From: an uncultured Solirubrobacteraceae bacterium
GTDB taxonomy: Bacteria; Actinomycetota; Thermoleophilia; Solirubrobacterales; Solirubrobacteraceae
Reading direction: 5' to 3'
Assembly: GCA_963734225.1 (NCBI GenBank)
Contig: CAVTGI010000005.1
Span: 79,176-143,175, forward strand
DNA length: 64,000 nucleotides
Of this stretch, positions 1 through 64,000 are shown one piece after another; positions within the stretch are counted from its first letter, which is position 1; each line of letters starts with the position of its first letter. Under the pieces are notes generated by a model. It was given only the letters and a program-made list of their open reading frames with translations, was not told the DNA's origin and searched no databases. Both the position numbers and the translations under genes were made by a program.

Positions 1-666
1 GGCGTTTCGCTGGGGTTGCTGCTGGCGGCCGGCGGCCGGCTCGCCCGCGTCCTGCGAACGGTCCTGATCGGAGGAGCCTCGGTGCCGACGTTCCTGTCGG
101 CGCTCCTGTTGATCCTGCTGTTCTACTCCACGCTGCATCTGCTGCCGGCCTCCGGACGCGTGAGCGACACCTTGGTCGTGCCCACCGGCCCGACCAAGGT
201 ACTGCTGCTCGACGCCGTACTGCACGGCGAGCCGAACGTCGTCTGGAGCGTGCTCACGCACCTGCTCATGCCTGCGTTCACGCTCGCGCTGATACCCGCG
301 CTGGCGATCGCCCGCGTGCTGGCCAGCTCCTGCGAAGGGGTGATGCGCGAGGACTACGTGCGCACGGCGCGCACGAAGGGCCTGCGCGAGCGCACCGTCA
401 TTCTGCGCCACGTCCTGCGCAACGCCTGTGGACCGGCATTGACGATGAGCGGCCTGCAGTTCGGCCTGCTGCTGGGGGGCATCGTGGTGGTCGAGCAGAT
501 CTTCGCCTGGCCGGGTCTCGGGCGCTATCTGGACCAGTCGATCGCCTACGCCGACTTCCCGGCGATCACGGGAACGACGCTGCTGCTGGGGACCGCCTAC
601 GTGATCGTCAACTTCCTCGTCGATCTCGCCCAGGCGTGGGCGGACCCGCGCATCAGGACGGTGTGA
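1..666 (+). CDS. ABC transporter permease, Dpp/Opp (peptide/nickel) family; 5' end outside window
   Basis: Frame is open from nt 1 (track ORF 16..666). Several hydrophobic TM spans. Loop 'EDYVRTARTKGLRERTVILRHVLRNA' and tail 'DLAQAWADPRIR' are typical of DppB/OppB-type permeases. Confidence 0.8.
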   Translation, partial: GVSLGLLLAAGGRLARVLRTVLIGGASVPTFLSALLLILLFYSTLHLLPASGRVSDTLVVPTGPTKVLLLDAVLHGEPNVVWSVLTHLLMPAFTLALIPALAIARVLASSCEGVMREDYVRTARTKGLRERTVILRHVLRNACGPALTMSGLQFGLLLGGIVVVEQIFAWPGLGRYLDQSIAYADFPAITGTTLLLGTAYVIVNFLVDLAQAWADPRIRTV

Positions 667-667
667 G

Positions 668-1387
668 ATGGAGCTGGCAGCGCCGCAGGGGGCGATTCTC
701 GACGCCGTGCTGCCGGCCGGCGCGAGCCTGGCGCGCGTGTGCAGGCGCGCTACCGCGCTGACGCTCGTCGACCTCGAGGGCGCCGCCAACGTCTCGGCGC
801 TGCTCTACCGCGCGGGCGATGAGCTGGAGCGCTATTGCATGCCTGACACGCTCAAGGCCCAGCACGTCAGCCGCCTGACGGCCGGCGTGGCGCTGTACTC
901 GGACATGGGGCGCGTGCTCGCGTCGATCGTGGCGGACACCTGCGGCTGGCACGACACGATCGGCGGCCACGCCACGGCCGACATCGTGGCCGAGCGGTGG
1001 GGGGCGAGCAGCTACCAGGAGGCCGCCAACCAGTGGCGGCGAAGCGCGCGCGAGGCGTTCCTGGTCGAGCTCGCAAAGCACGGGCTGGGGATGCGCGACC
1101 TGGTCGCCAACGTCAACTTCTTCTCCAAGGTCGCAATCGACGAGCACGGCGCGCTGAGCCTCGCCGCCGGCAACTCTCACGCGGGCGCGCTGGTCAAGCT
1201 GCGCTTCGAGCTGGACACGCTAGTGGTGCTGTGCAACGTGGCCCACCCACTGGACACCCAGTGGCGCGCATGCCCCGTGCGCGTGGTCGTCGACGAGCTG
1301 GCGCCAACCGGCTCCGACGACGCCGTGCGCTGCAGCTGCGAGGAGAACGAACGCGGCTTTGCTGCCAGCGAGGCGGTGCTCGCGTGA
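668..1387 (+). CDS. urea carboxylase-associated family protein (DUF1989-type)
   Basis: 239-aa ORF starting 1 nt after the upstream stop. Motifs 'DTCGWHDTIGG' and 'NVNFFSKV' are shared with the next ORF, forming a paralog pair. Confidence 0.7.
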   Translation: MELAAPQGAILDAVLPAGASLARVCRRATALTLVDLEGAANVSALLYRAGDELERYCMPDTLKAQHVSRLTAGVALYSDMGRVLASIVADTCGWHDTIGGHATADIVAERWGASSYQEAANQWRRSAREAFLVELAKHGLGMRDLVANVNFFSKVAIDEHGALSLAAGNSHAGALVKLRFELDTLVVLCNVAHPLDTQWRACPVRVVVDELAPTGSDDAVRCSCEENERGFAASEAVLA

Positions 1388-1403
1388 GACGAGGGGATGG
1401 CCG

Positions 1404-2051
1404 ATGAGCGTCTCGCTGCAGCCGCGCCAGCGCGCGCAGGAGAGCGCCAGGCTCGTGCTCGACGTGCCCGCCGGCGAGGGCTTCGCGGGCGAGCTGCGCC
1501 GTGGCGAGACGCTGAGGATCGTCGACCTGCACGGCAACCAGGCGGTCGACACGCTGTTCTTCGACGCGCACGACTACGCCAACCGCTACAGCGCCGTCGA
1601 CACCCTGCGCGAGCAGGGCAGTGTCTACCTCGGCCTGGGCTCGCGCCTGCTCGCGCTCGACGGGCGGCCGCTGGTGACGATCGTGGACGACACGTGCGGG
1701 CGCCACGACACGCTCGGCGGCGCCTGCTCGCAGGAGTCAAACGTTGTCCGCTACGGCGAGCACACGCGCCACATGCACGCCTGCCGTAACACCTTCCTGG
1801 CCCAGGCGCTGGCCTGGGGCCGCGGCTTGGACAAGCGTGACCTCAGCGCGAACGTGAACTTCTTCATGAACGTGCCGCTGACGCCGGAGGGCGGCCTGGA
1901 GTTCGCCGACGGCGTGTCGGCGCCGGGCAAGCATGTTGAGCTGCGCGCCGAGCGCGACACGCTGGTGCTGATCTCCAACTGTCCGCAGCTGAACAACCCT
2001 TGCAACGCGTACGACCCCACGCCGGTGCGGCTGCTGATCTGGCCGGCATGA
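1404..2051 (+). CDS. urea carboxylase-associated family protein (DUF1989-type), second paralog
   Basis: ATG 1404 follows GAGGGGA. Motifs 'DDTCGRHDTLGG', 'NVNFFMNV', 'NCPQLNNPCNAYDP'. Confidence 0.75.
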   Translation: MSVSLQPRQRAQESARLVLDVPAGEGFAGELRRGETLRIVDLHGNQAVDTLFFDAHDYANRYSAVDTLREQGSVYLGLGSRLLALDGRPLVTIVDDTCGRHDTLGGACSQESNVVRYGEHTRHMHACRNTFLAQALAWGRGLDKRDLSANVNFFMNVPLTPEGGLEFADGVSAPGKHVELRAERDTLVLISNCPQLNNPCNAYDPTPVRLLIWPA

Positions 2052-2106
2052 GCGTCGCCGCCGACAGTACTGCGCCGTGCATGACGGCCGCGTGCAACGC
2101 CTCGCA

Positions 2107-4074
2107 ATGAGCGCGATCGAGATCCTCTCGCCCGGGGCGCTGAGCACCGTCCAGGACTGGCCGGGGCGTATCGGCCACTGGGCCGTCGGGGTGCCTCCCT
2201 CGGGCCCGATGGACAGCCGCTCGCACAGGATCGGCAACAGCCTGCTCGGCAACCATCCCGACGCGGCCGGCCTGGAGGTCACCCTCACCGGCCCCAAGCT
2301 GCGCTTTTCGGCGCCGGCCACCGTCGCGGTCACCGGAGCGCCGCTGGCCGTCTCGCTGGACGGCGAGACGGTCTGCCAGTGGACCGCGCTGCAGGTCCCG
2401 GCCGGCGGCGTGCTGTCGCTCGGCACGATCCGCAGCGTGGGCATGCGCGCTTACGTGCTCGTGCGCGGTGGCCTGGCCGGCGAGGTGCACATGGGCAGCC
2501 GCTCGGTGTTCGCGTCGGCGGCGCTCGGCGGGCGCTCGCTGCGCCGCGGCGACACGCTGGAGCTCGACACGGCGCGGGCGCCCGCGGGCCCGTGTGCGCC
2601 GGGCGATGCAACGGTGCTCGCGCCGAGCTTTGTCAACGACGTGCAGCTGCGCGTGGTGCTGGGTCCACACGGCTCGCCCGACTTCCTCACGCGCGATGGC
2701 CTCGACGAGCTGCTGGCGGCCAGCTGGAGCGTCGACCCGCACTCCAACCGCACGGGCATCCGCCTGCTCGGTCCGCGGCCGCAGTGGTCGCGTGCGGACG
2801 GCGGCGAGGCCGGCCTGCACCCCTCCAACATCCTCGACAGCGCCTACAGCGTGGGCACGGTCATGCTGGCCGGCGACATGGCCGTGGTCGTCGGCCCGGA
2901 CGGGCCCAGCCTCGGCGGCTTTGCGGCGATCGCGCAGGTCATCCGCGCGGACCTCTGGCGCCTGGGCCAGCTGCGAGCGGGCGACCGTGTGACGCTCGCG
3001 CCGGTCTCCATGTCGCAGGCCGCCCAGCTGCACGCCAGCGCCGAGGTGGAGATCGAGCAACGTGCTCCGACACAGCCGCATCACCGCCCGGCGGCCCGAG
3101 CAACACTGGGCACTCCACACGAGGGAGCCCACGGGCTTGTCACCTACAGGCGCGCCGGCGAGGGCGCCGTGCTGGTCGAGCTCGGCGAGCCCGTGCTGGA
3201 GCTGCGCTCGCGCGTGCGCGTGCACGCCCTGGCGGCGGGGTTGCGCGAGGAGCGCCTCCCCGGCGTGCTCGACATCACGGCGGGGGTGCGCTCGCTGCAC
3301 GTCCAGCACGACCCCGACAGGCTCGGCGCCGGAGCGCTGCTGGACGCGATCGCGCAGATCGAGGCCGGGCTGGCGCCACCGGAGGATCTCGTGATCGAGG
3401 GACGTACGGTCCACCTGCCGCTGAGCTGGCGTCACAGCGAGGCGATGCGCGCGATCTCGCGCTATCAGGAGTCCGTGCGCGCCGACTCGCCCTGGTGCCC
3501 GGACAACATCGACTTCATCCGGCGCATCAACGGGCTGCCCGACGAGCGGGCGGTGCGGGAGATCCTGACCAGCGCGGCCTACCTGGTGCTGGGGCTCGGC
3601 GATGTGTACCTGGGTGCACCGGTGGCCGTGCCGCTCGATCCGCGCCACCGTCTGGTGAGCACCAAGTACAACCCTGCGCGCACGTGGACGCCGGCCAACG
3701 CGGTGGGCATCGGCGGTGCGTTTCTGTGCGTGTACGGGATCGAGGGACCGGGCGGCTACCAGCTGGTTGGCCGCACGGTCCCCGTATGGCATGACGGCGA
3801 GGACCCGCCCTGGCGCCTGCGCCACTTCGACCAGCTGCGCTTCGAGCTCGTGGCCGAGCAGCGGCTGCAGGAGCTGCGACACGCCAGCAAGGCTGGCGTT
3901 TGGGCTCCGCGCATCGAGCCTGCGCGCTTCTCGCTGCGCGAGCACGAGCGCTTCCTGGACGCAAACGCGCCGCAGATCGCCGCCTTTCGCGCCCGTCGCG
4001 AGGCCGCCTTCGCGGCCGAGCGCAGGGCCTGGGCGGCAGCGGACGAGGCGCGCACGATGGAGGCTCTGGTGTGA
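2107..4074 (+). CDS. 5-oxoprolinase/urea-amidolyase family protein: fused allophanate-hydrolase subunit 2 (PxpC-like) and subunit 1 (PxpB-like) domains
   Basis: N-terminus 'SAIEILSPGALSTVQDWPGRIGHWAVGVPPSGPMD' is AHS2-like. The middle part 'YRRAGEGAVLVELGEPVLELRSRVRVHAL' is AHS1-like. No ATP-grasp or biotinyl domain is visible. Confidence 0.75.
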   Translation: MSAIEILSPGALSTVQDWPGRIGHWAVGVPPSGPMDSRSHRIGNSLLGNHPDAAGLEVTLTGPKLRFSAPATVAVTGAPLAVSLDGETVCQWTALQVPAGGVLSLGTIRSVGMRAYVLVRGGLAGEVHMGSRSVFASAALGGRSLRRGDTLELDTARAPAGPCAPGDATVLAPSFVNDVQLRVVLGPHGSPDFLTRDGLDELLAASWSVDPHSNRTGIRLLGPRPQWSRADGGEAGLHPSNILDSAYSVGTVMLAGDMAVVVGPDGPSLGGFAAIAQVIRADLWRLGQLRAGDRVTLAPVSMSQAAQLHASAEVEIEQRAPTQPHHRPAARATLGTPHEGAHGLVTYRRAGEGAVLVELGEPVLELRSRVRVHALAAGLREERLPGVLDITAGVRSLHVQHDPDRLGAGALLDAIAQIEAGLAPPEDLVIEGRTVHLPLSWRHSEAMRAISRYQESVRADSPWCPDNIDFIRRINGLPDERAVREILTSAAYLVLGLGDVYLGAPVAVPLDPRHRLVSTKYNPARTWTPANAVGIGGAFLCVYGIEGPGGYQLVGRTVPVWHDGEDPPWRLRHFDQLRFELVAEQRLQELRHASKAGVWAPRIEPARFSLREHERFLDANAPQIAAFRARREAAFAAERRAWAAADEARTMEALV

Positions 4075-5819
4075 CGGCGGGCGGCCGCATGACACTTGAG
4101 GTGGAGTCGCTGCTGGGCGCATACCGCGCAGGCCTGCGCCCATCGCAACTGGCGTGTGAGCTGCTCGAGCGCCTGGCGGACGCGGGCGGGCAGCCGGTGT
4201 GGATATCGCGTGTTCGGAACGAGCTACTGCTCGCCCGTGCGCGCGAGCTCGACGAGGCCGACCCGCGCGGTCTCGCTCTGTACGGCGTGCCCTTCGCGGT
4301 CAAGGACAACATCGACGTCGCCGGCATGCCCACCAGCGCGGGCTGTCCCGGCTTCGCCTATCAGGCGAGCGCGACCGCGCCGGTCGTCCAGCGTCTGCTG
4401 GATGCGGGCGCGATGCTGATCGGCAAGACCAACATGGACCAGTTCGCAACCGGGCTGGTCGGCACGCGCAGCCCCTACGGCGCATGCTCCTCGGTGGCCG
4501 ATCCGGCGCGCGTGAGCGGCGGCTCGAGCTCGGGCTCGGCGCTGGCTGTCGCACTCGACCTCGTGGCCTTCGCGCTGGGCACCGACACCGCCGGCTCGGG
4601 CCGGGTGCCGGCCGCGTTCAACGGCCTGGTCGGGTGCAAGCCCACGCGTGGCCTGCTGAGCACGCGCGGCGTGGTGCCCGCCTGCGCAAGCCTGGACTGC
4701 GTGTCGATTCTCACCGCCGGCGTGGCCGACGCGGCACTCGTCCTGGACGTGGCGGCGGGCTATGACCCCGACGACCCGTGGAGCCGGCCCGAGCCGGCGT
4801 TCCGGGCGCCGCGGCGCGAGCGCGTGGGCGTGCCGCGCGCCGGGCAGGTAGGCCAGGAGGAGTCCGCGGCCGCGCTCGCCTGGGCGCAGGCGCTCGAACG
4901 CGCGGGCGAGCTGTGGACGCTTGAGCAAGTGGACGTGGAGCCGCTGCTGGAGGCCGCGCCGCTGCTGTATGACGCGTGGATCGCCGAGCGCACGGCCGAC
5001 CTTGGCGAGGCGATCGCCGCCGAGCCTGACGGGCTCGATCAGACGGTCGCCGCGCTCGTGCTCGCCGGCGGGGACCTGAAGGCGACGGACGTGTTCGCCG
5101 CCAGCCACCGTCTCCAGCGCTTGATGCGCGACGCCGCGTGCATCTGGGAGCGCGTGGACGCCCTGCTGCTGCCGACCACCGCGCTGCACCCCACCCACGC
5201 CGAGGTGGCCGCCGAGCCGGTCGCAGCCAACGGCCGCGTCGGGCGCCTGACCAACTTCGTCAACCTCATGGACCTCAGCGCGCTTGCCCTGCCGGGGCCG
5301 GTGCGTGGCGACAACCTCCCCTTCGGCGTGACGCTGCACGCGCCCGCCCACCACGACCGGCGCCTGTTGGAGCTCGGCTGCGCGTGGAGCGCAGAGGAGG
5401 CGCACATCTCCTTTCCGGGCCTGGTCAAGCTCGCGGTCGCGGGCGCCCACATGAGCGGCATGCCACTCAACGCCAGGCTGACCGAGCGTGGCGGGCGGCT
5501 GCTCGCCCGCGCGGTGACAGCGCCCTGCTACCGGCTGTATGCGTTGGGCGGCGAGCGCGACGAGATCCCGCGTCCGGGCCTCGTGCGCGTGGGCGGTGGC
5601 GGCGCGAGCATCGAGGTCGAGCTGTGGGAGCTCGCGCCGGTGGCACTCGGCGCGCTGGTTGCCGAGGTGCCGGCGCCGCTTGCCATCGGCCGTGTGGCGC
5701 TGGCCGACGGCAGCGAGGTCAGCGGCTTCGTCTGCGAGGCCCACGGCAGCGACGGCGCCCGCGACATCTCAAGCTACGGCGGCTGGCGGGCGTTTATGGA
5801 GTCGGCCGTACCCGCGTGA
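4071..5819 (+). CDS. atzF: allophanate hydrolase (amidase-signature enzyme)
   Basis: 'FAVKDNIDVAGMPT', 'GGSSSGSALAV', 'GTDTAGSGRVPAAFNG'. The C-terminal roughly 120 aa is AtzF-like. GTG 4071 overlaps the upstream stop (GTGA); alternative ATG at 4089. Confidence 0.85.
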   Translation: MTAGGRMTLEVESLLGAYRAGLRPSQLACELLERLADAGGQPVWISRVRNELLLARARELDEADPRGLALYGVPFAVKDNIDVAGMPTSAGCPGFAYQASATAPVVQRLLDAGAMLIGKTNMDQFATGLVGTRSPYGACSSVADPARVSGGSSSGSALAVALDLVAFALGTDTAGSGRVPAAFNGLVGCKPTRGLLSTRGVVPACASLDCVSILTAGVADAALVLDVAAGYDPDDPWSRPEPAFRAPRRERVGVPRAGQVGQEESAAALAWAQALERAGELWTLEQVDVEPLLEAAPLLYDAWIAERTADLGEAIAAEPDGLDQTVAALVLAGGDLKATDVFAASHRLQRLMRDAACIWERVDALLLPTTALHPTHAEVAAEPVAANGRVGRLTNFVNLMDLSALALPGPVRGDNLPFGVTLHAPAHHDRRLLELGCAWSAEEAHISFPGLVKLAVAGAHMSGMPLNARLTERGGRLLARAVTAPCYRLYALGGERDEIPRPGLVRVGGGGASIEVELWELAPVALGALVAEVPAPLAIGRVALADGSEVSGFVCEAHGSDGARDISSYGGWRAFMESAVPA

Positions 5820-6847
5820 GCGCGCGCCTGCACACGCTGGCGGCGACGCCGCAGACCGTGCACTGGGGTTACTTCGATCCCGATCTCGCACCCGTGCTGA
5901 CCGTGTCCTCGGGCGACCTGGTGGAGATCGAGGCGCTCACCCATCACGCGGGCGACGCGCCTGACCTGCTGATGGACGCGGGCATCGAGCGTGTGTTCTC
6001 TGAGGTGCACGAGCGCGGGCCGGGCCCGCACCTGCTCACGGGGCCGATCGCGCTGGCTGGTGCGCGCCCGGGCGATGTGCTGCAGGTGGACATCCTCAGC
6101 GCGCAGCCGCGCCTGGCGCACGGCTCCAATCTGGCCGGGCATTGGGGCGCGCTGTATGGCGACTTCGCCAAGGAGCGCGTGACCATCTTCGAGCTGGACG
6201 CCGCGGCGATGAGCGCCCGCGCGCTGTTCGCGTATGACTGGCAGGCGACCCCGCTGGTGGACGTGCCCGGCACGATCGTGACGCCCGGCAGCGTCGCGCG
6301 CGAGCCGGCCCTGGAGGGCGTAACCGTGCCGCTGCGCCCGCACTTCGGCACGATGGGTGTTGCGCCGGCTGCGCGCGGCCGGCACTCGTCGGTTCCCCCG
6401 GGCGCGCACGGTGGCAACATCGACAACTGGCGCATCGGCGCGGGCGCGCGCATGTACTACCCCGTGCAGGTACCCGGCGCGCTGCTGTCGGTGGGCGATC
6501 CGCACGTCTCCCAGGGAGACGGCGAGATCAGCGGCACGGCGCTGGAGGCGTCGCTGAACGGCGTCCTGCGGCTGAGCGTGCGCAGCGACCTGCAGCTGAG
6601 CATGCCGCTGCTGGAGACTGCCGATGAGCTGCTGGTGCACGCCTTCGGCGACGACCTCGACGCGGCGATGCGCGCGGCGGCGCTGCTGACGATCGAGCTG
6701 CTCGGCTCGCGCTTTGACCTGCGCCGTGACGACGCCTATGCATTTTGCAGCCTGGCGGTTGACTTCGCGATCACCCAGGTGGTAGACGGTCGCCAGGGCG
6801 TTCACGCGCGCGTCGAAAAGCGCTGCCTGCCGTTTCGCGGCTCGTGA
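5816..6847 (+). CDS. acetamidase/formamidase family protein
   Basis: 'HWGYFDP', 'LTGPIALAGARPGDVL', 'GGNIDNWRIGAGARMYYPV', 'VGDPHVSQGDGEISGTALE'. GTG 5816 overlaps the upstream stop (GTGA). Confidence 0.8.
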   Translation: MSARLHTLAATPQTVHWGYFDPDLAPVLTVSSGDLVEIEALTHHAGDAPDLLMDAGIERVFSEVHERGPGPHLLTGPIALAGARPGDVLQVDILSAQPRLAHGSNLAGHWGALYGDFAKERVTIFELDAAAMSARALFAYDWQATPLVDVPGTIVTPGSVAREPALEGVTVPLRPHFGTMGVAPAARGRHSSVPPGAHGGNIDNWRIGAGARMYYPVQVPGALLSVGDPHVSQGDGEISGTALEASLNGVLRLSVRSDLQLSMPLLETADELLVHAFGDDLDAAMRAAALLTIELLGSRFDLRRDDAYAFCSLAVDFAITQVVDGRQGVHARVEKRCLPFRGS

Positions 6848-7251
6848 TCCGCTCCTGGACGTTCGGCCCTAACGACGGCGTGCCCCCGCCGGTGGCGCCG
6901 TTCGCTCACGCGACGGCGGCGGGCGAGTCGCTGTACGTGACCGGCCAGATGCCCACGGGCACCGACGGCAAGCTGGTGGGTAGAGGCATCGTCGAGCAGA
7001 CCGACCAGGTCATGCGCAACCTCGCGCGCGTGCTGGAGCTGGCCGGCGGCAGGCTCGAAGATGTCGTCCAGGTGCGCGCGTACCTGCTCGACTGGGGCGA
7101 CTACGCGGCTTTCAACGCGGCCTACGCGGTGTGGTTTCCCGATCGCCTGCCCAGCCGCACGTGCGTGGGCGTCGATGGTCTCGCGGCAGGGGCGCTGGTG
7201 GAGGTTGATCTGGTGGCGTGGCGCGCCGGCGGGTGGGGCAAGGCCGGTTAG
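6844..7251 (+). CDS. RidA/YjgF-family protein
   Basis: 135 aa. 'LYVTGQMP', 'VRAYLLDWGDYAAFNAAY', 'PSRTCVGVDGLAAGALVEVDLVA'. GTGA overlap with the formamidase stop. Confidence 0.8.
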   Translation: MIRSWTFGPNDGVPPPVAPFAHATAAGESLYVTGQMPTGTDGKLVGRGIVEQTDQVMRNLARVLELAGGRLEDVVQVRAYLLDWGDYAAFNAAYAVWFPDRLPSRTCVGVDGLAAGALVEVDLVAWRAGGWGKAG

Positions 7252-7265
7252 GCTCCATCGTCACT

Positions 7266-7562
7266 TTGGCGAGCCCGCGTAACAGCGAGGTCCAGGCGGC
7301 GATCCTGCGGCGGGTACGAGCGATCCCGCCTGGCTACGTACGCACCTATGGCGAGGTCTCCCCCGGCGCCCCGCGTTTGGCCGGCTACGTGTTGAGTCGA
7401 ACCGATGACCGCGGCGTGCCGTGGCATCGCGTCGTCCGCGCCGACGGGTCGCTCGCCAAGGGTGCCCGCCAGCGCAGGCTGCTCGAAGCCGAGGGCGTCG
7501 GCTTCCGCGGCGAGCGCGTGCTCTTGGCACGGGCGCGGCTGGATGATCTCGACGTGATGTGA
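7266..7562 (+). CDS. alkyltransferase-like (ATL) protein, MGMT DNA-binding-domain family with Trp replacing the active-site Cys
   Basis: 'IPPGYVRTYGEV...GVPWHRVVRADGSL': PWHRV stands in place of PCHRV. Start is uncertain (TTG 7266; the track ORF begins at 7218, inside ridA). Confidence 0.65.
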   Translation: MASPRNSEVQAAILRRVRAIPPGYVRTYGEVSPGAPRLAGYVLSRTDDRGVPWHRVVRADGSLAKGARQRRLLEAEGVGFRGERVLLARARLDDLDVM

Positions 7563-7572
7563 CGGCAGCATG

Positions 7573-8001
7573 CTACTTCTGCCAGGGATTGACAAGGCGG
7601 ATGCCGAGACCCTCGAAGTGGCGCACGTTGCGTGTGGCGAGAGTCGCCTTGCGGGCGCTCGCAACGCCGGCGATCTGAACGTCGCGGATCTCCACGGTAC
7701 GTCCGGCACGCTGCCGTGATGCTGCGATCGTGCCGGCGGCGTCAGCGGCTGCGCGGTCAAAGAGCTGCACGCGGCCGTCGAGATCCTCGTCTAGCAGCCT
7801 GTCGAACTCCTGCTCCAACTGGCTGCGGCGACGGCCCTTCGCAAGCAGCTCCAACCCCATCCGCACCTCGAAGACGGTGATAGAAGTCGTCCAGACCGAC
7901 TCCGACGGCTGCTCGTCCAGCCACGCCACTACGGTCTGGTCGGGCTCACGCTGCATCAACGCCGAGAGCACATTTGTGTCCAGCAAGATCAAAGCGCGCA
8001 C
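7573..8001 (-). CDS. vapC: type II toxin, PIN-domain ribonuclease VapC (FitB-like)
   Basis: 142 aa. 'ILLDTNVLSAL', 'TSITVFEVRMG', 'DVQIAGVASARKATLATRNVRHFEGLG'. Lies directly downstream of the antitoxin gene. Confidence 0.85.
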   Translation of the reverse strand: MRALILLDTNVLSALMQREPDQTVVAWLDEQPSESVWTTSITVFEVRMGLELLAKGRRRSQLEQEFDRLLDEDLDGRVQLFDRAAADAAGTIAASRQRAGRTVEIRDVQIAGVASARKATLATRNVRHFEGLGIRLVNPWQK

Positions 8002-8035
8002 CGATCCGGGTGCTCGCTATGCAGCTGACGGACCC

Positions 8036-8281
8036 TTACTCCAGTCGGGCCGGACGTGCCGGCTGGCCGCGCAGCTCGGGAAGCTCTGTCTCAAGTCCGA
8101 CGCCCGTGAAGCGCGCTGCGATCCGCGAGCCCAGTCTGGCGCGGGCATGCTCACCGCTCTGTACTGCGCTGCGCAAGATCTCGCGTGCCTCCTGCTCGGT
8201 GCTGTGACCATGCTGACGCGCGCGACGCTGCAGAGCTGCCTTCACGTCGTCATCGAGCCGTCTGATCAAGATCTGTGCCAC
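8036..8281 (-). CDS. vapB: type II antitoxin VapB (FitA/Arc-type RHH)
   Basis: 81 aa. 'AQILIRRLDDDVKAALQRRARQHGHSTEQEAREILRSAV'. Ends 34 nt upstream of vapC. Confidence 0.8.
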   Translation of the reverse strand: MAQILIRRLDDDVKAALQRRARQHGHSTEQEAREILRSAVQSGEHARARLGSRIAARFTGVGLETELPELRGQPARPARLE

Positions 8282-8368
8282 GACAGAAACGATAGCACGC
8301 TATCACGCCACGTTGGCCGGGCGAGTCTTGGAAGGCCGTAGCATGCTTTGTACTACACTAGTCGGAGT

Positions 8369-8614
8369 ATGAGCCGCTCTCTCCACGTGCGTTTGGACGA
8401 CAGCTCTGTCGCTGCGCTTAGCGTGATCCGCAACGACGGGCTGAGTGACTCAGAGGCTGTACGGACGGCGCTACGCGAGGCCGCCGCGAGACGCCGGGCT
8501 CGTTCCTCGATCGCTGCGGAGGTGCGAAGGCTCGTGGCCGACGAGGGTGATCGAGAGGAGATGCGGATCGTTCGCGAACAGATGGCGCAACTGGCACCGG
8601 AGCCCGCCGACTGA
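8369..8614 (+). CDS. ribbon-helix-helix antitoxin (MazE/CopG-like)
   Basis: 'SLHVRLDDSSVAALSVIRNDGLSDSEAVRTALREA'. Its stop abuts the MazF-like ORF. Start is uncertain (ATG 8369 or TTG 8348). Confidence 0.6.
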   Translation: MSRSLHVRLDDSSVAALSVIRNDGLSDSEAVRTALREAAARRRARSSIAAEVRRLVADEGDREEMRIVREQMAQLAPEPAD

Positions 8615-8615
8615 G

Positions 8616-8932
8616 GTGGTCCGCGGCGAGATATTTCGTCTGCCGGCTCCGCGCGCGACGCGAGGCAGGGAGCAGCGAGGCGCGCGCTATGCGGTGGTCG
8701 TTCAAGCCGACGAGTTTCTGGCGCTGAGCACCGTGCTCATTTCGCCGACCTCCGCCAGCGCACGAGCAGCGAGCTTTGTCCAACGATCACACTCGACGGT
8801 ACTCGGACGTGCATCCTTGTCGAGCAGACGACTGTCGTTGATCCTGAGCGCCTGGGACGCTCAGCAGGGCGCCTCAACGCAGGCGAGTTGCAGTCCGTTG
8901 ACGAAGCCCTCGCACTCATCTTCGGCATTTAG
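8616..8932 (+). pseudogene. MazF/PemK-family toxin gene interrupted by a frameshift near 8778-8780
   Basis: The N-terminal half reads 'VVRGEIFRLPAPRATRGREQRGARYAVVVQADEFLALSTVLISPTSASARAASF' in frame 0. The C-terminal half reads 'PTITLDGTRTCILVEQTTVVDPERLGRSAGRLNAGELQSVDEALALIFGI*' in frame 2. Nucleotide c8780 is shared by the two frames, as if 1 nt had been deleted. Confidence 0.7.
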
Positions 8933-8951
8933 CTTGCGAACAGCGACGAAC

Positions 8952-8980
8952 ATGGAGCCAACCGACCTCAAGTCGAACCG
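8952..8980 (+). repeat. left copy of an imperfect direct repeat (ATGGAGCCAA...CGACCTC...TCGAACCG)
   Basis: The 10-mer ATGGAGCCAA plus TCGAACCG and CGACCTC recur at 11945..11976. Together the copies bracket the STAND genes. Confidence 0.3.
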
Positions 8981-9123
8981 GTGCACGCGGGTCGCCGGTG
9001 GCCGACTGTCCGCTCGATGATCGCAAGATAAGGCTCGCTCGGATGACCCGGCCACGGCCAGCGAAAGACTGACTGCGTTCCGATGCGCCGCCGGCCCCCA
9101 AGTTGCTTAGGCGACCGCCCGGG

Positions 9124-10239
9124 CTACTCGGCTAGCCGGCGCAGCACGCTCTCGACGTCCGCGTCGGCACCGAGAGCACGGAACTGCTCCAAAGCCGCCG
9201 TCCACACAGCGGCCGCAAGATCTGGCTCGGCTAGCGCGGCATGCGCCTCGCCCTGCACCACCAAAGCGTCTGCCGCAAGCCTCGGCACACCAAGCTCCCT
9301 TGCAAGGCCGGCCGTGAACGCTGCCTGCCCGACCGCCGCGCGAGGGTCGCCCTGCGCCTGCTCGACGCGCGCGAGCTGAAGCGCTGTCTCCGCTTCCCCG
9401 TAACGGTCGCCGAGCGCGCTGCGGATGCTCATTGCTTCCTCAAGTAGCGCCCTCGCCTCCTCGAAGCGGGCCTGCTCCGCGAGAGCGAGCGCTAGCGATC
9501 CGGCGGTGCGTGCCACGCCATGCCTGTCGCCCAGAGCACGCCGGATCTCAAGGGCTCGCAAATGCAGGTCGCTCGCCTCAGCCGGGTTCTCCTGCAGGCG
9601 CGCGAGATGCCCGAGGTTGTTCAGCGTTCGGCTCACACCCTCCGCGTCCTCGATCTGTTCGCGCAACCCGAGCGCCTGGTCGAACAGGGCCTGTGCGTCG
9701 GCATAGCGTCCGCTGTCGCGGAGCGTCATGCCGAGGTTGTTCAGGCTGCGCGCGAGACCATGCTCACGTTCCTCGCTGCCCTCAAGTCGCCGCCACCGCT
9801 CGATTGACGCTTCGAACGCGTCCCGGGCGCGGTCCATCTGCCCGAGCTTGCGGTAGGCGAGCCCAAGGTTGCTGAGTGCCCCCGCCTCACCGACCTGGTC
9901 GCCGATGTCACCGAAGGTCGCGAGCGCGAGTTCGAACTCCCTGGCGGCCTGCGCGAACCGGGACTGCTGGCGGTGGACGGTCCCAAGCTGGTTAAGCATC
10001 TGCGCAAGCGGCTGCTGCTGCTCTGAGCGGCGTGCGGCTTCGACCGCCCAGGAGAGGATCGTCTCACCCTCATCCCAGTAAGAGCGGCGTGCCAGGAATG
10101 GTGCGAGCGCACCTGCGAGCTCCAGAACCTGCCCATCATCCTCACGGCTGTGGGCCTGCGCGACTGTGGAGAACAGCTCGTCGCGGCGCTCCTCATACCA
10201 ATCCAGCGCGGCGCGTTCGCGCTCCAAGTTCAACGCCAC
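9124..10239 (-). CDS. tetratricopeptide-repeat protein; C-terminal sensor part of a split STAND NTPase
   Basis: 371 aa with repeated 'LNNLG/LSNLG...A...FE.AL' TPR_12-like units. GTG 10239 is in the same frame as the upstream NB-ARC ORF, separated only by TAG-AGC-ACA. Confidence 0.8.
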   Translation of the reverse strand: MALNLERERAALDWYEERRDELFSTVAQAHSREDDGQVLELAGALAPFLARRSYWDEGETILSWAVEAARRSEQQQPLAQMLNQLGTVHRQQSRFAQAAREFELALATFGDIGDQVGEAGALSNLGLAYRKLGQMDRARDAFEASIERWRRLEGSEEREHGLARSLNNLGMTLRDSGRYADAQALFDQALGLREQIEDAEGVSRTLNNLGHLARLQENPAEASDLHLRALEIRRALGDRHGVARTAGSLALALAEQARFEEARALLEEAMSIRSALGDRYGEAETALQLARVEQAQGDPRAAVGQAAFTAGLARELGVPRLAADALVVQGEAHAALAEPDLAAAVWTAALEQFRALGADADVESVLRRLAE

Positions 10240-10245
10240 TGTGCT

Positions 10246-11760
10246 CTAGTCCTCGCCTTCGAGGTCGTTGGCGTGCTCTTCCGCCATTTCCACTACCCAG
10301 CGGACCTTACGTTCCTGCGCGGACAGGATCTCCTCCTCGCCCAGCTCGCTGACGGCCAGCTGCGACGCAGCTAGCCGAAGCAGGTCGTTGATCCTCCAGC
10401 CGCCCCCGGCGACGGGCGTGATCAGGCGCTGTTCGCCGAGCTCCTGCAGCAACTCCTCGGCAGCCCCGGTGTCGCATCCGGCGACCGCGGCGACGAGCGC
10501 AGGCTCCAGGTCGCTGACATCGAGGGCCGCGAGCAGAAGCAGCACCCGCCGGGCCTCGGACCCGGCGTCGCCCAGGCTTGAGGCCAGGGTTCCACGGATC
10601 GTCCCGGCCCGGTCATCCAGTCCGCCAAGGAGGTCATCGGAGGCGGCGAGAGCTTTTGCCACGCTCGACAGCGTCCGCGCCGGCTGTGCCCACAGACGGC
10701 CCGCCACTACGGCCAGTGCGAGCGGCAAGCCCGAGCAGCTCGCCACTATCTCCCGGGCAGCCTCCGCTTCGCTACGCACACGATCGCCGACGATCGCCTC
10801 CAGCAGCTGGAGTGCGTCGTCCTGCGCCATCTCGGCCAGCTCGATCAGTGCCGCTCCAGCGAGCCCCTGCAGCGGTATACGCGAGGTGACGAGCACCACA
10901 CAGTCACCGTTGGCCGGGATCAGCCGCTGCACCTCGCTGTCCTGCTGCGCGTTATCGAGCACCACCAGCACCGGGTCTGTCGCACACATCGAACGCCACA
11001 GAGCCAGACGACGCTCAGGATCCTCCGGGATCGCGTCCGGGCCGACACCGAGATCGCGGAGCAGCCGCGCCGCAACATCCCCTGCCGAGAGCACCCGTCC
11101 GTCAGGGCGGCGCATGTCGACATACAGGACACCGCCGTCGAACCGGTCGGGCTGGCGGTAGGCAAGCTCGAGCGCGAACACAGACTTCCCGGTACCCGCC
11201 GTGCCAGTGCAGTTCACGAGCGTCGCCACATGACCCAGGGACGCCGTGGCCAGCTTAGACTGCCCGTCGACAAGCTCCTTGTCGCGGTCCACGAACGGTG
11301 AGCTCTGCGCAGGTAGCTGCCGTGCCGCCGGCAGGCGCAGCGCGAGCCGCTCAATCGCCTCGGTGATCCCCTGAAGGAGCTCACTGTTGCCGGTGCTTAT
11401 GTCGCCGCCAATCTCCGTGCGCAGGCGCCGCAGCTCCTGGTGGGCCTGGCGGTCGTCGCGCATCACCCGCCACTGGTTCTCGCGGATCGCCTCCGCGAGG
11501 TCATCCGCCTGTTGCGTCGAGTCGGTGATCGCGCGCAGTGCCCATAGCATCTCCGCCTTGCGGAAGACGCCGCTCTCGGCGTAAACGTAGATCTCGACCA
11601 GCACGGAGGGTTGCGTTAGCAGCTTGTAAGCGTTCGGGAACCGTGGCTTCAGGAGCTTGACGAGCTGGTTTGCCTCGCTGCCCTTCGCCCACTCCCTGAG
11701 CCGCTTGGCGGCCGGCTCACCAACCATCTCGACGATCGAAAGGGTGATCGGGTCGACCAT
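10246..11760 (-). CDS. NB-ARC/STAND P-loop NTPase with an uncharacterised helical N-terminal domain
   Basis: Walker A 'GTAGTGKS', Walker B 'VLVVLDNA', 'VLVTSR', 'LPLAL'. About 185 aa at the N-terminus are unassigned. Start ATG 11760 (alternatives 11784 and 11844). Confidence 0.8.
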   Translation of the reverse strand: MVDPITLSIVEMVGEPAAKRLREWAKGSEANQLVKLLKPRFPNAYKLLTQPSVLVEIYVYAESGVFRKAEMLWALRAITDSTQQADDLAEAIRENQWRVMRDDRQAHQELRRLRTEIGGDISTGNSELLQGITEAIERLALRLPAARQLPAQSSPFVDRDKELVDGQSKLATASLGHVATLVNCTGTAGTGKSVFALELAYRQPDRFDGGVLYVDMRRPDGRVLSAGDVAARLLRDLGVGPDAIPEDPERRLALWRSMCATDPVLVVLDNAQQDSEVQRLIPANGDCVVLVTSRIPLQGLAGAALIELAEMAQDDALQLLEAIVGDRVRSEAEAAREIVASCSGLPLALAVVAGRLWAQPARTLSSVAKALAASDDLLGGLDDRAGTIRGTLASSLGDAGSEARRVLLLLAALDVSDLEPALVAAVAGCDTGAAEELLQELGEQRLITPVAGGGWRINDLLRLAASQLAVSELGEEEILSAQERKVRWVVEMAEEHANDLEGED

Positions 11761-11944
11761 CGCCCGACAGTGTCCCTTGTGCATGGGATGGATCGAGAGC
11801 TGCGCGGGAAGTTGCAGCCCACGACACGTCGAGCCCGATGACAACCGGCGAACGTGAGCGGGGAGGCGTCCGGATCACGTGGCCGTAGACAGAGTCGAGG
11901 CAGAGCGCCCGACACGAGAGAGCGGTTCGACAACTGGTCGCGGT

Positions 11945-11976
11945 ATGGAGCCAATCAGCATCGAACCGACGACCTC
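11945..11976 (+). repeat. right copy of the imperfect direct repeat
   Basis: ATGGAGCCAA (11945-54), TCGAACCG (11961-68), CGACCTC (11970-76). Superficially resembles a tRNA 3' end, but no cloverleaf can be folded. Confidence 0.3.
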
Positions 11977-11984
11977 GTGGTAGT

Positions 11985-12824
11985 TCAGGCCTCTGCCGCC
12001 ACCAGCGCCTCCACCCCCGGCGCCAACTCCGCCAACAATCCCGGCCAAACCTCGGGATCGTGCCCCGGTATCAGCCGATACCCGCGCTCGGCGGCGATCG
12101 CCTTCAGCCGGCGGATCGCCACGACCGTGTCCTGCGCCTCGCAGTGCACGAACCCCCCGACGGCGCGCTCGTGCTCAAAGTTCTCGGTCAGGTCGCCGGC
12201 GTCGAAGGCGAACACGTAGCCGCTGCCGTCGGGCAGGTCGATCACAAAGCTCTGATGGCCGGGCGTGTGCCCGGGCGTGAGCACCACGCTGATCCCTGGC
12301 GCTAGCTCAGCGTCGCCGTCGAGCAGCCGCCAGTCGATCTCGGGGTCGTCGTAGTCGATGCGGAACATGCCGTGGCGCTCGGGGAAGGGATGGTCGGCGA
12401 GCCCGTACTCCAGCTCGCGCCGCTGCACCCATACGGGCACGCTGCGGTCGAACAGCCGCAGGCCGCCCGCGTGGTCGTTGTGCAGATGCGACAGGTAGAT
12501 GCGCGTGATGTCGCCCAGCGCCACGCCGTGCGCTGCGAGCGCGTGCTCGAGCGGCTCGCCGTCGACGTCGGGCAGAATCGGCACGATGTTGTTGTTGCGC
12601 CCATGCAGGCGCTCGTACAGCGGCCGGTCGTGGATCAGCGCGGTGTTGATGCCGGTGTCGAGCAGAGTCCAGCCGTCGTCGGTGTCGAGCAGCACGGCGG
12701 GCACCGGCTCGACGAGCATCTGTCCGGAATCGTCGCCGTGGACAGAGAAGGACTTGGGCAGCCGCTCCCAGCCGACGATCAGCGGGATCACGCGGCGCAC
12801 GCTTGTCGGGGTCACCCCCCGCAT
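11985..12824 (-). CDS. MBL-fold metallo-hydrolase (N-acyl-homoserine-lactonase-like)
   Basis: 'HLHNDHAGG' (HxHxDH), 'TPGHTPGH', 'IPGHD'. ATG 12824. The rest of the 502-aa track ORF upstream is non-coding-like. Confidence 0.8.
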   Translation of the reverse strand: MRGVTPTSVRRVIPLIVGWERLPKSFSVHGDDSGQMLVEPVPAVLLDTDDGWTLLDTGINTALIHDRPLYERLHGRNNNIVPILPDVDGEPLEHALAAHGVALGDITRIYLSHLHNDHAGGLRLFDRSVPVWVQRRELEYGLADHPFPERHGMFRIDYDDPEIDWRLLDGDAELAPGISVVLTPGHTPGHQSFVIDLPDGSGYVFAFDAGDLTENFEHERAVGGFVHCEAQDTVVAIRRLKAIAAERGYRLIPGHDPEVWPGLLAELAPGVEALVAAEA

Positions 12825-12944
12825 TTTCTCAACCGGAGCCCTGCCATGCGTTAGCGAGACGTGCCGCACACATGATCTGTAACGCGCCCCGCTCCCCCCG
12901 GGACTGAGCGTTGTATGCCCCCAACCTCCAAGGAGCACAACGCA

Positions 12945-14075
12945 ATGAGAGCAATGACTCGGATCGGCGTCGCGGCGGCAAGCGTCGCGGCAGTGATGGC
13001 AGGCGCTGGCGGCTCGTCCTCGGCGCTCGCCGCAGGAGCGGCCGCCAACAGCGTGTTCGTCCAGACCGACAACACAAGCGCCAACCAAATCGTGTCGTAT
13101 GACCGTGGCAGCGGTGGCGCGCTCACACAGGCCGGCATCTTCAACACGGGCGGCCTCGGCGGCGAGCTGGAAGGCTCGCAGGTCGACCACCTCGCGTCGC
13201 AGGGCTCCCTCGCCCTGGACTCCGAAAACAACCTGCTGTACGCGGTCAACGCGGGCAGCAGCACGATCTCCGTGTTCGCCGTCCTGGGCGACCAGCTGGC
13301 GCTTCGCCAGGTGCTCGGTTCGGGCGGCACGTTCCCGGTCAGCATCGCGGTCAAGGACGGCCTGGTGTATGTGCTCAACGGCCTGGAAGGCGGGTCGCTG
13401 CAGGGCTTCAAAGTGCAAGAAGGCCGCCTGGTTGCGATTCCCGGATCCAACCGTCCGCTGAACCTCCCCGAAGAAACGCCGCAGTTCACGCACACCCCGG
13501 GGACGGTCGTGTTCTCACCCAGTGGCACCCAGTTGATCGTCACGACCAAGGCGGCGGGCAACGACGTGGACGTGTTCTCGGTCAACGCGCAGGGGCGCCT
13601 GTCCAAAGCGCCGGTCGTCAACCCGCTGCCGGGCACGGTTCCCTTCGCGGTGACGTTCGACAAGCAGGGCAACGTGGTCCTGAGCGAGAGCGTGGGCGCG
13701 ATCGCCAGCTTCAAGCTCGATGAAAACGGCACGATCGAGCAGCTCGACGTGGTGCCGAGCGGCCAGGTGGCAACCTGCTGGGTCGTGGGCGTGCGCAACC
13801 TGTTCTTCACGTCGAACCCCGGGAGCGCGTCGCTCAGCGGCTTCTCGTCGAGTAATGGTGGGCAGCTGCTGACGCCGCTGGGCAACACGGAAACGGACCC
13901 GGGGACGGTCGATGCGACGATCACCGGCGCCGGGCGCTTCCTGTACGTCCAGGCGGGAGGCCCGGGCAACGTGGACGAGTACACGATCGCGGCGAGCGGC
14001 ACGCTCACCAAAGCCGGCTCGGTGACGGTGCCGGGCGCGGTGGGCGGCGAGGGAATCGCTTCTCCGACCAACTAG
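12945..14075 (+). CDS. secreted beta-propeller protein (lactonase / 6-phosphogluconolactonase-like fold)
   Basis: AAGGAG lies 9 nt before ATG 12945. Signal peptide 'MRAMTRIGVAAASVAAVMAGAGGSSSALA'. Repeated 'LLYAVNAGSSTISVF' / 'VYVLNG' / 'LIVTTKAAGNDVDVFSV' blade-like units. Confidence 0.7.
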   Translation: MRAMTRIGVAAASVAAVMAGAGGSSSALAAGAAANSVFVQTDNTSANQIVSYDRGSGGALTQAGIFNTGGLGGELEGSQVDHLASQGSLALDSENNLLYAVNAGSSTISVFAVLGDQLALRQVLGSGGTFPVSIAVKDGLVYVLNGLEGGSLQGFKVQEGRLVAIPGSNRPLNLPEETPQFTHTPGTVVFSPSGTQLIVTTKAAGNDVDVFSVNAQGRLSKAPVVNPLPGTVPFAVTFDKQGNVVLSESVGAIASFKLDENGTIEQLDVVPSGQVATCWVVGVRNLFFTSNPGSASLSGFSSSNGGQLLTPLGNTETDPGTVDATITGAGRFLYVQAGGPGNVDEYTIAASGTLTKAGSVTVPGAVGGEGIASPTN

Positions 14076-14144
14076 CCGACTCACCCCGAAGCGATGCATG
14101 CTGCGGCGCGCCCGTGCGGTACGCCGTAGCCTGCAACTTGATCC

Positions 14145-14735
14145 ATGAATGACGAGGACGAAGAGCTTGTGGCCCGGATGCGGGCGGGCGATGAGGAGGC
14201 GTTCGTGTCCCTTGTCGCCCGCCACCACGCGTCGATGCTGCGTCTGGCCAACTCGTTCGTGTCCAGCAGGGCGGTCGCGGAGGAGGTCGTGCAGGACACC
14301 TGGATGGGCGTCTTGCGCGGCATCGATGGCTTTGCGGGGCGCTCGTCGTTCAAGACGTGGCTGCTGCGGATCCTCGTCAACCGAGCGCGCACGACCGGTA
14401 TGCGCGAGCGTCGCAGCGTGGCGATCGGCGACGCGGCGCCGGCGGTGGACGCGTCGCGCTTTGACGCCTCCGGGGCGTGGAGCTCGCCGCCCCAACACTG
14501 GGTGGAGGACAGCGACGATCGCCTGCTCGCGCAGTCGCTTGCGCAGCGCATCGAGCAGGGCCTTGCGCAGCTGCCGGAGCGCCAGCGCGAGGTCGTAACG
14601 ATGCGCGACGTGGATGGACTGAGCAGCAGAGAGGTATGCGAGGTGCTTGACATCAGCGAAGCCAACCAGCGGGTCCTGCTGCACCGCGGCAGAAGTCACC
14701 TGCGCCAGGCGCTGGAAGACGCGGTGGCGCCATGA
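14145..14735 (+). CDS. ECF-type RNA polymerase sigma-70 family factor
   Basis: Region 2 'AEEVVQDTWMGVL'. Region 4 'LPERQREVVTMRDVDGLSSREVCEVLDISEANQRVLLHRGRSHLR'. Confidence 0.9.
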   Translation: MNDEDEELVARMRAGDEEAFVSLVARHHASMLRLANSFVSSRAVAEEVVQDTWMGVLRGIDGFAGRSSFKTWLLRILVNRARTTGMRERRSVAIGDAAPAVDASRFDASGAWSSPPQHWVEDSDDRLLAQSLAQRIEQGLAQLPERQREVVTMRDVDGLSSREVCEVLDISEANQRVLLHRGRSHLRQALEDAVAP

Positions 14736-14995
14736 GGCTGCTGGCACGACGCGAGCCTCTGGTCTGCCAGGAGGTGGTGGAGATGGTGACCGATTATTTG
14801 GAGGGCGCCCTGTCGCGTGGGCAGCGCAAACGCCTAGACGCGCACCTGGCGGGCTGTGAGCACTGCAGCGAGTATCTGGCACAGATGCGCGCCACGATCG
14901 CACTGACCGGGCGCCTGCGCAGCGAGGACCTGACCCCCGAGATGCGCGAGGATTTCGGCGACATCTACCGCCGCTGGCGCGCCGAAGAAGACTGA
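14732..14995 (+). CDS. zf-HC2 anti-sigma factor
   Basis: 87 aa. ATGA overlap with the sigma gene. 'HLAGCEHCSEY' H-x3-C-x2-C motif. Confidence 0.8.
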   Translation: MRLLARREPLVCQEVVEMVTDYLEGALSRGQRKRLDAHLAGCEHCSEYLAQMRATIALTGRLRSEDLTPEMREDFGDIYRRWRAEED

Positions 14996-15060
14996 GGCCC
15001 AGCGCGGTGCGACCGCCGCGCGCGGCCCGCGCGCGTGCCCGGCCGCGCTACGCTCGTCGC

Positions 15061-15936
15061 CTACGCTCGCGCGCTGGCCTGCGGGTCAAGCCGTGACATG
15101 GTCACGGCGGCGGCGAGCTCGGAGTTGGCCCCGCCCATGTAAAGCCCCTTGACGGGGGGGACGTCCGCGTAGAAGCGTCCGTGGCCGATCTTCACGTGGG
15201 TCTCGTCGGTCAGGCGGCGGTTGGTGGGGTCGGCGCTCACCCACACGGGCTCGCCGTGGCCGTTGCTGCTCGGCAGCAGCGCCTCCAGCCACGCGTGTGT
15301 GTCCACCTCCAGCGAGTCTGTGCCGTCGTCCTCGGGCGCCGCCCACAAATAGCCGGACACGTAGCGCGCGGCGATTCCGTGGCGGCGCAGCAGCACGAGG
15401 CCGAGGTGGGCGAAGTCCTGGCAGACGCCCGCGCCGGCGGCGAGCAGGTCGCTGACCTCAGAGCCCACATAGGTGGCGCCGGGGCGGTATTCGAAGCGGT
15501 CGGGGATCAGCTCGCACAGTAGTTCGAGCGTCTCCAGCGGGCTGTCGGCGCGCAGTGCCTCGTGCAGCTCGTCAATCCCGGCGATCGGCGGCTGGTCCTG
15601 CCAGGGCAGGGCAAACTCTCCGGCGGCGTCCACGTAGGCGGCGCTGCGCAGGCTCTCCCAGCTGCCGTCGGGCGGCTCGGCTGGCGGCGAGGTAACGACC
15701 CGCGCACGCACGTCGATCGTGAGGTGGTCGTGGGCGGTGGGGATGCCGAACTCGAGCACCTCGGTGCCGAAGTAGTCCAGATGGCGGCTTACGCGGGCCT
15801 CGGGCTCGATGCGCGTGTGGAACTCGTCACATCTTTGCGTCGAGGTCGTGGCGGGGCGCACGCGCAGGGCGTTGAGGTTGTCGGTGACCGGCTCGTCGTA
15901 GTGGTACTCGGTCAGGTAGCGGATCGCGAAGTGCAT
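15061..15936 (-). CDS. transglutaminase-like family protein
   Basis: N-terminus 'HFAIRYLTEYHYDEPV'. Catalytic-Cys context 'GAGVCQDFAHLGLVLLRRHGIAARYVSGY'. Confidence 0.85.
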   Translation of the reverse strand: MHFAIRYLTEYHYDEPVTDNLNALRVRPATTSTQRCDEFHTRIEPEARVSRHLDYFGTEVLEFGIPTAHDHLTIDVRARVVTSPPAEPPDGSWESLRSAAYVDAAGEFALPWQDQPPIAGIDELHEALRADSPLETLELLCELIPDRFEYRPGATYVGSEVSDLLAAGAGVCQDFAHLGLVLLRRHGIAARYVSGYLWAAPEDDGTDSLEVDTHAWLEALLPSSNGHGEPVWVSADPTNRRLTDETHVKIGHGRFYADVPPVKGLYMGGANSELAAAVTMSRLDPQASARA

Positions 15937-15943
15937 GTTGCGA

Positions 15944-16945
15944 TCACATCCGCGGCGCGCTCGCGGCGGCGCCCGCGAAATAGCGTTCGGCCACGTCCTG
16001 GTCGATCTGTGTCAGCTCGTACTGGGTCTGTTGGCAGATTCCGGTCAACTCGGCTCCGTCGGGCAGCGCCCGGCGTTGGAAGTCTAGGTCGGCTGCCAGC
16101 CTGCTTACCCGCAAGACGGGCTTTGAGTTGCGCGGCCCCGCGTCGGCCGTGCTGAAGGCTTCGTGCAGCGAGTCCACGCAGGCGGCCACGCTGTCGGGAT
16201 ACGCGCGCTCGAACAGTAGAAAGCGGGTGACCGGGTGGGCGTTGGGCGGCGAGGTGACCGCGCGCAGGTAGGCGTGAAAGCCGCCGACGGCCTGCAGCAG
16301 GATCAGTGCGTGCCCGTCGGCGGGTGTCGCGTCATGGGCACCGCCGCCGACCCGGCCCTCCGGGCTGTCTGCCCCGGGGGTCGGCAACGCTATCCGCAGC
16401 ATCCGCAGCACCATGTCGGCGATCTCGATCAGCCCGCCGGCATCCAGGAAGCACTTGGCCTCGTCGCGCAGCATCGAGCGGTTGGCCACGCCCCAGATCA
16501 GGGCGGTGCGCTCCTTGACGTACTGGGAGGCCAGATACGGCCCCGCCGGCGCGGCGGAATTGAACTCCGCCCGGGTGGGCGGGCCCCAATCAGTCCCGCC
16601 GCGCAGCCCCAGCGCGCTGGTGTTGATCGCCTCCCACATCTCCGCGCTGATCACGTCGCGCACCGTGCGTGCCCCCTCTCTCGCGCGCTCGATGCTGGCG
16701 AGCATCGACCCCGGGCGCTCGGGGTCGAGCGTCAAATGATCGAGCGCCTGGCTGCCGCGCGGATGCTCGTGCACGTCGCCGAGCATCGCCAGCAGGCCTC
16801 CCGAGCCGAAGCTGACGCCCGGGCGAGTCTCGGAGGTCCCCTGCAGCTCAGCCTGGAAGACGGCCTCGACGGCGCGCGCGGTGAACTCCGCGCGCGCCAG
16901 GTTGCGGCCCAGCCAGTACAGCTCGTGCGCGATGCGGGCGAGCAT
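15944..16945 (-). CDS. alpha-E domain protein (DUF403)
   Basis: 'LARIAHELYWLGRNLARAEFTAR'. ATG directly abuts the stop of the upstream ATP-grasp gene (TAGATG). Confidence 0.85.
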   Translation of the reverse strand: MLARIAHELYWLGRNLARAEFTARAVEAVFQAELQGTSETRPGVSFGSGGLLAMLGDVHEHPRGSQALDHLTLDPERPGSMLASIERAREGARTVRDVISAEMWEAINTSALGLRGGTDWGPPTRAEFNSAAPAGPYLASQYVKERTALIWGVANRSMLRDEAKCFLDAGGLIEIADMVLRMLRIALPTPGADSPEGRVGGGAHDATPADGHALILLQAVGGFHAYLRAVTSPPNAHPVTRFLLFERAYPDSVAACVDSLHEAFSTADAGPRNSKPVLRVSRLAADLDFQRRALPDGAELTGICQQTQYELTQIDQDVAERYFAGAAASAPRM

Positions 16946-18646
16946 CTACTGTTGCTGTTGTTGCTGCTGCTGGTTGACCCACGCCCCGTAGCGCAGGTCG
17001 GGCAGCGCGGGCGGCTGGGTGTCGGCGATTGGCGGCCCCGCCCTGTCGGCGTTGTCGCCGTCCTCGAGCACCCACGTGTCCTTGGAGCCGCCGCCGCGTG
17101 AGGAGTTGACGATCAGCGAGCCGTCTTCCAACGCCACGCGCGTGAGCCCGCCGGGGACTATGTCGATGCGCTCGCCGAACACGGCAAACGGCCGCAGGTC
17201 GACGTGGCGCGGGGCGAGTACGCCGTCGGAGCAGACCGTCGGCACGGTGGACAGGCGCACGACGTCCTGGGCGATCCAGCGTTCGGGGTCGGCGAGGATC
17301 GTCGCGCGCATCCGCTCGATCTCCTCCTCGTCGGCTTGGGGGCCGATCATCACGCCGCGCCCGCCGGACTCCCCGGTGGGCTTGACGACGAGCTGCTGCA
17401 GGCGCCCGAGCACGTGCTGGAGGACTTCGGGGTCGGACAGCAAATAGGTGTTGACGTTCTCGAGGATCGGCTCCTCGCCGAGATAGAAGCGGATCATCTC
17501 GGGCACAAAGCAGTAGACGGCCTTGTCGTCGGCCACGCCGGTGCCGAACGCGTTGGCGATCGCGACGCTGCCGGCGCGGTAGGCGCGCACCAGCCCGGGG
17601 ACGCCCAGCAGTGAGTCGGGTCGGAACTCGAGCGGGTCGACGAAGTCGTCGTCCAGGCGTCGGTAGACGGCGTGCGCGCGCTCCAGGCCCCTGGTGGTGC
17701 GCATGTAAAGCACGTCGTCGCGCACGACCAGGTCCGATGCCTCGACCAGCTCGACGCCCATCTGGCGCGCGAGGAAGGCGTGCTCGAAGTAGGCGGGGTT
17801 GGCGGGTCCGGGCGTCCACACGACGACGGTGGCCTCGCTCTCGGCCGACGGGGCGACCGAGCGCAGCGCGTGCAGCAGCAACTGCGGGTAGTGATCGACC
17901 GGGCGCACGCGGTAGGAGGCGAACAGCTCGGGCACCAGCCTGGCCATGGCGGCACGGTTCTCGAGCACGTAGGAGATGCCCGAGGGGATGCGCACGTTGT
18001 CCTCGATCACCTTCCAGCTGCCGTCGCTGTGGCGCACGAGATCGCAGCCGGCCACGTGCGTGTAGACGCCGCCGGGCGGGCGGATGCCGTGCACGGCGCG
18101 CGCGAAGTGCGAGCGGGAGGCGACCAGCCGCCACGGCACGATGCCCTCGCGCACGATCTCGCGCGCGTGGTAGACGTCGTCGACGAAGTGGTTGAGCGCG
18201 CGGATGCGCTGGGCCAGGCCGCGCTTGATCGAGCGCCATTCCTCGCCGCTGAGCACGCGCGGCACGAGGTCGAGCGGAAACGGGCGATCATGAGACGATC
18301 CGACCACACCCTCCGGGTGCGGTGCCCCGCCGCTGATCTCGAAGGTGATGCCCTGCTGCATAAAGATCGCGTCACGGCGACGTCCCGCCTCGATCAGGCC
18401 CTTGGGCCCAAGGCGCCGCAGCTCGGACACCAGCGCGCTGGCGGTCGGTCGCGGCGTGCCGTCGGGCTCGAACAGCTCGTCCAGGAACGGCGGTTGTGGG
18501 CGGTATCCATTGGCCGCCGCTGTCTGCACCCCCGAGCTCACCACGAGATTTTCCCGCGCAACGAGCGCGCTCGCCTTGGACGGTTGGAGCAAGCGAGGCG
18601 CCGTCGGGTGCGCGTTTGTCTGAAGGCCCTTGATAGCGTCGGGCAT
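16946..18646 (-). CDS. circularly permuted type-2 ATP-grasp protein (DUF404/DUF407)
   Basis: 566-aa ORF upstream of the alpha-E and transglutaminase genes, the conserved triad order. Ends in 'NQQQQQQQQ*'. The true start may be a GTG at 18544, 18541 or 18529, because ATG 18646 is only 2 nt from the divergent cupin start. Confidence 0.8.
   Translation of the reverse strand: MPDAIKGLQTNAHPTAPRLLQPSKASALVARENLVVSSGVQTAAANGYRPQPPFLDELFEPDGTPRPTASALVSELRRLGPKGLIEAGRRRDAIFMQQGITFEISGGAPHPEGVVGSSHDRPFPLDLVPRVLSGEEWRSIKRGLAQRIRALNHFVDDVYHAREIVREGIVPWRLVASRSHFARAVHGIRPPGGVYTHVAGCDLVRHSDGSWKVIEDNVRIPSGISYVLENRAAMARLVPELFASYRVRPVDHYPQLLLHALRSVAPSAESEATVVVWTPGPANPAYFEHAFLARQMGVELVEASDLVVRDDVLYMRTTRGLERAHAVYRRLDDDFVDPLEFRPDSLLGVPGLVRAYRAGSVAIANAFGTGVADDKAVYCFVPEMIRFYLGEEPILENVNTYLLSDPEVLQHVLGRLQQLVVKPTGESGGRGVMIGPQADEEEIERMRATILADPERWIAQDVVRLSTVPTVCSDGVLAPRHVDLRPFAVFGERIDIVPGGLTRVALEDGSLIVNSSRGGGSKDTWVLEDGDNADRAGPPIADTQPPALPDLRYGAWVNQQQQQQQQ
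16949..16972 (-). repeat. (CAG/CAA)x8 tract encoding a C-terminal Gln8 tail
   Basis: Plus strand reads ctgttgctgttgttgctgctgctg, directly before the stop codon complement cta (16946-48). Confidence 0.95.
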
Positions 18647-18648
18647 AG

Positions 18649-19569
18649 ATGAAGATCGTCAACTTCAGCGACGGTCCAGCGCGCGAGGTTGCGGTGGGAC
18701 ACATCAAGGGCATCTGGCGCGACCTCGGACGCGCGGTGGGAACGCGCACGATCGGCCTGCGGCGCATAGAGATCGCCGAGGGCTGCTTCTCCACGCCCGC
18801 GCACGAGCATGGCGCCGACGAGGAGATTTTCTTCGTGCTCGCCGGCGAGGGCCTGCTGTGGCAGGACGGCGACACCTGCGCGGTGGCCGCCAGGGACGTG
18901 ATCGTGCACCGTCCCAAACGCGGTCCGCACACGCTGCGGGCGGGAGCGGGCGGGCTTGACGTGCTGGTGTTCGGCCAGCGCCTGGACGCGGCGCTGACGG
19001 CGCTTCCCCGCGCTGGTGTGGCCTGGTCGTTTCCGCGCTGGCTGGAGCTCGGGCAGGGCGAGGGCCCGTTTGCGTCAGAGGCCACGGTAGGCCCGCCCGA
19101 GTGCCCCGAGCCGGGTCCCGAGCGACCGGCCAACGTGGTCGCGCTGGACGACGTGCCGGCGATTCTCGGCGGGCGCGCGCGCCGCGCGGGGCAGGCGGCG
19201 GGAGCGGTGGCGAGCGGTCTCAACCACGTCGTGCTCGCGCCCGGTGGCCAGGGCGCGCCGGTCCACTGCCACTCCCTCGAGGAGGAGCTCTTTGTGGTGC
19301 TGGACGGCGGCGGCATCCTCGAGCTGTGGGGGCGTGGTGCCCAGCAGCCGCAGGAGCACGCGCTGCAGCCAGGCGACGTGGTGTCGCGCCCGGCGGGGAC
19401 GGGCGTGGCGCACTCCCTGCGCCCGGGCGCCGAGGGAGTGACGTATCTGGCATATGGCACGCGCGAGTCCAACGACATGTGCTTCTACCCGCAGACGGGC
19501 CGGGTATCGCTGCGCGGCCTGGGAATCGCGCTGGTGGCGCCAACGATCGAACACTTGCCGGAGCTCTGA
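18649..19569 (+). CDS. bicupin-domain protein
   Basis: Two cupin motifs: 'TPAHEHGADEEIFFVLAGEG' and 'PVHCHSLEEELFVVLDGGG'. Confidence 0.75.
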   Translation: MKIVNFSDGPAREVAVGHIKGIWRDLGRAVGTRTIGLRRIEIAEGCFSTPAHEHGADEEIFFVLAGEGLLWQDGDTCAVAARDVIVHRPKRGPHTLRAGAGGLDVLVFGQRLDAALTALPRAGVAWSFPRWLELGQGEGPFASEATVGPPECPEPGPERPANVVALDDVPAILGGRARRAGQAAGAVASGLNHVVLAPGGQGAPVHCHSLEEELFVVLDGGGILELWGRGAQQPQEHALQPGDVVSRPAGTGVAHSLRPGAEGVTYLAYGTRESNDMCFYPQTGRVSLRGLGIALVAPTIEHLPEL

Positions 19570-19576
19570 GGCGCTC

Positions 19577-20506
19577 GTGCGCGCTGCGATCCTGCGCGAG
19601 TACGGCGTGCCGCAGGCGGGTGAGTTTGACGAGCCGTCGCCAGGTCCAGGTCAGGCGGTCGTGGAGGTGCTCGCCGCGGGCGTCAACCCGGTCGACGTGG
19701 CGATCTGCGCGGGGCGCTACTTCGCGGGCAAGCCGTCGCTGCCGTCGGTCGCGGGCCGTGAGGGCGTGGGCATGCTCGATGGCAGACGCGTCTACTTCGA
19801 CGCGCCGGTCGCCCCATTCGGCTCGATGGCCGAGCGGGCGCTGATCGACCCCGCCTCGACGTACCTGCTGCCCGACGAGATCGAGGATGGGATGGCGGTG
19901 GCGTTGGGCATCTCGGGCCTGGCGGCGTGGCTACCGCTCACCTGGCGCGCGCAGCTGAAGGCGGGTGAGCACGTGCTGGTGTTGGGTGCAAGCGGCGTGC
20001 TCGGGCAGATCGCTGTGCAGGCCGCCAGGCTGCTGGGCGCGGGCCGCATCGTGGCGGCGGCGCGTTCGCCGGAGGGCCTGGATCGCTGCCTGGCGCTCGG
20101 TGCTGACGCGGCCGTACGCCTCGACGAGCCCGACCTGCCGGGCGCATTGACGGCGGCAGGCGACGGCCGCATCGACGTGGTCCTTGATCCCCTGTTCGGC
20201 GAGCCGTTCGCGGCGGCACTGCAGGCGGCGAGCTTCGGTGCGCGCATCGTGCAGATTGGCCAGGGCGCAGGTGCGCAGGCCACGGTCGCCTCGGCGCCGA
20301 TCCGCGGCAAGATGCTGGTGATTATGGGCCACGTCAACTTCGCGGCTCCGGCGCAGGTCAAGCGCGACGCCTATGAGCGGATGGCTGACGCGGCCGCCAA
20401 CGGCCAGCTGACCATGGAGGTGCAAGCAATGGCGCTGGAGCAGGTCGCGCAGGCCTGGGAGCGTCTGGCGGCGGGCTCACACCGCAAGATCGTGCTCGTG
20501 CCCTGA
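19577..20506 (+). CDS. zinc-binding/quinone oxidoreductase (MDR superfamily)
   Basis: GTG 19577. 'AAGVNPVDV', 'PSVAGREGVG', NAD(P)-binding motif 'GASGVLGQIAVQAARLLGA'. Confidence 0.8.
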   Translation: MRAAILREYGVPQAGEFDEPSPGPGQAVVEVLAAGVNPVDVAICAGRYFAGKPSLPSVAGREGVGMLDGRRVYFDAPVAPFGSMAERALIDPASTYLLPDEIEDGMAVALGISGLAAWLPLTWRAQLKAGEHVLVLGASGVLGQIAVQAARLLGAGRIVAAARSPEGLDRCLALGADAAVRLDEPDLPGALTAAGDGRIDVVLDPLFGEPFAAALQAASFGARIVQIGQGAGAQATVASAPIRGKMLVIMGHVNFAAPAQVKRDAYERMADAAANGQLTMEVQAMALEQVAQAWERLAAGSHRKIVLVP

Positions 20507-20596
20507 GGTTCTGAAGCCCCCACCTGCACCGGGCCCGTAGGGAGATCACGGGCCGGGTGCGAGGAGAAATGGCGGGTCCATCGCTCGATGGGGCGG

Positions 20597-22260
20597 TCAC
20601 GGGATCGTCGAGCGGCGGTTGCTGCAACGGGCCGATGCCGGCTTCGCGTTGGCGATCGCTGCTGCGGCGTCTTCGGGGGTCATGAACCCGGCGGCCACCT
20701 CGGCGTTCGCCGCTGTGGTGAACTTCGAGGCATAGCTCGCCGACGTCGGGTACAGCGATTTCAGCTTCGAGCTGCTGAAGTCGGTGAAGTACCCGGAGAG
20801 CAGGCACAGACCCGCGTCGCGCAGCGTTTCGATTGCTGATGCCGCCGGTCTCTGAAGCGTGGTGAATGCGCTCTTCCAGCTCGTTCGAGGAGCGACGAGC
20901 GGGTTGAGACTCTCTTCGCTCGGCTTGGAGAAGTTGATCGACCGAGTAGTCCTCCGTGGGCACTTCGGCTTCGGGCATGCGGATGCCGCCATTGCCGACG
21001 CCGTACTGGTTGTTGTTGACGAGGTCGTAGAGCGCCGAAGAAGACGGGGATCGTGGAGATCTGCGGGCTCGTGCGCGCGGCGCGTGCCGTTGACCAGCCA
21101 GTTCTGCATGTCCACCATCGCGGCGTTCTCGACCTCGAACAGCGACATGTTGTTCGGTCTGGTTGATGACCGTCGAGCGGCGTGCCGGTGCCCTCGATCG
21201 GCGTGCCGAATATGCACTGCGGCACTGCCACGGTCGGCTCCTCGCGCGCGATCGTCTCGATCTCGTAGCTCGCCTCGTGCGCGTCGATGTGCGAGGCGCC
21301 GGCAGTTCCCACGTGCGCAGGTCGTTGTTGTCAGGCTGGCGCGCGGCGGCAGCGTCGAGCTCGTCGATGTCGCCCTGGGTGTTCAGCTGGATGAACGGCG
21401 TCGTGTTGTCGGTGCGGATGAGCGCCGGGAACGGCGAGGTCGCGATCAGCCCGTTCGCCGATCGGCGCCGCCGTGACGGCGCGGCCGACGGCGACGAAGC
21501 CGTTGAAGGCATGCGGTGAGCGGCTGGATCGCGTTGACGTAGGTGTCGACGCGGAAGGCCGACTGCGAGTCGCCGGTGCCGATCAGCTTCTTCGGCGTCA
21601 GGCCGCCGAGCAGCGTCGCGCTGTCGGCCTTCACGACTTCTGCGGCCTGCGTGAAGATTTCAGTAGGACTGGCCGTCGTTGCTGTCGCCGAGGCCGCCGT
21701 AGCGCTTCGGGTCCCAGGTCTGACGAGGTCTTTCATGCCGGCCCTCTGTGCCGTCACGCCGACGTAGGCGTAGCCCTGCTGGATCAGCTTCGTTGTCGAT
21801 CTGCGACCAGACCGGGTCCTGGTCACCGCCGGTGGTGTCGTTGAGCCACTCGAAGACGACGGTGCCGTTGAACTTGGCCGGGTTGCGTCGGGTAGCGCAC
21901 GAGCAGGCGGGTCGTGTACGGCACGTTGCTCTGCGACACCGAGACGTCCCCATTTGCCGTTGGAGCGACCAGAAGCCGTTCTCCTTGTAGATGTTGGTGG
22001 CGCCGACATCGTGAACTCGCGTTCGACGTAGCCGTTGCTTCGCTGAGGTTGTGTTGAGCGTCGGTTCCCCGGGACGCTCGGGTTTGCGGCACGGCGTCAT
22101 ACGGGTAGCCATGTTCGCCGCTCGTCGCGGGGATTTCCGTGACTGTCGGCAGGGCCGCCGCGCTTGACGCGGCCAGCGCGCCCACCGCGCAAAGCATCGC
22201 GAGGGCCACGGCTGCGCTGGCGCCGGCCCTCGTCGTCCATTGACACACCCGCTTGCTCAT
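20597..22260 (-). pseudogene. secreted alpha/beta-hydrolase-like protein gene broken by many frameshifts
   Basis: Protein-like segments hop between all three minus-strand frames. Examples: signal peptide 'MSKRVCQWTTRAGASAAVALAMLCAVGALAASSAAALP', 'SNVPYTTRLLVRYPT', 'PAKFNGTVVFEWLNDTTGGDQDPVWSQI', 'LIQQGYAYVGVTAQRAGM', 'WDPKRYGGLGDSNDGQSY', 'IFTQAAEVVKADSATLLGGLTPKKLIGTGDSQSAFRVDTYVNAIQPLT', 'SPFPALIRTDNTTPFIQLNTQGD', 'YEIETIAREEPTVAVPQCIFGTPIEGTG', 'LYDLVNNNQYGVGNGGIRMPEAEVPTEDY', 'GYFTDFSSSKLKSLYPTSASY'. Confidence 0.75.
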
Positions 22261-22392
22261 AGCTCTCCTCCTTGCAGCGATCGAGTGGACGCAGCGATTG
22301 AGCGACGCCCATCACACGAGTCTTGACGTGACGAGACGGCGGCCGCTGCAGATCTCCAGGAGCGCATAGCCAAGCACAAACCGGAACACGAG

Positions 22393-23073
22393 TCAAGTTT
22401 CTTTATCGATGTGGGTGACGCGCTCGGCGAGCACGGGCCCAAGCTCGCTGGGCGCAATTCCATCGCGTCCGGCGGGCGTGGCGAAGCGCTCCAGGTAGCT
22501 GGCGACGACGTCCACGAAGGTCAGCACGATTGCCTCCTGCTCATCGGCGCTGCGATCGACCAGGAACACGAACTCGAACATCCGATCGAACAGGCGAACC
22601 ACGAGCTCGGCGATGAAGTCTGGGGCTCCCGCCAGCATTCCGGTGCCCCTCGTGGCCGCGCGCAGCGAGCCGGCCAGCCGCGCGTCGAGCGCTCGCACCC
22701 GCTCGACCACGGCCGGGTTGAGCCGTCCACCGAACCACACGGGGACGCCCTCCGGGTGGGCCTGGTGATGGCGCATGTGCGCCAGCGCGACCGCTTCGGC
22801 CAGGGAGCGAACTGTCACGTGCTCCAGCGCGAGCACGGCACCCGCCACCGCCCGGTCGATCTGCTCGAGCTCGTGATCGAGATACGCGGCGATGATCTCG
22901 TCTCGGTTGGCGAAGTATCGATAGATGGTTGCCACGGGGATCTGGGCGCGCGCGGCAAGCGAGCGTGTGGTCAGCATCTCCACGCCACCCTCGGCGAGCA
23001 GCTCGCTGGCGGCCTTCAGGATCGACTCGACCCGCTCGCGGCTGCGTCGCTGAACCGGCACGCGTCGCGTCAC
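22393..23073 (-). CDS. TetR/AcrR-family transcriptional regulator
   Basis: GTG 23073. HTH 'TTRSLAARAQIPVATIYRYFANRDEI'. Overlaps the upstream M20 stop by 4 nt. Confidence 0.85.
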   Translation of the reverse strand: MTRRVPVQRRSRERVESILKAASELLAEGGVEMLTTRSLAARAQIPVATIYRYFANRDEIIAAYLDHELEQIDRAVAGAVLALEHVTVRSLAEAVALAHMRHHQAHPEGVPVWFGGRLNPAVVERVRALDARLAGSLRAATRGTGMLAGAPDFIAELVVRLFDRMFEFVFLVDRSADEQEAIVLTFVDVVASYLERFATPAGRDGIAPSELGPVLAERVTHIDKET

Positions 23074-24275
23074 GAAGTCGCCTCCTGCAGCGATGCGGCG
23101 GCGGCGAGGTAGAGCACTGCCTGCGCGCGCGCGACGGCGCCGACGGCGGCGTCGGGGGGCAGCAGCTCGGGGTGGTGCAGCGGGCGCGCCTGGAAGCCCT
23201 CGGCGCCGTCGAGTCCGACGAAGGCCATGGCGATCGGCGCGAGCGCGCCGAAGAAGGCGAAGTCGTCTGAGCCGCAGGAGCGCCACTGCGGCGCGAGCGC
23301 CAGTCCGACGCGGGGCGCCAGCTCGCGCGCGAGCGCGACGATGCGGGGGTCGTTCTCCAGCGCGGGCTCGCCGGCGACGATCTGGACGCTGGCGCGGCAG
23401 CCGTGCGCGGCGGCCACCCCGGCGGCGACCTCCGTCACCAGCTCGCGCAGCGCCTGGCGATCTGCGGGCCGGTGGGCCCGCAACGATGCCCGCGCGCGCG
23501 CCCGCGAGGGAATCACGTTCTCGGCGTCGCCGCCCTCGATCACGCCAACGCTCAGCACGGCCGGGCCGTGGGGATCGATTCGCCGTCCGACCTGGGCGTG
23601 CAGGGACACGACGATCTGGGCGAGCGCGAGGATCGGGTCGCGTCCGTGATGTGGATAGGCCCCGTGCGAGGGTTGGCCTTCGACGATGATCTCGACGTTG
23701 TCGCTGGATGCGTTGACGGAGCCCGCATCGAGGGCGACCGCGCCCCACGGCAGCTCGGGGTGCACGTGCGCGGCGACGATGGCGGCGGGCGAGAGCGCGG
23801 CGAGCTCTCCGCGCGCGAGTTCCTGCGCGCCCGACGGGTAGGCCTCCTCGCTGGGCTGGAAGACGGCGAGCAGCGGGGCGGGCAGCTCCTGTTCGAGCGC
23901 GTGGGCCGCGCGCGCGAGCGCGACGAGGGCGGCCATGTGCACGTCGTGGCCGCAGGCGTGCATGACCTCGCCGCCGGCCTGGAAGGGCGCTCCCGTTTGC
24001 TCGCGCACGGGCAGCCCGTCGAGCTCGGCGCGCACGGCGACTGCGCCGACGCCGGCTGATCGATCGGCTGGGCCCACGCGGGCGATGCGCCCCGTACCTG
24101 CCGCCTCGGTGCTCGCCACTCCCAGCGCCTGCGCCACGGTCGCGGACGTGTGCAGCTCGGCATGGGCGAGCTCTGGATCGGCGTGCAGGCGATGGCGCAA
24201 CTGCACGGCGTCGGGCAGCTCGCGCTGGATGCCCTCGAGCAGGCGCTCGAGCAGCTCGTCAGTAGGCATGCGCAT
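23070..24275 (-). CDS. M20-family amidohydrolase (hippurate-hydrolase / aminoacylase-like)
   Basis: 'MHACGHDVHMAAL', 'FQPSEE', 'GQPSHGAYPHHGRDP', 'GGDAENVIP'. ATG 24275 (or 24269) overlaps the 3' end of the GS-like gene. Confidence 0.85.
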   Translation of the reverse strand: MRMPTDELLERLLEGIQRELPDAVQLRHRLHADPELAHAELHTSATVAQALGVASTEAAGTGRIARVGPADRSAGVGAVAVRAELDGLPVREQTGAPFQAGGEVMHACGHDVHMAALVALARAAHALEQELPAPLLAVFQPSEEAYPSGAQELARGELAALSPAAIVAAHVHPELPWGAVALDAGSVNASSDNVEIIVEGQPSHGAYPHHGRDPILALAQIVVSLHAQVGRRIDPHGPAVLSVGVIEGGDAENVIPSRARARASLRAHRPADRQALRELVTEVAAGVAAAHGCRASVQIVAGEPALENDPRIVALARELAPRVGLALAPQWRSCGSDDFAFFGALAPIAMAFVGLDGAEGFQARPLHHPELLPPDAAVGAVARAQAVLYLAAAASLQEATS

Positions 24276-25617
24276 AGCGTCGGCAGCGCTGGGCGAGGTC
24301 CATGTCGGCGACGGCGGCGAGCTCGGCGCGCTTGAGGCTGACGTAGCCGTCGTAGAGCAGCGCAAGCATCCAGGCCCGCGCGGTGTCGTCCTGGGCGAGC
24401 GCCTGCAGGGAGTCCTCGAGCGAGGCGGGCAGCGCGTCGACCCCAAAGCGCTCGGCCTCGACGGGGTCGAGCTGTGCGGGATCGCGATCGAGGATCGGGG
24501 GCGTGTCGAGCTTGGCGTTCAGGCCCTCGATCCCGGCCCGCACGATCGCCCCGAGCGCGAGATGCGGATTGGCGGCTGCGTCGGCACCCCGGTACTCCAG
24601 GTGCAGCTGGCGCGCGGGGTCGCCGCCGCCGAGCGACACGAGCGGCGGGATGCGCAGCAGCGCTTCGCGGTTGCGCTCAGCCAGGCAGACGGCGCCGGCG
24701 CTCCAGCGGTGGGGCCGCAGGCGCGCGGCGGACACGGGGCTGGGGGCGGTCAGCGCGCTCAGGGCGCCTGCATGACGCAGGATCCCGGCGGCGAAGCGCC
24801 CGCCCAGCTCGCTCAGGCAGGCCGGTCGCTGTGGGTCATACAGGATGGAGCGTCCTGCGCTGTCGAGCACGTCGAGGTGGATGTGCACTCCGTTGCCGGC
24901 CGCGTTTGGGTGCAGCAGCGGCACGAAGCTCGCACGCAGCGCATGTTGGCGGGCGACCTCGCGCACGACCTCTCTGAGGATCACGGCGCGGTCGGCGCTC
25001 GTCATGCCAGCGGCGGGCGCGACGGGGATCTCGAACTGATGGTCGGCGAACTCGGCGAAGAAGCGCTCGGGCTGCACTCGGGCCTGCGCGAGCGCGCGCA
25101 TGACGTCGGACGGGAAGGGTTCGGCGGTGCGCTGCGCCCGCAGAGAGAACGGCAGCTCGGGCGGGGCGTCGAGCAGCAGCTGGAACTCGTGCTCGAAGCT
25201 GGCGGTCAGGTGCAGGTCGAATTCGTGCTCGAGCCGCTCCAGCGCGTCGCGCAAGAAGCGCCGCGGGCAGCACTCCCATGGCGCGCCGTCGGTGTGGACG
25301 ATGTCGCAGAGCAGAAGCTCGAGGGCGCTGTGGGAGGACTTCGATCCGGGGACCCCATCCACGGACCCCTCTACCCGTACGCGCGTGTCGGGATCGGGCA
25401 GCAGGCGCAGGTCGCCGGTGGAACCGTAGGGGTTGGGTTCGGCGATCGGTCCGAGCGGGGTGAGCGCATGGTTGGCGGGCACCCAGCCGACCCCGGCGCC
25501 CAGGTGGGCGTCGAGCTGTGAGGCAAACAGCGAGCGTCCGCGCACGATCGCGCCGAGGTCGCAGCAGACCAGCGCGATCAGATCGCCCGAGCTCGCTCCA
25601 GGATCGTGGGCGCTCAC
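24259..25617 (-). CDS. glutamine-synthetase-family (gamma-glutamyl ligase) protein
   Basis: 452 aa. 'FEHEFQLL', 'ASFVPLLHPNAAGNGVHIHLD', 'RIPP'. GTGA overlap with the upstream gene. Confidence 0.8.
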   Translation of the reverse strand: MSAHDPGASSGDLIALVCCDLGAIVRGRSLFASQLDAHLGAGVGWVPANHALTPLGPIAEPNPYGSTGDLRLLPDPDTRVRVEGSVDGVPGSKSSHSALELLLCDIVHTDGAPWECCPRRFLRDALERLEHEFDLHLTASFEHEFQLLLDAPPELPFSLRAQRTAEPFPSDVMRALAQARVQPERFFAEFADHQFEIPVAPAAGMTSADRAVILREVVREVARQHALRASFVPLLHPNAAGNGVHIHLDVLDSAGRSILYDPQRPACLSELGGRFAAGILRHAGALSALTAPSPVSAARLRPHRWSAGAVCLAERNREALLRIPPLVSLGGGDPARQLHLEYRGADAAANPHLALGAIVRAGIEGLNAKLDTPPILDRDPAQLDPVEAERFGVDALPASLEDSLQALAQDDTARAWMLALLYDGYVSLKRAELAAVADMDLAQRCRRYAHAY

Positions 25618-26447
25618 CTGGGCGTGGCCTGCGTAGCGGTGCCGTTATCCCACAGGCCCTCGACGAGGCCGCTCGCTTGGGCGCCCGCACGCACAGCCTG
25701 CGCATCCTCGCTGCAGACGAGCGCGATGACCCCGCCCGCTGGCATGTCGCGCCGCTCGATCGCCGCGGCAAGACGCTCGGCGGGCTGCATGTGAACACCG
25801 CCGCGCCCGAGCGACGGGTAGGTGTCGGCGACGCCGTACAGGCTGCCGCCCGGGCCCTGTATGCGACCGACCACGCAGGCAAAGTGCCCGACGTCCCAGT
25901 CGGGCTCCGGGCCGGCGTTCACCCCGTCAAGCAGGTAGCCGAGCAGTTGCCCCACGCTCACCTGCCCGCCCCACAGATAACGGGTGGCGAGGTTGGCGAT
26001 CAGCGTAACCGGACGCTCACGTGCGGCGGCGAGGTCGAACAGGCGCCCGAGCGTGGCGGGCGTCCACGGGCCGCTGAACGGGATTGCCGCGAGTTGCTCG
26101 CCGGCCAGCTCCTCCAGCGCGGTCACGAGCCCGGCGGCGGTCGTCCCGGAGGCGTCGGCGTCATCGATGGAGGGCAGCGACAGGCGGTAGTCGCGCCGGC
26201 CCGGTTCTCCGTGGGGCAGTACGCCCGGCTCACGCGCGCGCGAAACTACGCTCCCGGCGCGCAGCGCGACGGCGTCCTGGTCGATCGGTTCGTCGTCGTA
26301 TCGCTGGATGCCTGCGGCCTGCAGGGCTAGCGCGCCGCAGAACGCGCCGCACAGGTCGTCTCTTTGCGGCAATTCTTTAGCGTGAACTGCCAGCAGTGCC
26401 CGCGCGCCGGGCAGGAGAGCGAGATCGAGCGCGGTGGCCTTGGACAT
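25614..26447 (-). CDS. hypothetical protein with a possible papain-fold Cys-His-Asp triad (phytochelatin-synthase / C39-like)
   Basis: 277 aa. 'DDLCGAFCGALAL' (Cys33), 'DVGHFACVVG' (His188), 'YGVADTYP' (Asp208). The His-to-Asp spacing of about 20 residues resembles phytochelatin synthase. The functional call is tentative. Confidence 0.4.
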   Translation of the reverse strand: MSKATALDLALLPGARALLAVHAKELPQRDDLCGAFCGALALQAAGIQRYDDEPIDQDAVALRAGSVVSRAREPGVLPHGEPGRRDYRLSLPSIDDADASGTTAAGLVTALEELAGEQLAAIPFSGPWTPATLGRLFDLAAARERPVTLIANLATRYLWGGQVSVGQLLGYLLDGVNAGPEPDWDVGHFACVVGRIQGPGGSLYGVADTYPSLGRGGVHMQPAERLAAAIERRDMPAGGVIALVCSEDAQAVRAGAQASGLVEGLWDNGTATQATPR

Positions 26448-26586
26448 GCGGTCAATGTATACGCAGGGGCGTCGGGCGCGACCCGGTGCGCAGCGGCGCG
26501 GCGCGGCGCGACCGAAACCGCGTCGACTACCGGGAGTTGACGACTGGCCTTATGTATCAGGCTTCATGTAATACACGTATTTCCGC

Positions 26587-26615
26587 TTGACGGAAGAGTG
26601 TCTGTCTGTGATAGT
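26587..26615 (+). promoter_or_regulatory. candidate sigma-70-type promoter TTGACG-N17-GATAGT for the secreted-protein module
   Basis: TTGACG 26587-92, a 17-nt spacer, then GATAGT 26610-15. Located in the only AT-rich stretch of the divergent intergenic region, about 130 nt upstream of ATG 26750. Confidence 0.4.
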
Positions 26616-26749
26616 CCACCCGGGGCCACCGCAGCGAACTGCTGTCCGGAATCCTTCTAGACTATGGCGATGTTCGACCGGATCGTCACGATCAGCGGCC
26701 AGGAGCCGTGGGGTCGGTCATCACTCGACCAAGGGAGCAGCGAGAAACC

Positions 26750-27319
26750 ATGCAACGCATCGTGATGTTGGGGGTGGCCCTGGCGGCCGCGCTCTCGATC
26801 GCCGCCGTAGGCGCAGGGTCCGTCTCGGCCACGGGCCATGAATTCGTAGCCAGCAAGACGGGCAAAACCAAAGGCAAACAGACGGATGCAGCGGTGTTCA
26901 AAACAGGCGCGGGGACGCTTGAATGCAAGAACGTCTCTTCGACCGGCGAAATCACCGAACTGAAATCGGCGATCCACAAGGAAACCCTCACTTATACAGC
27001 TTGTGCTGCATTTGGCTACTCCAAAGTGAAAATCACGCCGGTGCACTTCGAATACAGCGCCAACGAATCGGCCCGACTGGAAACCGCGGTTACGATCACC
27101 CCGGAAGGCGCCGGCTGCCACATCACGATTCCCGCCCAGACGGTCTCGGGTATCTCCTATGAAAACAAACCCAGCAAAGAGATCACGGCGAACGCCAACG
27201 CCAGCGGCATCGTCTCCAAGGGCAGCGGCGAAGCCTGCGGCAGCGAAGAAAACAGCGAAGGCAGCTACACGGGCTCCATGACCGCCGAACTCGAAGGCGG
27301 CAGCGTCGAATGGAAATAG
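26750..27319 (+). CDS. small secreted Cys-containing hypothetical protein
   Basis: AGGGAG RBS. Signal peptide 'MQRIVMLGVALAAALSIAAVGAGSVSATG'. 189 aa, four Cys. Glu codons are 17 GAA to 1 GAG. Confidence 0.75.
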   Translation: MQRIVMLGVALAAALSIAAVGAGSVSATGHEFVASKTGKTKGKQTDAAVFKTGAGTLECKNVSSTGEITELKSAIHKETLTYTACAAFGYSKVKITPVHFEYSANESARLETAVTITPEGAGCHITIPAQTVSGISYENKPSKEITANANASGIVSKGSGEACGSEENSEGSYTGSMTAELEGGSVEWK

Positions 27320-27342
27320 GCGCAGTGCAGAGATAGACAGCA

Positions 27343-27371
27343 GACGGGAGTCGTCGTCGACGGCTCCCGTC
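27343..27371 (+). terminator. strong GC hairpin (possible attenuator or terminator) after the small secreted-protein gene
   Basis: GACGGGAG (27343-50) pairs with CTCCCGTC (27364-71), and an inner CGTCG/CGACG pairing is also possible. No clear T-tract follows. Confidence 0.4.
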
Positions 27372-27454
27372 CTATATGCGTGCGGCGAATGCGCGGCGCA
27401 ACGCGGCTAGGCTACGCGGGGGTCAAGGACGAGTCATCGCGAGAGGAGCGCGCA

Positions 27455-29848
27455 TTGGGCAGCAAGCCGCCCCGCGGCGGAGCAACGGGAAGCCGAACGC
27501 GAGCTGGGTGGTGCGCCTGGATCGCGCTGCTTGCGTGCGGGTGGCTCGGCTGGCCTGCGACGACGCCTGCAAGCGCTGCCGCGTGTCCCAACGCGGCACT
27601 GCGCTCTGGCGTCTCTGAGCATCTACCCGACTGTCGCGCATACGAGCAGGTCTCGCCTGTGGAAAAGGGCGGAGTGGACGCGGTCACGCTGCAACCCCTG
27701 TTTCCGGCGCAGAGCTCGGCGTGCGAACCCGGGGAAGCCTGCGCGATCGTGTATATGAACGTAGCCAGTGCGTTTGACGGTGCCCAAGGCAATGAGCTTC
27801 CCAACGCGTACATGGCCGCGCGCGGCGCTGGTGGCTGGCAGACGACGGCCCTGACGCCACCAACACTGCAGCCGCCGGCGAACGCCCAGCCGAAGGTGAG
27901 CTACGCCTTCTCGGCCGACCTCTCGCAGGCGGTGCTGCGCGTTCCGCTGCAGCGCCTGACCCAGAACGCACCCACGGGCGTGGACAACCTCTACCTCCGC
28001 GAAGCGGACGGTGCGTACTCGCTGGTGACCGCCCTGCCGCCCACCGAACCGCCGCCTACTGGCTGCGGTTCGTGCTTCGCGACGGAAGACGTACCAGCGT
28101 TTGCGGGCGCCTCGAGCGACTTTCGCCACGTCATCTTCGAGACGAACGACAGTCTGCTGGCCGGAGCGCCGGGTGGCGGCATGGACAACCTGTACGAAGC
28201 CGCCGGCGAACAGGTGCGGCTCGTCGGGATCCTTCCGGACGAACGCGTGGCGTCGGAAGGCTCGACAGCGGCGGCGGGCATCGATCCGATCGAAGGCACG
28301 GCGGGTGAGCTCCACCACGCGATCTCCCAGGATGGATCGCGCATCCTCTTCGAGGCCAAGGCAGACGGAGGCGAACCAGACACGCAACAGGAAGGCAAGC
28401 AGGAGCTCTACGATCGCCTCGAAGGCTCCTCGACGATCGAGGTCTCGGCACCGGCGCCGGGGGCAGAGCCCGCGCACTGCGAAACCAGGGAACGCGTGTG
28501 CGCCGCAGAGCGCGCACAGTTCTGGGGAGCGTCGGCGGATGGATCGGTCGTCTTCTTCACCAGTAGGGCAGCATTGACCAAGGAGTCCTTCACGGGCAAG
28601 GAAGCGGCGATATCGCAGCTCGAAGAAGAAGAAGAAAAGCGCGAAGAAGTCGAAGAAGAAAGAGGCGAAAAAGAACAGGGGACCACCACACACCGCAGGC
28701 AGCCCGGCGACGATCTGTACGTGTACGACGTCGACACACGTACCCTCGCCGATCTCACAGCAGACCCGGAAAACGGCGAAGATCCCGATGGAGCGGATGT
28801 CCTCGGCGTGGTCGGAAGCTCTGAAGATGGCTCCTACGTGTACTTCGTCGCCGAGGGCCATCTGGCGGTGGGTGCGCGCAGCGGCGAGCCCAACCTCTAC
28901 GTGTGGCATGGAACAGCGGAAGGGGCGGGGACAACGAGCTTCATCGCGGCCCTCCAGGCGGGAAAAGGAGAAAGCGGCGACGCGATGGATTGGAGTGAGG
29001 ACCCGAGAGACTCGCAGGCGTACGTGACGCCGGACGGAAGGCATCTGGCGTTCATGTCGGTCAAGCCGCTGGCCGGCTACGACAACGAAGACCAAGCGGC
29101 GGGCGAACGCGGCCACGAAACCTTCGACCATGAGGTGTTCGAGTACAGCGCAGAAACGGGGCAGCTGGTCTGCGCGTCGTGTGACCCCAGCGGCGCGCGT
29201 CCGGTGGGAAGCGCGTTCATCGGCGCCAAGCTGACCGAACGCGTCAGCACACCCTTTCATCAGCCGCGCACGCTGAGCGACGACGGCAGTCGCCTGTTCT
29301 TCTCTTCGCCCGACTCGCTCGTCCCCGGACTGGCTGGCGGCAGCGTGAAGGTCTTCGAGTACGAGGACGGCTCGCCCCAGATCATCTCCGGCACGGGCAG
29401 CAATGGCAACGATGTCTTCCTCGACGCCAGCGCGAGCGGCAACGACGTCTTCTTTGCCACCCGCGAACAGCTTGTCCCGGATGACGATGATGAACTGGTC
29501 GACGTGTACGACGCGCGAGTGGACGGTGGCCTGCCTGCGCCACCCGCCTTGACGCCACCATGCGAGGATGGGGCATGTCAGGGCGAATCCGGTCCTCCGC
29601 CGTTCCTGTCCTCGTCGCCGATCTCGGCCACCTTCGCCGGGGCAGGGAATCTTGTGCCGCCAAACGCAAAGCCAAGGCTGACCGACAAGCAGCAGCTTGC
29701 GCGAGCGCTGGCCAAATGCCGGAGGCTCAAAGTCCGCAAGCGACGCGCAACGTGCGTCGCCTACGCTAGGCGGTACTACGACCAGAGCGCCACGAAAGGC
29801 GGTCGCGCCCGCTCCCACAGGCGCCGCCACGCAGCAAGGCGACGCTGA
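27455..29848 (+). CDS. secreted 7-bladed PD40/TolB-like beta-propeller protein with a poly-Glu insert and basic C-terminal tail
   Basis: GAGAGGAG RBS lies 6 nt before TTG 27455 (the track ORF starts at GTG 27380). Signal 'WCAWIALLACGWLGWPATTPASAAA'. Blades: 'SSDFRHVIFET','SQDGSRILFEA','SADGSVVFFTS','SEDGSYVYFVA','TPDGRHLAFMS','SDDGSRLFFSS','SASGNDVFFAT'. Confidence 0.75.
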   Translation: MGSKPPRGGATGSRTRAGWCAWIALLACGWLGWPATTPASAAACPNAALRSGVSEHLPDCRAYEQVSPVEKGGVDAVTLQPLFPAQSSACEPGEACAIVYMNVASAFDGAQGNELPNAYMAARGAGGWQTTALTPPTLQPPANAQPKVSYAFSADLSQAVLRVPLQRLTQNAPTGVDNLYLREADGAYSLVTALPPTEPPPTGCGSCFATEDVPAFAGASSDFRHVIFETNDSLLAGAPGGGMDNLYEAAGEQVRLVGILPDERVASEGSTAAAGIDPIEGTAGELHHAISQDGSRILFEAKADGGEPDTQQEGKQELYDRLEGSSTIEVSAPAPGAEPAHCETRERVCAAERAQFWGASADGSVVFFTSRAALTKESFTGKEAAISQLEEEEEKREEVEEERGEKEQGTTTHRRQPGDDLYVYDVDTRTLADLTADPENGEDPDGADVLGVVGSSEDGSYVYFVAEGHLAVGARSGEPNLYVWHGTAEGAGTTSFIAALQAGKGESGDAMDWSEDPRDSQAYVTPDGRHLAFMSVKPLAGYDNEDQAAGERGHETFDHEVFEYSAETGQLVCASCDPSGARPVGSAFIGAKLTERVSTPFHQPRTLSDDGSRLFFSSPDSLVPGLAGGSVKVFEYEDGSPQIISGTGSNGNDVFLDASASGNDVFFATREQLVPDDDDELVDVYDARVDGGLPAPPALTPPCEDGACQGESGPPPFLSSSPISATFAGAGNLVPPNAKPRLTDKQQLARALAKCRRLKVRKRRATCVAYARRYYDQSATKGGRARSHRRRHAARRR
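28622..28677 (+). repeat. purine-rich GAA/AAA low-complexity tract encoding 'EEEEEKREEVEEERGEKEQ'
   Basis: Sequence gaagaagaagaagaaaagcgcgaagaagtcgaagaagaaagaggcgaaaaagaacag, inside the propeller gene. Confidence 0.95.
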
Positions 29849-32800
29849 TGAGGTTTCACGCAGACGTGGGCGCCCGCCCTGCCATCGTCGCGGTGGCGAG
29901 GCTCACGTGGCTTGTTCTGCTCGTGCTCGTGCTCGGCTTGGCACTAGCGGTTCACGCCGCAGCGGCGCCGGCGCTCCCCCATTGGAGCATCCTCTCGCAA
30001 TCGGAGCCCTCGCACTTCAAAGCGGGCGACGTGACTGACGCGTACAGGTTGATCGTGCGCAACGACGGTGCAGTGCATACAGCCGAAATGAACAAGGTGA
30101 CCGTCGACGACGTGCTGCCCGCCGGAGTGAACGCCACTGACGTAGAAGCCCGTGCAGAAGGGGCGAACGGGACCGGGTCGCCACGACACGAGCTGGCCTG
30201 CGCGATTGAAACTGTGACATGCACGTACGAAGAAAGTGCGTTGCACAGCCAAGGCCCACTGCCGCCTGGGACGACGATCGTGATGACGATAACGGTCTCG
30301 GTCGCCGCTGACGTACAAGGTCCGAGGCTCAAGAGCGTCGCAAGCGTGTCCGGAGGTGGCGCTCCCAGCGCGTCCGTCGCGGAATTGACCACTGTCAGTC
30401 CGGAACCTGTCCCTTTCGGACTCTCCTACCTCGCCACCGAAGCTACCCAGGAAAGCGGCGAAGGCGATACGCAGGCTGGCTCGCACCCGTTCGAGCTCAC
30501 GGCGAGCCTGGGCTTCAACATCAGCTTTCGTGAAGTTGCCTCCGAACAGAACGGTGGAAGAGAATCGCCGCTCTCGAGCACCTCCCCCAAGGATCTGGAA
30601 GTGGAGCTCCCGCCGGGGCTTGTCGGTAACCCGAGTGCTGTTCCGCGCTGCAGTCAGCAGGAATTCCAGGCCCAGGAACGGCTCGACTGCCCGGTGGACA
30701 CGCAGGTCGGCACGCTGACGGCGTACTTCTACGGCACATTTCCCTCGGCGGTGTTCCCCGTCTATGACATCGTCCCGCCGCCGGGGCAGCCGGTAGAGCT
30801 CGGCTTCACAATCGCGGCGATAGGACACGTCCCGCTGTTCTTTCAGGTGCGCGACAACGGCGGCAAGGGCGACGAATACTCCCTGGTTGCCCGACTGAAC
30901 AACATTCCCGAGACGGGACCCCTCCAGGGCGCGATACTGACCCTCTGGGGTGTTCCGGCCGATGGCACCCATGACCTCGAACGAGAAGGAACCACCGGCC
31001 AGGGAAGGCAGCAGCCGCAAGAATTCTGCAAGCCGAAAGTCGAATTCAAGTCGGGCAAAGAAGAACAGGTCCTCTGCCCCAGCGGCGTGGCTGCCAAGCC
31101 ATTCCTGGCCTTGCCAAGCAGCTGCTCGGGCGAAACGCTCGGCATAGGCGTGTTCACCGACTCCTGGCAGGGCCAGTCCGAAGACTTCCCTGAAGCGGGC
31201 CAGACGCCACCGACGCTCGGCCCGCTGACCGGCTGCGAACATCTCTCCTTCAGCCCTTTACTAACGGTCCAGCCGGAAACCCCCCAAGCGGGCGCGCCGA
31301 GCGGCTACACGGTGCAGTTGCACATCCCCCAGAACGAAGACCCGACGGGCCTGGCTACCCCCGACCTGAAGGACGCGGTGGTGACGCTGCCGCCGGGCAC
31401 GGTGGTGTCGCCGTCGGCGGGCAACGGCCTGCAGGGCTGCAGCGAAGAACAGTTCGAAGTACACCGGCTCGCAACGGCGTCGTGCCCGGCGGCGTCGACG
31501 ATCGGCACGGTGCAGATCGTCACCCCGCTGCTGACCACGCCGCTGGAAGGCCAGGTGTTCCTGGGCAGGCCGGCGTGCGAACCGTGCTCGACGTCGGACG
31601 CGCAGGAAGGCAAGCTGGTCCGCCTGCTTGTGCAGGCGCAGGGCTCCGGTGTGACGGTCAAGCTGGTCGGCTCGGTGGCAATCGACCAGGTCTCCGGCGA
31701 CCTGACGGCGACGTTCGCGAACGATCCGCAGTTGCCGCTGGAAGATCTGAAGCTGACGCTGGACGGCGGGCCGGGCGCGCCGCTGGCCAACGCGTCGACG
31801 TGCGGCGTGGCGCTGGCAGCGTCGTCGCAGCTGACGCCCTACAGCAGCGAAACGCCGGTGCAGCAGCCGAGCGAACCCTTCGAGCTGACCGGCTGCACAC
31901 CGCCGCAGTTTCACCCGTCGTTCGTGGCGGGCACGACCAACAATCAGGCGGGCGCGTTCAGTCCGACGACGGTGACGGTGTCGCGCACCGACTCCGACGA
32001 GGACCTGCAGCGCATCGCTGTGCGCCTGCCGCAGGGCCTGTGGGCGACGGTCTCTCGGGTGCAGCGCTGCGCCGAAGCGCAGGCGCAGGCGGCGGCGTGC
32101 GCCCCGCAGAGCCGAGTGGGCAGCGTGAGCGTGCTGGCGGGTCCGGGCGCTGACCCGCTGTTGTTGAACGGGAGCGTGTACCTGACGGGGCCGTACGAGG
32201 GCGCGCCGTTCGGCCTGGCGATCGTGGTGCCGGCTGTGGCTGGGCCGCTGAATCTTGGCACGATCGCCGTGAGGGCGGCGCTCGAGGTGGACCCGACGAC
32301 GGGGTCGCTGACGATCGCCAGCGACCCGCTGCCTCAGAGCATCGACGGCGTGCCTCTGCAGATCAAGACGGTGAGCGTGGAGATCGAACGTGAAGGCTTC
32401 ACGTTCAACCCGACCGACTGCAACCGCCTGGCGATCGAAGGAACGCTCACGAGCGCGCAGGGCGCGGCGGCGGTGGTGTCATCGCCCTTCCAGGCGGCCA
32501 ACTGCGCGACGCTGGCGTTTAAGCCGAAGCTGACCGCGCTCACGCACGCACGACCCTCGAAAGCGGATGGCGCCTACCTGCACGTAAAGGTCGTGTCTGG
32601 CTCGGGCCAGGCAAACATCGCAAAGCTCAAGGTCGACCTGCCCAAGCAGTTGCCGTCGAGGCTGCAAACGCTTCACAAAGCCTGCCCGGCGGGCGTCTTT
32701 GAAGCGAACCCGGCGACCTGCCCGCGAGCGTCGGTGGTGGGCGCGGCGACGGTGGTGACGCCCGTGTTGAACAACCCGCTGTCGGGGCCCGCGTACCTGG

Positions 32801-33159
32801 TGTCGCACGGCGGCGAGGCGTTCCCCGACCTCGAGATCGTCCTCCAGGGCGAAGGCGTGGTCCTGCGCCTGGACGGACAGACGAGCATCAAGCGGGGCAT
32901 CACGTCGAGCACTTTCAAAGCGCTGCCGGACGCGCCGATCTCGACGTTCGACCTGGTGCTGGCGTCCGGGCCCCACTCGGCCCTTGGGTCGGACCTGCCG
33001 GCCAAGGCCAAGGGGAGCATGTGCGACCAGAAGCTTGCGATGCCGGTGGCGATCACCGGCCAGAACGGCGCGGTGGTCAAAGCCACGACGACGATTGCCG
33101 TGTCGGGTTGCCCGCGCCACCGGCGCGGGCGTCAGGCCTCGGTCACGCGTGGCGCGTAG
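29848..33159 (+). CDS. large secreted/anchored hypothetical protein with four internally repeated Cys-paired modules
   Basis: ATG overlaps the upstream stop (TGATG). N-terminal TM/signal 'LTWLVLLVLVLGLALAVHAAAA'. The motif 'LP.G......C....F...C(P)...VG' recurs at nt 30607, 31387, 32026 and 32638. Confidence 0.8.
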   Translation: MRFHADVGARPAIVAVARLTWLVLLVLVLGLALAVHAAAAPALPHWSILSQSEPSHFKAGDVTDAYRLIVRNDGAVHTAEMNKVTVDDVLPAGVNATDVEARAEGANGTGSPRHELACAIETVTCTYEESALHSQGPLPPGTTIVMTITVSVAADVQGPRLKSVASVSGGGAPSASVAELTTVSPEPVPFGLSYLATEATQESGEGDTQAGSHPFELTASLGFNISFREVASEQNGGRESPLSSTSPKDLEVELPPGLVGNPSAVPRCSQQEFQAQERLDCPVDTQVGTLTAYFYGTFPSAVFPVYDIVPPPGQPVELGFTIAAIGHVPLFFQVRDNGGKGDEYSLVARLNNIPETGPLQGAILTLWGVPADGTHDLEREGTTGQGRQQPQEFCKPKVEFKSGKEEQVLCPSGVAAKPFLALPSSCSGETLGIGVFTDSWQGQSEDFPEAGQTPPTLGPLTGCEHLSFSPLLTVQPETPQAGAPSGYTVQLHIPQNEDPTGLATPDLKDAVVTLPPGTVVSPSAGNGLQGCSEEQFEVHRLATASCPAASTIGTVQIVTPLLTTPLEGQVFLGRPACEPCSTSDAQEGKLVRLLVQAQGSGVTVKLVGSVAIDQVSGDLTATFANDPQLPLEDLKLTLDGGPGAPLANASTCGVALAASSQLTPYSSETPVQQPSEPFELTGCTPPQFHPSFVAGTTNNQAGAFSPTTVTVSRTDSDEDLQRIAVRLPQGLWATVSRVQRCAEAQAQAAACAPQSRVGSVSVLAGPGADPLLLNGSVYLTGPYEGAPFGLAIVVPAVAGPLNLGTIAVRAALEVDPTTGSLTIASDPLPQSIDGVPLQIKTVSVEIEREGFTFNPTDCNRLAIEGTLTSAQGAAAVVSSPFQAANCATLAFKPKLTALTHARPSKADGAYLHVKVVSGSGQANIAKLKVDLPKQLPSRLQTLHKACPAGVFEANPATCPRASVVGAATVVTPVLNNPLSGPAYLVSHGGEAFPDLEIVLQGEGVVLRLDGQTSIKRGITSSTFKALPDAPISTFDLVLASGPHSALGSDLPAKAKGSMCDQKLAMPVAITGQNGAVVKATTTIAVSGCPRHRRGRQASVTRGA

Positions 33160-33521
33160 CGGTGATGCAGCATCAGCGCGTTGCCGTCGGGGTCGGCGAA
33201 GAAGGCCATGTGGCAGACGCCTGTGTCGAGGATGTCGCCGTTGAACGTGACGCCGCGCTGTTCGAGCGTGGCGCGTGCTGCGGCAACGTCGTCAACGTGT
33301 AGGGCAACGTGGTTCGGGTTGATGTGGTGCTCGAGGCCCATCTTCTCGGCGTTGTAGACGCTAAGCGTCAAGTTCCCGGTCTCGAACTCCGAGTAGTTGC
33401 GCTCGGGCAGGTATACGGAGCGCGCCAGCCCGAGCGTGTCGCCGTAAAACTCGGCGGCGGCCTCGACGTCTTTGGTGGGCATGCCGACGAAGTCGACGCC
33501 GGTGATCAGCTGATCGCTCAC
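33132..33521 (-). CDS. VOC/glyoxalase-family protein
   Basis: GTG 33521. 129 aa. 'VDFVGMPTKDVEAAAEFYGDTLGL', 'HVALHVDDV', 'CHMAFFADPDGNALMLH'. Confidence 0.8.
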   Translation of the reverse strand: MSDQLITGVDFVGMPTKDVEAAAEFYGDTLGLARSVYLPERNYSEFETGNLTLSVYNAEKMGLEHHINPNHVALHVDDVAAARATLEQRGVTFNGDILDTGVCHMAFFADPDGNALMLHHRYAPRVTEA

Positions 33522-33608
33522 AACTGGTTCATACCACGTAGGCTTGTGGCTGGGCGCCGTGGCATGGCGGCGGCCGGCGCGTGTGCAACGAGGAGAGAGG
33601 ACGCGAAC

Positions 33609-34910
33609 ATGACTTGGGACTTCTCGACGGATCCTGCCTTCCAGGCGCAGCTGGACTGGATGGCTGACTTCGTGCGCAGCGAGATCTGGCCGCTGGAGTC
33701 GATCTGGCGCGAGTTGGGCCTGGACGGCCTGGCGCGGGCGATGGAGCCGCTGCGCGAGCAGGTCAAGGAGCGGGGGCTGTGGGCGGCGCACCTGCCGCCT
33801 GAGCTGGGCGGCCAGGGGATGGGCCAGGTGCGCTTGGGCCTGATGCACGAGATCCTGGGCGCGTCGCCGATCGCGCCGCTGGCGTTTGGCAACGCGGCGC
33901 CGGACTCGGGCAACTCGGAGCTGATCGCGTTGGCGGGCACGCAAGAGCAGAAGGACCGCTGGCTTTACCCGCTGCTGGCGGGCGACCTGCGCAGCGCGTT
34001 CAGCATGACCGAGCCGGACACGCCGGGCTCTGACCCGACGCAGCTGCGCACGCGGGCGGTGCGCGACGGGAACGACTGGATCATCGACGGTCGCAAGTGG
34101 TTCTCGTCGAACGGCTCGATCGCGGATTTCCTGATCGTGATGGCGGTGACCAACCCCAACGCGCGCCCGTCCCAGCGCGCGTCGATGTTGATCGTGCCGG
34201 TGGACACCCCAGGCGTGGAGATCGTGCGCGACGTGCCGACGATGGAGGCTCCGTGGGAGCACTTGGGCGGCTATGGCGGGCACGCGGAAATCTCCTACGA
34301 GAACGTGCGCGTTGGCAGCGAGGCGCTGCTAGGCGCGGAGGGCACGGGCTTCGTGCTGGCCCAGCACCGCCTGGTGCCGGGCCGCATCCACCACTGCATG
34401 CGCTGGCTTGGCGTGGCGAAAAGGGCGTTTGACATGCTGTGCGAGCGGGCGACGTACCGTGAGGCGCACGGCTCGCTGCTGGCGGACAAGCAGACGGTGC
34501 GCAACTGGATCGCGGACAGCGCGGCGGAGATGCAGGCGGCGCGCTTGATGACGCTGCATGCGGCGTGGGTGATGGACACGCAGGGAGCGAGCGCGGCGCG
34601 CACGGACGTGGCGTTGATCAAGTTCTACGGGGCGAAGGTGCTGCACGACGTGATCGACCGGGCGATCCAGCTGCACGGCGCGCTGGGCTACTCGACGGAC
34701 CTGCCGCTGGAGCAGATGTACCGCTTCGCGCGCGCGGCACGCATCTATGACGGCCCGGACGAGGTCCACCGCCAGAGCGTGGCGCGCAAGATCCTGGCCG
34801 GCTACGAGCCGCCGGCGGACGGCATCCCGACCGAGCACCTGCCCACCCGCCGCGAGCAGGCGCGCGAGCGCTTTGCGCACCTGCTGGAGGCGGTTACGGC
34901 AAACGATTAA
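33609..34910 (+). CDS. acyl-CoA dehydrogenase family protein
   Basis: ATG 33609. 'FSMTEPDTPGSDP', 'DGRKWFSSNG', 'GALGYSTDLPLEQMYRFARAARIYDGPDEVH'. Confidence 0.9.
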   Translation: MTWDFSTDPAFQAQLDWMADFVRSEIWPLESIWRELGLDGLARAMEPLREQVKERGLWAAHLPPELGGQGMGQVRLGLMHEILGASPIAPLAFGNAAPDSGNSELIALAGTQEQKDRWLYPLLAGDLRSAFSMTEPDTPGSDPTQLRTRAVRDGNDWIIDGRKWFSSNGSIADFLIVMAVTNPNARPSQRASMLIVPVDTPGVEIVRDVPTMEAPWEHLGGYGGHAEISYENVRVGSEALLGAEGTGFVLAQHRLVPGRIHHCMRWLGVAKRAFDMLCERATYREAHGSLLADKQTVRNWIADSAAEMQAARLMTLHAAWVMDTQGASAARTDVALIKFYGAKVLHDVIDRAIQLHGALGYSTDLPLEQMYRFARAARIYDGPDEVHRQSVARKILAGYEPPADGIPTEHLPTRREQARERFAHLLEAVTAND

Positions 34911-35014
34911 GGGGGCTCGCCTGCCGGCTCGCCGGGCGTTGTCGCGCGGTGGCGTTCAGCGCGCGCCGTCCCTGGCCCAGACGCTGCGGCCCCAGATCGG
35001 CCCTCCGGGTGTGT

Positions 35015-36394
35015 CTAAGCGGCGGCGGCGAGCCCGCTGCCCGTGGGTGCGTGCAGCCGCCGCTTGACGATCACGGGCGCCTGGTCGGCGGGGGCGAAGG
35101 CGACGGAGCTGCGCGTGGGCCGCTGCGTGCCGAGCGAGGCGGGGCCGAGCTCGACGTTGCGCAGCACGGTCTGCATGACGAGCTTCATCTCCATGGGGGC
35201 GAAGGTGGCGGCGACGCAGCGGCGCACGCCGCTGCCGAAGGGGATCCAGGTGTAGTTGTCGGGCGGACGCTCGAGGAAGCGCTCGGGCATGAAGGCGAAC
35301 GGGTGCGGATAAATGTCGTCGCGGTGGTGGACGAGGTAGATGGCGGGCGCGACGATGGTGTGAGCGGGGATGTCATAGCCGCCGAGGCGCATCGGCTCGA
35401 CGAGGCCGCGCATGACGAGCGGCACGGCGGGGCACAGGCGCAGGATCTCTTTGACGACGGCTTCGATGTAGTCCTCGCTGTCGCTGTGGAGCACCTCGTG
35501 GCGCAGCCGCGCCATCTTTGCGGGGTGGCGCAGCAGCCGCTCGAAGGCCCACGACATGGACGTCGCAGTGGGTCCGTCGGAGAGCAGCGTGATCAGTTCG
35601 TCGCGCAGCTCCTGCTCGGTCATGGGCGTGCCGTTCTCGTCGTAGGCCTGCTCGAGCATCGACAGAATGCCCTCGTCCTCGGATCGCCCGGGCGCGGCGC
35701 GCCGGTGGCGGACCTCCTCCATCAGGGCGGCTTCGACGGGGGCGATCTTCTGCTTGAAGCGGGGATTGCTGGTCAGCCAGCGCGAGCCGAAGATGGCCAG
35801 CCCGGTCAGGCGGCGCGGGTCGTTGAGCCAGTCGGTGAGGTCTCCCAGCAGCACGCGCAGGCGCTGCATGTGCTCGCCGTCGGTGTTTCCGAATGTGGCG
35901 CGCATGACGACCTCGTTGCTGATCGCCTGCATGCGCGGCCACAGCGCGAACGGCTCCCCGACGGGCCATTTGGCGATCTCGCGCTGGGCGACCTCGACCA
36001 TCATTTCCCCGTAGCCGCGCATCCGCTGGCCGTGGAAGGAGGGCAGGATGAAGCGCCGGTGGGTCATGTGCTCGGGCTCGTCGAGCAGCATCACCGAGCG
36101 CGGTCCCAGCAGCGGCCGGAGCAGGGGGTTGGCCTCCCCTGCCCCGGCCCGGACTAGCTCTGGAGTGATGGTGAGCACCTTGCCCACGTCCTCGGGATCG
36201 CTGAGGAACACCCATGGGCGCCCGTGGCGGATGCGCAGGGTGAAGATGTTGCCGTAGCGGCGCCTTGCGCTTTCCAGCAGCGGCAGCGGCCGCGTGGCCC
36301 AGCCAAGGGCTTGGAGCGGAGTGGGCATGGGCGGGCCGGGCGGCAGCGAGTGCAGCCCGTGTGCGTTTCCGTTGGCGCTCATTGCTGTACTCAT
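35015..36394 (-). CDS. cytochrome P450
   Basis: 'EILRLCP' (ExxR), 'FMPERF', heme loop 'FGSGVRRCVAATFA'. Start ATG 36394 (alternatives 36433 and 36382). Confidence 0.9.
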   Translation of the reverse strand: MSTAMSANGNAHGLHSLPPGPPMPTPLQALGWATRPLPLLESARRRYGNIFTLRIRHGRPWVFLSDPEDVGKVLTITPELVRAGAGEANPLLRPLLGPRSVMLLDEPEHMTHRRFILPSFHGQRMRGYGEMMVEVAQREIAKWPVGEPFALWPRMQAISNEVVMRATFGNTDGEHMQRLRVLLGDLTDWLNDPRRLTGLAIFGSRWLTSNPRFKQKIAPVEAALMEEVRHRRAAPGRSEDEGILSMLEQAYDENGTPMTEQELRDELITLLSDGPTATSMSWAFERLLRHPAKMARLRHEVLHSDSEDYIEAVVKEILRLCPAVPLVMRGLVEPMRLGGYDIPAHTIVAPAIYLVHHRDDIYPHPFAFMPERFLERPPDNYTWIPFGSGVRRCVAATFAPMEMKLVMQTVLRNVELGPASLGTQRPTRSSVAFAPADQAPVIVKRRLHAPTGSGLAAAA

Positions 36395-36764
36395 CTGCGG
36401 CTGGGTCTCCGATCGCAAGTCATGGTCAAGCATGTGCGCTGTTGCACGGCGGCTGATGATGCCGGCAGCGGCCGGACCACGCAAATTGTGCCGAGACGTG
36501 GCGCTCCAGTGGGCATTGTTGCTGGTGCTCGTTGTTTCTGAGATTGACGCCGCCCGGGTGGCCGGCCGGACGCCAGGCTCAGTTGGATCCTTCCGGTGGG
36601 GCGCCGCGAATGCCTTGGCCAACAGTCCGCCGTCGATCTTGCCCTGCTCGCGCCCGGGTGCGCCACTGCAACTGCGGCAGGGTAGAGTTGACGCTGTGGC
36701 GGATCCGTGGACGCAAACGTTGGAACTGACTTGGCGTCCGGCCCTCACGTTCTACGAGGAGCGT

Positions 36765-37421
36765 ATGGCGATCCTGCGGTGCCTCGACGACCGCAAAGTA
36801 CTGCGCGCATTCAAAGTCGATCCCAACCGGATCGACGCCCGACTGATCAAGCCAGGACATGAGTTGCAGGTCCGCCATAACGGGCTGGTCCTTGAGTTGC
36901 TTGGCCAGGATGCCGATCTTGAGTTGGCCTGGGCCTGCGTCGTCGCCGCCCTCGACCTGATCAAGCCGACCAACACCACCGTGAGCGCGAGATACCAACA
37001 CATCATCGAGTTGGATGGGCCGTTCGACCAGACGGTCCGAGTCGCCCGTGATCGCGTGTTGTCCATGCCAGATCAGCCCGAGATTGAGGATTGGGCCGTC
37101 CTCATGACCTTCACCGGTCCGTCAACCGTCGAGTTCGGCGTCATACGGGACGACGAGGCAATCCCGCGCCTGACGCGATCTGTCGGTCGAATGCAGGGCC
37201 GGGACCACCAGCAGACCGAATACTGGTACGGGCTCGACGTCAAGTTCCCCGAGGTCGGTCTCTTCGCAGATTCCCGATTGGCTGGGCCGCAAATCAAGGG
37301 TGGCCCCGACGAGATCCGCAACTGGTGGCTGAGTGCGCGCGACCGCGCTGGAAACTTTGCGGATACCCTTCATGAGAAAGTTAGCTCTGATGGCACGAGA
37401 CGAGGTATGGTGAGTTCATGA
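36765..37421 (+). CDS. hypothetical protein (lower-GC islet)
   Basis: Protein-like composition begins around 36700. ATG 36765 (alternatives GTG 36696 and TTG 36720). ATGA-coupled to the next ORF. No recognisable family. Confidence 0.55.
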   Translation: MAILRCLDDRKVLRAFKVDPNRIDARLIKPGHELQVRHNGLVLELLGQDADLELAWACVVAALDLIKPTNTTVSARYQHIIELDGPFDQTVRVARDRVLSMPDQPEIEDWAVLMTFTGPSTVEFGVIRDDEAIPRLTRSVGRMQGRDHQQTEYWYGLDVKFPEVGLFADSRLAGPQIKGGPDEIRNWWLSARDRAGNFADTLHEKVSSDGTRRGMVSS

Positions 37422-37708
37422 GCGACACGATGCAACTGAGCCAATCGCGCACGGTCTTCGAGGAGGCCGGTACGAGCGCCTGGGTAGTGCTCGACGACGA
37501 CTTGGCGATCACGGAAGAGGAGCTTGCGGCCGCCAACGGGGAGTACATCGAGTTCGATCCCCAACGTGACCGCGACCGCGCCGCATACCACGCACTGGTC
37601 GCGGCGCAGGATATGCCGCTTATCGAGGATGAGGCAGACGACGAGGCTTACGAGCAAGCCACGCGCGGGCACGCGCGGCCCGTAGCGAAACCGCTCCCCA
37701 TCGATTAG
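37418..37708 (+). CDS. small acidic hypothetical protein
   Basis: 96 aa, rich in D/E ('LIEDEADDEAYEQA'). Its start overlaps the upstream stop (ATGA). Confidence 0.5.
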   Translation: MSDTMQLSQSRTVFEEAGTSAWVVLDDDLAITEEELAAANGEYIEFDPQRDRDRAAYHALVAAQDMPLIEDEADDEAYEQATRGHARPVAKPLPID

Positions 37709-37809
37709 CCCTGCCCGTTTCCCTGCGTTGGCAGGAGCTGGACCTGTCCGACGAGGTTCTTAGAAAGGCCTGCAAAGCAGTCGACGTCGGTGACGGGGAT
37801 TGGGCCTAT

Positions 37810-38316
37810 GTGGGGCGGTTCATCACGGAATGGGCCTGGGAGGACGACCGCAAACCTGAGCCGATCGGCGAGGGGACGCTCCTATTCTTCGACCGGGGTC
37901 AGGACGACCACGACGGCGGCCCCGTGCTCGTGGGATTCGTCGCCTGGTGTCTGCGTAAAGAACGCGTTCACGGACCTAAGGAGTACGTTGGGCTATTCCA
38001 CCTGATTTTCGTGGCGCCAGCCTACCGAGGGGAAAAGACTATCCAGGGACCGAGCATCGTTAGCACCATGTTCGCGACAGCCGAGAAGGTCATGCAAGAG
38101 CGGGGCAAGGCCGTCATGCAGGAACACGGTAAGCCCCTCGACGACATGCCCCTACGGATCGATGTCAACGTTGGCAATGACCACGCGCGGAACATCTACA
38201 CGAAACGCTGGGGATTCAAGCATTGGAAGTGGCGCCCGAAGCCGCCCGCCGAGCCGAAGTACGAGGTGCTGCTACGGGAGGCAACCGCACCCAAAGGGGA
38301 CACGACGCCTGAATAG
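37810..38316 (+). CDS. GNAT-family N-acetyltransferase-like protein
   Basis: GTG 37810. 'LIFVAPAYRG' and 'NDHARNIYTKRWGFK' resemble GNAT motifs A and B. Contains a diverged 24-nt tandem duplication. Confidence 0.55.
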   Translation: MGRFITEWAWEDDRKPEPIGEGTLLFFDRGQDDHDGGPVLVGFVAWCLRKERVHGPKEYVGLFHLIFVAPAYRGEKTIQGPSIVSTMFATAEKVMQERGKAVMQEHGKPLDDMPLRIDVNVGNDHARNIYTKRWGFKHWKWRPKPPAEPKYEVLLREATAPKGDTTPE

Positions 38317-38469
38317 CCGGCGGCGTCTCGCCAAGAGTTTCGCCGGCTTCGAGTTGGCGCGTCATGTTTGGAGCGCCACGCCCGGCCTGCGACGTGGCGC
38401 CAGAGCGTGCGTCAGGAGACGTGGCCGACCAGCCCACCATGCTGTAGGCGGCTAGGCTGGTGCTTGACG

Positions 38470-39903
38470 ATGGCAGCCGATGCCAAGCAGTTGCCTGCGC
38501 TGTTCGACCCGACGCGCTTGCATACATTCCGCTTCACCGCCCGCGAGCTGGACGCGGGCGGGCGGGTGACGCTGCGCTACGCGCTCGATGACGAGGTCGA
38601 CTTCGTGGAGGCGATCGAGCTGCCGATCGACGGCCCGCTGAGCGAACGCGAGCGCATGCGCGTGGACGGGCTGCTTGCGCTGCTGCACTGGGTGGCGGGC
38701 GTGAGCTACTACAAGACGGCGCTGCCGCGGCAGGTCAGCTGCGAGACGGGCGACCCATCGCCGGCGACGGTGGCACTGCTGGAGGCGCTCTACTCGGAGG
38801 GTCTGGGCGAGCTGGCGTATGTCAACGGCCTGTCGGCGCTGCCGCGCCCGCGCTTCGCTGCGGAGCGCGCCCCGGGTGGCGAGGAGCTCATGCTCGACGC
38901 CGCCACCACCCCTGGCGAGCACGAGCACGGCCATCTGTCCACGAGCGCAGACGAGCGGCCGATCGCGCGCGTGCTGGTGCCGGTGGGCGGTGGCAAGGAC
39001 TCGGCGGTGGCGCTGGAGATCGTGCGCGAGTCGGGCTGTGAGCTGGCCCTGTTCTCGCTGGGCGACGCGCCGCCGATCGCGGGCACGGCGCAGGTGGCGG
39101 GGCTGGCGCGCCTGATCGCGCGGCGCACGCTGGATCCGGGCCTGCGCGAGCTCAACGCGGTAGGGGCGATCAACGGCCACGTGCCGATCACGGCGATCGT
39201 GTCGTGCGTTGCGCTGCTGACGGCTGCGCTGAACGGCTTTGACGCGGTGGCGATGGCCAACGAGCGCTCGGCGTCGGCGGGCAACGTGATGTGGGATGGC
39301 GTTGAGGTCAATCACCAGTTCAGCAAGGGGCTGCGCGCGGAGCGCCTGCTGGCGGGCGCGCTGGCGCAGGCGGGCGGCGATGCGCCGCGGCTGTTCTCGG
39401 TCCTGCGTCCTGCGTCTGAGCTGGCGATCGCGCGCGCGTTTGCGCGCATGGAGCGCTACCACGGTGCGTTCACGAGCTGTAACGCGATCTTCCGCAGCGA
39501 TCCTGCGCTGCGCGCGAGCACGTGGTGCTGTGATTGTCCCAAGTGCCGCTTCGTATTCCTGGCGCTGGCGCCGTTTTGCGAGCCGGAGCATCTGTGCGAG
39601 GTGTTCGGCTGCGACCTGCTCGAAGACGAGGGCCAGTTCGAGGGGTTTGCGTTGCTGACGGCGACGGGCGGCCACAAGCCGTTCGAGTGCGTGGGCGAGG
39701 AGCAGGAGAGCCTTGCGGCGATCAGGCTGCTCGCTGCCGACCCCCGCTGGAGCGAGCACCGCGTGGTGCGTCGCCTCGCCTCGGAGGTGCTGCCTCAACA
39801 CCCACCCGACGCGGGCGACCCCGAGAGCATCCTCGCGCTGGGCGACGATCACGAGGTGCCGCCGGCCCTGATGCGGTCCGTCCGTGCGCTTCTCGGAGCT
39901 TGA
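38470..39903 (+). CDS. murL: UDP-MurNAc-L-Ala-L-Glu epimerase-like protein (MurL family), PP-loop-type
   Basis: ATG 38470. PP-loop-like 'VLVPVGGGKDSAVAL', 'CDCPKCRF' Cys cluster, 'GGHKPFECVGE'. Its 3' end overlaps the MurD-like ligase gene by 20 nt. Confidence 0.55.
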   Translation: MAADAKQLPALFDPTRLHTFRFTARELDAGGRVTLRYALDDEVDFVEAIELPIDGPLSERERMRVDGLLALLHWVAGVSYYKTALPRQVSCETGDPSPATVALLEALYSEGLGELAYVNGLSALPRPRFAAERAPGGEELMLDAATTPGEHEHGHLSTSADERPIARVLVPVGGGKDSAVALEIVRESGCELALFSLGDAPPIAGTAQVAGLARLIARRTLDPGLRELNAVGAINGHVPITAIVSCVALLTAALNGFDAVAMANERSASAGNVMWDGVEVNHQFSKGLRAERLLAGALAQAGGDAPRLFSVLRPASELAIARAFARMERYHGAFTSCNAIFRSDPALRASTWCCDCPKCRFVFLALAPFCEPEHLCEVFGCDLLEDEGQFEGFALLTATGGHKPFECVGEEQESLAAIRLLAADPRWSEHRVVRRLASEVLPQHPPDAGDPESILALGDDHEVPPALMRSVRALLGA

Positions 39904-41218
39904 CGGCAAGCGGATCGGCGTGTGGGGCGCCGGCCGCGAGATTGTCTCGTTTGCGCAGCAGCTCCACCGCCGCGTACCTTCGGCGCGCATCGTGGCGGCT
40001 GCGTTTGACGCGCAGCCGCCGGATCACGTCCGCGACATCCTCCTGGCTCCGGACGTGCGGGTGCTGACGGGTGCCGATGCGCTCGATGGGTGCAACGGAT
40101 GCGATGTGGTGGTGCGCTCGCCCGGCGTGTCGACTCATCGCGAGGAGCTTGTCGCGTTGCGCGAGCGCGGCGTGGCGGTGACGACGGCGACTGGGCTGTG
40201 GCTTGCGCAGTGCGCCGGCGAGCGTGTGATCGGCGTGACGGGCACGAAGGGCAAGAGCACGACGGCAGCGCTGATCGCCCATCTCGCGCGTGCGGCCGGG
40301 CAGACGGTGGCGCTGGCGGGCAACATCGGCGTGCCGGCGCTCGATCTGCTGGATGCGCAGCCGGCGCAGGTGACCGTGCTGGAGCTGTCGAGCTACCAGA
40401 TAGCGGACCTCGAGGTGGGGCCTGAGGTGGCGGTGGTGACGAACGTGTACCGCGAGCACACCGACTGGCACGGTTCGGAGCAGGCCTACCGCGCGGACAA
40501 GCTGCGCCTGCTGGGCCTTGCGGGCGTGCGCGCGGCTGTCCTGAATGCGCGCGACGAGCGGCTGGCGGCGCTCGCGCTGGACGTGCCGGTGCTCGGCTAC
40601 GGCCAGCCGCACGGCTGGGACGTGACGGCGGCGGGGATCGCGTTTGCGGGCGAGCTGCGCCTGGCGAACGACGAGCTGCCCTTGCGCGGTGAGCACAACG
40701 CGCTGAACCTATGCGCTGCGCTGACCGCACTGCAGGCGTTCGACGTTCCAGTGCCGCCGCTGGGCGAGGCGCTGGCGGGCTTTCGCGCGCTGCCCCACCG
40801 GCTGGAGCCTGTGTGCGAGCGCGATGGCGTGCTGTGGGTCAACGACAGCATCTCCACCACGCCGGAGTCGACGATGGCGGCGCTCGAAAGCTTCCCCGGC
40901 CGCGAGGTTGTGCTGATCGCGGGGGGCCAGGACAGGGGCCAGGACTATGCAGGCCTCGCGCGAGCGCTGTCGGCGAGCGGGGCGAGCGTCATCGCGATTC
41001 CCACGACCGGCACGCGTCTGTTGGCGGCGGCGCGAGAGGCCGACGTGCCGGCGGCGCGCGCTCTCCCAGCAGCAGATCTGGGCGACGCGGTCAGGATCGC
41101 GGGCGGCCTGGCGCGCGTGGGCGGCGTGGTTCTCCTATCCCCGGCAGCCCCCAGCTTCGACCATTACCGCGACTTCGAGGAGCGTGGCGAGCGCTTCCGG
41201 ACGTTCGCCACACGCTGA
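39884..41218 (+). CDS. murD2: MurD-family ligase outside a dcw context (UDP-MurNAc-L-Ala--L-Glu ligase, MurD2-like)
   Basis: 'GVTGTKGKSTTAALIAHL', 'ELSSYQ', 'NVYREHTDWHGS', 'GEHNALN', 'NDSISTTPES', 'LLSPAAPSFDHYRDFEERG'. Confidence 0.7.
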   Translation: MRFSELDGKRIGVWGAGREIVSFAQQLHRRVPSARIVAAAFDAQPPDHVRDILLAPDVRVLTGADALDGCNGCDVVVRSPGVSTHREELVALRERGVAVTTATGLWLAQCAGERVIGVTGTKGKSTTAALIAHLARAAGQTVALAGNIGVPALDLLDAQPAQVTVLELSSYQIADLEVGPEVAVVTNVYREHTDWHGSEQAYRADKLRLLGLAGVRAAVLNARDERLAALALDVPVLGYGQPHGWDVTAAGIAFAGELRLANDELPLRGEHNALNLCAALTALQAFDVPVPPLGEALAGFRALPHRLEPVCERDGVLWVNDSISTTPESTMAALESFPGREVVLIAGGQDRGQDYAGLARALSASGASVIAIPTTGTRLLAAAREADVPAARALPAADLGDAVRIAGGLARVGGVVLLSPAAPSFDHYRDFEERGERFRTFATR

Positions 41219-41244
41219 GCGGCTGCCGGCCCTCGGCCCATCTG

Positions 41245-42747
41245 TTAGGGGCAGAGCGGGTTGCGCGGGACGCCCAAGCACGGGTCCGGCATCGTTTCCT
41301 GCGCCGGTGGGACCGGTTGCCCTTTCACTTCGGCGAATTCTGCGCGGTGTTCTGAGACGTACTGCAGCTCCAGCAGGTACACGAGCGTCTGCAGAGGGTG
41401 TTCGTAGCCGGTGTTCGGGTTCGGCGTGGTGATGTGCTGGCAGCCCCAGGTGCCTTCGATGTCGGCCGGATAGACGGCGTCGACGAAACTGTTGCCGGTG
41501 AGGCAGTTGTTGGTGGAGGTGTGGCTCCCGAACAGGCCGCCCTCCATCATCACGTCGCCGGCGAAGCGCCCGCCGCCGTAGCCGTTGCCGTTGAACGTGT
41601 TGTCGGCGAGCTCGTTGCCGGCGAGCTGGAAGTAGATCGTGTCGGCGACGGGCGGGAACGGGTTGGGGTACTCGAACGCGAGCACGCCGTCGCTGGGGTT
41701 GCCGTAGATCTGGTTGCCTTCGACCAGGTCGGCATAGACGCCGGGCAGCTCCACCCCGACGCCCCACGGCGCGGCGGCGGCGGAGGCGTTGGCGGGGACG
41801 CTGAGGTTGTTGTTTTCGCCGATCACGTTGTCGCGGAAGATCGTGCAGCGTTTGATCCTGGTGGTGAAGATGCGCGGCGTGGGGTCGGGTTCTGCGACAT
41901 TCGCCCGGTGGCATTGACCGTCCTGCGGCGGCGGCCCGTCGCCGGGGTTTTCGGAGTTGGGCGCGAGGCCGTCGGTGTTGTGCACGAACTTGGACTTTTC
42001 GATCACCAGCGCGCCGCCGGAGTTCGATCCGGAGTAGCCGAGCGCGTTGTTTTCCATCACCGCTTCGCGCACGAGCGCTTTGCATTCCTGGCAGGCGCCG
42101 ATATAGATGCCGGAGTCGTTGAAGCCGGACGCGTAGATCTTTTCCCACGAGCCGTCGATCTCGTTGTTGGTGAAGATCCCGTAGCCTCCGTCCAAGCCGG
42201 TGTCGTATGCGGTCAGGTAGCGCCCGAACCAGCCGCGCGCCCCGATTTTGTGTGAGTTGGCGCCGCCGTTCCACCAGATCTCGTTGCCGCCTTCGCCGTT
42301 GATCGTCGCGCGGTCGAAGTTCGCGACGGTGAGGTTTTCGATCCACACGTCGCTCGCCTTAACGACTTCGATGCCGTTGGCGCCTTCCGGGCAGGGCGAG
42401 TGTTTGCACGGTTCGTGGTTGCCGTCGAGCAGTACCGTGTTGCGGTTCATACCGCGGATCCAGATGCCCCCGTGTTCGGGCGTCACCTTGACTTCTTCGT
42501 CGTAGACGCCTGGTTCGATCAGAACCCAGTCGCCGGGCGTGGTGGCGTCGACGGCCGCTTGGATCGTGGTGAAGTAGTGGGTGTTGGCGGGTATGTGCCC
42601 GGCGGGCGCGCCGGCGGGGCTGACGATCTCGACCTGCCCAAGGCCCAGCGCGCTGCTGGTGGCGACGCACGTGACGGCGAGGGCGAGCGCGGCGGCGGCG
42701 GCGGCGCGGAGCGCCCTGGCGGACGACCTGGTTGGCATGGACGGCAT
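41245..42747 (-). CDS. secreted right-handed parallel beta-helix repeat protein
   Basis: GGAAGGAGGGGGG RBS before ATG 42747. Signal 'RSSARALRAAAAAALALAVTCVATSSALG'. Repeated 'N...I.GN/NN' beta-helix rungs ('IWIENLTVANF','IFTNNEIDG','VMENNALGYSG','IFRDNVIGENN','LVEGNQIYGN','LAGNELADNTFNGNG'). Confidence 0.75.
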   Translation of the reverse strand: MPSMPTRSSARALRAAAAAALALAVTCVATSSALGLGQVEIVSPAGAPAGHIPANTHYFTTIQAAVDATTPGDWVLIEPGVYDEEVKVTPEHGGIWIRGMNRNTVLLDGNHEPCKHSPCPEGANGIEVVKASDVWIENLTVANFDRATINGEGGNEIWWNGGANSHKIGARGWFGRYLTAYDTGLDGGYGIFTNNEIDGSWEKIYASGFNDSGIYIGACQECKALVREAVMENNALGYSGSNSGGALVIEKSKFVHNTDGLAPNSENPGDGPPPQDGQCHRANVAEPDPTPRIFTTRIKRCTIFRDNVIGENNNLSVPANASAAAAPWGVGVELPGVYADLVEGNQIYGNPSDGVLAFEYPNPFPPVADTIYFQLAGNELADNTFNGNGYGGGRFAGDVMMEGGLFGSHTSTNNCLTGNSFVDAVYPADIEGTWGCQHITTPNPNTGYEHPLQTLVYLLELQYVSEHRAEFAEVKGQPVPPAQETMPDPCLGVPRNPLCP

Positions 42748-42777
42748 ACCCCCCTCCTTCCTTGTGGTCTGCACGGC

Positions 42778-42796
42778 GGCCAGGCCAGTCCTGGCC
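42778..42796 (-). terminator. GC hairpin between the csrA stop and the beta-helix gene
   Basis: GGCCAGG (42778-84) and CCTGGCC (42790-96) form a stem with a 5-nt loop. No U-tract. Confidence 0.35.
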
Positions 42797-42807
42797 AGAC
42801 GGCCAGA

Positions 42808-43095
42808 CTACTCCGCCGCGCCGGACCCTGCCTCCTCGGCGGCTGGCACGGGGCTGGCGCCGGCTGGGGGTGCGTCCGCGGCGCCCGACGGCGCGGCGGG
42901 CAGCGCGTCGGTGGAGGCGGCGGCGGCGCGGTTCTCCTCCTTGACCGCCAGCCAGATCTCCTCGCGATAGATGGGCACGCCCTGGGGTGCGGAGATGCCC
43001 AGGCGCACCGTGTGGCCGCTGACGCTCATGACGGTCACGAGCACCTCGTCGCCGATGACGACGCGCTCTCCAGGACGACGCGTCAGGATCAGCAT
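42808..43095 (-). CDS. csrA: carbon storage regulator CsrA with a long Ala/Pro-rich C-terminal extension
   Basis: '[48 protein letters not shown]', followed by about 40 low-complexity residues. Confidence 0.9.
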
Positions 43096-43104
43096 CGCTG
43101 CCGA

Positions 43105-43551
43105 TTATGAAGCAATCTGGTGCTGCGTGGGCAGCGCGAACAACGGCGCCTGCAGCGGTGCGTCCTCGTTGGTGTTGATCACCTGGTATCCGCGCCCTTG
43201 GCAGATGACGAGCGGAGCACGCAGGTTGGCGGTTATGTCGAGCGGGTTGGGGGTGGCGCGCACGGTCACATAGAGCGTGACCGGCGAGTGCTCGTCCAGG
43301 CCGCAGCGCTCGCGGTCCTCGGCGGCGATGTCAAGGCGAAAGTCGGAGAAGAACAGGTGGGGGCTGACCACAGGCAGGGCCAGCGCGGGATCGTCGACGG
43401 AGTGCAGCCAGAGAAATCCCGTGCCGGGGTTGCGGTCGATCAGCGCGTAGCGCAGGCCGCCGAGGCCGATCAGCCCGAAGGGGAACTCGATGACCTCCTG
43501 CGGCTGGATCTCGACGGTCCCGAAGCGGACGCTGTGGAATGTGACGGACAT
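43105..43551 (-). CDS. fliW: flagellar assembly factor FliW
   Basis: 'FPFGLIGLGGLRYALI', 'FLWLHSVDDPALALPVVSP', 'TANLRAPLVI'. Sits directly upstream of csrA. Confidence 0.9.
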   Translation of the reverse strand: MSVTFHSVRFGTVEIQPQEVIEFPFGLIGLGGLRYALIDRNPGTGFLWLHSVDDPALALPVVSPHLFFSDFRLDIAAEDRERCGLDEHSPVTLYVTVRATPNPLDITANLRAPLVICQGRGYQVINTNEDAPLQAPLFALPTQHQIAS

Positions 43552-43574
43552 GATGCGTGTCTCCTTGATGTTCT

Positions 43575-44489
43575 CTACTGCAGGAAGTTGAGCAGCGATT
43601 CCTGGACGATCTTCGCGCTGGCGCGCAGCGCAGCCTCGTAGGCGGCCTGCTCGTTGGCGTATGAGACGGACGTGGCGGCGATGTTGGTGTCCTGGGTGTT
43701 GGACAGGCTCTCGGTGATCGTGGTCTGCATGTCTTCGTTGCGGGTGAGGGCGGTCTGCAGTTGGTCGGTTGTGCTCCCGGCGACAGACTGCAACTGGCGC
43801 AGCGTTTCGGTGTTGGCGTCGAGCTTGGTCAGGTCGGTGGAGCCGAGCGCTTCGCGGTCTTCGGCGGTGCCCCCCCTGAGGTTGTTGGCGATCGTGCGCA
43901 GCGTGTCCAGCAGCTTGCCGTCGCCGGATGCTTCGCCGTTGCCCAGCAGCGTGGAGATGTCGCCACTGATGGTGACCGTCGCTCCCGGCCCGATCGCGCG
44001 GCTGATGGTTTCGTGGTTGCCCTGGTATTCGTCGCCCGCGCCCGGCTGGTAGGGGGCGGTCGTGGTGCTGGTTCCCGAGAAGACGTACTGGCCGGCGTAC
44101 TGGGTGTTGGCGTCCTGCTTGACGCTTTCGGTCAGCTGTTCGACCTCCTGGGCAACGGTGTTAAGGTCGCTCTGGTTGTTGGTCCCGTTGGCGGCCTGCA
44201 CGAGCATTTCGCGCACTCGCGCGACGACGCCGTTGATGCTCGACAGGGCGCTGCTTGCGGTGTTGGTCCAGGAGATCCCGTCCTGCGTGGCGGTAGCGTA
44301 GGAGCTCAGCCCGTCGAGCTGGCTCTGTAGGTCGATCACCTGGCTGGCGCCGTAAGGATTGTCGGAGGGTTCGAGAATCGTCCTGCCCGAGGACAGTTCC
44401 TCGCCGGTGCGCTCCAGCGAGGCGAGCGACGAGTTGAGGTTGTTGAGCAGCGAGGAGGTGACCATCGCGTTGGTGATGCGCTCGGTCAT
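43575..44489 (-). CDS. flgL: flagellar hook-associated protein 3 FlgL
   Basis: Flagellin-type N-terminus 'RITNAMVTSSLLNNLNSSLASLERTGEELSSGR' and C-terminus 'AALRASAKIVQESLLNFL'. 304 aa. Follows flgK. Confidence 0.85.
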   Translation of the reverse strand: MTERITNAMVTSSLLNNLNSSLASLERTGEELSSGRTILEPSDNPYGASQVIDLQSQLDGLSSYATATQDGISWTNTASSALSSINGVVARVREMLVQAANGTNNQSDLNTVAQEVEQLTESVKQDANTQYAGQYVFSGTSTTTAPYQPGAGDEYQGNHETISRAIGPGATVTISGDISTLLGNGEASGDGKLLDTLRTIANNLRGGTAEDREALGSTDLTKLDANTETLRQLQSVAGSTTDQLQTALTRNEDMQTTITESLSNTQDTNIAATSVSYANEQAAYEAALRASAKIVQESLLNFLQ

Positions 44490-44491
44490 GG

Positions 44492-45802
44492 CTACAGCCC
44501 TACCGTCCCGGTGTGCTCGATCAGCGTTTCGAGCATCTGGTCCATCGCGGTGAGCGTGCGCGCGGAGGCCTGGTAGCCGCGCTGGAAGGTGATCAGGTTG
44601 GTCATTTCTTCATCGAGTGACACGCCCGAGACGGCCTGGCGCTGGTCGCCGATCGCGGTGACGGTCGTCTGCAGGTTGGCCTGGTCGTCCTTGGCGGTGC
44701 GCACGTCGCTGCCGACCTGCCCGATCAGTCCCGCGTAGTCCTGTTCTGCCACGCCGCCGCGCAGGGCGGCGATGGCGAGTGCGGCTTCGTTGCCACCTGC
44801 TGCTTTTCCCGTGGACGCGCGCACTTCGGCGGAGGTCACGGCGACAGCGAGGGTGGCCGCGGTTTTGCCCGAGAAGAATGGTGTTGACAGGTGTTCGTTG
44901 ACAGTGCCGGCCAGCGTTTCGGCGACGCCGTCGAGGCTCGTCTGGATGGCCGTGAGCGCTCCTTTGGGCCCGGTCAGGCCGAGCAGCGCGCCTAGCTGGC
45001 CGCCGGCTTTTTCGGTGAGCGCCTGGGGCCAGTTGACGCTGCTGCCTTCGACCAGCGGTTTGGCGGCGTCGCCGAAGGTGACCGTGTCGGTGTGGTCGGG
45101 TTGTTCGGTGACGGTGATGTTGGCCATGCTGGAGAGCTTGTCGAGCAGCAGGTCGCGGCGGTCGAGCATGTCGTTGGGTTGCTGACCGGCCTCTTCGGCG
45201 AGCTTGATCTGGTGGTTGAGCTGGGCGATCTGGCTGGCGTAGTTTTCGACTTCGCCGCCGGGCCCGGCGAGCGAGTTGTACTGTTCGCTGGCCTGGCTGG
45301 AGATCGTGGACAGCTGCGCGCTGAGCTGGTTGAAGGTGCGGGCCAGCTGTTGTCCGTCTGCCACGACGGCATCTTTGGCTGCTTCGCTGGTGGGCGAGTC
45401 GGCGAGGCTGGTCCAGGCGCTCCAGAAGGTGGACAGCTGGCTGGCGATCCCGGCGCTGGACGGTTCGTTGAACGCGCTCTGGGCCTGGGAGAGCACTTCT
45501 GCCTGCGTGCTGGCGTTGCTTAGCGCGCTGTTCTGGGTGCGGAACTGGGCGTCGAGGTAGCTGTTGCGAACACGGGCGATGTTGCCGACGCTGACGCCCG
45601 TGCCCAGCTGCGCACCGCGGCCGGTGATCGAGTTGGTCGCGGGGATCGTGATCGGCAGGTTGGTCTGCAGATCGGCGGTCTCACGCGTATAGCCTTCGGT
45701 GTTGGCGTTGGTGATGTTCGAGCCGGTGACGTCGAGCGCTTGCTGCTCGGCGAGCAGCCCGCTGAGCGCGGTCTGCAGTCCTTGAAGGGTGGGGATCGAC
45801 AT
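44492..45802 (-). CDS. flgK: flagellar hook-associated protein 1 FlgK
   Basis: ATG 45802. 'GLQTALSGLLAEQQALDVTGSNITNANTEGYTR'. C-terminus 'SLDEEMTNLITFQRGYQASARTLTAMDQMLETLI'. Confidence 0.9.
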   Translation of the reverse strand: MSIPTLQGLQTALSGLLAEQQALDVTGSNITNANTEGYTRETADLQTNLPITIPATNSITGRGAQLGTGVSVGNIARVRNSYLDAQFRTQNSALSNASTQAEVLSQAQSAFNEPSSAGIASQLSTFWSAWTSLADSPTSEAAKDAVVADGQQLARTFNQLSAQLSTISSQASEQYNSLAGPGGEVENYASQIAQLNHQIKLAEEAGQQPNDMLDRRDLLLDKLSSMANITVTEQPDHTDTVTFGDAAKPLVEGSSVNWPQALTEKAGGQLGALLGLTGPKGALTAIQTSLDGVAETLAGTVNEHLSTPFFSGKTAATLAVAVTSAEVRASTGKAAGGNEAALAIAALRGGVAEQDYAGLIGQVGSDVRTAKDDQANLQTTVTAIGDQRQAVSGVSLDEEMTNLITFQRGYQASARTLTAMDQMLETLIEHTGTVGL

Positions 45803-45806
45803 GGCG

Positions 45807-46358
45807 CTAGGCGTGCAGGTCGAGGACGTGCAGGCCGCCGCCCTGGGGGCGTGGCCGCGTGATTGACTTGGACGATCCGCGCGTGTCATAGCCGCTGACG
45901 CCGTCGAGCGCGAGCATCCCCATCAAGTGGTCGAGGAAGCCAAGCTCGATCTGCATGAGCGCGCGGTTTGTGTGGTGCTCGCGCTGGAGCTCGTGCAGCA
46001 GGCCGCGCAGCTCGGCGCTGCGGGCGGTGGCGCGCTGGGCGCCGGGCGCGTCCATGATCGTGGCCAGCAGCGCGAGGGTGACGTCGTGCGCGGCCACCCC
46101 CAGTCGCTCGCCGCTGCGGGCGAGCAGGCGCGAGCGCTCCTCCTCGAGTATCTGTCTGCGACCCATCTCGCCGCGCAGGATGCCGGCCAGGCGCACGACC
46201 GTCTGTACGTCGCGTGCGCGGATGGCGGCTCCCTGCTCGAGCACCACCTCCAGCAGAGATCTCGCGGACTCGATCTGCGCGTCGAGATGCGCGAGCACGT
46301 CTTGGGCCAGCAGCCTGTCCTGGCGAGAGCGGTCGTGTGTGAGCGTGGCGGCGCTCAT
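45807..46358 (-). CDS. flgN: FlgN-like flagellar export chaperone
   Basis: 183 aa, helical. Lies immediately upstream of flgK. 'LEVVLEQGAAIRARDVQTVVRLAG...EEERSRLL'. Confidence 0.6.
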   Translation of the reverse strand: MSAATLTHDRSRQDRLLAQDVLAHLDAQIESARSLLEVVLEQGAAIRARDVQTVVRLAGILRGEMGRRQILEEERSRLLARSGERLGVAAHDVTLALLATIMDAPGAQRATARSAELRGLLHELQREHHTNRALMQIELGFLDHLMGMLALDGVSGYDTRGSSKSITRPRPQGGGLHVLDLHA

Positions 46359-46819
46359 GCGGCGCTCCCTCCGGCTGCGCCTGCGGGCGCGGCGGCGCCG
46401 GGTCCCGCTGTTGCGCCGGCGCCTGCGATGGGTGCGGTCCCTCCGGCTGCGCGGGCCTGCTGGGCGCCCTGGGTGCCGGCGAGCTCTTGCGTGAGCTGGG
46501 CGGCGAGGCCGAGCCCGCCGCCGTGCATGACGCCGCCGGTCAGCGCCTGGGGCAGCAGCGAGGACAGCTGGCTGTCGCCAGCGCCGAAGGACGACGAGCC
46601 GCTTTCGCCACCCGCTTCGCCTTCCTGGGAGGTTTCGCCTTCGAGTCCGCTGCTGGCGGTGAGCGACTGGGAGAGCTGTTCGACGAGCGTCTGTTCGAAG
46701 GCCAGCGCGGTCTCGTAGTCCTTCTGCGTGGCGGCAGATCCGTGGCGCACCCAGTCGGGCTCGAGCGCCTGATTGACGGCGGGCAGGCCGACGGAGCCGC
46801 TGGTGCCTGCGACGGTCAT
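46355..46819 (-). CDS. rod-binding protein (FlgJ N-terminal-domain-like) with a Gly/Ala-rich tail
   Basis: 'ALAFEQTLVEQLSQSL' and 'GGGLGLAAQLTQEL' match the Rod_binding pattern. Overlaps flgG and flgN by 4 nt each. Confidence 0.6.
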   Translation of the reverse strand: MTVAGTSGSVGLPAVNQALEPDWVRHGSAATQKDYETALAFEQTLVEQLSQSLTASSGLEGETSQEGEAGGESGSSSFGAGDSQLSSLLPQALTGGVMHGGGLGLAAQLTQELAGTQGAQQARAAGGTAPIAGAGATAGPGAAAPAGAAGGSAA

Positions 46820-47550
46820 GCGGTGGGACGCAGCTGGTTGGCGATGGACATCATTTGGCTCTCGGTCTGGATGGCGGTGCTACCCATCTGAAAGGCGCGC
46901 TGGGTGGTGACCATCAGCGCCATCTCCTTGGCCATGTCGACGTTGCTCTGCTCGAGCGCGCCCTGGTGGATCTTGCCTGCGCCGGCCGGCTTTACCGCGC
47001 CGCTGGCGGCGGTCGGCGTGAACGCTCCGCTGCCGTCGGACAGCAGCTGTTCGGGGGAGGCGACGGTGACGAGCTTGATCTGTCCGAGCGCCTTGTTGGC
47101 GACGGTGACGGTGCCGTCGGGCGCGATGCTAACTTCGCTGGGCTTGGTCCCGGTAGGCAGCTTGATGGGCGGCGCGAGCGGATCGCCTTCGGAGTCGACG
47201 ATCGTGCCATTTGCGTCGACGCTGAAGTTGCCGTCGCGGGTGAGCGCGGGCTGGCCGTTGCGGGTCACCTGGAAGTAGCCTTCGCCTTCGATGGCCAGGT
47301 CCATCGGGTTTCCGGTTTCCTTGATCGAGCCCTGCTGCTGGCTGTGGCCGATCACCTGGGCCTTGGCGCCGGCGCCATCGCTGGAGGCGCTGCCGGCCAT
47401 GTTGACGTTGTTGTAGAGCAGGTCGCTGAAGGCGACGCGCTCGGACTTGTAGCCGGTGGTGGACGCGTTGGCGAGATCGTTGCCGATCGCGTCCAGTTGT
47501 TCCTGCTGTGCTGACATGCCTGCTGCCGCGGAATAGAGACCTTCGAGCAT
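46816..47550 (-). CDS. flgG: flagellar basal-body rod protein FlgG
   Basis: 'LYSAAAGMSAQQEQLDAIGNDLANASTTGYK'. C-terminus 'LEQSNVDMAKEMALMVTTQRAFQMGSTAIQTESQM'. Confidence 0.9.
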   Translation of the reverse strand: MLEGLYSAAAGMSAQQEQLDAIGNDLANASTTGYKSERVAFSDLLYNNVNMAGSASSDGAGAKAQVIGHSQQQGSIKETGNPMDLAIEGEGYFQVTRNGQPALTRDGNFSVDANGTIVDSEGDPLAPPIKLPTGTKPSEVSIAPDGTVTVANKALGQIKLVTVASPEQLLSDGSGAFTPTAASGAVKPAGAGKIHQGALEQSNVDMAKEMALMVTTQRAFQMGSTAIQTESQMMSIANQLRPTA

Positions 47551-47634
47551 GCGCCTGCCCTTGTTTGTGGTCGTTGGCGGTCCTGGGGCTTTCCGCGTGG
47601 CGGTCCAAGCCCAAGGCCGATGTCTTCTTCAGGG

Positions 47635-47661
47635 TGATCGGCCGCGGCGGGGCGGACTTGA
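47635..47661 (-). promoter_or_regulatory. candidate sigma-28 (FliA) promoter upstream of flgG: TCAA-N15-GCCGATCA
   Basis: Minus strand reads TCAA (47661-58), an exact 15-nt spacer, then GCCGATCA (47642-35). Consensus is TAAA-N15-GCCGATAA. Confidence 0.6.
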
Positions 47662-47744
47662 GCGCGGGTCGCGTATGACCAAGATTGCGCAGGGATGCTC
47701 GGAGCTCGCGCGGGGGACGCTCGGACGCTGGCGCGCGAGGACGG

Positions 47745-48437
47745 TCAGCTGCCGGTGAGCGAGCCGACCTGTGATGCGGCCGTCTGCAAGGTCTGGCCGA
47801 TCGCCTGGATGGACTGCTGGCCCGACTGGAAGGTGCGCAGCGAGTCGATCATTTCGACCATCACCTTGGCGGCGTTCACGCCGGAGCCCTCCAGGGCTCC
47901 CTGGCGGACGGTGCCGGTGGCTTTGCCTGCGGAGGCGCCCGTGTACAAGTTTTCGCCCTGCTTGGCCGCGCCTGGCACTTCGAAGACACCCAGTGCGCTG
48001 GCGGGCACGTTGCCACCGCCGGCGACTTTGATCTGCGCCCCTCCCTGGCCGAGGACGGGGTTGCCGTTAGCGTCGGTCAGCACCCCGGCTGCGGAGGTCT
48101 GGAACTGCCCGTCGCGCGTGTAGCGCACGCCTTGGGCGGTCTGCACGGCGAAGAAGCCGTTGCCGCCGATCGCGAAGTCGAGCGGTTCGCCGGTTTCCTG
48201 GATCGCGCCGGGAGCCATGTCGGTGTAAGCCTTGCCAAGGGCGACGCCCTCATTGACCGAGCCGACCGACGCTGCGCCCTGGCTGTTGGCCATCAGCACC
48301 GCGCCGAAGCTGTGCTGGGGTGTGGAGTCGGGCTTGTAGCCGGGCGTGGACGCGTTGGCGAGGTTGTTGGCGAGCTGATCCTGGCGGACCTGCTCGGCGA
48401 CCATCCCCGATGCAGCGATGTCCAGGCCGAGATCCAT
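47745..48437 (-). CDS. flgF: flagellar basal-body rod protein (FlgF/FlgG family)
   Basis: 'IAASGMVAEQVRQDQLANNLANASTPGYK'. C-terminus 'LEGSGVNAAKVMVEMIDSLRTFQSGQQ'. Confidence 0.85.
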   Translation of the reverse strand: MDLGLDIAASGMVAEQVRQDQLANNLANASTPGYKPDSTPQHSFGAVLMANSQGAASVGSVNEGVALGKAYTDMAPGAIQETGEPLDFAIGGNGFFAVQTAQGVRYTRDGQFQTSAAGVLTDANGNPVLGQGGAQIKVAGGGNVPASALGVFEVPGAAKQGENLYTGASAGKATGTVRQGALEGSGVNAAKVMVEMIDSLRTFQSGQQSIQAIGQTLQTAASQVGSLTGS

Positions 48438-48446
48438 GTGCCCCGG

Positions 48447-48473
48447 TGTTCGACCGAGCGCGCGGATTCTTTA
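48447..48473 (-). promoter_or_regulatory. candidate sigma-28 promoter upstream of flgF: TAAA-N15-GTCGAACA
   Basis: Minus strand reads TAAA (48473-70), a 15-nt spacer, then GTCGAACA (48454-47). The -10 element ends 9 nt before ATG 48437, implying a very short or absent leader. Confidence 0.4.
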
Positions 48474-48500
48474 GTCGCGTTGCGAGTGCTGTATTGCCAT

Positions 48501-48551
48501 GGTTATACGCACTCCGTCGGGGACAACAGGTTATACGCACTCCGTCGGGGA
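48501..48551. repeat. perfect 23-bp direct repeat x2 (GGTTATACGCACTCCGTCGGGGA) with a 5-bp spacer
   Basis: Copy 1 is 48501-48523, spacer CAACA, copy 2 is 48529-48551. Located in the fliA-flgF intergenic region. Confidence 0.95.
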
Positions 48552-48595
48552 ACATATCTCTATCTCCCCGCCGTCCGCCCCACCTGGCGGGGGAC

Positions 48596-48620
48596 GATAG
48601 AAAGATTCAATCTTTCTATC
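48596..48620. other. AT-rich perfect palindrome GATAGAAAGA-TTCAA-TCTTTCTATC just downstream of the fliA stop
   Basis: 10-bp arms (48596-605 and 48611-620). An adjacent GC hairpin pairs CCCCGCC (48566-72) with GGCGGGG (48586-92). Could be a terminator or a protein-binding site. Confidence 0.5.
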
Positions 48621-48651
48621 ACCCGAGAGCGTCTGGTCTTACCGAAGGCAA

Positions 48652-49464
48652 TCAGCCGACGGCGGCGAACAGCGGCAGCTCACCGGACAGCTGCTCGTAC
48701 AGGCGCCGGCGCAGCTGCGTGTGGATCTGCGAGACGCGGCTCTCGGACACGCCCAGCCGGGCGCCGATGTCGCGCAGCGTCCAGTCCTCGGCGTAGAGCA
48801 GGACGGCCACTTCGCGCTCCTGCTTGGTCAGCCGGGCGAAAGCCTTGCGAAAGCGTGCCTTGGCTTCGCGACGCTCGGCGCTGGCGAGCGGATCGCAGTC
48901 GGCGTCTGAGCTCTGCAGCGTGTCGATTCGCTCGACGGTGACGCTCTGGTCACAGCGCACCACGCGATTGAGCGAGCCGACCTCCGCGAGCGCGACCTGG
49001 TCGAGCCGTCTGGTCAAGTCACGTGGCGTCATGCCGACCTGCGCGGCGAGCTCGTCGTGGCTGGGCCGGCGTTCGTGCTGCGCAAGGAAGCGTTCACGCG
49101 CCTGGTTGATGGCCCGCTCGTCGCGGCGCAGCGAGCGTGGCGCCCAGTCGTGGCGGCGCAGCTCGTCGAGCACGGCGCCGTGGATGCGCGTCCAGGCGTA
49201 CTGCTCGAGCGTGGCGCCCTTGTCGGGGTCATAGCGCTCGATCGACTGGATCAGCGCCTCCAGGCCGCAGGACAGGAAGTCCTCGACGTCGCATTGGGGC
49301 GGCACTTCGCGGACCTTGCGGTAGACGATGTAGCGGACCATCGGCGTGAACATGAAGATCAGCCGGTCGCGCACCTCGCTGTCGCGCGTGAGCTGGTAGC
49401 GCTCCCACACGGCCAGGACCTCGGCCGCAGTTGGCGGCGCTGTGCGCTTTGCGATCGCTTGCAT
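48652..49464 (-). CDS. fliA: flagellar RNA polymerase sigma factor FliA/WhiG (sigma-28)
   Basis: 'DRLIFMFTPMVRYIVYR', 'YAWTRIHGAVLDELRRHDW', 'LTKQEREVAVLLYAEDWTLRDIGARLGVSESRVSQIHTQ'. Confidence 0.9.
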   Translation of the reverse strand: MQAIAKRTAPPTAAEVLAVWERYQLTRDSEVRDRLIFMFTPMVRYIVYRKVREVPPQCDVEDFLSCGLEALIQSIERYDPDKGATLEQYAWTRIHGAVLDELRRHDWAPRSLRRDERAINQARERFLAQHERRPSHDELAAQVGMTPRDLTRRLDQVALAEVGSLNRVVRCDQSVTVERIDTLQSSDADCDPLASAERREAKARFRKAFARLTKQEREVAVLLYAEDWTLRDIGARLGVSESRVSQIHTQLRRRLYEQLSGELPLFAAVG

Positions 49465-49650
49465 TCTGCCTCGCTAGATTCATCGCAACAGGGACATTCC
49501 CTGCCAAAACCGCTCACAACCACTCAGATATCGGCGCGCGCGGTCGATGACCTGGACAGGAGATGGCCCTCCGCTTCCCAGGCCTGGACGGCTGTTGCGG
49601 TTGCGGCCCCGCACCGGTCCTGTCAATCGGAGGAAATCGAATTCACATCC

Positions 49651-49677
49651 TCAAGTTTCCGCGGAGGGCGTCGATCA
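49651..49677 (+). promoter_or_regulatory. candidate sigma-28 promoter upstream of flaG-fliD: TCAA-N15-GTCGATCA
   Basis: TCAA 49651-54, a 15-nt spacer, GTCGATCA 49670-77. About 75 nt upstream of ATG 49752. Confidence 0.5.
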
Positions 49678-49751
49678 CAATGAGCGTAACCAAGCGCGAG
49701 GCGGCCCATGGAGTGGACCGCGTCACACGTTTTCAGGGAGAAAACGCACAT

Positions 49752-50099
49752 ATGAGCTCGCCGATCCTGCCTATAGAGGGCCCATCGGGCCCACGCTTCG
49801 CCGGCTGTGCAGCCACAGTTGCAGACGACGTCGATGACTTTCTCACCCAGCTGAACGCCGATGGCCGGGCGCTGTCGATCGCGGTCGTCCGCGTCGGGCC
49901 GCCCGTGGAGGTGCTCGAGCAGATCGCCGCGGCTGGCGCGATCGAGCGACGCATGCGCGCAGCCGGTCAGTGCGTGCGCTTCCTGCCCGCGGGGCCGGGC
50001 GGACACGCACAGGCCGAGATCCACGACCGCGACGGCTGTGTTAGGCCGCTGACGCTGACCGAGGCTTGCGAGCTCGCAGCGGGAAGACCGTTGGACTAG
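49752..50099 (+). CDS. flaG: FlaG-like flagellar protein
   Basis: AGGGAG RBS before ATG 49752. 115 aa. C-terminus 'VRFLPAGPGGHAQAEIHDRDGCVRPLTLTEACELAAG' resembles the FlaG end. Lies directly upstream of fliD. Confidence 0.5.
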   Translation: MSSPILPIEGPSGPRFAGCAATVADDVDDFLTQLNADGRALSIAVVRVGPPVEVLEQIAAAGAIERRMRAAGQCVRFLPAGPGGHAQAEIHDRDGCVRPLTLTEACELAAGRPLD

Positions 50100-50107
50100 G
50101 CGCGGCG

Positions 50108-51529
50108 ATGTCCACCTCCGGCATCTCGCTCAGCTCGCTCACCAACCCGTCCGGCTCGGGAAGCTCACCCCTGTCGATCACGGGGCTCGCGTCGGGGCTG
50201 GACACGACCGCGATCGTGGCTGCTCTGATGGGCGTAGAACGCGAGCCGGTCGTCCATCTGACAGACCAGCAGGAGAAGCTGCAGGGCGACCAGGCGCAGC
50301 TTCAAAGCATCCAGGGCATGCTTTCGCAGGTTGCGCTGAGCGCGTCTGAATTCAGCCTGCCCTCCGCCTTTGAATCGACCCAGTCGGTCACCTCCAGCAA
50401 CTCGGCGCTTGTCGCAGCGGCGGCGAGCGTGGGCGCGGTCGTGGGCGGCCACGAGGTGGAAGTCACGCAGCTGGCGACCTCCGCCCAGCGTGCCTTCGCC
50501 TTCACCAGCCCGGCGAGCGAAACCAAACTGACGATCGACGGCCACGAAATCGCCGTCAAGGCCGGCGAGACGGTCAAGGAATTCGCCAGCTCGATCAACG
50601 CGGACTCGAGCTCGACGGTGTTTGCGGCGGTGCTGGAAGGCGGCACGGTGGTCCTGTCCAACCGCGCGACGGGCAGCGGCGCGGAATTCATCAAAGTGAG
50701 CGGCGGCGAAGCTGTCCTCAGCGAAAAAGCAGAACTTGCCAGGGAAGGCAAGGATGCCGAATTCAAGGTCGACGGTGTGGCGGGTACGTCCGCATCCAAC
50801 ACGGTCACGGATGCGATCGCCGGCGTGACGCTGACGCTCAGCGGGCTGACCAGCGCGAACACCGGCCCGGTGACGATCGACGTGGCGCCCCCTGGCCCCA
50901 GCGCCACAGCGCTGGAAACGCAGGTGCAGTCGTTTATCAAGCTGTACAACTCGACGCTGGAAGCGATCCACAAGCAGCTGACGACCAAGCCTCCCACGAA
51001 ACCGTCGACGGCCGCTGAATTTGGCACGGGGACGCTGTTCGGCGACTTCGAACTGACGTCCACGGTCGACCAGATGCGCCAGGCGATTTACGAACCAATC
51101 GCGGGCCTGCCCACGGAAATGTCAAGCCTCGCCGACATCGGTATCAGCACGGGCGCACCTACGGGCGGCACCGCCACGCAGTCCTCGATCGAAGGTCTGC
51201 TCACGTTGGATCCGGCCAAGCTGGCAGAAGCCGTCCAATCGAACCCGTCGGGGGTGCAGAAGCTGGTCGAGGAATGGTCCAAAAGCTTCCAGGGCACGGT
51301 CAACTCGGCGGCCGGCCCGGGCGGCACGCTGGAATCGAGGATCACCAGTGACACCAGCCAGATTAGCCAGCTGGGCAGCCAGATCAGCAGCATGAACGAA
51401 CTGCTGGCCCTGCGCGAAAAGGCACTCCAGCAGACCTACGCCAAGCTGGAAGGCGTGATCGCCCAGAACACCGCCCAGACCCAGGCGCTGATCCAGCAAG
51501 AGGAATCGTTCACCAGCTCTACTGGTTAG
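50108..51529 (+). CDS. fliD: flagellar filament cap protein FliD
   Basis: 'ITGLASGLDTTAIVAALMGVEREPV'. C-terminus 'LEGVIAQNTAQTQALIQQ'. ATG 50108. Confidence 0.9.
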   Translation: MSTSGISLSSLTNPSGSGSSPLSITGLASGLDTTAIVAALMGVEREPVVHLTDQQEKLQGDQAQLQSIQGMLSQVALSASEFSLPSAFESTQSVTSSNSALVAAAASVGAVVGGHEVEVTQLATSAQRAFAFTSPASETKLTIDGHEIAVKAGETVKEFASSINADSSSTVFAAVLEGGTVVLSNRATGSGAEFIKVSGGEAVLSEKAELAREGKDAEFKVDGVAGTSASNTVTDAIAGVTLTLSGLTSANTGPVTIDVAPPGPSATALETQVQSFIKLYNSTLEAIHKQLTTKPPTKPSTAAEFGTGTLFGDFELTSTVDQMRQAIYEPIAGLPTEMSSLADIGISTGAPTGGTATQSSIEGLLTLDPAKLAEAVQSNPSGVQKLVEEWSKSFQGTVNSAAGPGGTLESRITSDTSQISQLGSQISSMNELLALREKALQQTYAKLEGVIAQNTAQTQALIQQEESFTSSTG

Positions 51530-51543
51530 GAAGGTGTCAGCGC

Positions 51544-51570
51544 TCAACTTTGGCCGTCTGCGGACGATCA
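51544..51570 (+). promoter_or_regulatory. candidate internal sigma-28 promoter upstream of fliS: TCAA-N15-GACGATCA
   Basis: TCAA 51544-47, a 15-nt spacer, GACGATCA 51563-70. The -10 element ends 10 nt before ATG 51581. Confidence 0.4.
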
Positions 51571-51580
51571 AGAGGTTGAG

Positions 51581-51967
51581 ATGAGCAACGTGGCGACGGC
51601 ATCGCAGCTGGCATACCGCAGAGGCGAGGTGCTGGCGGCGACCCCCGGCCAGCTGGTGGTGTTGCTCTACGACGGCGCAAGACGCTTCCTGCGCCAAGCA
51701 TCCATGGCGATGCGCGCGGGCGAGGTCGAGCGTGCGCACAAGACGCTGCGCCGCGCCGAAATGATCATCGGCCACCTCGACAACACGCTCGACTTCGAAC
51801 AGGGCGAAATCGCCCAGCGACTGCACGCCATCTACACGTTCTGCCTGTCTCACCTGAACGCAGCGCGCATGGGCCAGGACGCGACCAAGGTCGACGAGGT
51901 CAGCGAGATGCTGGGCGAGCTGCGCGACGCCTGGGCGCAGGTCGCGGCCGAGGTCGAGCAGGGGTGA
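51581..51967 (+). CDS. fliS: flagellar export chaperone FliS
   Basis: 'YRRGEVLAATPGQLVVLLYDGARRFL', 'LDFEQGEIAQRLHAIYTFCLSHL'. Confidence 0.9.
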   Translation: MSNVATASQLAYRRGEVLAATPGQLVVLLYDGARRFLRQASMAMRAGEVERAHKTLRRAEMIIGHLDNTLDFEQGEIAQRLHAIYTFCLSHLNAARMGQDATKVDEVSEMLGELRDAWAQVAAEVEQG

Positions 51968-51986
51968 GACGCTCCCCGCGGGCCAG

Positions 51987-52331
51987 ATGAGCTCGCAAGG
52001 GCTCGCTGACGGCGCGCTTGCGCCCTACGAGGCGATCGTCGAGCACGCAGAGCTCGAACTGGAGCTCGCGGGCGCAGGCGACCTCGACGGACTGACCACG
52101 CTGGCAGTGCGTTGGGAGCAGCTCGAGAGCGAGCTGCCGACGGATCCGCCCGCGGTGGCGGGGCCGCTGCTAGAGAAGGCAAGGCTGATACACGAGCGAA
52201 GCCGCGTCGAGCTGCTGCGCCTGCAAGAGCTCGTGCTGTCGGAGCTCGACACCGCCGCCCGCGCCAGGCGTACGGCAGACGGGTACGCCGGCCAGCTGCG
52301 CCGGCGCCCACGCCTGGACGCCAGCGCGTAG
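51987..52331 (+). CDS. hypothetical helical protein in the FliT position
   Basis: 114 aa, predicted all-helical. Follows fliD-fliS, as fliT does in Bacillus-type loci. No diagnostic motif. Confidence 0.45.
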   Translation: MSSQGLADGALAPYEAIVEHAELELELAGAGDLDGLTTLAVRWEQLESELPTDPPAVAGPLLEKARLIHERSRVELLRLQELVLSELDTAARARRTADGYAGQLRRRPRLDASA

Positions 52332-52457
52332 ACCGTCTGCGCGAGACGCTGCGAGTGAAGCCGTGGCCTTTCGAGTGGGTCGATCTGCACGAATGCGCCA
52401 CACGTGAAATCGCGCTAACTTTTCGGAGATACGGATTTGGCCTAGTGTCGGCTGAGC

Positions 52458-55090
52458 TTGCCTGGGGGCAGCGTGCAGGACGACGTCTCGGAATCTGGAC
52501 CGCGAAGCAGCGCAACCGGGCGCATCAAGCTCGGAGGCTTCGTCCTTGAGGTAGGCGACCCGGCGGGGAGCGTGCTCGTGCCAACCTCTACGCCGGGCGC
52601 CCCGCCGGCGCTGCGCCGCGCCGTCACACGCAGTCGGAAACGCGGGCGGCGAGCCGCCAAGGCGATCGAAGTCGACCTCAACAAGGCATCCGACGTGACC
52701 CGTGAATTGGAGCGTGGTGAAAAGCTTGTCAAGATCGCGCTGGGGCAACTCGACGCGAAGTCGATCACCGACGGGGTGGATGCCCTGGTCGCGCTGCTCA
52801 CGCGGCTGGACCGCGAGGGCCGGCACAAAGAGGCGTTGCGGGTGGCCCGCTGCCTGGCCATCCTGCTGGCCCTGATCGAGCGATGGGTCGAGTTGCTGGA
52901 CACGCTGAACATCGCCCTGCGGGCTGCTGAGACGCTGGGAGACCCGCTCGACCAGGCCTGGACGCTGCACGAACTCGGGACCCTGCACCTTGCCGCCGGC
53001 CGGCACAGCGACGCCGATCGTCTGCTCGGCAGGGCGCGGGAGATCCGCGAGCGATACGGCGACGGCCCTGGGCTGGCGGTCACAAATCGCAACCTCCAGG
53101 TGCTCTGCCAGACGCTGCGCCGGCTTCTGCACCGGCGCCCCGCCGAACGCTTGCTGGAGCCGCTTGCACGCAGGCCTGTGCTGGCGCTGATCGCTGCAGC
53201 GGCGCTTCTGCTCGTGGGTGGCACGGCTGGCGCCGTGCTCGCCGATTCTGGCCACCGGCACGGCATCACAGCCAGCCCAGCCCGGGTTGCCTTCTCCTTC
53301 ACGCCGCAGACACCGCATGCGGGGCAGAGCATCGCGTTTGCCGCTAGGGCCACAGACGCGCGTGATCCGGCCGCCTCCTACACGTGGGTGTGGGGTGACG
53401 GAGATCCGGCGCCGGATCGAGTCCAGGCACACAGGTATCGGCAAGCAGGCAGCTATACGGTCGTCCTGGTCGTCAGGGACAAGCACGGGAAGGTGATCGG
53501 CAGAGCGACCCGAGTCGTGCGCATCCAGCGGCCTGTCGTCGAAGACGGACCCAACGCCTACTTCTCGTTCCAGCCGCAATCGCCCATTGCTGGGGCGTCG
53601 GTGTCGTTTGACGCGAGTTCCTCGTTCGATCCCCGCGCATCGATCGCAAGCTACAGGTGGAGCTTGGCGACGGCGACGGCGACGGCAAGGAGGGCGTCAA
53701 GGTCTCTCACTCGTTCACGCGGGCGGGGATCTACAGGACCTCGCTGACGGTAACCGACGAGCAGGGACTGCGCGCCACCCTAGTTCAGAGGGTCGCGGTT
53801 GCGTCCGCGGGGCAGGGCACGGAGCAGGCGCAGGTGCGTCTGGACTGCCCCTCAAGCCCTGTGCCGCTTGGCCAAGCGGCAACGGCATCGGGATCGATCT
53901 TGCCAACGCGCGCGAGCACGGTGACGGTGACGTATGTGAGCCCGGCGGGCAGGGAATTCCCTCGCCCGGTCACCAGCGAAGCTCAGGGCTCCTACAAGGC
54001 CAGCTTCACACCCGAAGAACCCGGGCCGTGGAGTGTCCAGAGCACGGTCGCCGGCGACCGCCGCTACCAGCCAAGCACGTCTACGCCCTGCGCCTTCGCT
54101 GTCGAAGCGATCAGAGCCGAAACCACGGTCAGCATCAACTGCCCTTCAGCCGGGATACAGGTCGGCCAGGCGATGACGGCTACGGGGGCGATCACACCGG
54201 CGACCACCGGGGCGTCTGTGGCGGTCGCCTTCGTCAGCCCCAGGGGTCAGGAATTTCGCCAGACGGTCGCCAGCTCGGGCGAAGGCGCCTACACCGCCGG
54301 CGACACGCCTGAAGAATCCGGGCCATGGACCGTCTCGAGCGCGCGGCTGGGAGAAATCGACGACAAGCCCAGCGTGTCCAAGACCTGCCGCTTCATCGTG
54401 GAACCCAAACCAGTGACGCAGCTGCCATCCAAGGAACAGACCATGACACGGCTCGACTGTCCGTCAAGCACTATCTCGTTGGGCAAAGCTGTGGCGGTGT
54501 CGGGGTCGATCAGGCCCTCGCGGGCAGGCGCAACGGTGACGGTCACCTACACCGGTCCCTTGGGCAAAGAAGTCAAGACGGTCATGAGCGAAGGCGAAGG
54601 CCTCTACAGCACGACCTACACGCCCGGCGAAGCAGGGAAATGGAGCATCCGCAGCGTTCAAGTGGAAGACACCAGCCACCGCGCCAGCGTGTCCAACAAC
54701 TGCGTATTCACCGTAGAACCAGAGGAACCGACGACGACGCAATTCGGTGAGCTGCATGTGCTGCCACGCAAGGCACAGACCACGACACGCCTCACGTGTC
54801 CTCCTGGGGAAGCGTCGATTGGCGAGGCTGTGGAAGCGTCGGGGTCGATCACGCCCGCACGGGCAGGCGCGACGGTGACGGTCACCTACACCAGCCCGTC
54901 TGGCAACGCATTCCCGCAGAAGGCCACCAGCTACGGCAAAGGCCTCTATGAGGCGCGCTACGTGCTCGGCGAAGCCGGGCACTGGACCATCACCAGCATG
55001 CAACAGGGCGACAGCAGCCACCTGCCCAGCCAGGCGCCCAACACCTGTCGCATCACCGTAGAAGGCACACAAGGCCAAGAGCCCGAATAG
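52458..55090 (+). pseudogene. TPR-like / single-TM / 2x PKD / 4x Ig-like-repeat surface protein gene split by a frameshift at about 53658-53661
   Basis: Track ORFs 52458..53747 (frame 0) and 53657..55090 (frame 2). One PKD domain reads through the junction: '...DASSSFDPRASIASYRW' joins 'ELGDGDGDGKEGVKVSHSFTRAGIYRTSLTVTDEQG'. TM segment 'PVLALIAAAALLLVGGTAGAVL'. This may instead be a sequencing error. Confidence 0.7.
53834..55060 (+). repeat. four tandem coding repeats of about 98-113 aa, each bracketed by Cys residues
   Basis: 'RLDCPSSPVPLGQAATASGSI..VTVTYVSPAG..C.F.V', 'SINCPSAGIQVGQAMTATGAI', 'RLDCPSSTISLGKAVAVSGSI..ATVTVTYTGPLG', 'RLTCPPGEASIGEAVEASGSI..ATVTVTYTSPSG'. The first Cys codons are at 53846, 54140, 54458 and 54797. 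Confidence 0.85.
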
Positions 55091-55115
55091 ACGGGCTGGA
55101 CCAGCCCGGCCTGCC

Positions 55116-55142
55116 TAAAGGTCGCAGCGGATCGGCCGATCA
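55116..55142 (+). promoter_or_regulatory. candidate sigma-28 promoter upstream of flgB: TAAA-N15-GCCGATCA
   Basis: TAAA 55116-19, a 15-nt spacer, GCCGATCA 55135-42, about 50 nt before ATG 55193. The best match of the five (11 of 12 consensus positions). Confidence 0.65.
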
Positions 55143-55192
55143 CGGGTACGGCCCCTCGATGGCCTACGAAGCGAGCGACCTCACGGAGAACT

Positions 55193-55543
55193 ATGGCTCT
55201 CGTCGATGCTACCCAGCAGCTGTTGGAGGCCGCCATGCGCGGCTCCTGGCAGCGTCAGACAGCTTTGACCAACAACATCGCCAACGCCGACACCCCGGGC
55301 TATCGGCCCGAGGAAGTCAACTTCGAGTCGGCGCTGCAGAGCGCGGTGTCCGGCGGCGAACCGGCCAGCCAGGTGCAGTTCCAGACGGAATCCAAACCGG
55401 TCACGGCTGGGCCCAACGGCGAAGCGGTGAGCGTCGATGAGGAATCGGCCAAGCTGGCCGAAAACGGCCTGGACTACGAGGCGCTCACGCAGGTGCTCAA
55501 TGCCCGCAACAGCATCGAGCGCGCCGCGATGGGGATGAGCTGA
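55193..55543 (+). CDS. flgB: flagellar basal-body rod protein FlgB
   Basis: 'RQTALTNNIANADTPGYRPEEVNFE', 'VDEESAKLAENGLDYEALTQVL'. Confidence 0.9.
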   Translation: MALVDATQQLLEAAMRGSWQRQTALTNNIANADTPGYRPEEVNFESALQSAVSGGEPASQVQFQTESKPVTAGPNGEAVSVDEESAKLAENGLDYEALTQVLNARNSIERAAMGMS

Positions 55544-55544
55544 C

Positions 55545-55982
55545 ATGGGGCTCTTTGACGCGATCGGGATCGCCGGCAGCGGCCTAACGGCACAGCGCGT
55601 GCGCATGGACGTGACGGCCGAGAACCTGGCCAACGCGGACACGACCAAAGCGGCCAACGGCCAGCCCTACCAGCGCCAGGAGGTAGTCCTGCGCGAGGCC
55701 GGCTCGCAGGGCTTCAGCGGCGCGCTGGCGCAGGCCAGCCAGGCCGAACAGCCCGGCGGCGTGCAGGTCGCACAGATCGTCGCCGACGCGACGCCCGACC
55801 AACAGGTCTATGACCCGGGCAACCCGGAAGCCAACGCGCAGGGCTACGTCAAGCTGCCCAACGTCAGCACGGTCACGGAAATGACCGACCTAATCTCCGA
55901 GCAGCAGTCCTACCAGTCCGACGTGACCGCCATGCAGACGGCCAAGACGATGTTCTCGGCGACGCTCGAGGTGCTCAAATGA
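55545..55982 (+). CDS. flgC: flagellar basal-body rod protein FlgC
   Basis: 'GSGLTAQRVRMDVTAENLANADTT', 'GYVKLPNVSTVTEMTDLISEQQSYQSDVTAMQTAKTMF'. Confidence 0.9.
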   Translation: MGLFDAIGIAGSGLTAQRVRMDVTAENLANADTTKAANGQPYQRQEVVLREAGSQGFSGALAQASQAEQPGGVQVAQIVADATPDQQVYDPGNPEANAQGYVKLPNVSTVTEMTDLISEQQSYQSDVTAMQTAKTMFSATLEVLK

Positions 55983-56401
55983 TCGTGCCGGTCGGCGCCG
56001 TGGGCTCGCTCGCGGGTGGCCTACAGCCGGGGGCGGCGCAAGGTCTCGCCCAGGGATCGCCGGCCGCGCAGGCCGAAGGACTGGCCCAGGGCGCCCCGGC
56101 CACGGAACAGACAACGGCTGCGCAAGCGCTGGAACCTGGCGCGCAGGCAAGCAACGGCGCAGAAGCGGCGGGCGGTGGTCCGGGTGGCTTTGGCGGCGCG
56201 CTCACAGAAGCGATCTCCTCGCTGGAAGGCAGTCAGCTGAGCGCCAGCAGCGCGGCGCAGGGACTGGCCACTGGCACGGTTAAGGACCCCGAGAGCGCGG
56301 TGGTCACCGTCGAGGACGCCCAGCTGACGATGGACCTGGCCTCGCAGCTGCGCACCAAGGCCACGGAAGCCGTCCAGAACATCTTCCAAACGCAGGTCTG
56401 A
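55979..56401 (+). CDS. fliE: flagellar hook-basal body protein FliE (extended low-complexity N-terminus)
   Basis: The C-terminal core 'FGGALTEAISSLEGSQLSASSAAQGLATG...VEDAQLTMDLASQLRTKATEAVQNIFQTQV' is FliE-like. Lies between flgC and fliF. Confidence 0.8.
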   Translation: MIVPVGAVGSLAGGLQPGAAQGLAQGSPAAQAEGLAQGAPATEQTTAAQALEPGAQASNGAEAAGGGPGGFGGALTEAISSLEGSQLSASSAAQGLATGTVKDPESAVVTVEDAQLTMDLASQLRTKATEAVQNIFQTQV

Positions 56402-56404
56402 TCG

Positions 56405-57967
56405 ATGCCCAACGCCCAGCTGCTGTCCCGTCTGACGCCCCGAGCCTGGCTGATCGCCGGCGGTGGCCTGATCGGCGCGATCCTGTTCATGTACCTGTTC
56501 TTGAACACCATCTCGGCGCCTAGCTACACGACCGTGGTGAGCGGCGTCAACCCCTCCCAGACGGGCAAGATGACCAGCACGCTCAGCCAGCAGGGCATCA
56601 GCTACGAGCTCCAGAACGGCGGCACGGCGCTGGCGGTGCAGTCCAACCAGACCGCCAAGGCTCGCGTTGTGCTGGCCGGCGCCAACCTGCTCGGCAACGC
56701 CCAGCCAAATCTCGAACTGTTTGAAAAAGCCAAACTCGGCGAAAGTAACTTCCAACAGCAGGTGACCTACCAGCGCGCCATGCAGGGACAGCTGGCCGAA
56801 GCGATCAACAGCGTGCAGGGCGTCTCCGGCGCGCAGGTCGAGCTCGTGCTGCCCAGCGCCCAGAACCAGATCTTCGGCGAAAATCAGAATGCGTCCTCGG
56901 CCGCGGTGTTGCTGTCGGGTACCACGACGCTGCCCCAGAGCTCGGTGCGCGGCATCGCCCAGCTGGTCGCCTCCAGCGTCCCCGGCCTGGCCTTGAGCAA
57001 GGTGACGATCACCGACGCGTCGGGCGAACTGCTGTGGCCCCAGCCGGGCGGCGCGGGCAGCGGCTCGGGGTCGAGCCTGCAGGAAGCAGAGCAGCGCTAT
57101 GACCAGGGCATGGAGGCGAGCCTGGACGCGATGCTCGCGCAGACGCTCGGCGCGGGCAAGGCGCAGGTGCTCGTGTACGCCAACATGAACGTCAACCAGA
57201 TCTCCAAGGAATCGCTGGAATACGCCAAGACGGGCGTGCCGCTGTCCCAGAGCAAGGACATCGAAACGCTGGCTGGAACGGGCAGCCCGACCGGGGGCGC
57301 GGCGGGCGCGGCCAACCTGGCAGGCACGACCGGCGCCGGCGGCAAGTCGAACTTCAAGCACGAAACCACCAGCTCGTCGCTGGGCGTGTCAAAGACGGTC
57401 ATTCATTCGACGATCGCGCCCGGGACCGTGGAAAGTCAGCACGTGTCGGTGCTGCTCGACCACTCCGTGCCGGCCGCTTCGCTGCCGGCGATCCGCGAAG
57501 CGGTCACCAACGCGGCCGGCATCCAGACCAAGCGCGGCGACACGATCTCGCTCGGGCAGATCGCCTTCGTCAAGCCCACCACGGCGGCAGCCGCGAGCAG
57601 CCCGCTGGGCTATGCCAAGTACGTGCTGCTCGGGCTCGGCTCGATCCTGTTCTTGTTCTTCAGCACCCGCTCGCTGCGCAAGCGCGAGAAGGAAACGATC
57701 GACGAGCCGGTCTGGCTGCGCGAGCTGGAGGCGCCGATGCGCCTGTCAGAGCTCGAACGCGAAACCGCTCCCCGGCCTGCGCCCGCGCTGGCCGGCGTGG
57801 GCGCCTCGCCTGGCGGCGCGGGGGCCAAAGCAGGTTCGGGCAACGGAGGTGCCAACGGCGCGGGCGGCGACGACGGCGAGTCGATCCGCAAGCAGGTCGA
57901 GCAGCTGGTCGACAGCAACCCCGACCGCGTCGCCCAGCAACTGCGTAGCTGGATGCAGGAGGAGTAG
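56405..57967 (+). CDS. fliF: flagellar M-ring protein FliF
   Basis: 520 aa. N-terminal TM 'AWLIAGGGLIGAILFMYLFL', 'LSQQGISYELQNGGTALAV', second TM 'YVLLGLGSILFLFF'. Confidence 0.9.
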   Translation: MPNAQLLSRLTPRAWLIAGGGLIGAILFMYLFLNTISAPSYTTVVSGVNPSQTGKMTSTLSQQGISYELQNGGTALAVQSNQTAKARVVLAGANLLGNAQPNLELFEKAKLGESNFQQQVTYQRAMQGQLAEAINSVQGVSGAQVELVLPSAQNQIFGENQNASSAAVLLSGTTTLPQSSVRGIAQLVASSVPGLALSKVTITDASGELLWPQPGGAGSGSGSSLQEAEQRYDQGMEASLDAMLAQTLGAGKAQVLVYANMNVNQISKESLEYAKTGVPLSQSKDIETLAGTGSPTGGAAGAANLAGTTGAGGKSNFKHETTSSSLGVSKTVIHSTIAPGTVESQHVSVLLDHSVPAASLPAIREAVTNAAGIQTKRGDTISLGQIAFVKPTTAAAASSPLGYAKYVLLGLGSILFLFFSTRSLRKREKETIDEPVWLRELEAPMRLSELERETAPRPAPALAGVGASPGGAGAKAGSGNGGANGAGGDDGESIRKQVEQLVDSNPDRVAQQLRSWMQEE

Positions 57968-57973
57968 CCGGCG

Positions 57974-59122
57974 ATGGCTGAGCAGTCGACAGCCGATCCC
58001 GTGCCGGCACCCGCGCCGGCGGACGCGGCGACCGAGCAGCTGCCGGCGGTCACAGAGCGCCTGCCGGCCACCACGGGCGAGCGCCTGCCTGCAACCAGCG
58101 CCCGCCCGTCGGCCGCGGTCGACCTGCCGGGGATCCGCAAGGCTGCCGTGCTGATGGCCGCTCTGGGATCGGAGCGCGCGGCCAACGTGCTGCAGCGGCT
58201 GGGCGAGGCGGAGATCGAGACGCTGTCGATGGAAATGGCCAGCCTGAGCTCGGTCGAGCCTGACACCACGGAAGCGATCTTCAACGAACTGGCGCAGCTG
58301 ACGGGCACCGGTGAGATGGGCGTGGCAGGCGGCGTTGACTTCGCGCGCGGCGTGATCGAGCGTGCGCTCGGCCCCGACCGCGCGAACGAGCTGCTCGGGC
58401 GCTTTCAGGCGCGTACCGAGTCGCCGCCGTTCGAGTTCCTGCGCCGCGTGCCCCCAGAGCGCACGGCAGCGCTGCTGCGCAACGAGGCTCACCAGACGAT
58501 CGCTCTCGTCCTGGCCAGCCTCAACACGACCGTGGCCGCGGGCGTGCTCGCGCGCCTGCCCGACCGCCAGCAGCCGGACATCGCGCTGCGCATCGCGCGC
58601 ATGGGCGAGACCAGCGCGCGCGTGATCCAGCGCGTCGAGGAGGTCCTGCGCCACAAGCTGCATGCGGCCGGCGAGCAGGAGTACTCGGCCGCGGGCGGCA
58701 CCAAAGCACTCGCCGGCATCCTCAACCACGCCGACCGCACGACCGAGCGCAACGTCCTGGAGAACTTGGCTACGACCGATAAGGACCTCGCGGAGGAGGT
58801 GCGCGGCATGCTGTTCGTGTTCGAGGACCTCGTCAAGCTCGAAGAGCGCGCTATCCAGCAGGTCCTGCGCGACGCCGACCAAAAGGACTTGGTGCTCGCG
58901 CTGCGCGGCGCGCCGCAGGAGGTCACGGAGGTGGTCATGGCCAACATGTCAGAGCGCGGCGCGGCGATGCTCAAGGAGGAGATGGAGGTCCAGCAGCCTC
59001 AGCGCAAGCGGGCGATCGATGAGGCGCAGAGCCGCATCGTGGCGGTCGTGCGCGCGCTGGAGGAGGCGGGCTCGATCGTGATCGAGCGCGGCGACGACGA
59101 CGAAAGCGAAGCGGTTGTCTGA
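57974..59122 (+). CDS. fliG: flagellar motor switch protein FliG (about 50-aa N-terminal extension)
   Basis: 'GIRKAAVLMAALGSERAANVL', 'MLFVFEDLVKLEERAIQQVLRD', 'MSERGAAMLKEEME'. Confidence 0.9.
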   Translation: MAEQSTADPVPAPAPADAATEQLPAVTERLPATTGERLPATSARPSAAVDLPGIRKAAVLMAALGSERAANVLQRLGEAEIETLSMEMASLSSVEPDTTEAIFNELAQLTGTGEMGVAGGVDFARGVIERALGPDRANELLGRFQARTESPPFEFLRRVPPERTAALLRNEAHQTIALVLASLNTTVAAGVLARLPDRQQPDIALRIARMGETSARVIQRVEEVLRHKLHAAGEQEYSAAGGTKALAGILNHADRTTERNVLENLATTDKDLAEEVRGMLFVFEDLVKLEERAIQQVLRDADQKDLVLALRGAPQEVTEVVMANMSERGAAMLKEEMEVQQPQRKRAIDEAQSRIVAVVRALEEAGSIVIERGDDDESEAVV

Positions 59123-59738
59123 CGCGGCGGTCAACTACGCCTTCGAGCAGCTAGAGCCGTCTGAGCCACCGCCGCGCGACGAGCCCGCGCGCAGGCTCGC
59201 TCAGGCCAGTGCCGAAGCGCAGCACATGCGCGAGCAGGCCCGCGCGGAGGGCTATGCGCAGGGGCGCGCGGCGGGGCACGAGGAGGGCCAGGGCGAGATC
59301 GCCGCAGCGGCTGCCAGCCTCGACGAGGCTCTGCGGGGCGTGCAGGCGCTGCAGGCGCAGGTGGCCGAGACGGTCGAACGCGACGCGATCGATCTGGCGC
59401 TGGCGCTGGCCGCGAAGATCCTCGCGGGCGCGCTCGTGGCTCGCCCGGAGCTCGTCGTGGAGGTGGTGCAGGGGGCGCTGCGCAGGCTGGGCGAGCGGCG
59501 CAGGATCACCGTGCTGGTCAACCCCGCCGACCTGGAGACAGTGCGCGCTGCGATCGGGCAGATCACCGCACAGGGCAGCGGCGTGGAGCTGTGCGACCTG
59601 CAGTCCGAGCCACGCGTGGGCGTGGGCGGCGCGATCGTGCGCACGACCGAGGGAGAGGTCGACGCGAGCGTGCAGACGCAGCTGGAGCGCGCGCGCGAGG
59701 TCGTAGAGGCCGAGCTGGCAGGCGAGTCCGCGCCGTGA
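59115..59738 (+). CDS. fliH: flagellar assembly protein FliH
   Basis: 207 aa, lying between fliG and fliI. 'AEGYAQGRAAGHEEG', 'LALALAAKILAGAL', 'GGAIVRTTEGEVDASVQTQL'. Confidence 0.8.
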   Translation: MSDAAVNYAFEQLEPSEPPPRDEPARRLAQASAEAQHMREQARAEGYAQGRAAGHEEGQGEIAAAAASLDEALRGVQALQAQVAETVERDAIDLALALAAKILAGALVARPELVVEVVQGALRRLGERRRITVLVNPADLETVRAAIGQITAQGSGVELCDLQSEPRVGVGGAIVRTTEGEVDASVQTQLERAREVVEAELAGESAP

Positions 59739-61189
59739 GCGGCGAGGCTCCTGCCGGCGCGCGACTGGCGGGCGCCGCGCAGGCGATCCGCGAGGCCGAC
59801 CTGGCCAGGCGCCATGGCTTCGTCAGCAATCTGATCGGCCTGATCATCGAGGCGACCGGCCTGCAGGCGGAGGTGGGCGAGGTGTGCCTGGTAGGCACCG
59901 ATCGCAACCGTGCGGCGGTGTCGGCGGAGGTGGTCGGCTTCAGGGACGGGCGCACGCTGCTGATGCCGCTGGGCGAGCTGCACGGCATCGGTCCGGGTAC
60001 GCGGGTACTGGCTAGCGGCACGCCGTTTCGGATCGAGGTCGGCGACGGCCTGCTGGGGCGCGTGGTCGACGGCCTGGGAATCCCCGACGATGGGCGCCCG
60101 GCGGCCGGCGGGGCGGCACGTTCGACGATCGCCACGCCGCCGGGCGCGCTGTCGCGTCCGCGCATCACAGAGCGTGTTGGCCTGGGCGTGCGCGCGCTGG
60201 ATGCGCTGGTCCCGTGCGGGCGCGGTCAGCGGCTTGGCATCTTCTCGGGCTCGGGCGTGGGCAAGTCTTCGCTGATGGGGATGATCGCCCGCTCGACGAG
60301 CGCGTCGATCAACGTGATCGCGCTGGTGGGCGAGCGCGGGCGCGAGGTGCGCGAGTTCATCGAGCGCGACCTCGGCGACGCGCTGGAGCGCTCGGTGGTG
60401 GTCGTGGCCACCTCAGACCAGCCGGCGCTGGTGCGCATCAAGGCGGCCTTTACTGCGACCACGATCGCGGAGCACTTCCGCGACCAGGGCCACGACGTGA
60501 TGCTGATGATGGACTCGGTCACGCGCTTTGCGATGGCCCAGCGTGAGGTGGGCCTAGCGATCGGCGAGCCGCCGGCTACGCGCGGCTATACGCCAAGCGT
60601 ATTCGCGATGCTGCCGCGTCTGCTCGAGCGCGCGGGCACGAGCACGAGCGGGTCGATCACCGCGCTGTACACCGTGCTGGTGGACGGCGACGACATGAAC
60701 GAGCCGATCGCAGACGCGGTGCGCTCGATCCTGGACGGCCACGTGGTCCTCACGCGCTCCTTGGCTCACGCCGGCCACTACCCGGCGATCGACGTGCTTC
60801 AGAGCGTGTCGCGTCTGGTCGGCGAGATCGTCTCCCCCGAGGTCGCTGACGCGGGCCAGCAGCTGCGCGCGGCGCTTGCGGTTCTGCGCGACAAGGAGGA
60901 CTTGGTCTCGATCGGCGCCTACCAGCCGGGCAGCGACCCCGCGCTGGACGTAGCGCTTGCGCATCGCTCGCGCATCGAGGGCTTCCTGCGCCAGCCCGTG
61001 CGCGAACGCAGCGACCCGCAGCACGCCGACGCGCGCCTGCTCGAGCTGGCCGCGTCGCTGACCGAGCAGCTGCACGCCTACAGCGCAGAGATCCCCGACG
61101 CGGAGGAGGTGTCCGCGGACGAGGTCTCACCCGCCATGCCCGGTGACTCCCTCGCACCCGCGATCCCCGCGCTCGGCTTGGGCATCTGA
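59735..61189 (+). CDS. fliI: flagellum-specific ATPase FliI
   Basis: GTG 59735 (GTGA overlap). Walker A 'GSGVGKSSL', 'VALVGERGREV', Walker B 'VMLMMDSVTRFA', 'PPATRGYTPSVF'. Confidence 0.9.
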   Translation: MSGEAPAGARLAGAAQAIREADLARRHGFVSNLIGLIIEATGLQAEVGEVCLVGTDRNRAAVSAEVVGFRDGRTLLMPLGELHGIGPGTRVLASGTPFRIEVGDGLLGRVVDGLGIPDDGRPAAGGAARSTIATPPGALSRPRITERVGLGVRALDALVPCGRGQRLGIFSGSGVGKSSLMGMIARSTSASINVIALVGERGREVREFIERDLGDALERSVVVVATSDQPALVRIKAAFTATTIAEHFRDQGHDVMLMMDSVTRFAMAQREVGLAIGEPPATRGYTPSVFAMLPRLLERAGTSTSGSITALYTVLVDGDDMNEPIADAVRSILDGHVVLTRSLAHAGHYPAIDVLQSVSRLVGEIVSPEVADAGQQLRAALAVLRDKEDLVSIGAYQPGSDPALDVALAHRSRIEGFLRQPVRERSDPQHADARLLELAASLTEQLHAYSAEIPDAEEVSADEVSPAMPGDSLAPAIPALGLGI

Positions 61190-61267
61190 GCCGGCCCGGC
61201 CTTGCACGCGATGCTTCACCGTCAGGACCTCGCTCAAGAACGTGCCCTTGCGTCCGATAAACGGTCC

Positions 61268-61726
61268 GTGCCCGTTTCCTCGTTTCGGTTTCGCCTCGAG
61301 CGCGTCCGTGTCGTGCGCGAGCGCAAGGAAAAGCTCGCCCAGCAGGAGCTCGCGCAGGCGATGTCGCGGCGGTCGAGCTCGCAGGCTGAGTTGAGCGTCA
61401 GCGATGCGCGCCTGGAGAGCGCGCGCGCCCAGCAGCGTAGCGCGGTGGGCGAGCCGACGACCCTCAGCGGTTTTGACCTGCTCGCCGGTCAGGCGTTCGT
61501 CGAGCGCATCGAGGCCCAGCGTGGCATGCACGCCATGGAACTGCAGCAGCGCGAGGCCGAGGTGGTCGAGCGCGACGCCAACCTGGCCAGCGCGGCCACC
61601 GAGCACGAGATGCTCAAGCGCCTGTCCGAGCGCCAGCGCGGCGAGCACGAGCGCGAGGTCGCGCGGGTCGAGCGCAACACGCTCGACGAGATCGCCACAG
61701 TGCGCTTTGGCAGGGGGATCGCATGA
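61268..61726 (+). CDS. fliJ: flagellar export protein FliJ
   Basis: Coiled-coil protein following fliI. 'FRFRLERVRVVRERKEKLAQQELAQA'. Start GTG 61268 (the track ORF begins at 61202). Confidence 0.7.
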   Translation: MPVSSFRFRLERVRVVRERKEKLAQQELAQAMSRRSSSQAELSVSDARLESARAQQRSAVGEPTTLSGFDLLAGQAFVERIEAQRGMHAMELQQREAEVVERDANLASAATEHEMLKRLSERQRGEHEREVARVERNTLDEIATVRFGRGIA

Positions 61727-62448
61727 GCGCCCAGACGCTCAGCCCGGTTGCCACCAGCGGGGCCGAAGTTGGCGCGCTCGCGGCGGCCCAACGAGTCCAC
61801 CAGCTGCAGGCACTGATCGAAGCCAGCCGCCAGGTTGCCTCCCCAAGCGTCGCGGCGAGCACAACTGCGGGCGCTCCGCCCCAGGGCGCCAGCGGCGACT
61901 TCGCCTCCGCGCTGCAGGCCGCCACCACCGCTGACGCCTCGGCGGCGTCCGGTGCGAGCGCAGGCGCGACAAGTTTGCCTGTCGCCTACCAGCCTGGCCT
62001 CCAGGGCTCCACAAGCGACGCTGAAGGCGGCGAATACGAAGCGCTGATCGACAACTCGGCCGCTCGCTACGGCTTGGACCCGGCTGTGCTGCACGGCCTG
62101 ATCGAGCAGGAGTCGGGCTTTGATCCCAGCGCGACCAGCGGCGCGGGCGCGATGGGCCTGACCCAGCTGATGCCCGGCACCGCATCCTCGCTGGGCGTGG
62201 CAAACCCCCTGGACCCGGCCGAATCGATCGAAGGCGGCGCGCGCTACTTGAGCCAGATGATGGCCCAGTTCGGCGGCAACACCGCCGAGGCCCTGGCCGC
62301 CTACAACGCCGGACCGGGAGCGGTCCAGCAGTACGGCGGTGTGCCGCCATACGCAGAAACCCAAAGCTACGTGACCAAAGTCCTGGGTAACGCCGAAGCC
62401 TACCGGCAGGCCCATCCCACGGCAGTTACTACGGGGGTGCCCGCATGA
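61723..62448 (+). CDS. lytic transglycosylase (SLT domain) embedded in the flagellar operon
   Basis: 'GLIEQESGFDPSATSGAGAMGLTQLMPGTA', 'AYNAGPGAV'. ATGA overlaps on both sides. Confidence 0.85.
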   Translation: MSAQTLSPVATSGAEVGALAAAQRVHQLQALIEASRQVASPSVAASTTAGAPPQGASGDFASALQAATTADASAASGASAGATSLPVAYQPGLQGSTSDAEGGEYEALIDNSAARYGLDPAVLHGLIEQESGFDPSATSGAGAMGLTQLMPGTASSLGVANPLDPAESIEGGARYLSQMMAQFGGNTAEALAAYNAGPGAVQQYGGVPPYAETQSYVTKVLGNAEAYRQAHPTAVTTGVPA

Positions 62449-64000
62449 CCGTCCTACCCGTCCTCGTCGCGGCGCCGCCGGCGCCCGACGCCGCTGGCGC
62501 TGCTCCACCGGGCGCCACGCCGCAGCCACCGGGCGGGCCGCCCTTCCACAGCGCGCTCGCAGAACAATGGGCCCGGACCGCCAATGCGGAAGGCCAAAGC
62601 AGCGGTGAAGCTAGCGGCGAAGGCACGCGCGCCCACGGCAAGGGGCACCACGCGACAGCCGGCCACCAGCTCGCAGCTGACTCAACGGCCACGGCGCCGG
62701 CAACAGCGACCGCGACTGCGAACGCGACGACAACGGCGTCCGCCAAGGGCGCCGGGTCATCGGTCTCAGCTGCACCTGTCAGCGCAGGGTTGGGCGCCGA
62801 ACCGCTCGCCACCGAGTCCGCCGACTCATCGGCCGGGTCCGCCGGCGGCGGACAGGCTCTCGCCGCGACCGGTCCCGGCGTGACGGCCGATACAGCCGGG
62901 GCTCCTACAGCGGCTCCGCAAGCCGCGGAAAAGCAGCCCGGCGTCGCGCCAGGGTCGGGCGCCGACAGCTCAGCCAACGGCGCTGGTCTGTTCTCGCAGG
63001 GCACAGGCGCGGCCACTGCCACCTCGGCGCGGCAGTCCACCGCTTCGCATGCCGCGCGCCCTGTGCAGGTCGCCACCGCGTCGCAGGCCACCGCCGCGTC
63101 GGCGCGGGCTGCCGGCGCATCGCAGGCCGCGGCCACATCGCAGGCTTCGGCAGGCGCCTCATCCACCACGCAGACCCCGCTGGCCTCCTCCAATCAGGAC
63201 CGCGCAGTGGCCGCTGGCGCCCCCACCGTGGCATCCACAGCCGAGCGCTCATCCGCCGCTGCGCCGACTGTCGCCGGCGGCGCTGGCAGCCCAGAAGGCG
63301 TTGGCGGCGAGACGGCATCGGCCCTCGCCGGCCAGTCAGACCAAGCAGCCGCACAGGCCACGACCGCAGCGGGCTCTGACGGTGCCTCCGGCCCGGGCGC
63401 GGTGCGGGTTGCGACGGCGCGCGGCCAGGCTGCGACAGCCGGCCTAGCAGCCGGCGACGCGAGCGCGTCTGCGTCGTCGGGCATAGCATCCGGGCAGGGT
63501 GGCGCGTCCGCGCATGCAGGCGGCCACGATGGCGCTCGCGACGGCAGGGGCCGCGCGGCCAGCCAGTCGGTCACGCTTGCGGGCTCCTCCGCGGGCTCAG
63601 CGGACGGGGAAGGCGCGAGCGCGGTCGTGGCCAGCTCGCTCGGCTCCGCCCAAGGCGCGGGCGCGTCCAGCGCGCTCGACGCGAGCTTTCCGGGCGGTCC
63701 GGCCGTCGATCTGCAGCAGGTCATCGATGCGGCTCGCGCAACGATCGAGATGGCGGCCCGACAGGGCGTCACGCAGGCTCGCATAGCGCTGCGACCGCAG
63801 GAGCTCGGCGACGTCCGCATCCACCTCAGCCAGAGCGCCGACGGACTGCTCGCGCGCGTCACCGCGGACACACCCGCTGCGGCGCAGGCGCTCGCCGAGG
63901 GCCGCGCCGAGCTGCACCGGTCGCTCAGCTCGCTCGGCGTCTCGCTGCTGCGCCTGGACATCGGCTCGTCCGGGCAGTCGCACACACAGGATCGCGAAGG
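62445..64000 (+). CDS. fliK: flagellar hook-length control protein FliK-like; 3' end outside window
   Basis: Frame 0 is open from ATG 62445 (ATGA overlap) to nt 64000. It is absent from the ORF track because it has no stop in the window. An Ala/Ser/Thr/Gly-rich region is followed by Flg_hook-like 'ARIALRPQELGDVRIHLSQSADGLLARVTADTPAAAQALAEGRAELHRSLSSLGVSLLRLDI'. Confidence 0.7.
   Translation, partial: MTVLPVLVAAPPAPDAAGAAPPGATPQPPGGPPFHSALAEQWARTANAEGQSSGEASGEGTRAHGKGHHATAGHQLAADSTATAPATATATANATTTASAKGAGSSVSAAPVSAGLGAEPLATESADSSAGSAGGGQALAATGPGVTADTAGAPTAAPQAAEKQPGVAPGSGADSSANGAGLFSQGTGAATATSARQSTASHAARPVQVATASQATAASARAAGASQAAATSQASAGASSTTQTPLASSNQDRAVAAGAPTVASTAERSSAAAPTVAGGAGSPEGVGGETASALAGQSDQAAAQATTAAGSDGASGPGAVRVATARGQAATAGLAAGDASASASSGIASGQGGASAHAGGHDGARDGRGRAASQSVTLAGSSAGSADGEGASAVVASSLGSAQGAGASSALDASFPGGPAVDLQQVIDAARATIEMAARQGVTQARIALRPQELGDVRIHLSQSADGLLARVTADTPAAAQALAEGRAELHRSLSSLGVSLLRLDIGSSGQSHTQDRE

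Follow-up and report, generated by a model that had tools for sequence, protein, structure and literature searches.

What kind of extracellular system, if any, is encoded by three co-directional genes on the forward strand of a 64-kb stretch of DNA (hereafter the window) from a Solirubrobacteraceae bacterium? The genes, here called A, B and C, span positions 26750-33159, and their host is a soil actinobacterium, presumably monoderm. Members of the Thermoleophilia/Solirubrobacterales abound in soil and are for the most part uncultured; to our knowledge almost nothing is known about their cell surface.

Gene layout, homologs and predicted export

Gene A (26750-27319) encodes a protein of 189 aa with four invariant Cys, in agreement with the small Cys protein of the initial annotation. 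Gene B encodes a predicted secreted PD40-type beta-propeller protein of 797 aa; its open reading frame was listed as 27380-29848, and the supported start is TTG 27455 (27455-29848), since this codon lies 6 nt past GAGGAG and an ATG is present at the same position in orthologs. Gene C (29848-33159) encodes a predicted secreted, multi-module all-beta protein of 1103 aa with 22 Cys, whose ATG overlaps the stop codon of B (TGATG, 29846-29850), as had been noted and as we read directly from the sequence; this overlap points to translational coupling. Each gene has database homologs, from 81 for A to more than 1,700 for B, with 47-97% identity among the matches listed, which argues that all three are real genes under selection. 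Sequence searches of Pfam, NCBIfam, PADLOC, PHROGs and the PDB did not place them beyond PD40 and a weak DUF11-like head, so that the earlier failure to find a named functional family held with these two exceptions. The proposed homology check by AlphaFold/Foldseek and profile searches likewise gave no confident match to a characterised family beyond PD40. Judged from these comparisons, A, B and C belong to a very large family that is annotated by no database.

We observed that B lies directly upstream of C in all 73 related Solirubrobacterales loci, which include paralogs with 40-48% (C) and 30-36% (B) identity. Of 78 pairs, 64 have overlapping stop and start codons, and in 12 more the two genes are at most 30 nt apart; some genomes contain at least seven paralogous pairs. 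The sequence comparisons thus identify a translationally coupled B-C pair, a massively paralogous cassette, as the core unit. (TC)n tracts were seen upstream of some paralogous cassettes. The co-occurrence of the three genes, which had been proposed as a check, was only partly found: A-B-C is syntenic, with both flanks conserved, in about 32 orthologous genomes (identity 47-67% for A, about 60% for B and C), but A is detectable ahead of only some paralog cassettes. Divergent A-like secreted genes precede five of them, and many B-C cassettes have no detectable A-like gene and carry a TetR-like regulator or toxin-antitoxin genes upstream instead. By this distribution, A is a fast-diverging add-on to the B-C core. 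The neighbours in the window are an M20 peptidase, GS-like, DUF6885 and glyoxalase genes and an acyl-CoA dehydrogenase.

Signal peptides were judged by eye and with a crude heuristic. The signal-peptide-like N-termini described for all three proteins were recovered from the sequence and are accompanied by conserved AxA-type sites in the alignments, and the Cys residues, as had also been remarked, are pair-spaced and conserved in each protein. No hydrophobic transmembrane segment was found in A, B or C beyond the N-terminus. From these features together we infer that A, B and C are exported. In these genomes, exported proteins prefer the GAA codon for glutamate, a signature that A, B and C have in common with the flagellar axial proteins, which are exported, and with other proteins bearing signal peptides; it is absent from cytoplasmic neighbours. 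This agrees with the predicted export of A, B and C.

The B propeller and the C modules

B consists of a signal peptide, an N-terminal region (CPN...LPDCRAYE), eight blade motifs, a Cys pair with a Pro-rich linker and a polybasic tail; an acidic insert at aa ~390-410 is listed between the blade motifs and the Cys pair, and the protein has 16 Cys. The length of about 800 aa and the PD40-like propeller of the initial annotation were confirmed, but we counted eight blades rather than seven: the motif S.DGS..F...LY occurs at aa 153, 220, 291, 360, 456, 525, 608 and 659, so that the blades are long, about 70 aa each. The PD40 family (PF07676) matches B with 36.6-36.8 bits (cutoff 20.9) and is matched by all 36 B homologs, which B shares with TolB/PD40 propellers. 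It is nevertheless not TolB proper, because PD40 is its only Pfam match, the TolB N-terminal domain is not matched, and no Tol-Pal family was found among the called genes within ~10 kb, in a host that is presumably monoderm; the Cys-rich N-terminal region and the basic tail are additional to that architecture. This polybasic two-Cys tail (29666-29845, LTDKQQLARALAKCRRLKVRKRRATCVAYARRYY...) is kept in B orthologs and, within the loci that were retrieved, in most of the B paralogs; 14 representatives of the C family and one NHL-type protein carry it as well. Since it is common to three different protein architectures we regard it as a module, which may serve for anchoring.

In C, 20 of the 22 Cys are invariant across 43 homologs and the other two are nearly so. 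Its N-terminal head domain (29971-30402, aa 42-185) is DUF11-like: the match spans aa 57-168 with 22.2 bits, below the cutoff of 24.6, and 30 of the 43 homologs match DUF11 at E ≤ 0.1 (best 6.9e-6). JGI labels many C homologs TIGR01451; C itself has no NCBIfam match at E ≤ 1. In relatives, this head is replaced or lost. Module M1 follows (30403-31251, aa 186-468), with the motifs QAGSHPF and WGVP...HDLEREGT and the invariant residues H213 and H375-D376-x-E378-x-E380 in the alignment; it is present once per protein (some matches are split in two), before the M2-M3 repeats. M2 (aa 469-688) and M3 (aa 689-890) together form a repeatable putative stalk unit (31252-32517), and M4 (32518-33123, aa 891-1092), normally the last module in relatives, where it is single or duplicated, is terminal here and followed by a short basic tail (CPRHRRGRQ). 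Comparison with hhalign gave 95.8% for M2 and M3 and 98.4% for M2 and M4, and only partial matches of 69-77% for M1; by profile, M2, M3 and M4 are homologous. The four modules claimed for C are therefore recovered, M1 only partially, and a separate head precedes them.

The family architecture is head-M1-(M2-M3)n-M4, with n from 1 to 15 in relatives that reach 7161 aa, and at E ≤ 1e-3 the C profile matched 9693 cluster representatives. The family core, roughly 900 aa long, has no Pfam, NCBIfam or PDB relative. Repetition of M2-M3 up to 15 times suggests a stalk, and C resembles the shortest version of a stalk protein that varies in length rather than a four-domain enzyme. This interpretation also draws on the predicted all-beta structure, for which Foldseek ranked chains of Ig-like domains highest (PrgB, antigen I/II, the Saf pilus and integrin alpha legs), with the PilB pilin lower in the list; since AF2 modelled C poorly (mean pLDDT 59, below 50 for aa 186-470), these fold matches are generic.

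Protein A and the predicted control of its expression

The signal peptide of A, judged from the sequence, covers about aa 1-27/29, and the four Cys that are invariant in the alignment are at positions 59, 85, 123 and 163. Conservation is highest at the mature N-terminus, (H)EFVASKTGKTK, and at the C-terminal EWK. A is predicted to be a small all-beta protein: AF2 folds it with a pLDDT of 85.7, above 90 across aa 31-189, in a complete monomeric fold modelled with confidence, in which no strand is evidently missing. Foldseek gave no match to this model at E < 0.001 and no similarity to any pilin or TasA-like fold. Its weak fold neighbours (TM ≤ 0.35) are small beta-barrels and lipid/ligand carriers, namely YceI-like proteins, VtrC, LolA and designed ligand-binding barrels, a resemblance in the model that would also fit a soluble ligand binder.

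A promoter scan detected a putative promoter upstream of A (26587-26615) with TTGACG, a 17-nt spacer and a TG-extended GATAGT, which is kept as TTGACA...TCTGTGATAGT in 12 aligned orthologous loci. The Shine-Dalgarno sequence of A, read as AAGGGAG (26731-26737), is conserved as AAGGAG in orthologs. We also observed a motif, CTAGRCTA, that occurs twice in 64 kb where 0.39 matches are expected, both times at this locus and in conserved columns: in the leader of A (CTAGACTA, 26657-26664) and 41 nt upstream of the B start (CTAGGCTA, 27407-27414), ahead of the Shine-Dalgarno sequence of B (GAGAGGAG, 27441-27448). The second copy resembles a -10 element (GnTAnnnT) or an operator and its TAG.CT columns are invariant across 12 loci; B-C may therefore have its own promoter, beside read-through of the hairpin described below.

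A strong hairpin had been reported between A and B-C, and indeed a GC-rich one with a 13-bp stem and a 3-nt loop lies 3' of A (27343-27371); the 84-nt region folds at -42.8 kcal/mol (z = -3.6 against shuffles for this locus). It has no clear U-tract and is a candidate intrinsic terminator or attenuator. In nearly all of 31 related loci the A-B spacer contains a GC-rich stem-loop, at most 17 bp long and mostly placed directly past the A stop codon; a few stems are weak. The position is conserved and the sequence is not. In the orthologous group, A, its promoter and the hairpin are all conserved. The hairpin position and the near-consensus, conserved promoter fit a higher expression of A, which is thus probably made in excess. 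This order, with a small and strongly promoted gene first, then a hairpin and then larger genes, recalls pilus operons that begin with the major subunit (fim/pap, type IV pilA). In contrast to these, no usher, chaperone, secretion ATPase or prepilin peptidase is present within ~10 kb, A has no pilin fold match and B may have a separate -10 element.

Known surface systems and candidate functions of the module

Comparison with known systems set several candidates aside. No window ORF has an LPXTG motif with a hydrophobic tail, no LP.TG occurs in A, B or C, no TLxTC-containing gene was found in the window and no sortase Pfam family within ~10 kb; as A, B and C also lack a pilin motif (YPKN) and an E-box, sortase-assembled Gram-positive pili and LPXTG proteins do not fit. 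Chaperone-usher pili do not fit either, since A, B and C make up the whole operon, with no usher or chaperone among the neighbours. SLH domains are absent from A, B and C at E ≤ 1 and from the 43 C and 36 B homologs at E ≤ 0.1, which argues against an SLH-anchored S-layer protein. The initial annotation was thus correct that sortase and LPXTG (by motif) and SLH, usher and pilin (by Pfam, for genes within ~10 kb and ten further window proteins) are missing; its statement that the window holds no secretion ATPase was not strictly true, because the flagellar type III ATPase FliI is encoded at 59591-61189, 26 kb from the module and within a flagellar cluster. C has no C.EQ thioester motif and no A2M Pfam match, only generic MG/Ig-like fold matches, and is not taken for an alpha-2-macroglobulin/complement-like protein. 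No PADLOC defence family matched A, B or C at E ≤ 1, which gives no support for an anti-phage system.

Fibrillar adhesins and tandem Ig-like stalk proteins (PrgB, antigen I/II, SpaA-type pilins) resemble C in being secreted and all-beta with Ig-like chains, in a variable number of repeated stalk units, here n = 1-15, and in a variable N-terminal head. Unlike them, the module has none of the sortase-related signals, the modules of C are rich in disulfides and have no match among Pfam stalk families, C has an obligatory, translationally coupled propeller partner, and the candidate anchor is the polybasic two-Cys tail; neither a recognised adhesive domain nor a recognised anchor was detected in A, B, C (Pfam, NCBIfam) or the C homologs. 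A propeller combined with an Ig-like leg is also found in the integrin alpha ectodomain (propeller, thigh and calf), whose legs matched C with probabilities of 0.95-0.97 but TM-scores of about 0.1 on a low-confidence model; the likeness is architectural only, as propeller and leg are separate polypeptides here and no sequence relationship exists.

The reading we tentatively favour is that A-B-C is a Sec-exported, disulfide-stabilised extracellular module, in which B and C form a wall-associated, sortase-independent propeller-stalk complex with A as an abundant partner and a role in surface adhesion or recognition. Translational coupling would yield roughly equal amounts of B, the eight-blade propeller, and C, a rod made of a variable head, M1, the M2-M3 stalk unit and M4, and the two could assemble into a heterodimer with the propeller on the stalk. 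The polybasic, disulfide-clamped tail of B, aided by the short basic tail of C, would hold this complex on the anionic cell wall with no need for sortase, SLH or lipid anchors. A, small and fast-evolving, could be either a coat/polymer subunit or a ligand-binding component, and the paralogous B-C cassettes could provide alternative specificities. Several points weigh against this reading: the C model is poor and its fold matches generic, the confident A model has no match and its beta-barrel likeness is weak, no adhesive domain is identified, anchoring by the tail is conjectural, the strongly conserved motifs of M1 (QAGSHP, WGxP....H) might belong to an enzymatic or metal site and not to a structural one, and the orthologs, at ~60% identity, are fairly conserved, unlike many adhesins under diversifying selection.

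Among the alternatives, an unlikely one makes A the main building block of a sortase-independent fibre with B-C as its base, nucleator or tip complex; A would polymerise after signal-peptidase cleavage, for example by donor-strand exchange through its conserved mature N-terminus. Sec-dependent donor-strand fibres are known elsewhere (TasA, archaeal threads), and the strong conserved promoter of A, the terminator-like hairpin, the conservation of both ends of the mature protein and its much faster divergence than B and C across cassettes, like that of exposed subunits, all suit a fibre; the complete A monomer, its dissimilarity to pilin and TasA-like folds and the many cassettes without A do not. 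Capture or processing of an extracellular substrate, with A as a barrel for lipid, metal, haem or peptide and B-C as receptor/enzyme complex whose propeller and M1 motifs would form a binding or catalytic site, is likewise improbable. PD40 propellers occur in peptidases and binding proteins, and the weak fold neighbours of A, the invariant His and acidic residues of M1 and the fusion of the C core in relatives to NHL/SGL-like propellers and fn3/PhoD_N-like domains would agree with it. Against it, Pfam, NCBIfam and PDB profile searches gave no catalytic family, A, B and C contain no HExxH or thioester motif, distant relatives keep only the His of M1 and not the acidic residues, the metabolic genes on either side lie on the other strand or serve unrelated pathways, and tandem expansion of (M2-M3)n speaks for a spacer with a structural role.

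That the three genes lack a joint function, being neighbours by chance or part of an island acquired recently, is highly improbable. The GC content of the region (0.656 against about 0.70-0.72 in the flanks) and its atypical codon usage would fit, but this reading is contradicted by the conserved synteny and the universal, overlapping B-C pairing; no phage or plasmid relatives were found, and the codon shift, being GAA-specific and seen in other exported proteins, is not a general sign of foreign DNA.

We give only a small chance to a new Sec-only, sortase-independent appendage of monoderm Actinomycetota. In it, a polymer or coat of A would be carried or nucleated by a B-C base, itself fixed to the wall by an undescribed helical-hairpin anchor that is polybasic and disulfide-clamped, and the many cassettes, some with the (TC)n tracts upstream, would be switchable surface variants. 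What marks the family is a strict two-gene grammar, together with a stalk of variable length and a shared tail at the C-terminus, possibly a new signal for wall anchoring. If the GAA signature of exported proteins proves general, it would offer a new marker of protein destination that can be read from sequence alone. Defining this family would help to annotate thousands of proteins now called "hypothetical" and would open a way to study adhesion and surface variation in this lineage.

Gene structure and expression signals

The three adjacent, co-directional genes A, B and C occupy positions 26750-33159 of the window, whose GC content varies between 0.64 and 0.74 and drops to 0.656 in the A-rich stretch at 26-32 kb of the composition scan. 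Gene A (26750-27319, + strand) is an ORF of 189 aa, gene C (29848-33159, +) encodes 1103 aa and gene B was listed as an ORF at 27380-29848 (+). We found 81 homologs of A, at least 1769 of B and at least 727 of C, which indicates that all three are real, conserved genes. Nearly all these homologs come from Solirubrobacteraceae MAGs according to their NCBI names, with one B match labelled Isosphaeraceae, and they are only named 'hypothetical', 'TIGR01451 repeat protein' or 'WD40-like'. An ENA metagenome contig matches the window at 98% identity.

The initial annotation had described three uncharacterised genes and could place none of them in a named functional family. Both points were borne out, since ORFs, homologs and conserved cysteines were found and the Pfam, NCBIfam, PADLOC, PHROGs and PDB profiles gave PD40 and a sub-threshold DUF11 only. 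Indeed, Pfam returned nothing for A, no match was obtained with NCBIfam, PADLOC or PHROGs for any of the three proteins, PDB sequence-profile searches with A, B and C gave nothing meaningful and our literature search found nothing on the family.

We placed the start of B at TTG 27455, 6 nt past GAGGAG, because in 11 orthologous loci an ATG behind an identical SD aligns to this codon, and because the B homologs are 730-797 aa long with an N-terminus conserved in the alignment. In a near-identical public contig, B is called 68 codons downstream of TTG 27455 (729 versus 797 aa) and thereby loses its predicted signal peptide. Given such shortened calls, automated annotation probably hides the predicted secretion of many B homologs.

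A promoter scan detected TTGACG-17-TG-GATAGT at 26587-26615 (+) for A, which is also preceded by a strong SD. Across 12 aligned loci the conserved form of this promoter reads TTGACA-17-TGTGATAGT, and leader blocks and AAGGAG are conserved as well. A GC-rich hairpin of 13 bp (27343-27371, +) lies 24 nt past the stop of A. Folding of the 84 nt around it gives -42.8 kcal/mol (z = -3.6), and most of the 31 loci checked have a long GC stem after the A stop, kept in position and not in sequence. An Rfam search of the A leader and hairpin region found no known RNA. In addition, the octamer CTAGRCTA occurs twice in the 64-kb window (0.39 expected), at 26657-26664 (+) in the A leader and at 27407-27414 (+), 41 nt before the B start, both in columns conserved among orthologs. 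The pair could be a common -10 element or a common operator. As the site at 27407 resembles the actinobacterial GnTAnnnT -10 element, B and C may have a weak promoter of their own besides read-through. Attenuation by the hairpin, as initially proposed, is thus plausible but not the sole option.

The B-C pair and its genomic setting

With one genome scanned per species, we obtained 320 C-encoding stretches, from which we retrieved 73 loci, all from Solirubrobacterales MAGs, with at least 7 copies in one genome. In all 73 loci, tblastn places B directly upstream of C, also in paralog cassettes, diverged copies of the B-C pair with identities of 40-48% for C and 30-36% for B that often form tandem B-C-B-C arrays. 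Of 78 pairs, 64 have an overlap of the B stop with the C start (GTGA, ATGA or TGATG), and in 12 more the two are at most 30 nt apart; in the window, TGATG read directly has one base common to the B TGA and the C ATG. From this universal adjacency and stop/start overlap, B-C is, as judged by gene arrangement, an obligate, translationally coupled pair. Chance adjacency of A, B and C is excluded.

Gene A is found upstream of B in about 32 loci, the orthologous group, where C is at least 55% identical. There the context is invariant, with M20 peptidase, GS-like and DUF6885 genes before A, B and C, and glyoxalase and acyl-CoA dehydrogenase genes after them, which rules out a recent island. Phage and plasmid collections searched by tblastn contained no match to C, and a mobile-element origin was rejected on this ground. 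In five paralog cassettes (L037, L039, L040, L046 and L051), a profile search detected a divergent A-like gene immediately before B; the products are small, contain Cys and a signal peptide, and in many cases carry HEF/HEW or KEF at the start of the mature protein. Other paralog cassettes have upstream a 335-aa TetR-like regulator and VapBC-like genes in place of an A-like gene. By these comparisons the divergence of A is much faster than that of B and C, and not every cassette has an A. The initial interpretation holds in part. The module is uncharacterised, inherited as a unit and, with its signal-peptide-like N-termini, predicted to be secreted, but its core is the B-C pair and not the trio.

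A conserved element was observed upstream of five paralogous cassettes, at about 7530-7690 in L041, 7640-7790 in L043, 7700-7850 in L045, 7590-7740 in L052 and 6330-6480 in L061. It consists, in order, of a small GC hairpin, cgTTGACTagatgca...tgca, (TC)11-13 and ttggccgg..gctagcttctag, and its TC tract varies in length by copy. This element is absent from the window; it may act as a promoter or leader that undergoes phase variation by strand slippage.

Architecture of the three proteins

All four Cys of A are invariant in the homolog alignment. Its AF2 model (pLDDT 85.7, above 90 beyond the signal peptide) is all-beta with long hairpins. Foldseek with this confident model found nothing at E<0.001 in the PDB and BFVD (viral) libraries. 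OmpA/OmpW-like or designed barrels, with best TM-scores of about 0.35, were not accepted as a fold assignment. No relationship between A and C was detected by hhalign.

B matches PD40 at 36.8 bits (cutoff 20.9), as do 36/36 homologs. The initial annotation gave B seven blades; we counted eight 'S.DGS..F...LY' motifs, spaced by about 70 residues. From the N- to the C-terminus follow a Cys-containing CPN...LPDCRAYE region, an acidic insert, a Cys pair, a Pro-rich linker and a two-Cys polybasic tail (consensus LTxxQxLARALAKCRRLKxRKRRxxC..A.RRY). In the alignment the Cys are spaced as pairs, among them two CxxC motifs. The same type of tail is also C-terminal in 14 C-family representatives and in an NHL-type protein of L039, so it acts as an independent C-terminal module. 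In L039, the genes at 12706-15948, downstream of a paralog B-C pair, encode this 770-aa NHL-like protein, predicted to be secreted, and then a 301-aa predicted secreted protein with 95% GAA usage; the two may represent another cassette type with the same tail.

Residues 42-185 of C form a DUF11-like head, behind which lie four modules, M1 to M4, each about 200-280 aa long. Pfam DUF11 matches residues 57-168 at 22.2 bits, below the cutoff of 24.6, and is found in 30/43 homologs at E<=0.1. Of the 22 Cys, 20 are invariant and 2 nearly so. BLAST self-comparison revealed no repeats in B or C; these are visible by profile-profile comparison only, where M2, M3 and M4 are mutually homologous (95.8-98.4%) and M1 has just the 'LPPG...C-x12-C...G.V' core in common with them (69-77%). 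Beyond the signal peptides, strong hydrophobicity is confined to one short stretch near residue 790 of C, inside M3, which we read as a buried beta-strand rather than a membrane helix. The AF2 model of C, made from a shallow alignment of sequences 59-87% identical to the query, is all-beta and poor (pLDDT 59). With this low-confidence model, Foldseek matched chains of Ig-like domains (PrgB, antigen I/II, Saf pilus, integrin alpha legs, MG domains), with the PilB pilin further down the list.

Searching 1.84 billion cluster representatives, the C profile gave 9693 matches at E<=1e-3, 3625 of them at E<=1e-30; the clusters looked up carry organism names no finer than 'Actinobacteria/Actinomycetota bacterium' MAGs. 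We mapped the module HMMs onto 160 sequences, the best 150 of the 9693 matches and related cluster members. This mapping gave a single grammar, [variable head]-M1-(M2-M3)n-M4-[tail], with M1 on the N-terminal side, single or split in two, M4 C-terminal and occasionally duplicated, and up to 15 M2-M3 copies in proteins of up to 7161 aa. Among the heads are DUF11-like domains and NHL/SGL-like propellers with fn3-like 'FEYGTT' domains, and some proteins have no head. The varying M2-M3 number and variable head are the signature of a length-variable stalk, of which the C of the window would be the n=1 form. Pfam does not cover the core of this family.

Predicted export and possible function

A, B and C each begin with a stretch arranged like a signal peptide, in which the alignments show conserved AxA-type sites. 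Lipobox patterns matched deep inside C only, never N-terminally, and a motif search of the three proteins found no thioester, HExxH, pilin motif, E-box or LPXTG. Across window, locus and proteins, the testable anchoring and assembly systems (LPXTG/sortase, usher, SLH, thioester, pilin motif) are all missing; the sole secretion ATPase found in the window is the flagellar FliI (59591-61189).

Despite high GC3, the three genes prefer GAA over GAG (17:1 in A, 42:19 in B, 45:13 in C), with CAA:CAG little affected; cytoplasmic neighbours use GAG nearly throughout, for example 3:30. All 11 orthologous loci checked keep the bias, as do paralog cassettes. We compared 26750-33159 with 33309-34910, 41245-51529 and 57974-59122 of the window, and with the 73 loci. 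In the window, the GAA fraction is 0.83 in FlgK, 0.82 in FliD, 0.65 in FlgL, 0.62-0.67 in rod proteins and 0.73 in a secreted beta-helix protein with a signal peptide; the bias is not seen in cytoplasmic FliG, FliS, sigma factor, CsrA and FliW. The preference is strong and spans A, B and C, flagellar rod, hook-associated and cap proteins, and proteins with Sec or Tat signals. Pooled over the window and 73 loci, A/B/C homologs have a median fraction of 0.73; other genes of the signal-peptide-like class reach 0.42 and all remaining genes 0.11 (Mann-Whitney p = 8e-13, with gene calls and a signal-peptide test that are crude heuristics). Being common to exported proteins, this signature is independent support for the export of the three proteins.

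The flagellar gene cluster lies at 42808-62448. CsrA and FliW were identified by Pfam hits on the matching contig and FliI by a direct Pfam scan; FlgK/L, rod proteins, sigma factor, FliD, FliS, FlgB/C, FliF and FliG were named from position and N-terminal sequence. Directly past flgK-flgL-fliW-csrA, 41245-42774 encodes a protein of 509 aa that has a signal peptide and a weak beta-helix match and is conserved in position in orthologous loci. In Bacillus, flagellin occupies this slot. At 52000-55200, where GC is lower (0.656) and AT skew strongly positive, the GC3-based caller picked no gene; ORF 53657-55090 (+) there, with filamin, Big_3_5, PKD and YtkA-like Ig-domain matches, may encode a further secreted protein of Ig repeats or be a gene of the flagellin region. 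An NB-ARC/AAA ATPase (10246-11844) followed by a TPR-repeat protein (9124-10239) forms a STAND-like pair at 9124-11844 (-), which has no bearing on A-B-C.

Taken together, these findings support a B-C complex that is exported and stabilised by disulfides and that includes a stalk-like component; in the A-B-C orthologous group it would be partnered by a small A predicted to be abundantly expressed. For its function, we favour, at slightly less than even confidence, a wall-associated adhesion or recognition structure. The basic tails would bind anionic wall polymers electrostatically and so retain the complex on the wall. A fibre built from A, with B-C as nucleator, seems improbable to us. We likewise doubt that the complex serves substrate binding or processing. 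The 'cell-surface system' and 'major subunit' of the initial annotation remain inferences.

For a wall-held adhesion or recognition complex, the nearest likeness is to tandem-Ig stalk surface proteins, which the C family resembles in its stalk, the Ig-like matches coming from a low-confidence model. Compared with these, A-B-C adds an obligate propeller partner and, in the polybasic tail, a candidate new anchor. The B-C family to which it belongs is very large and unannotated.
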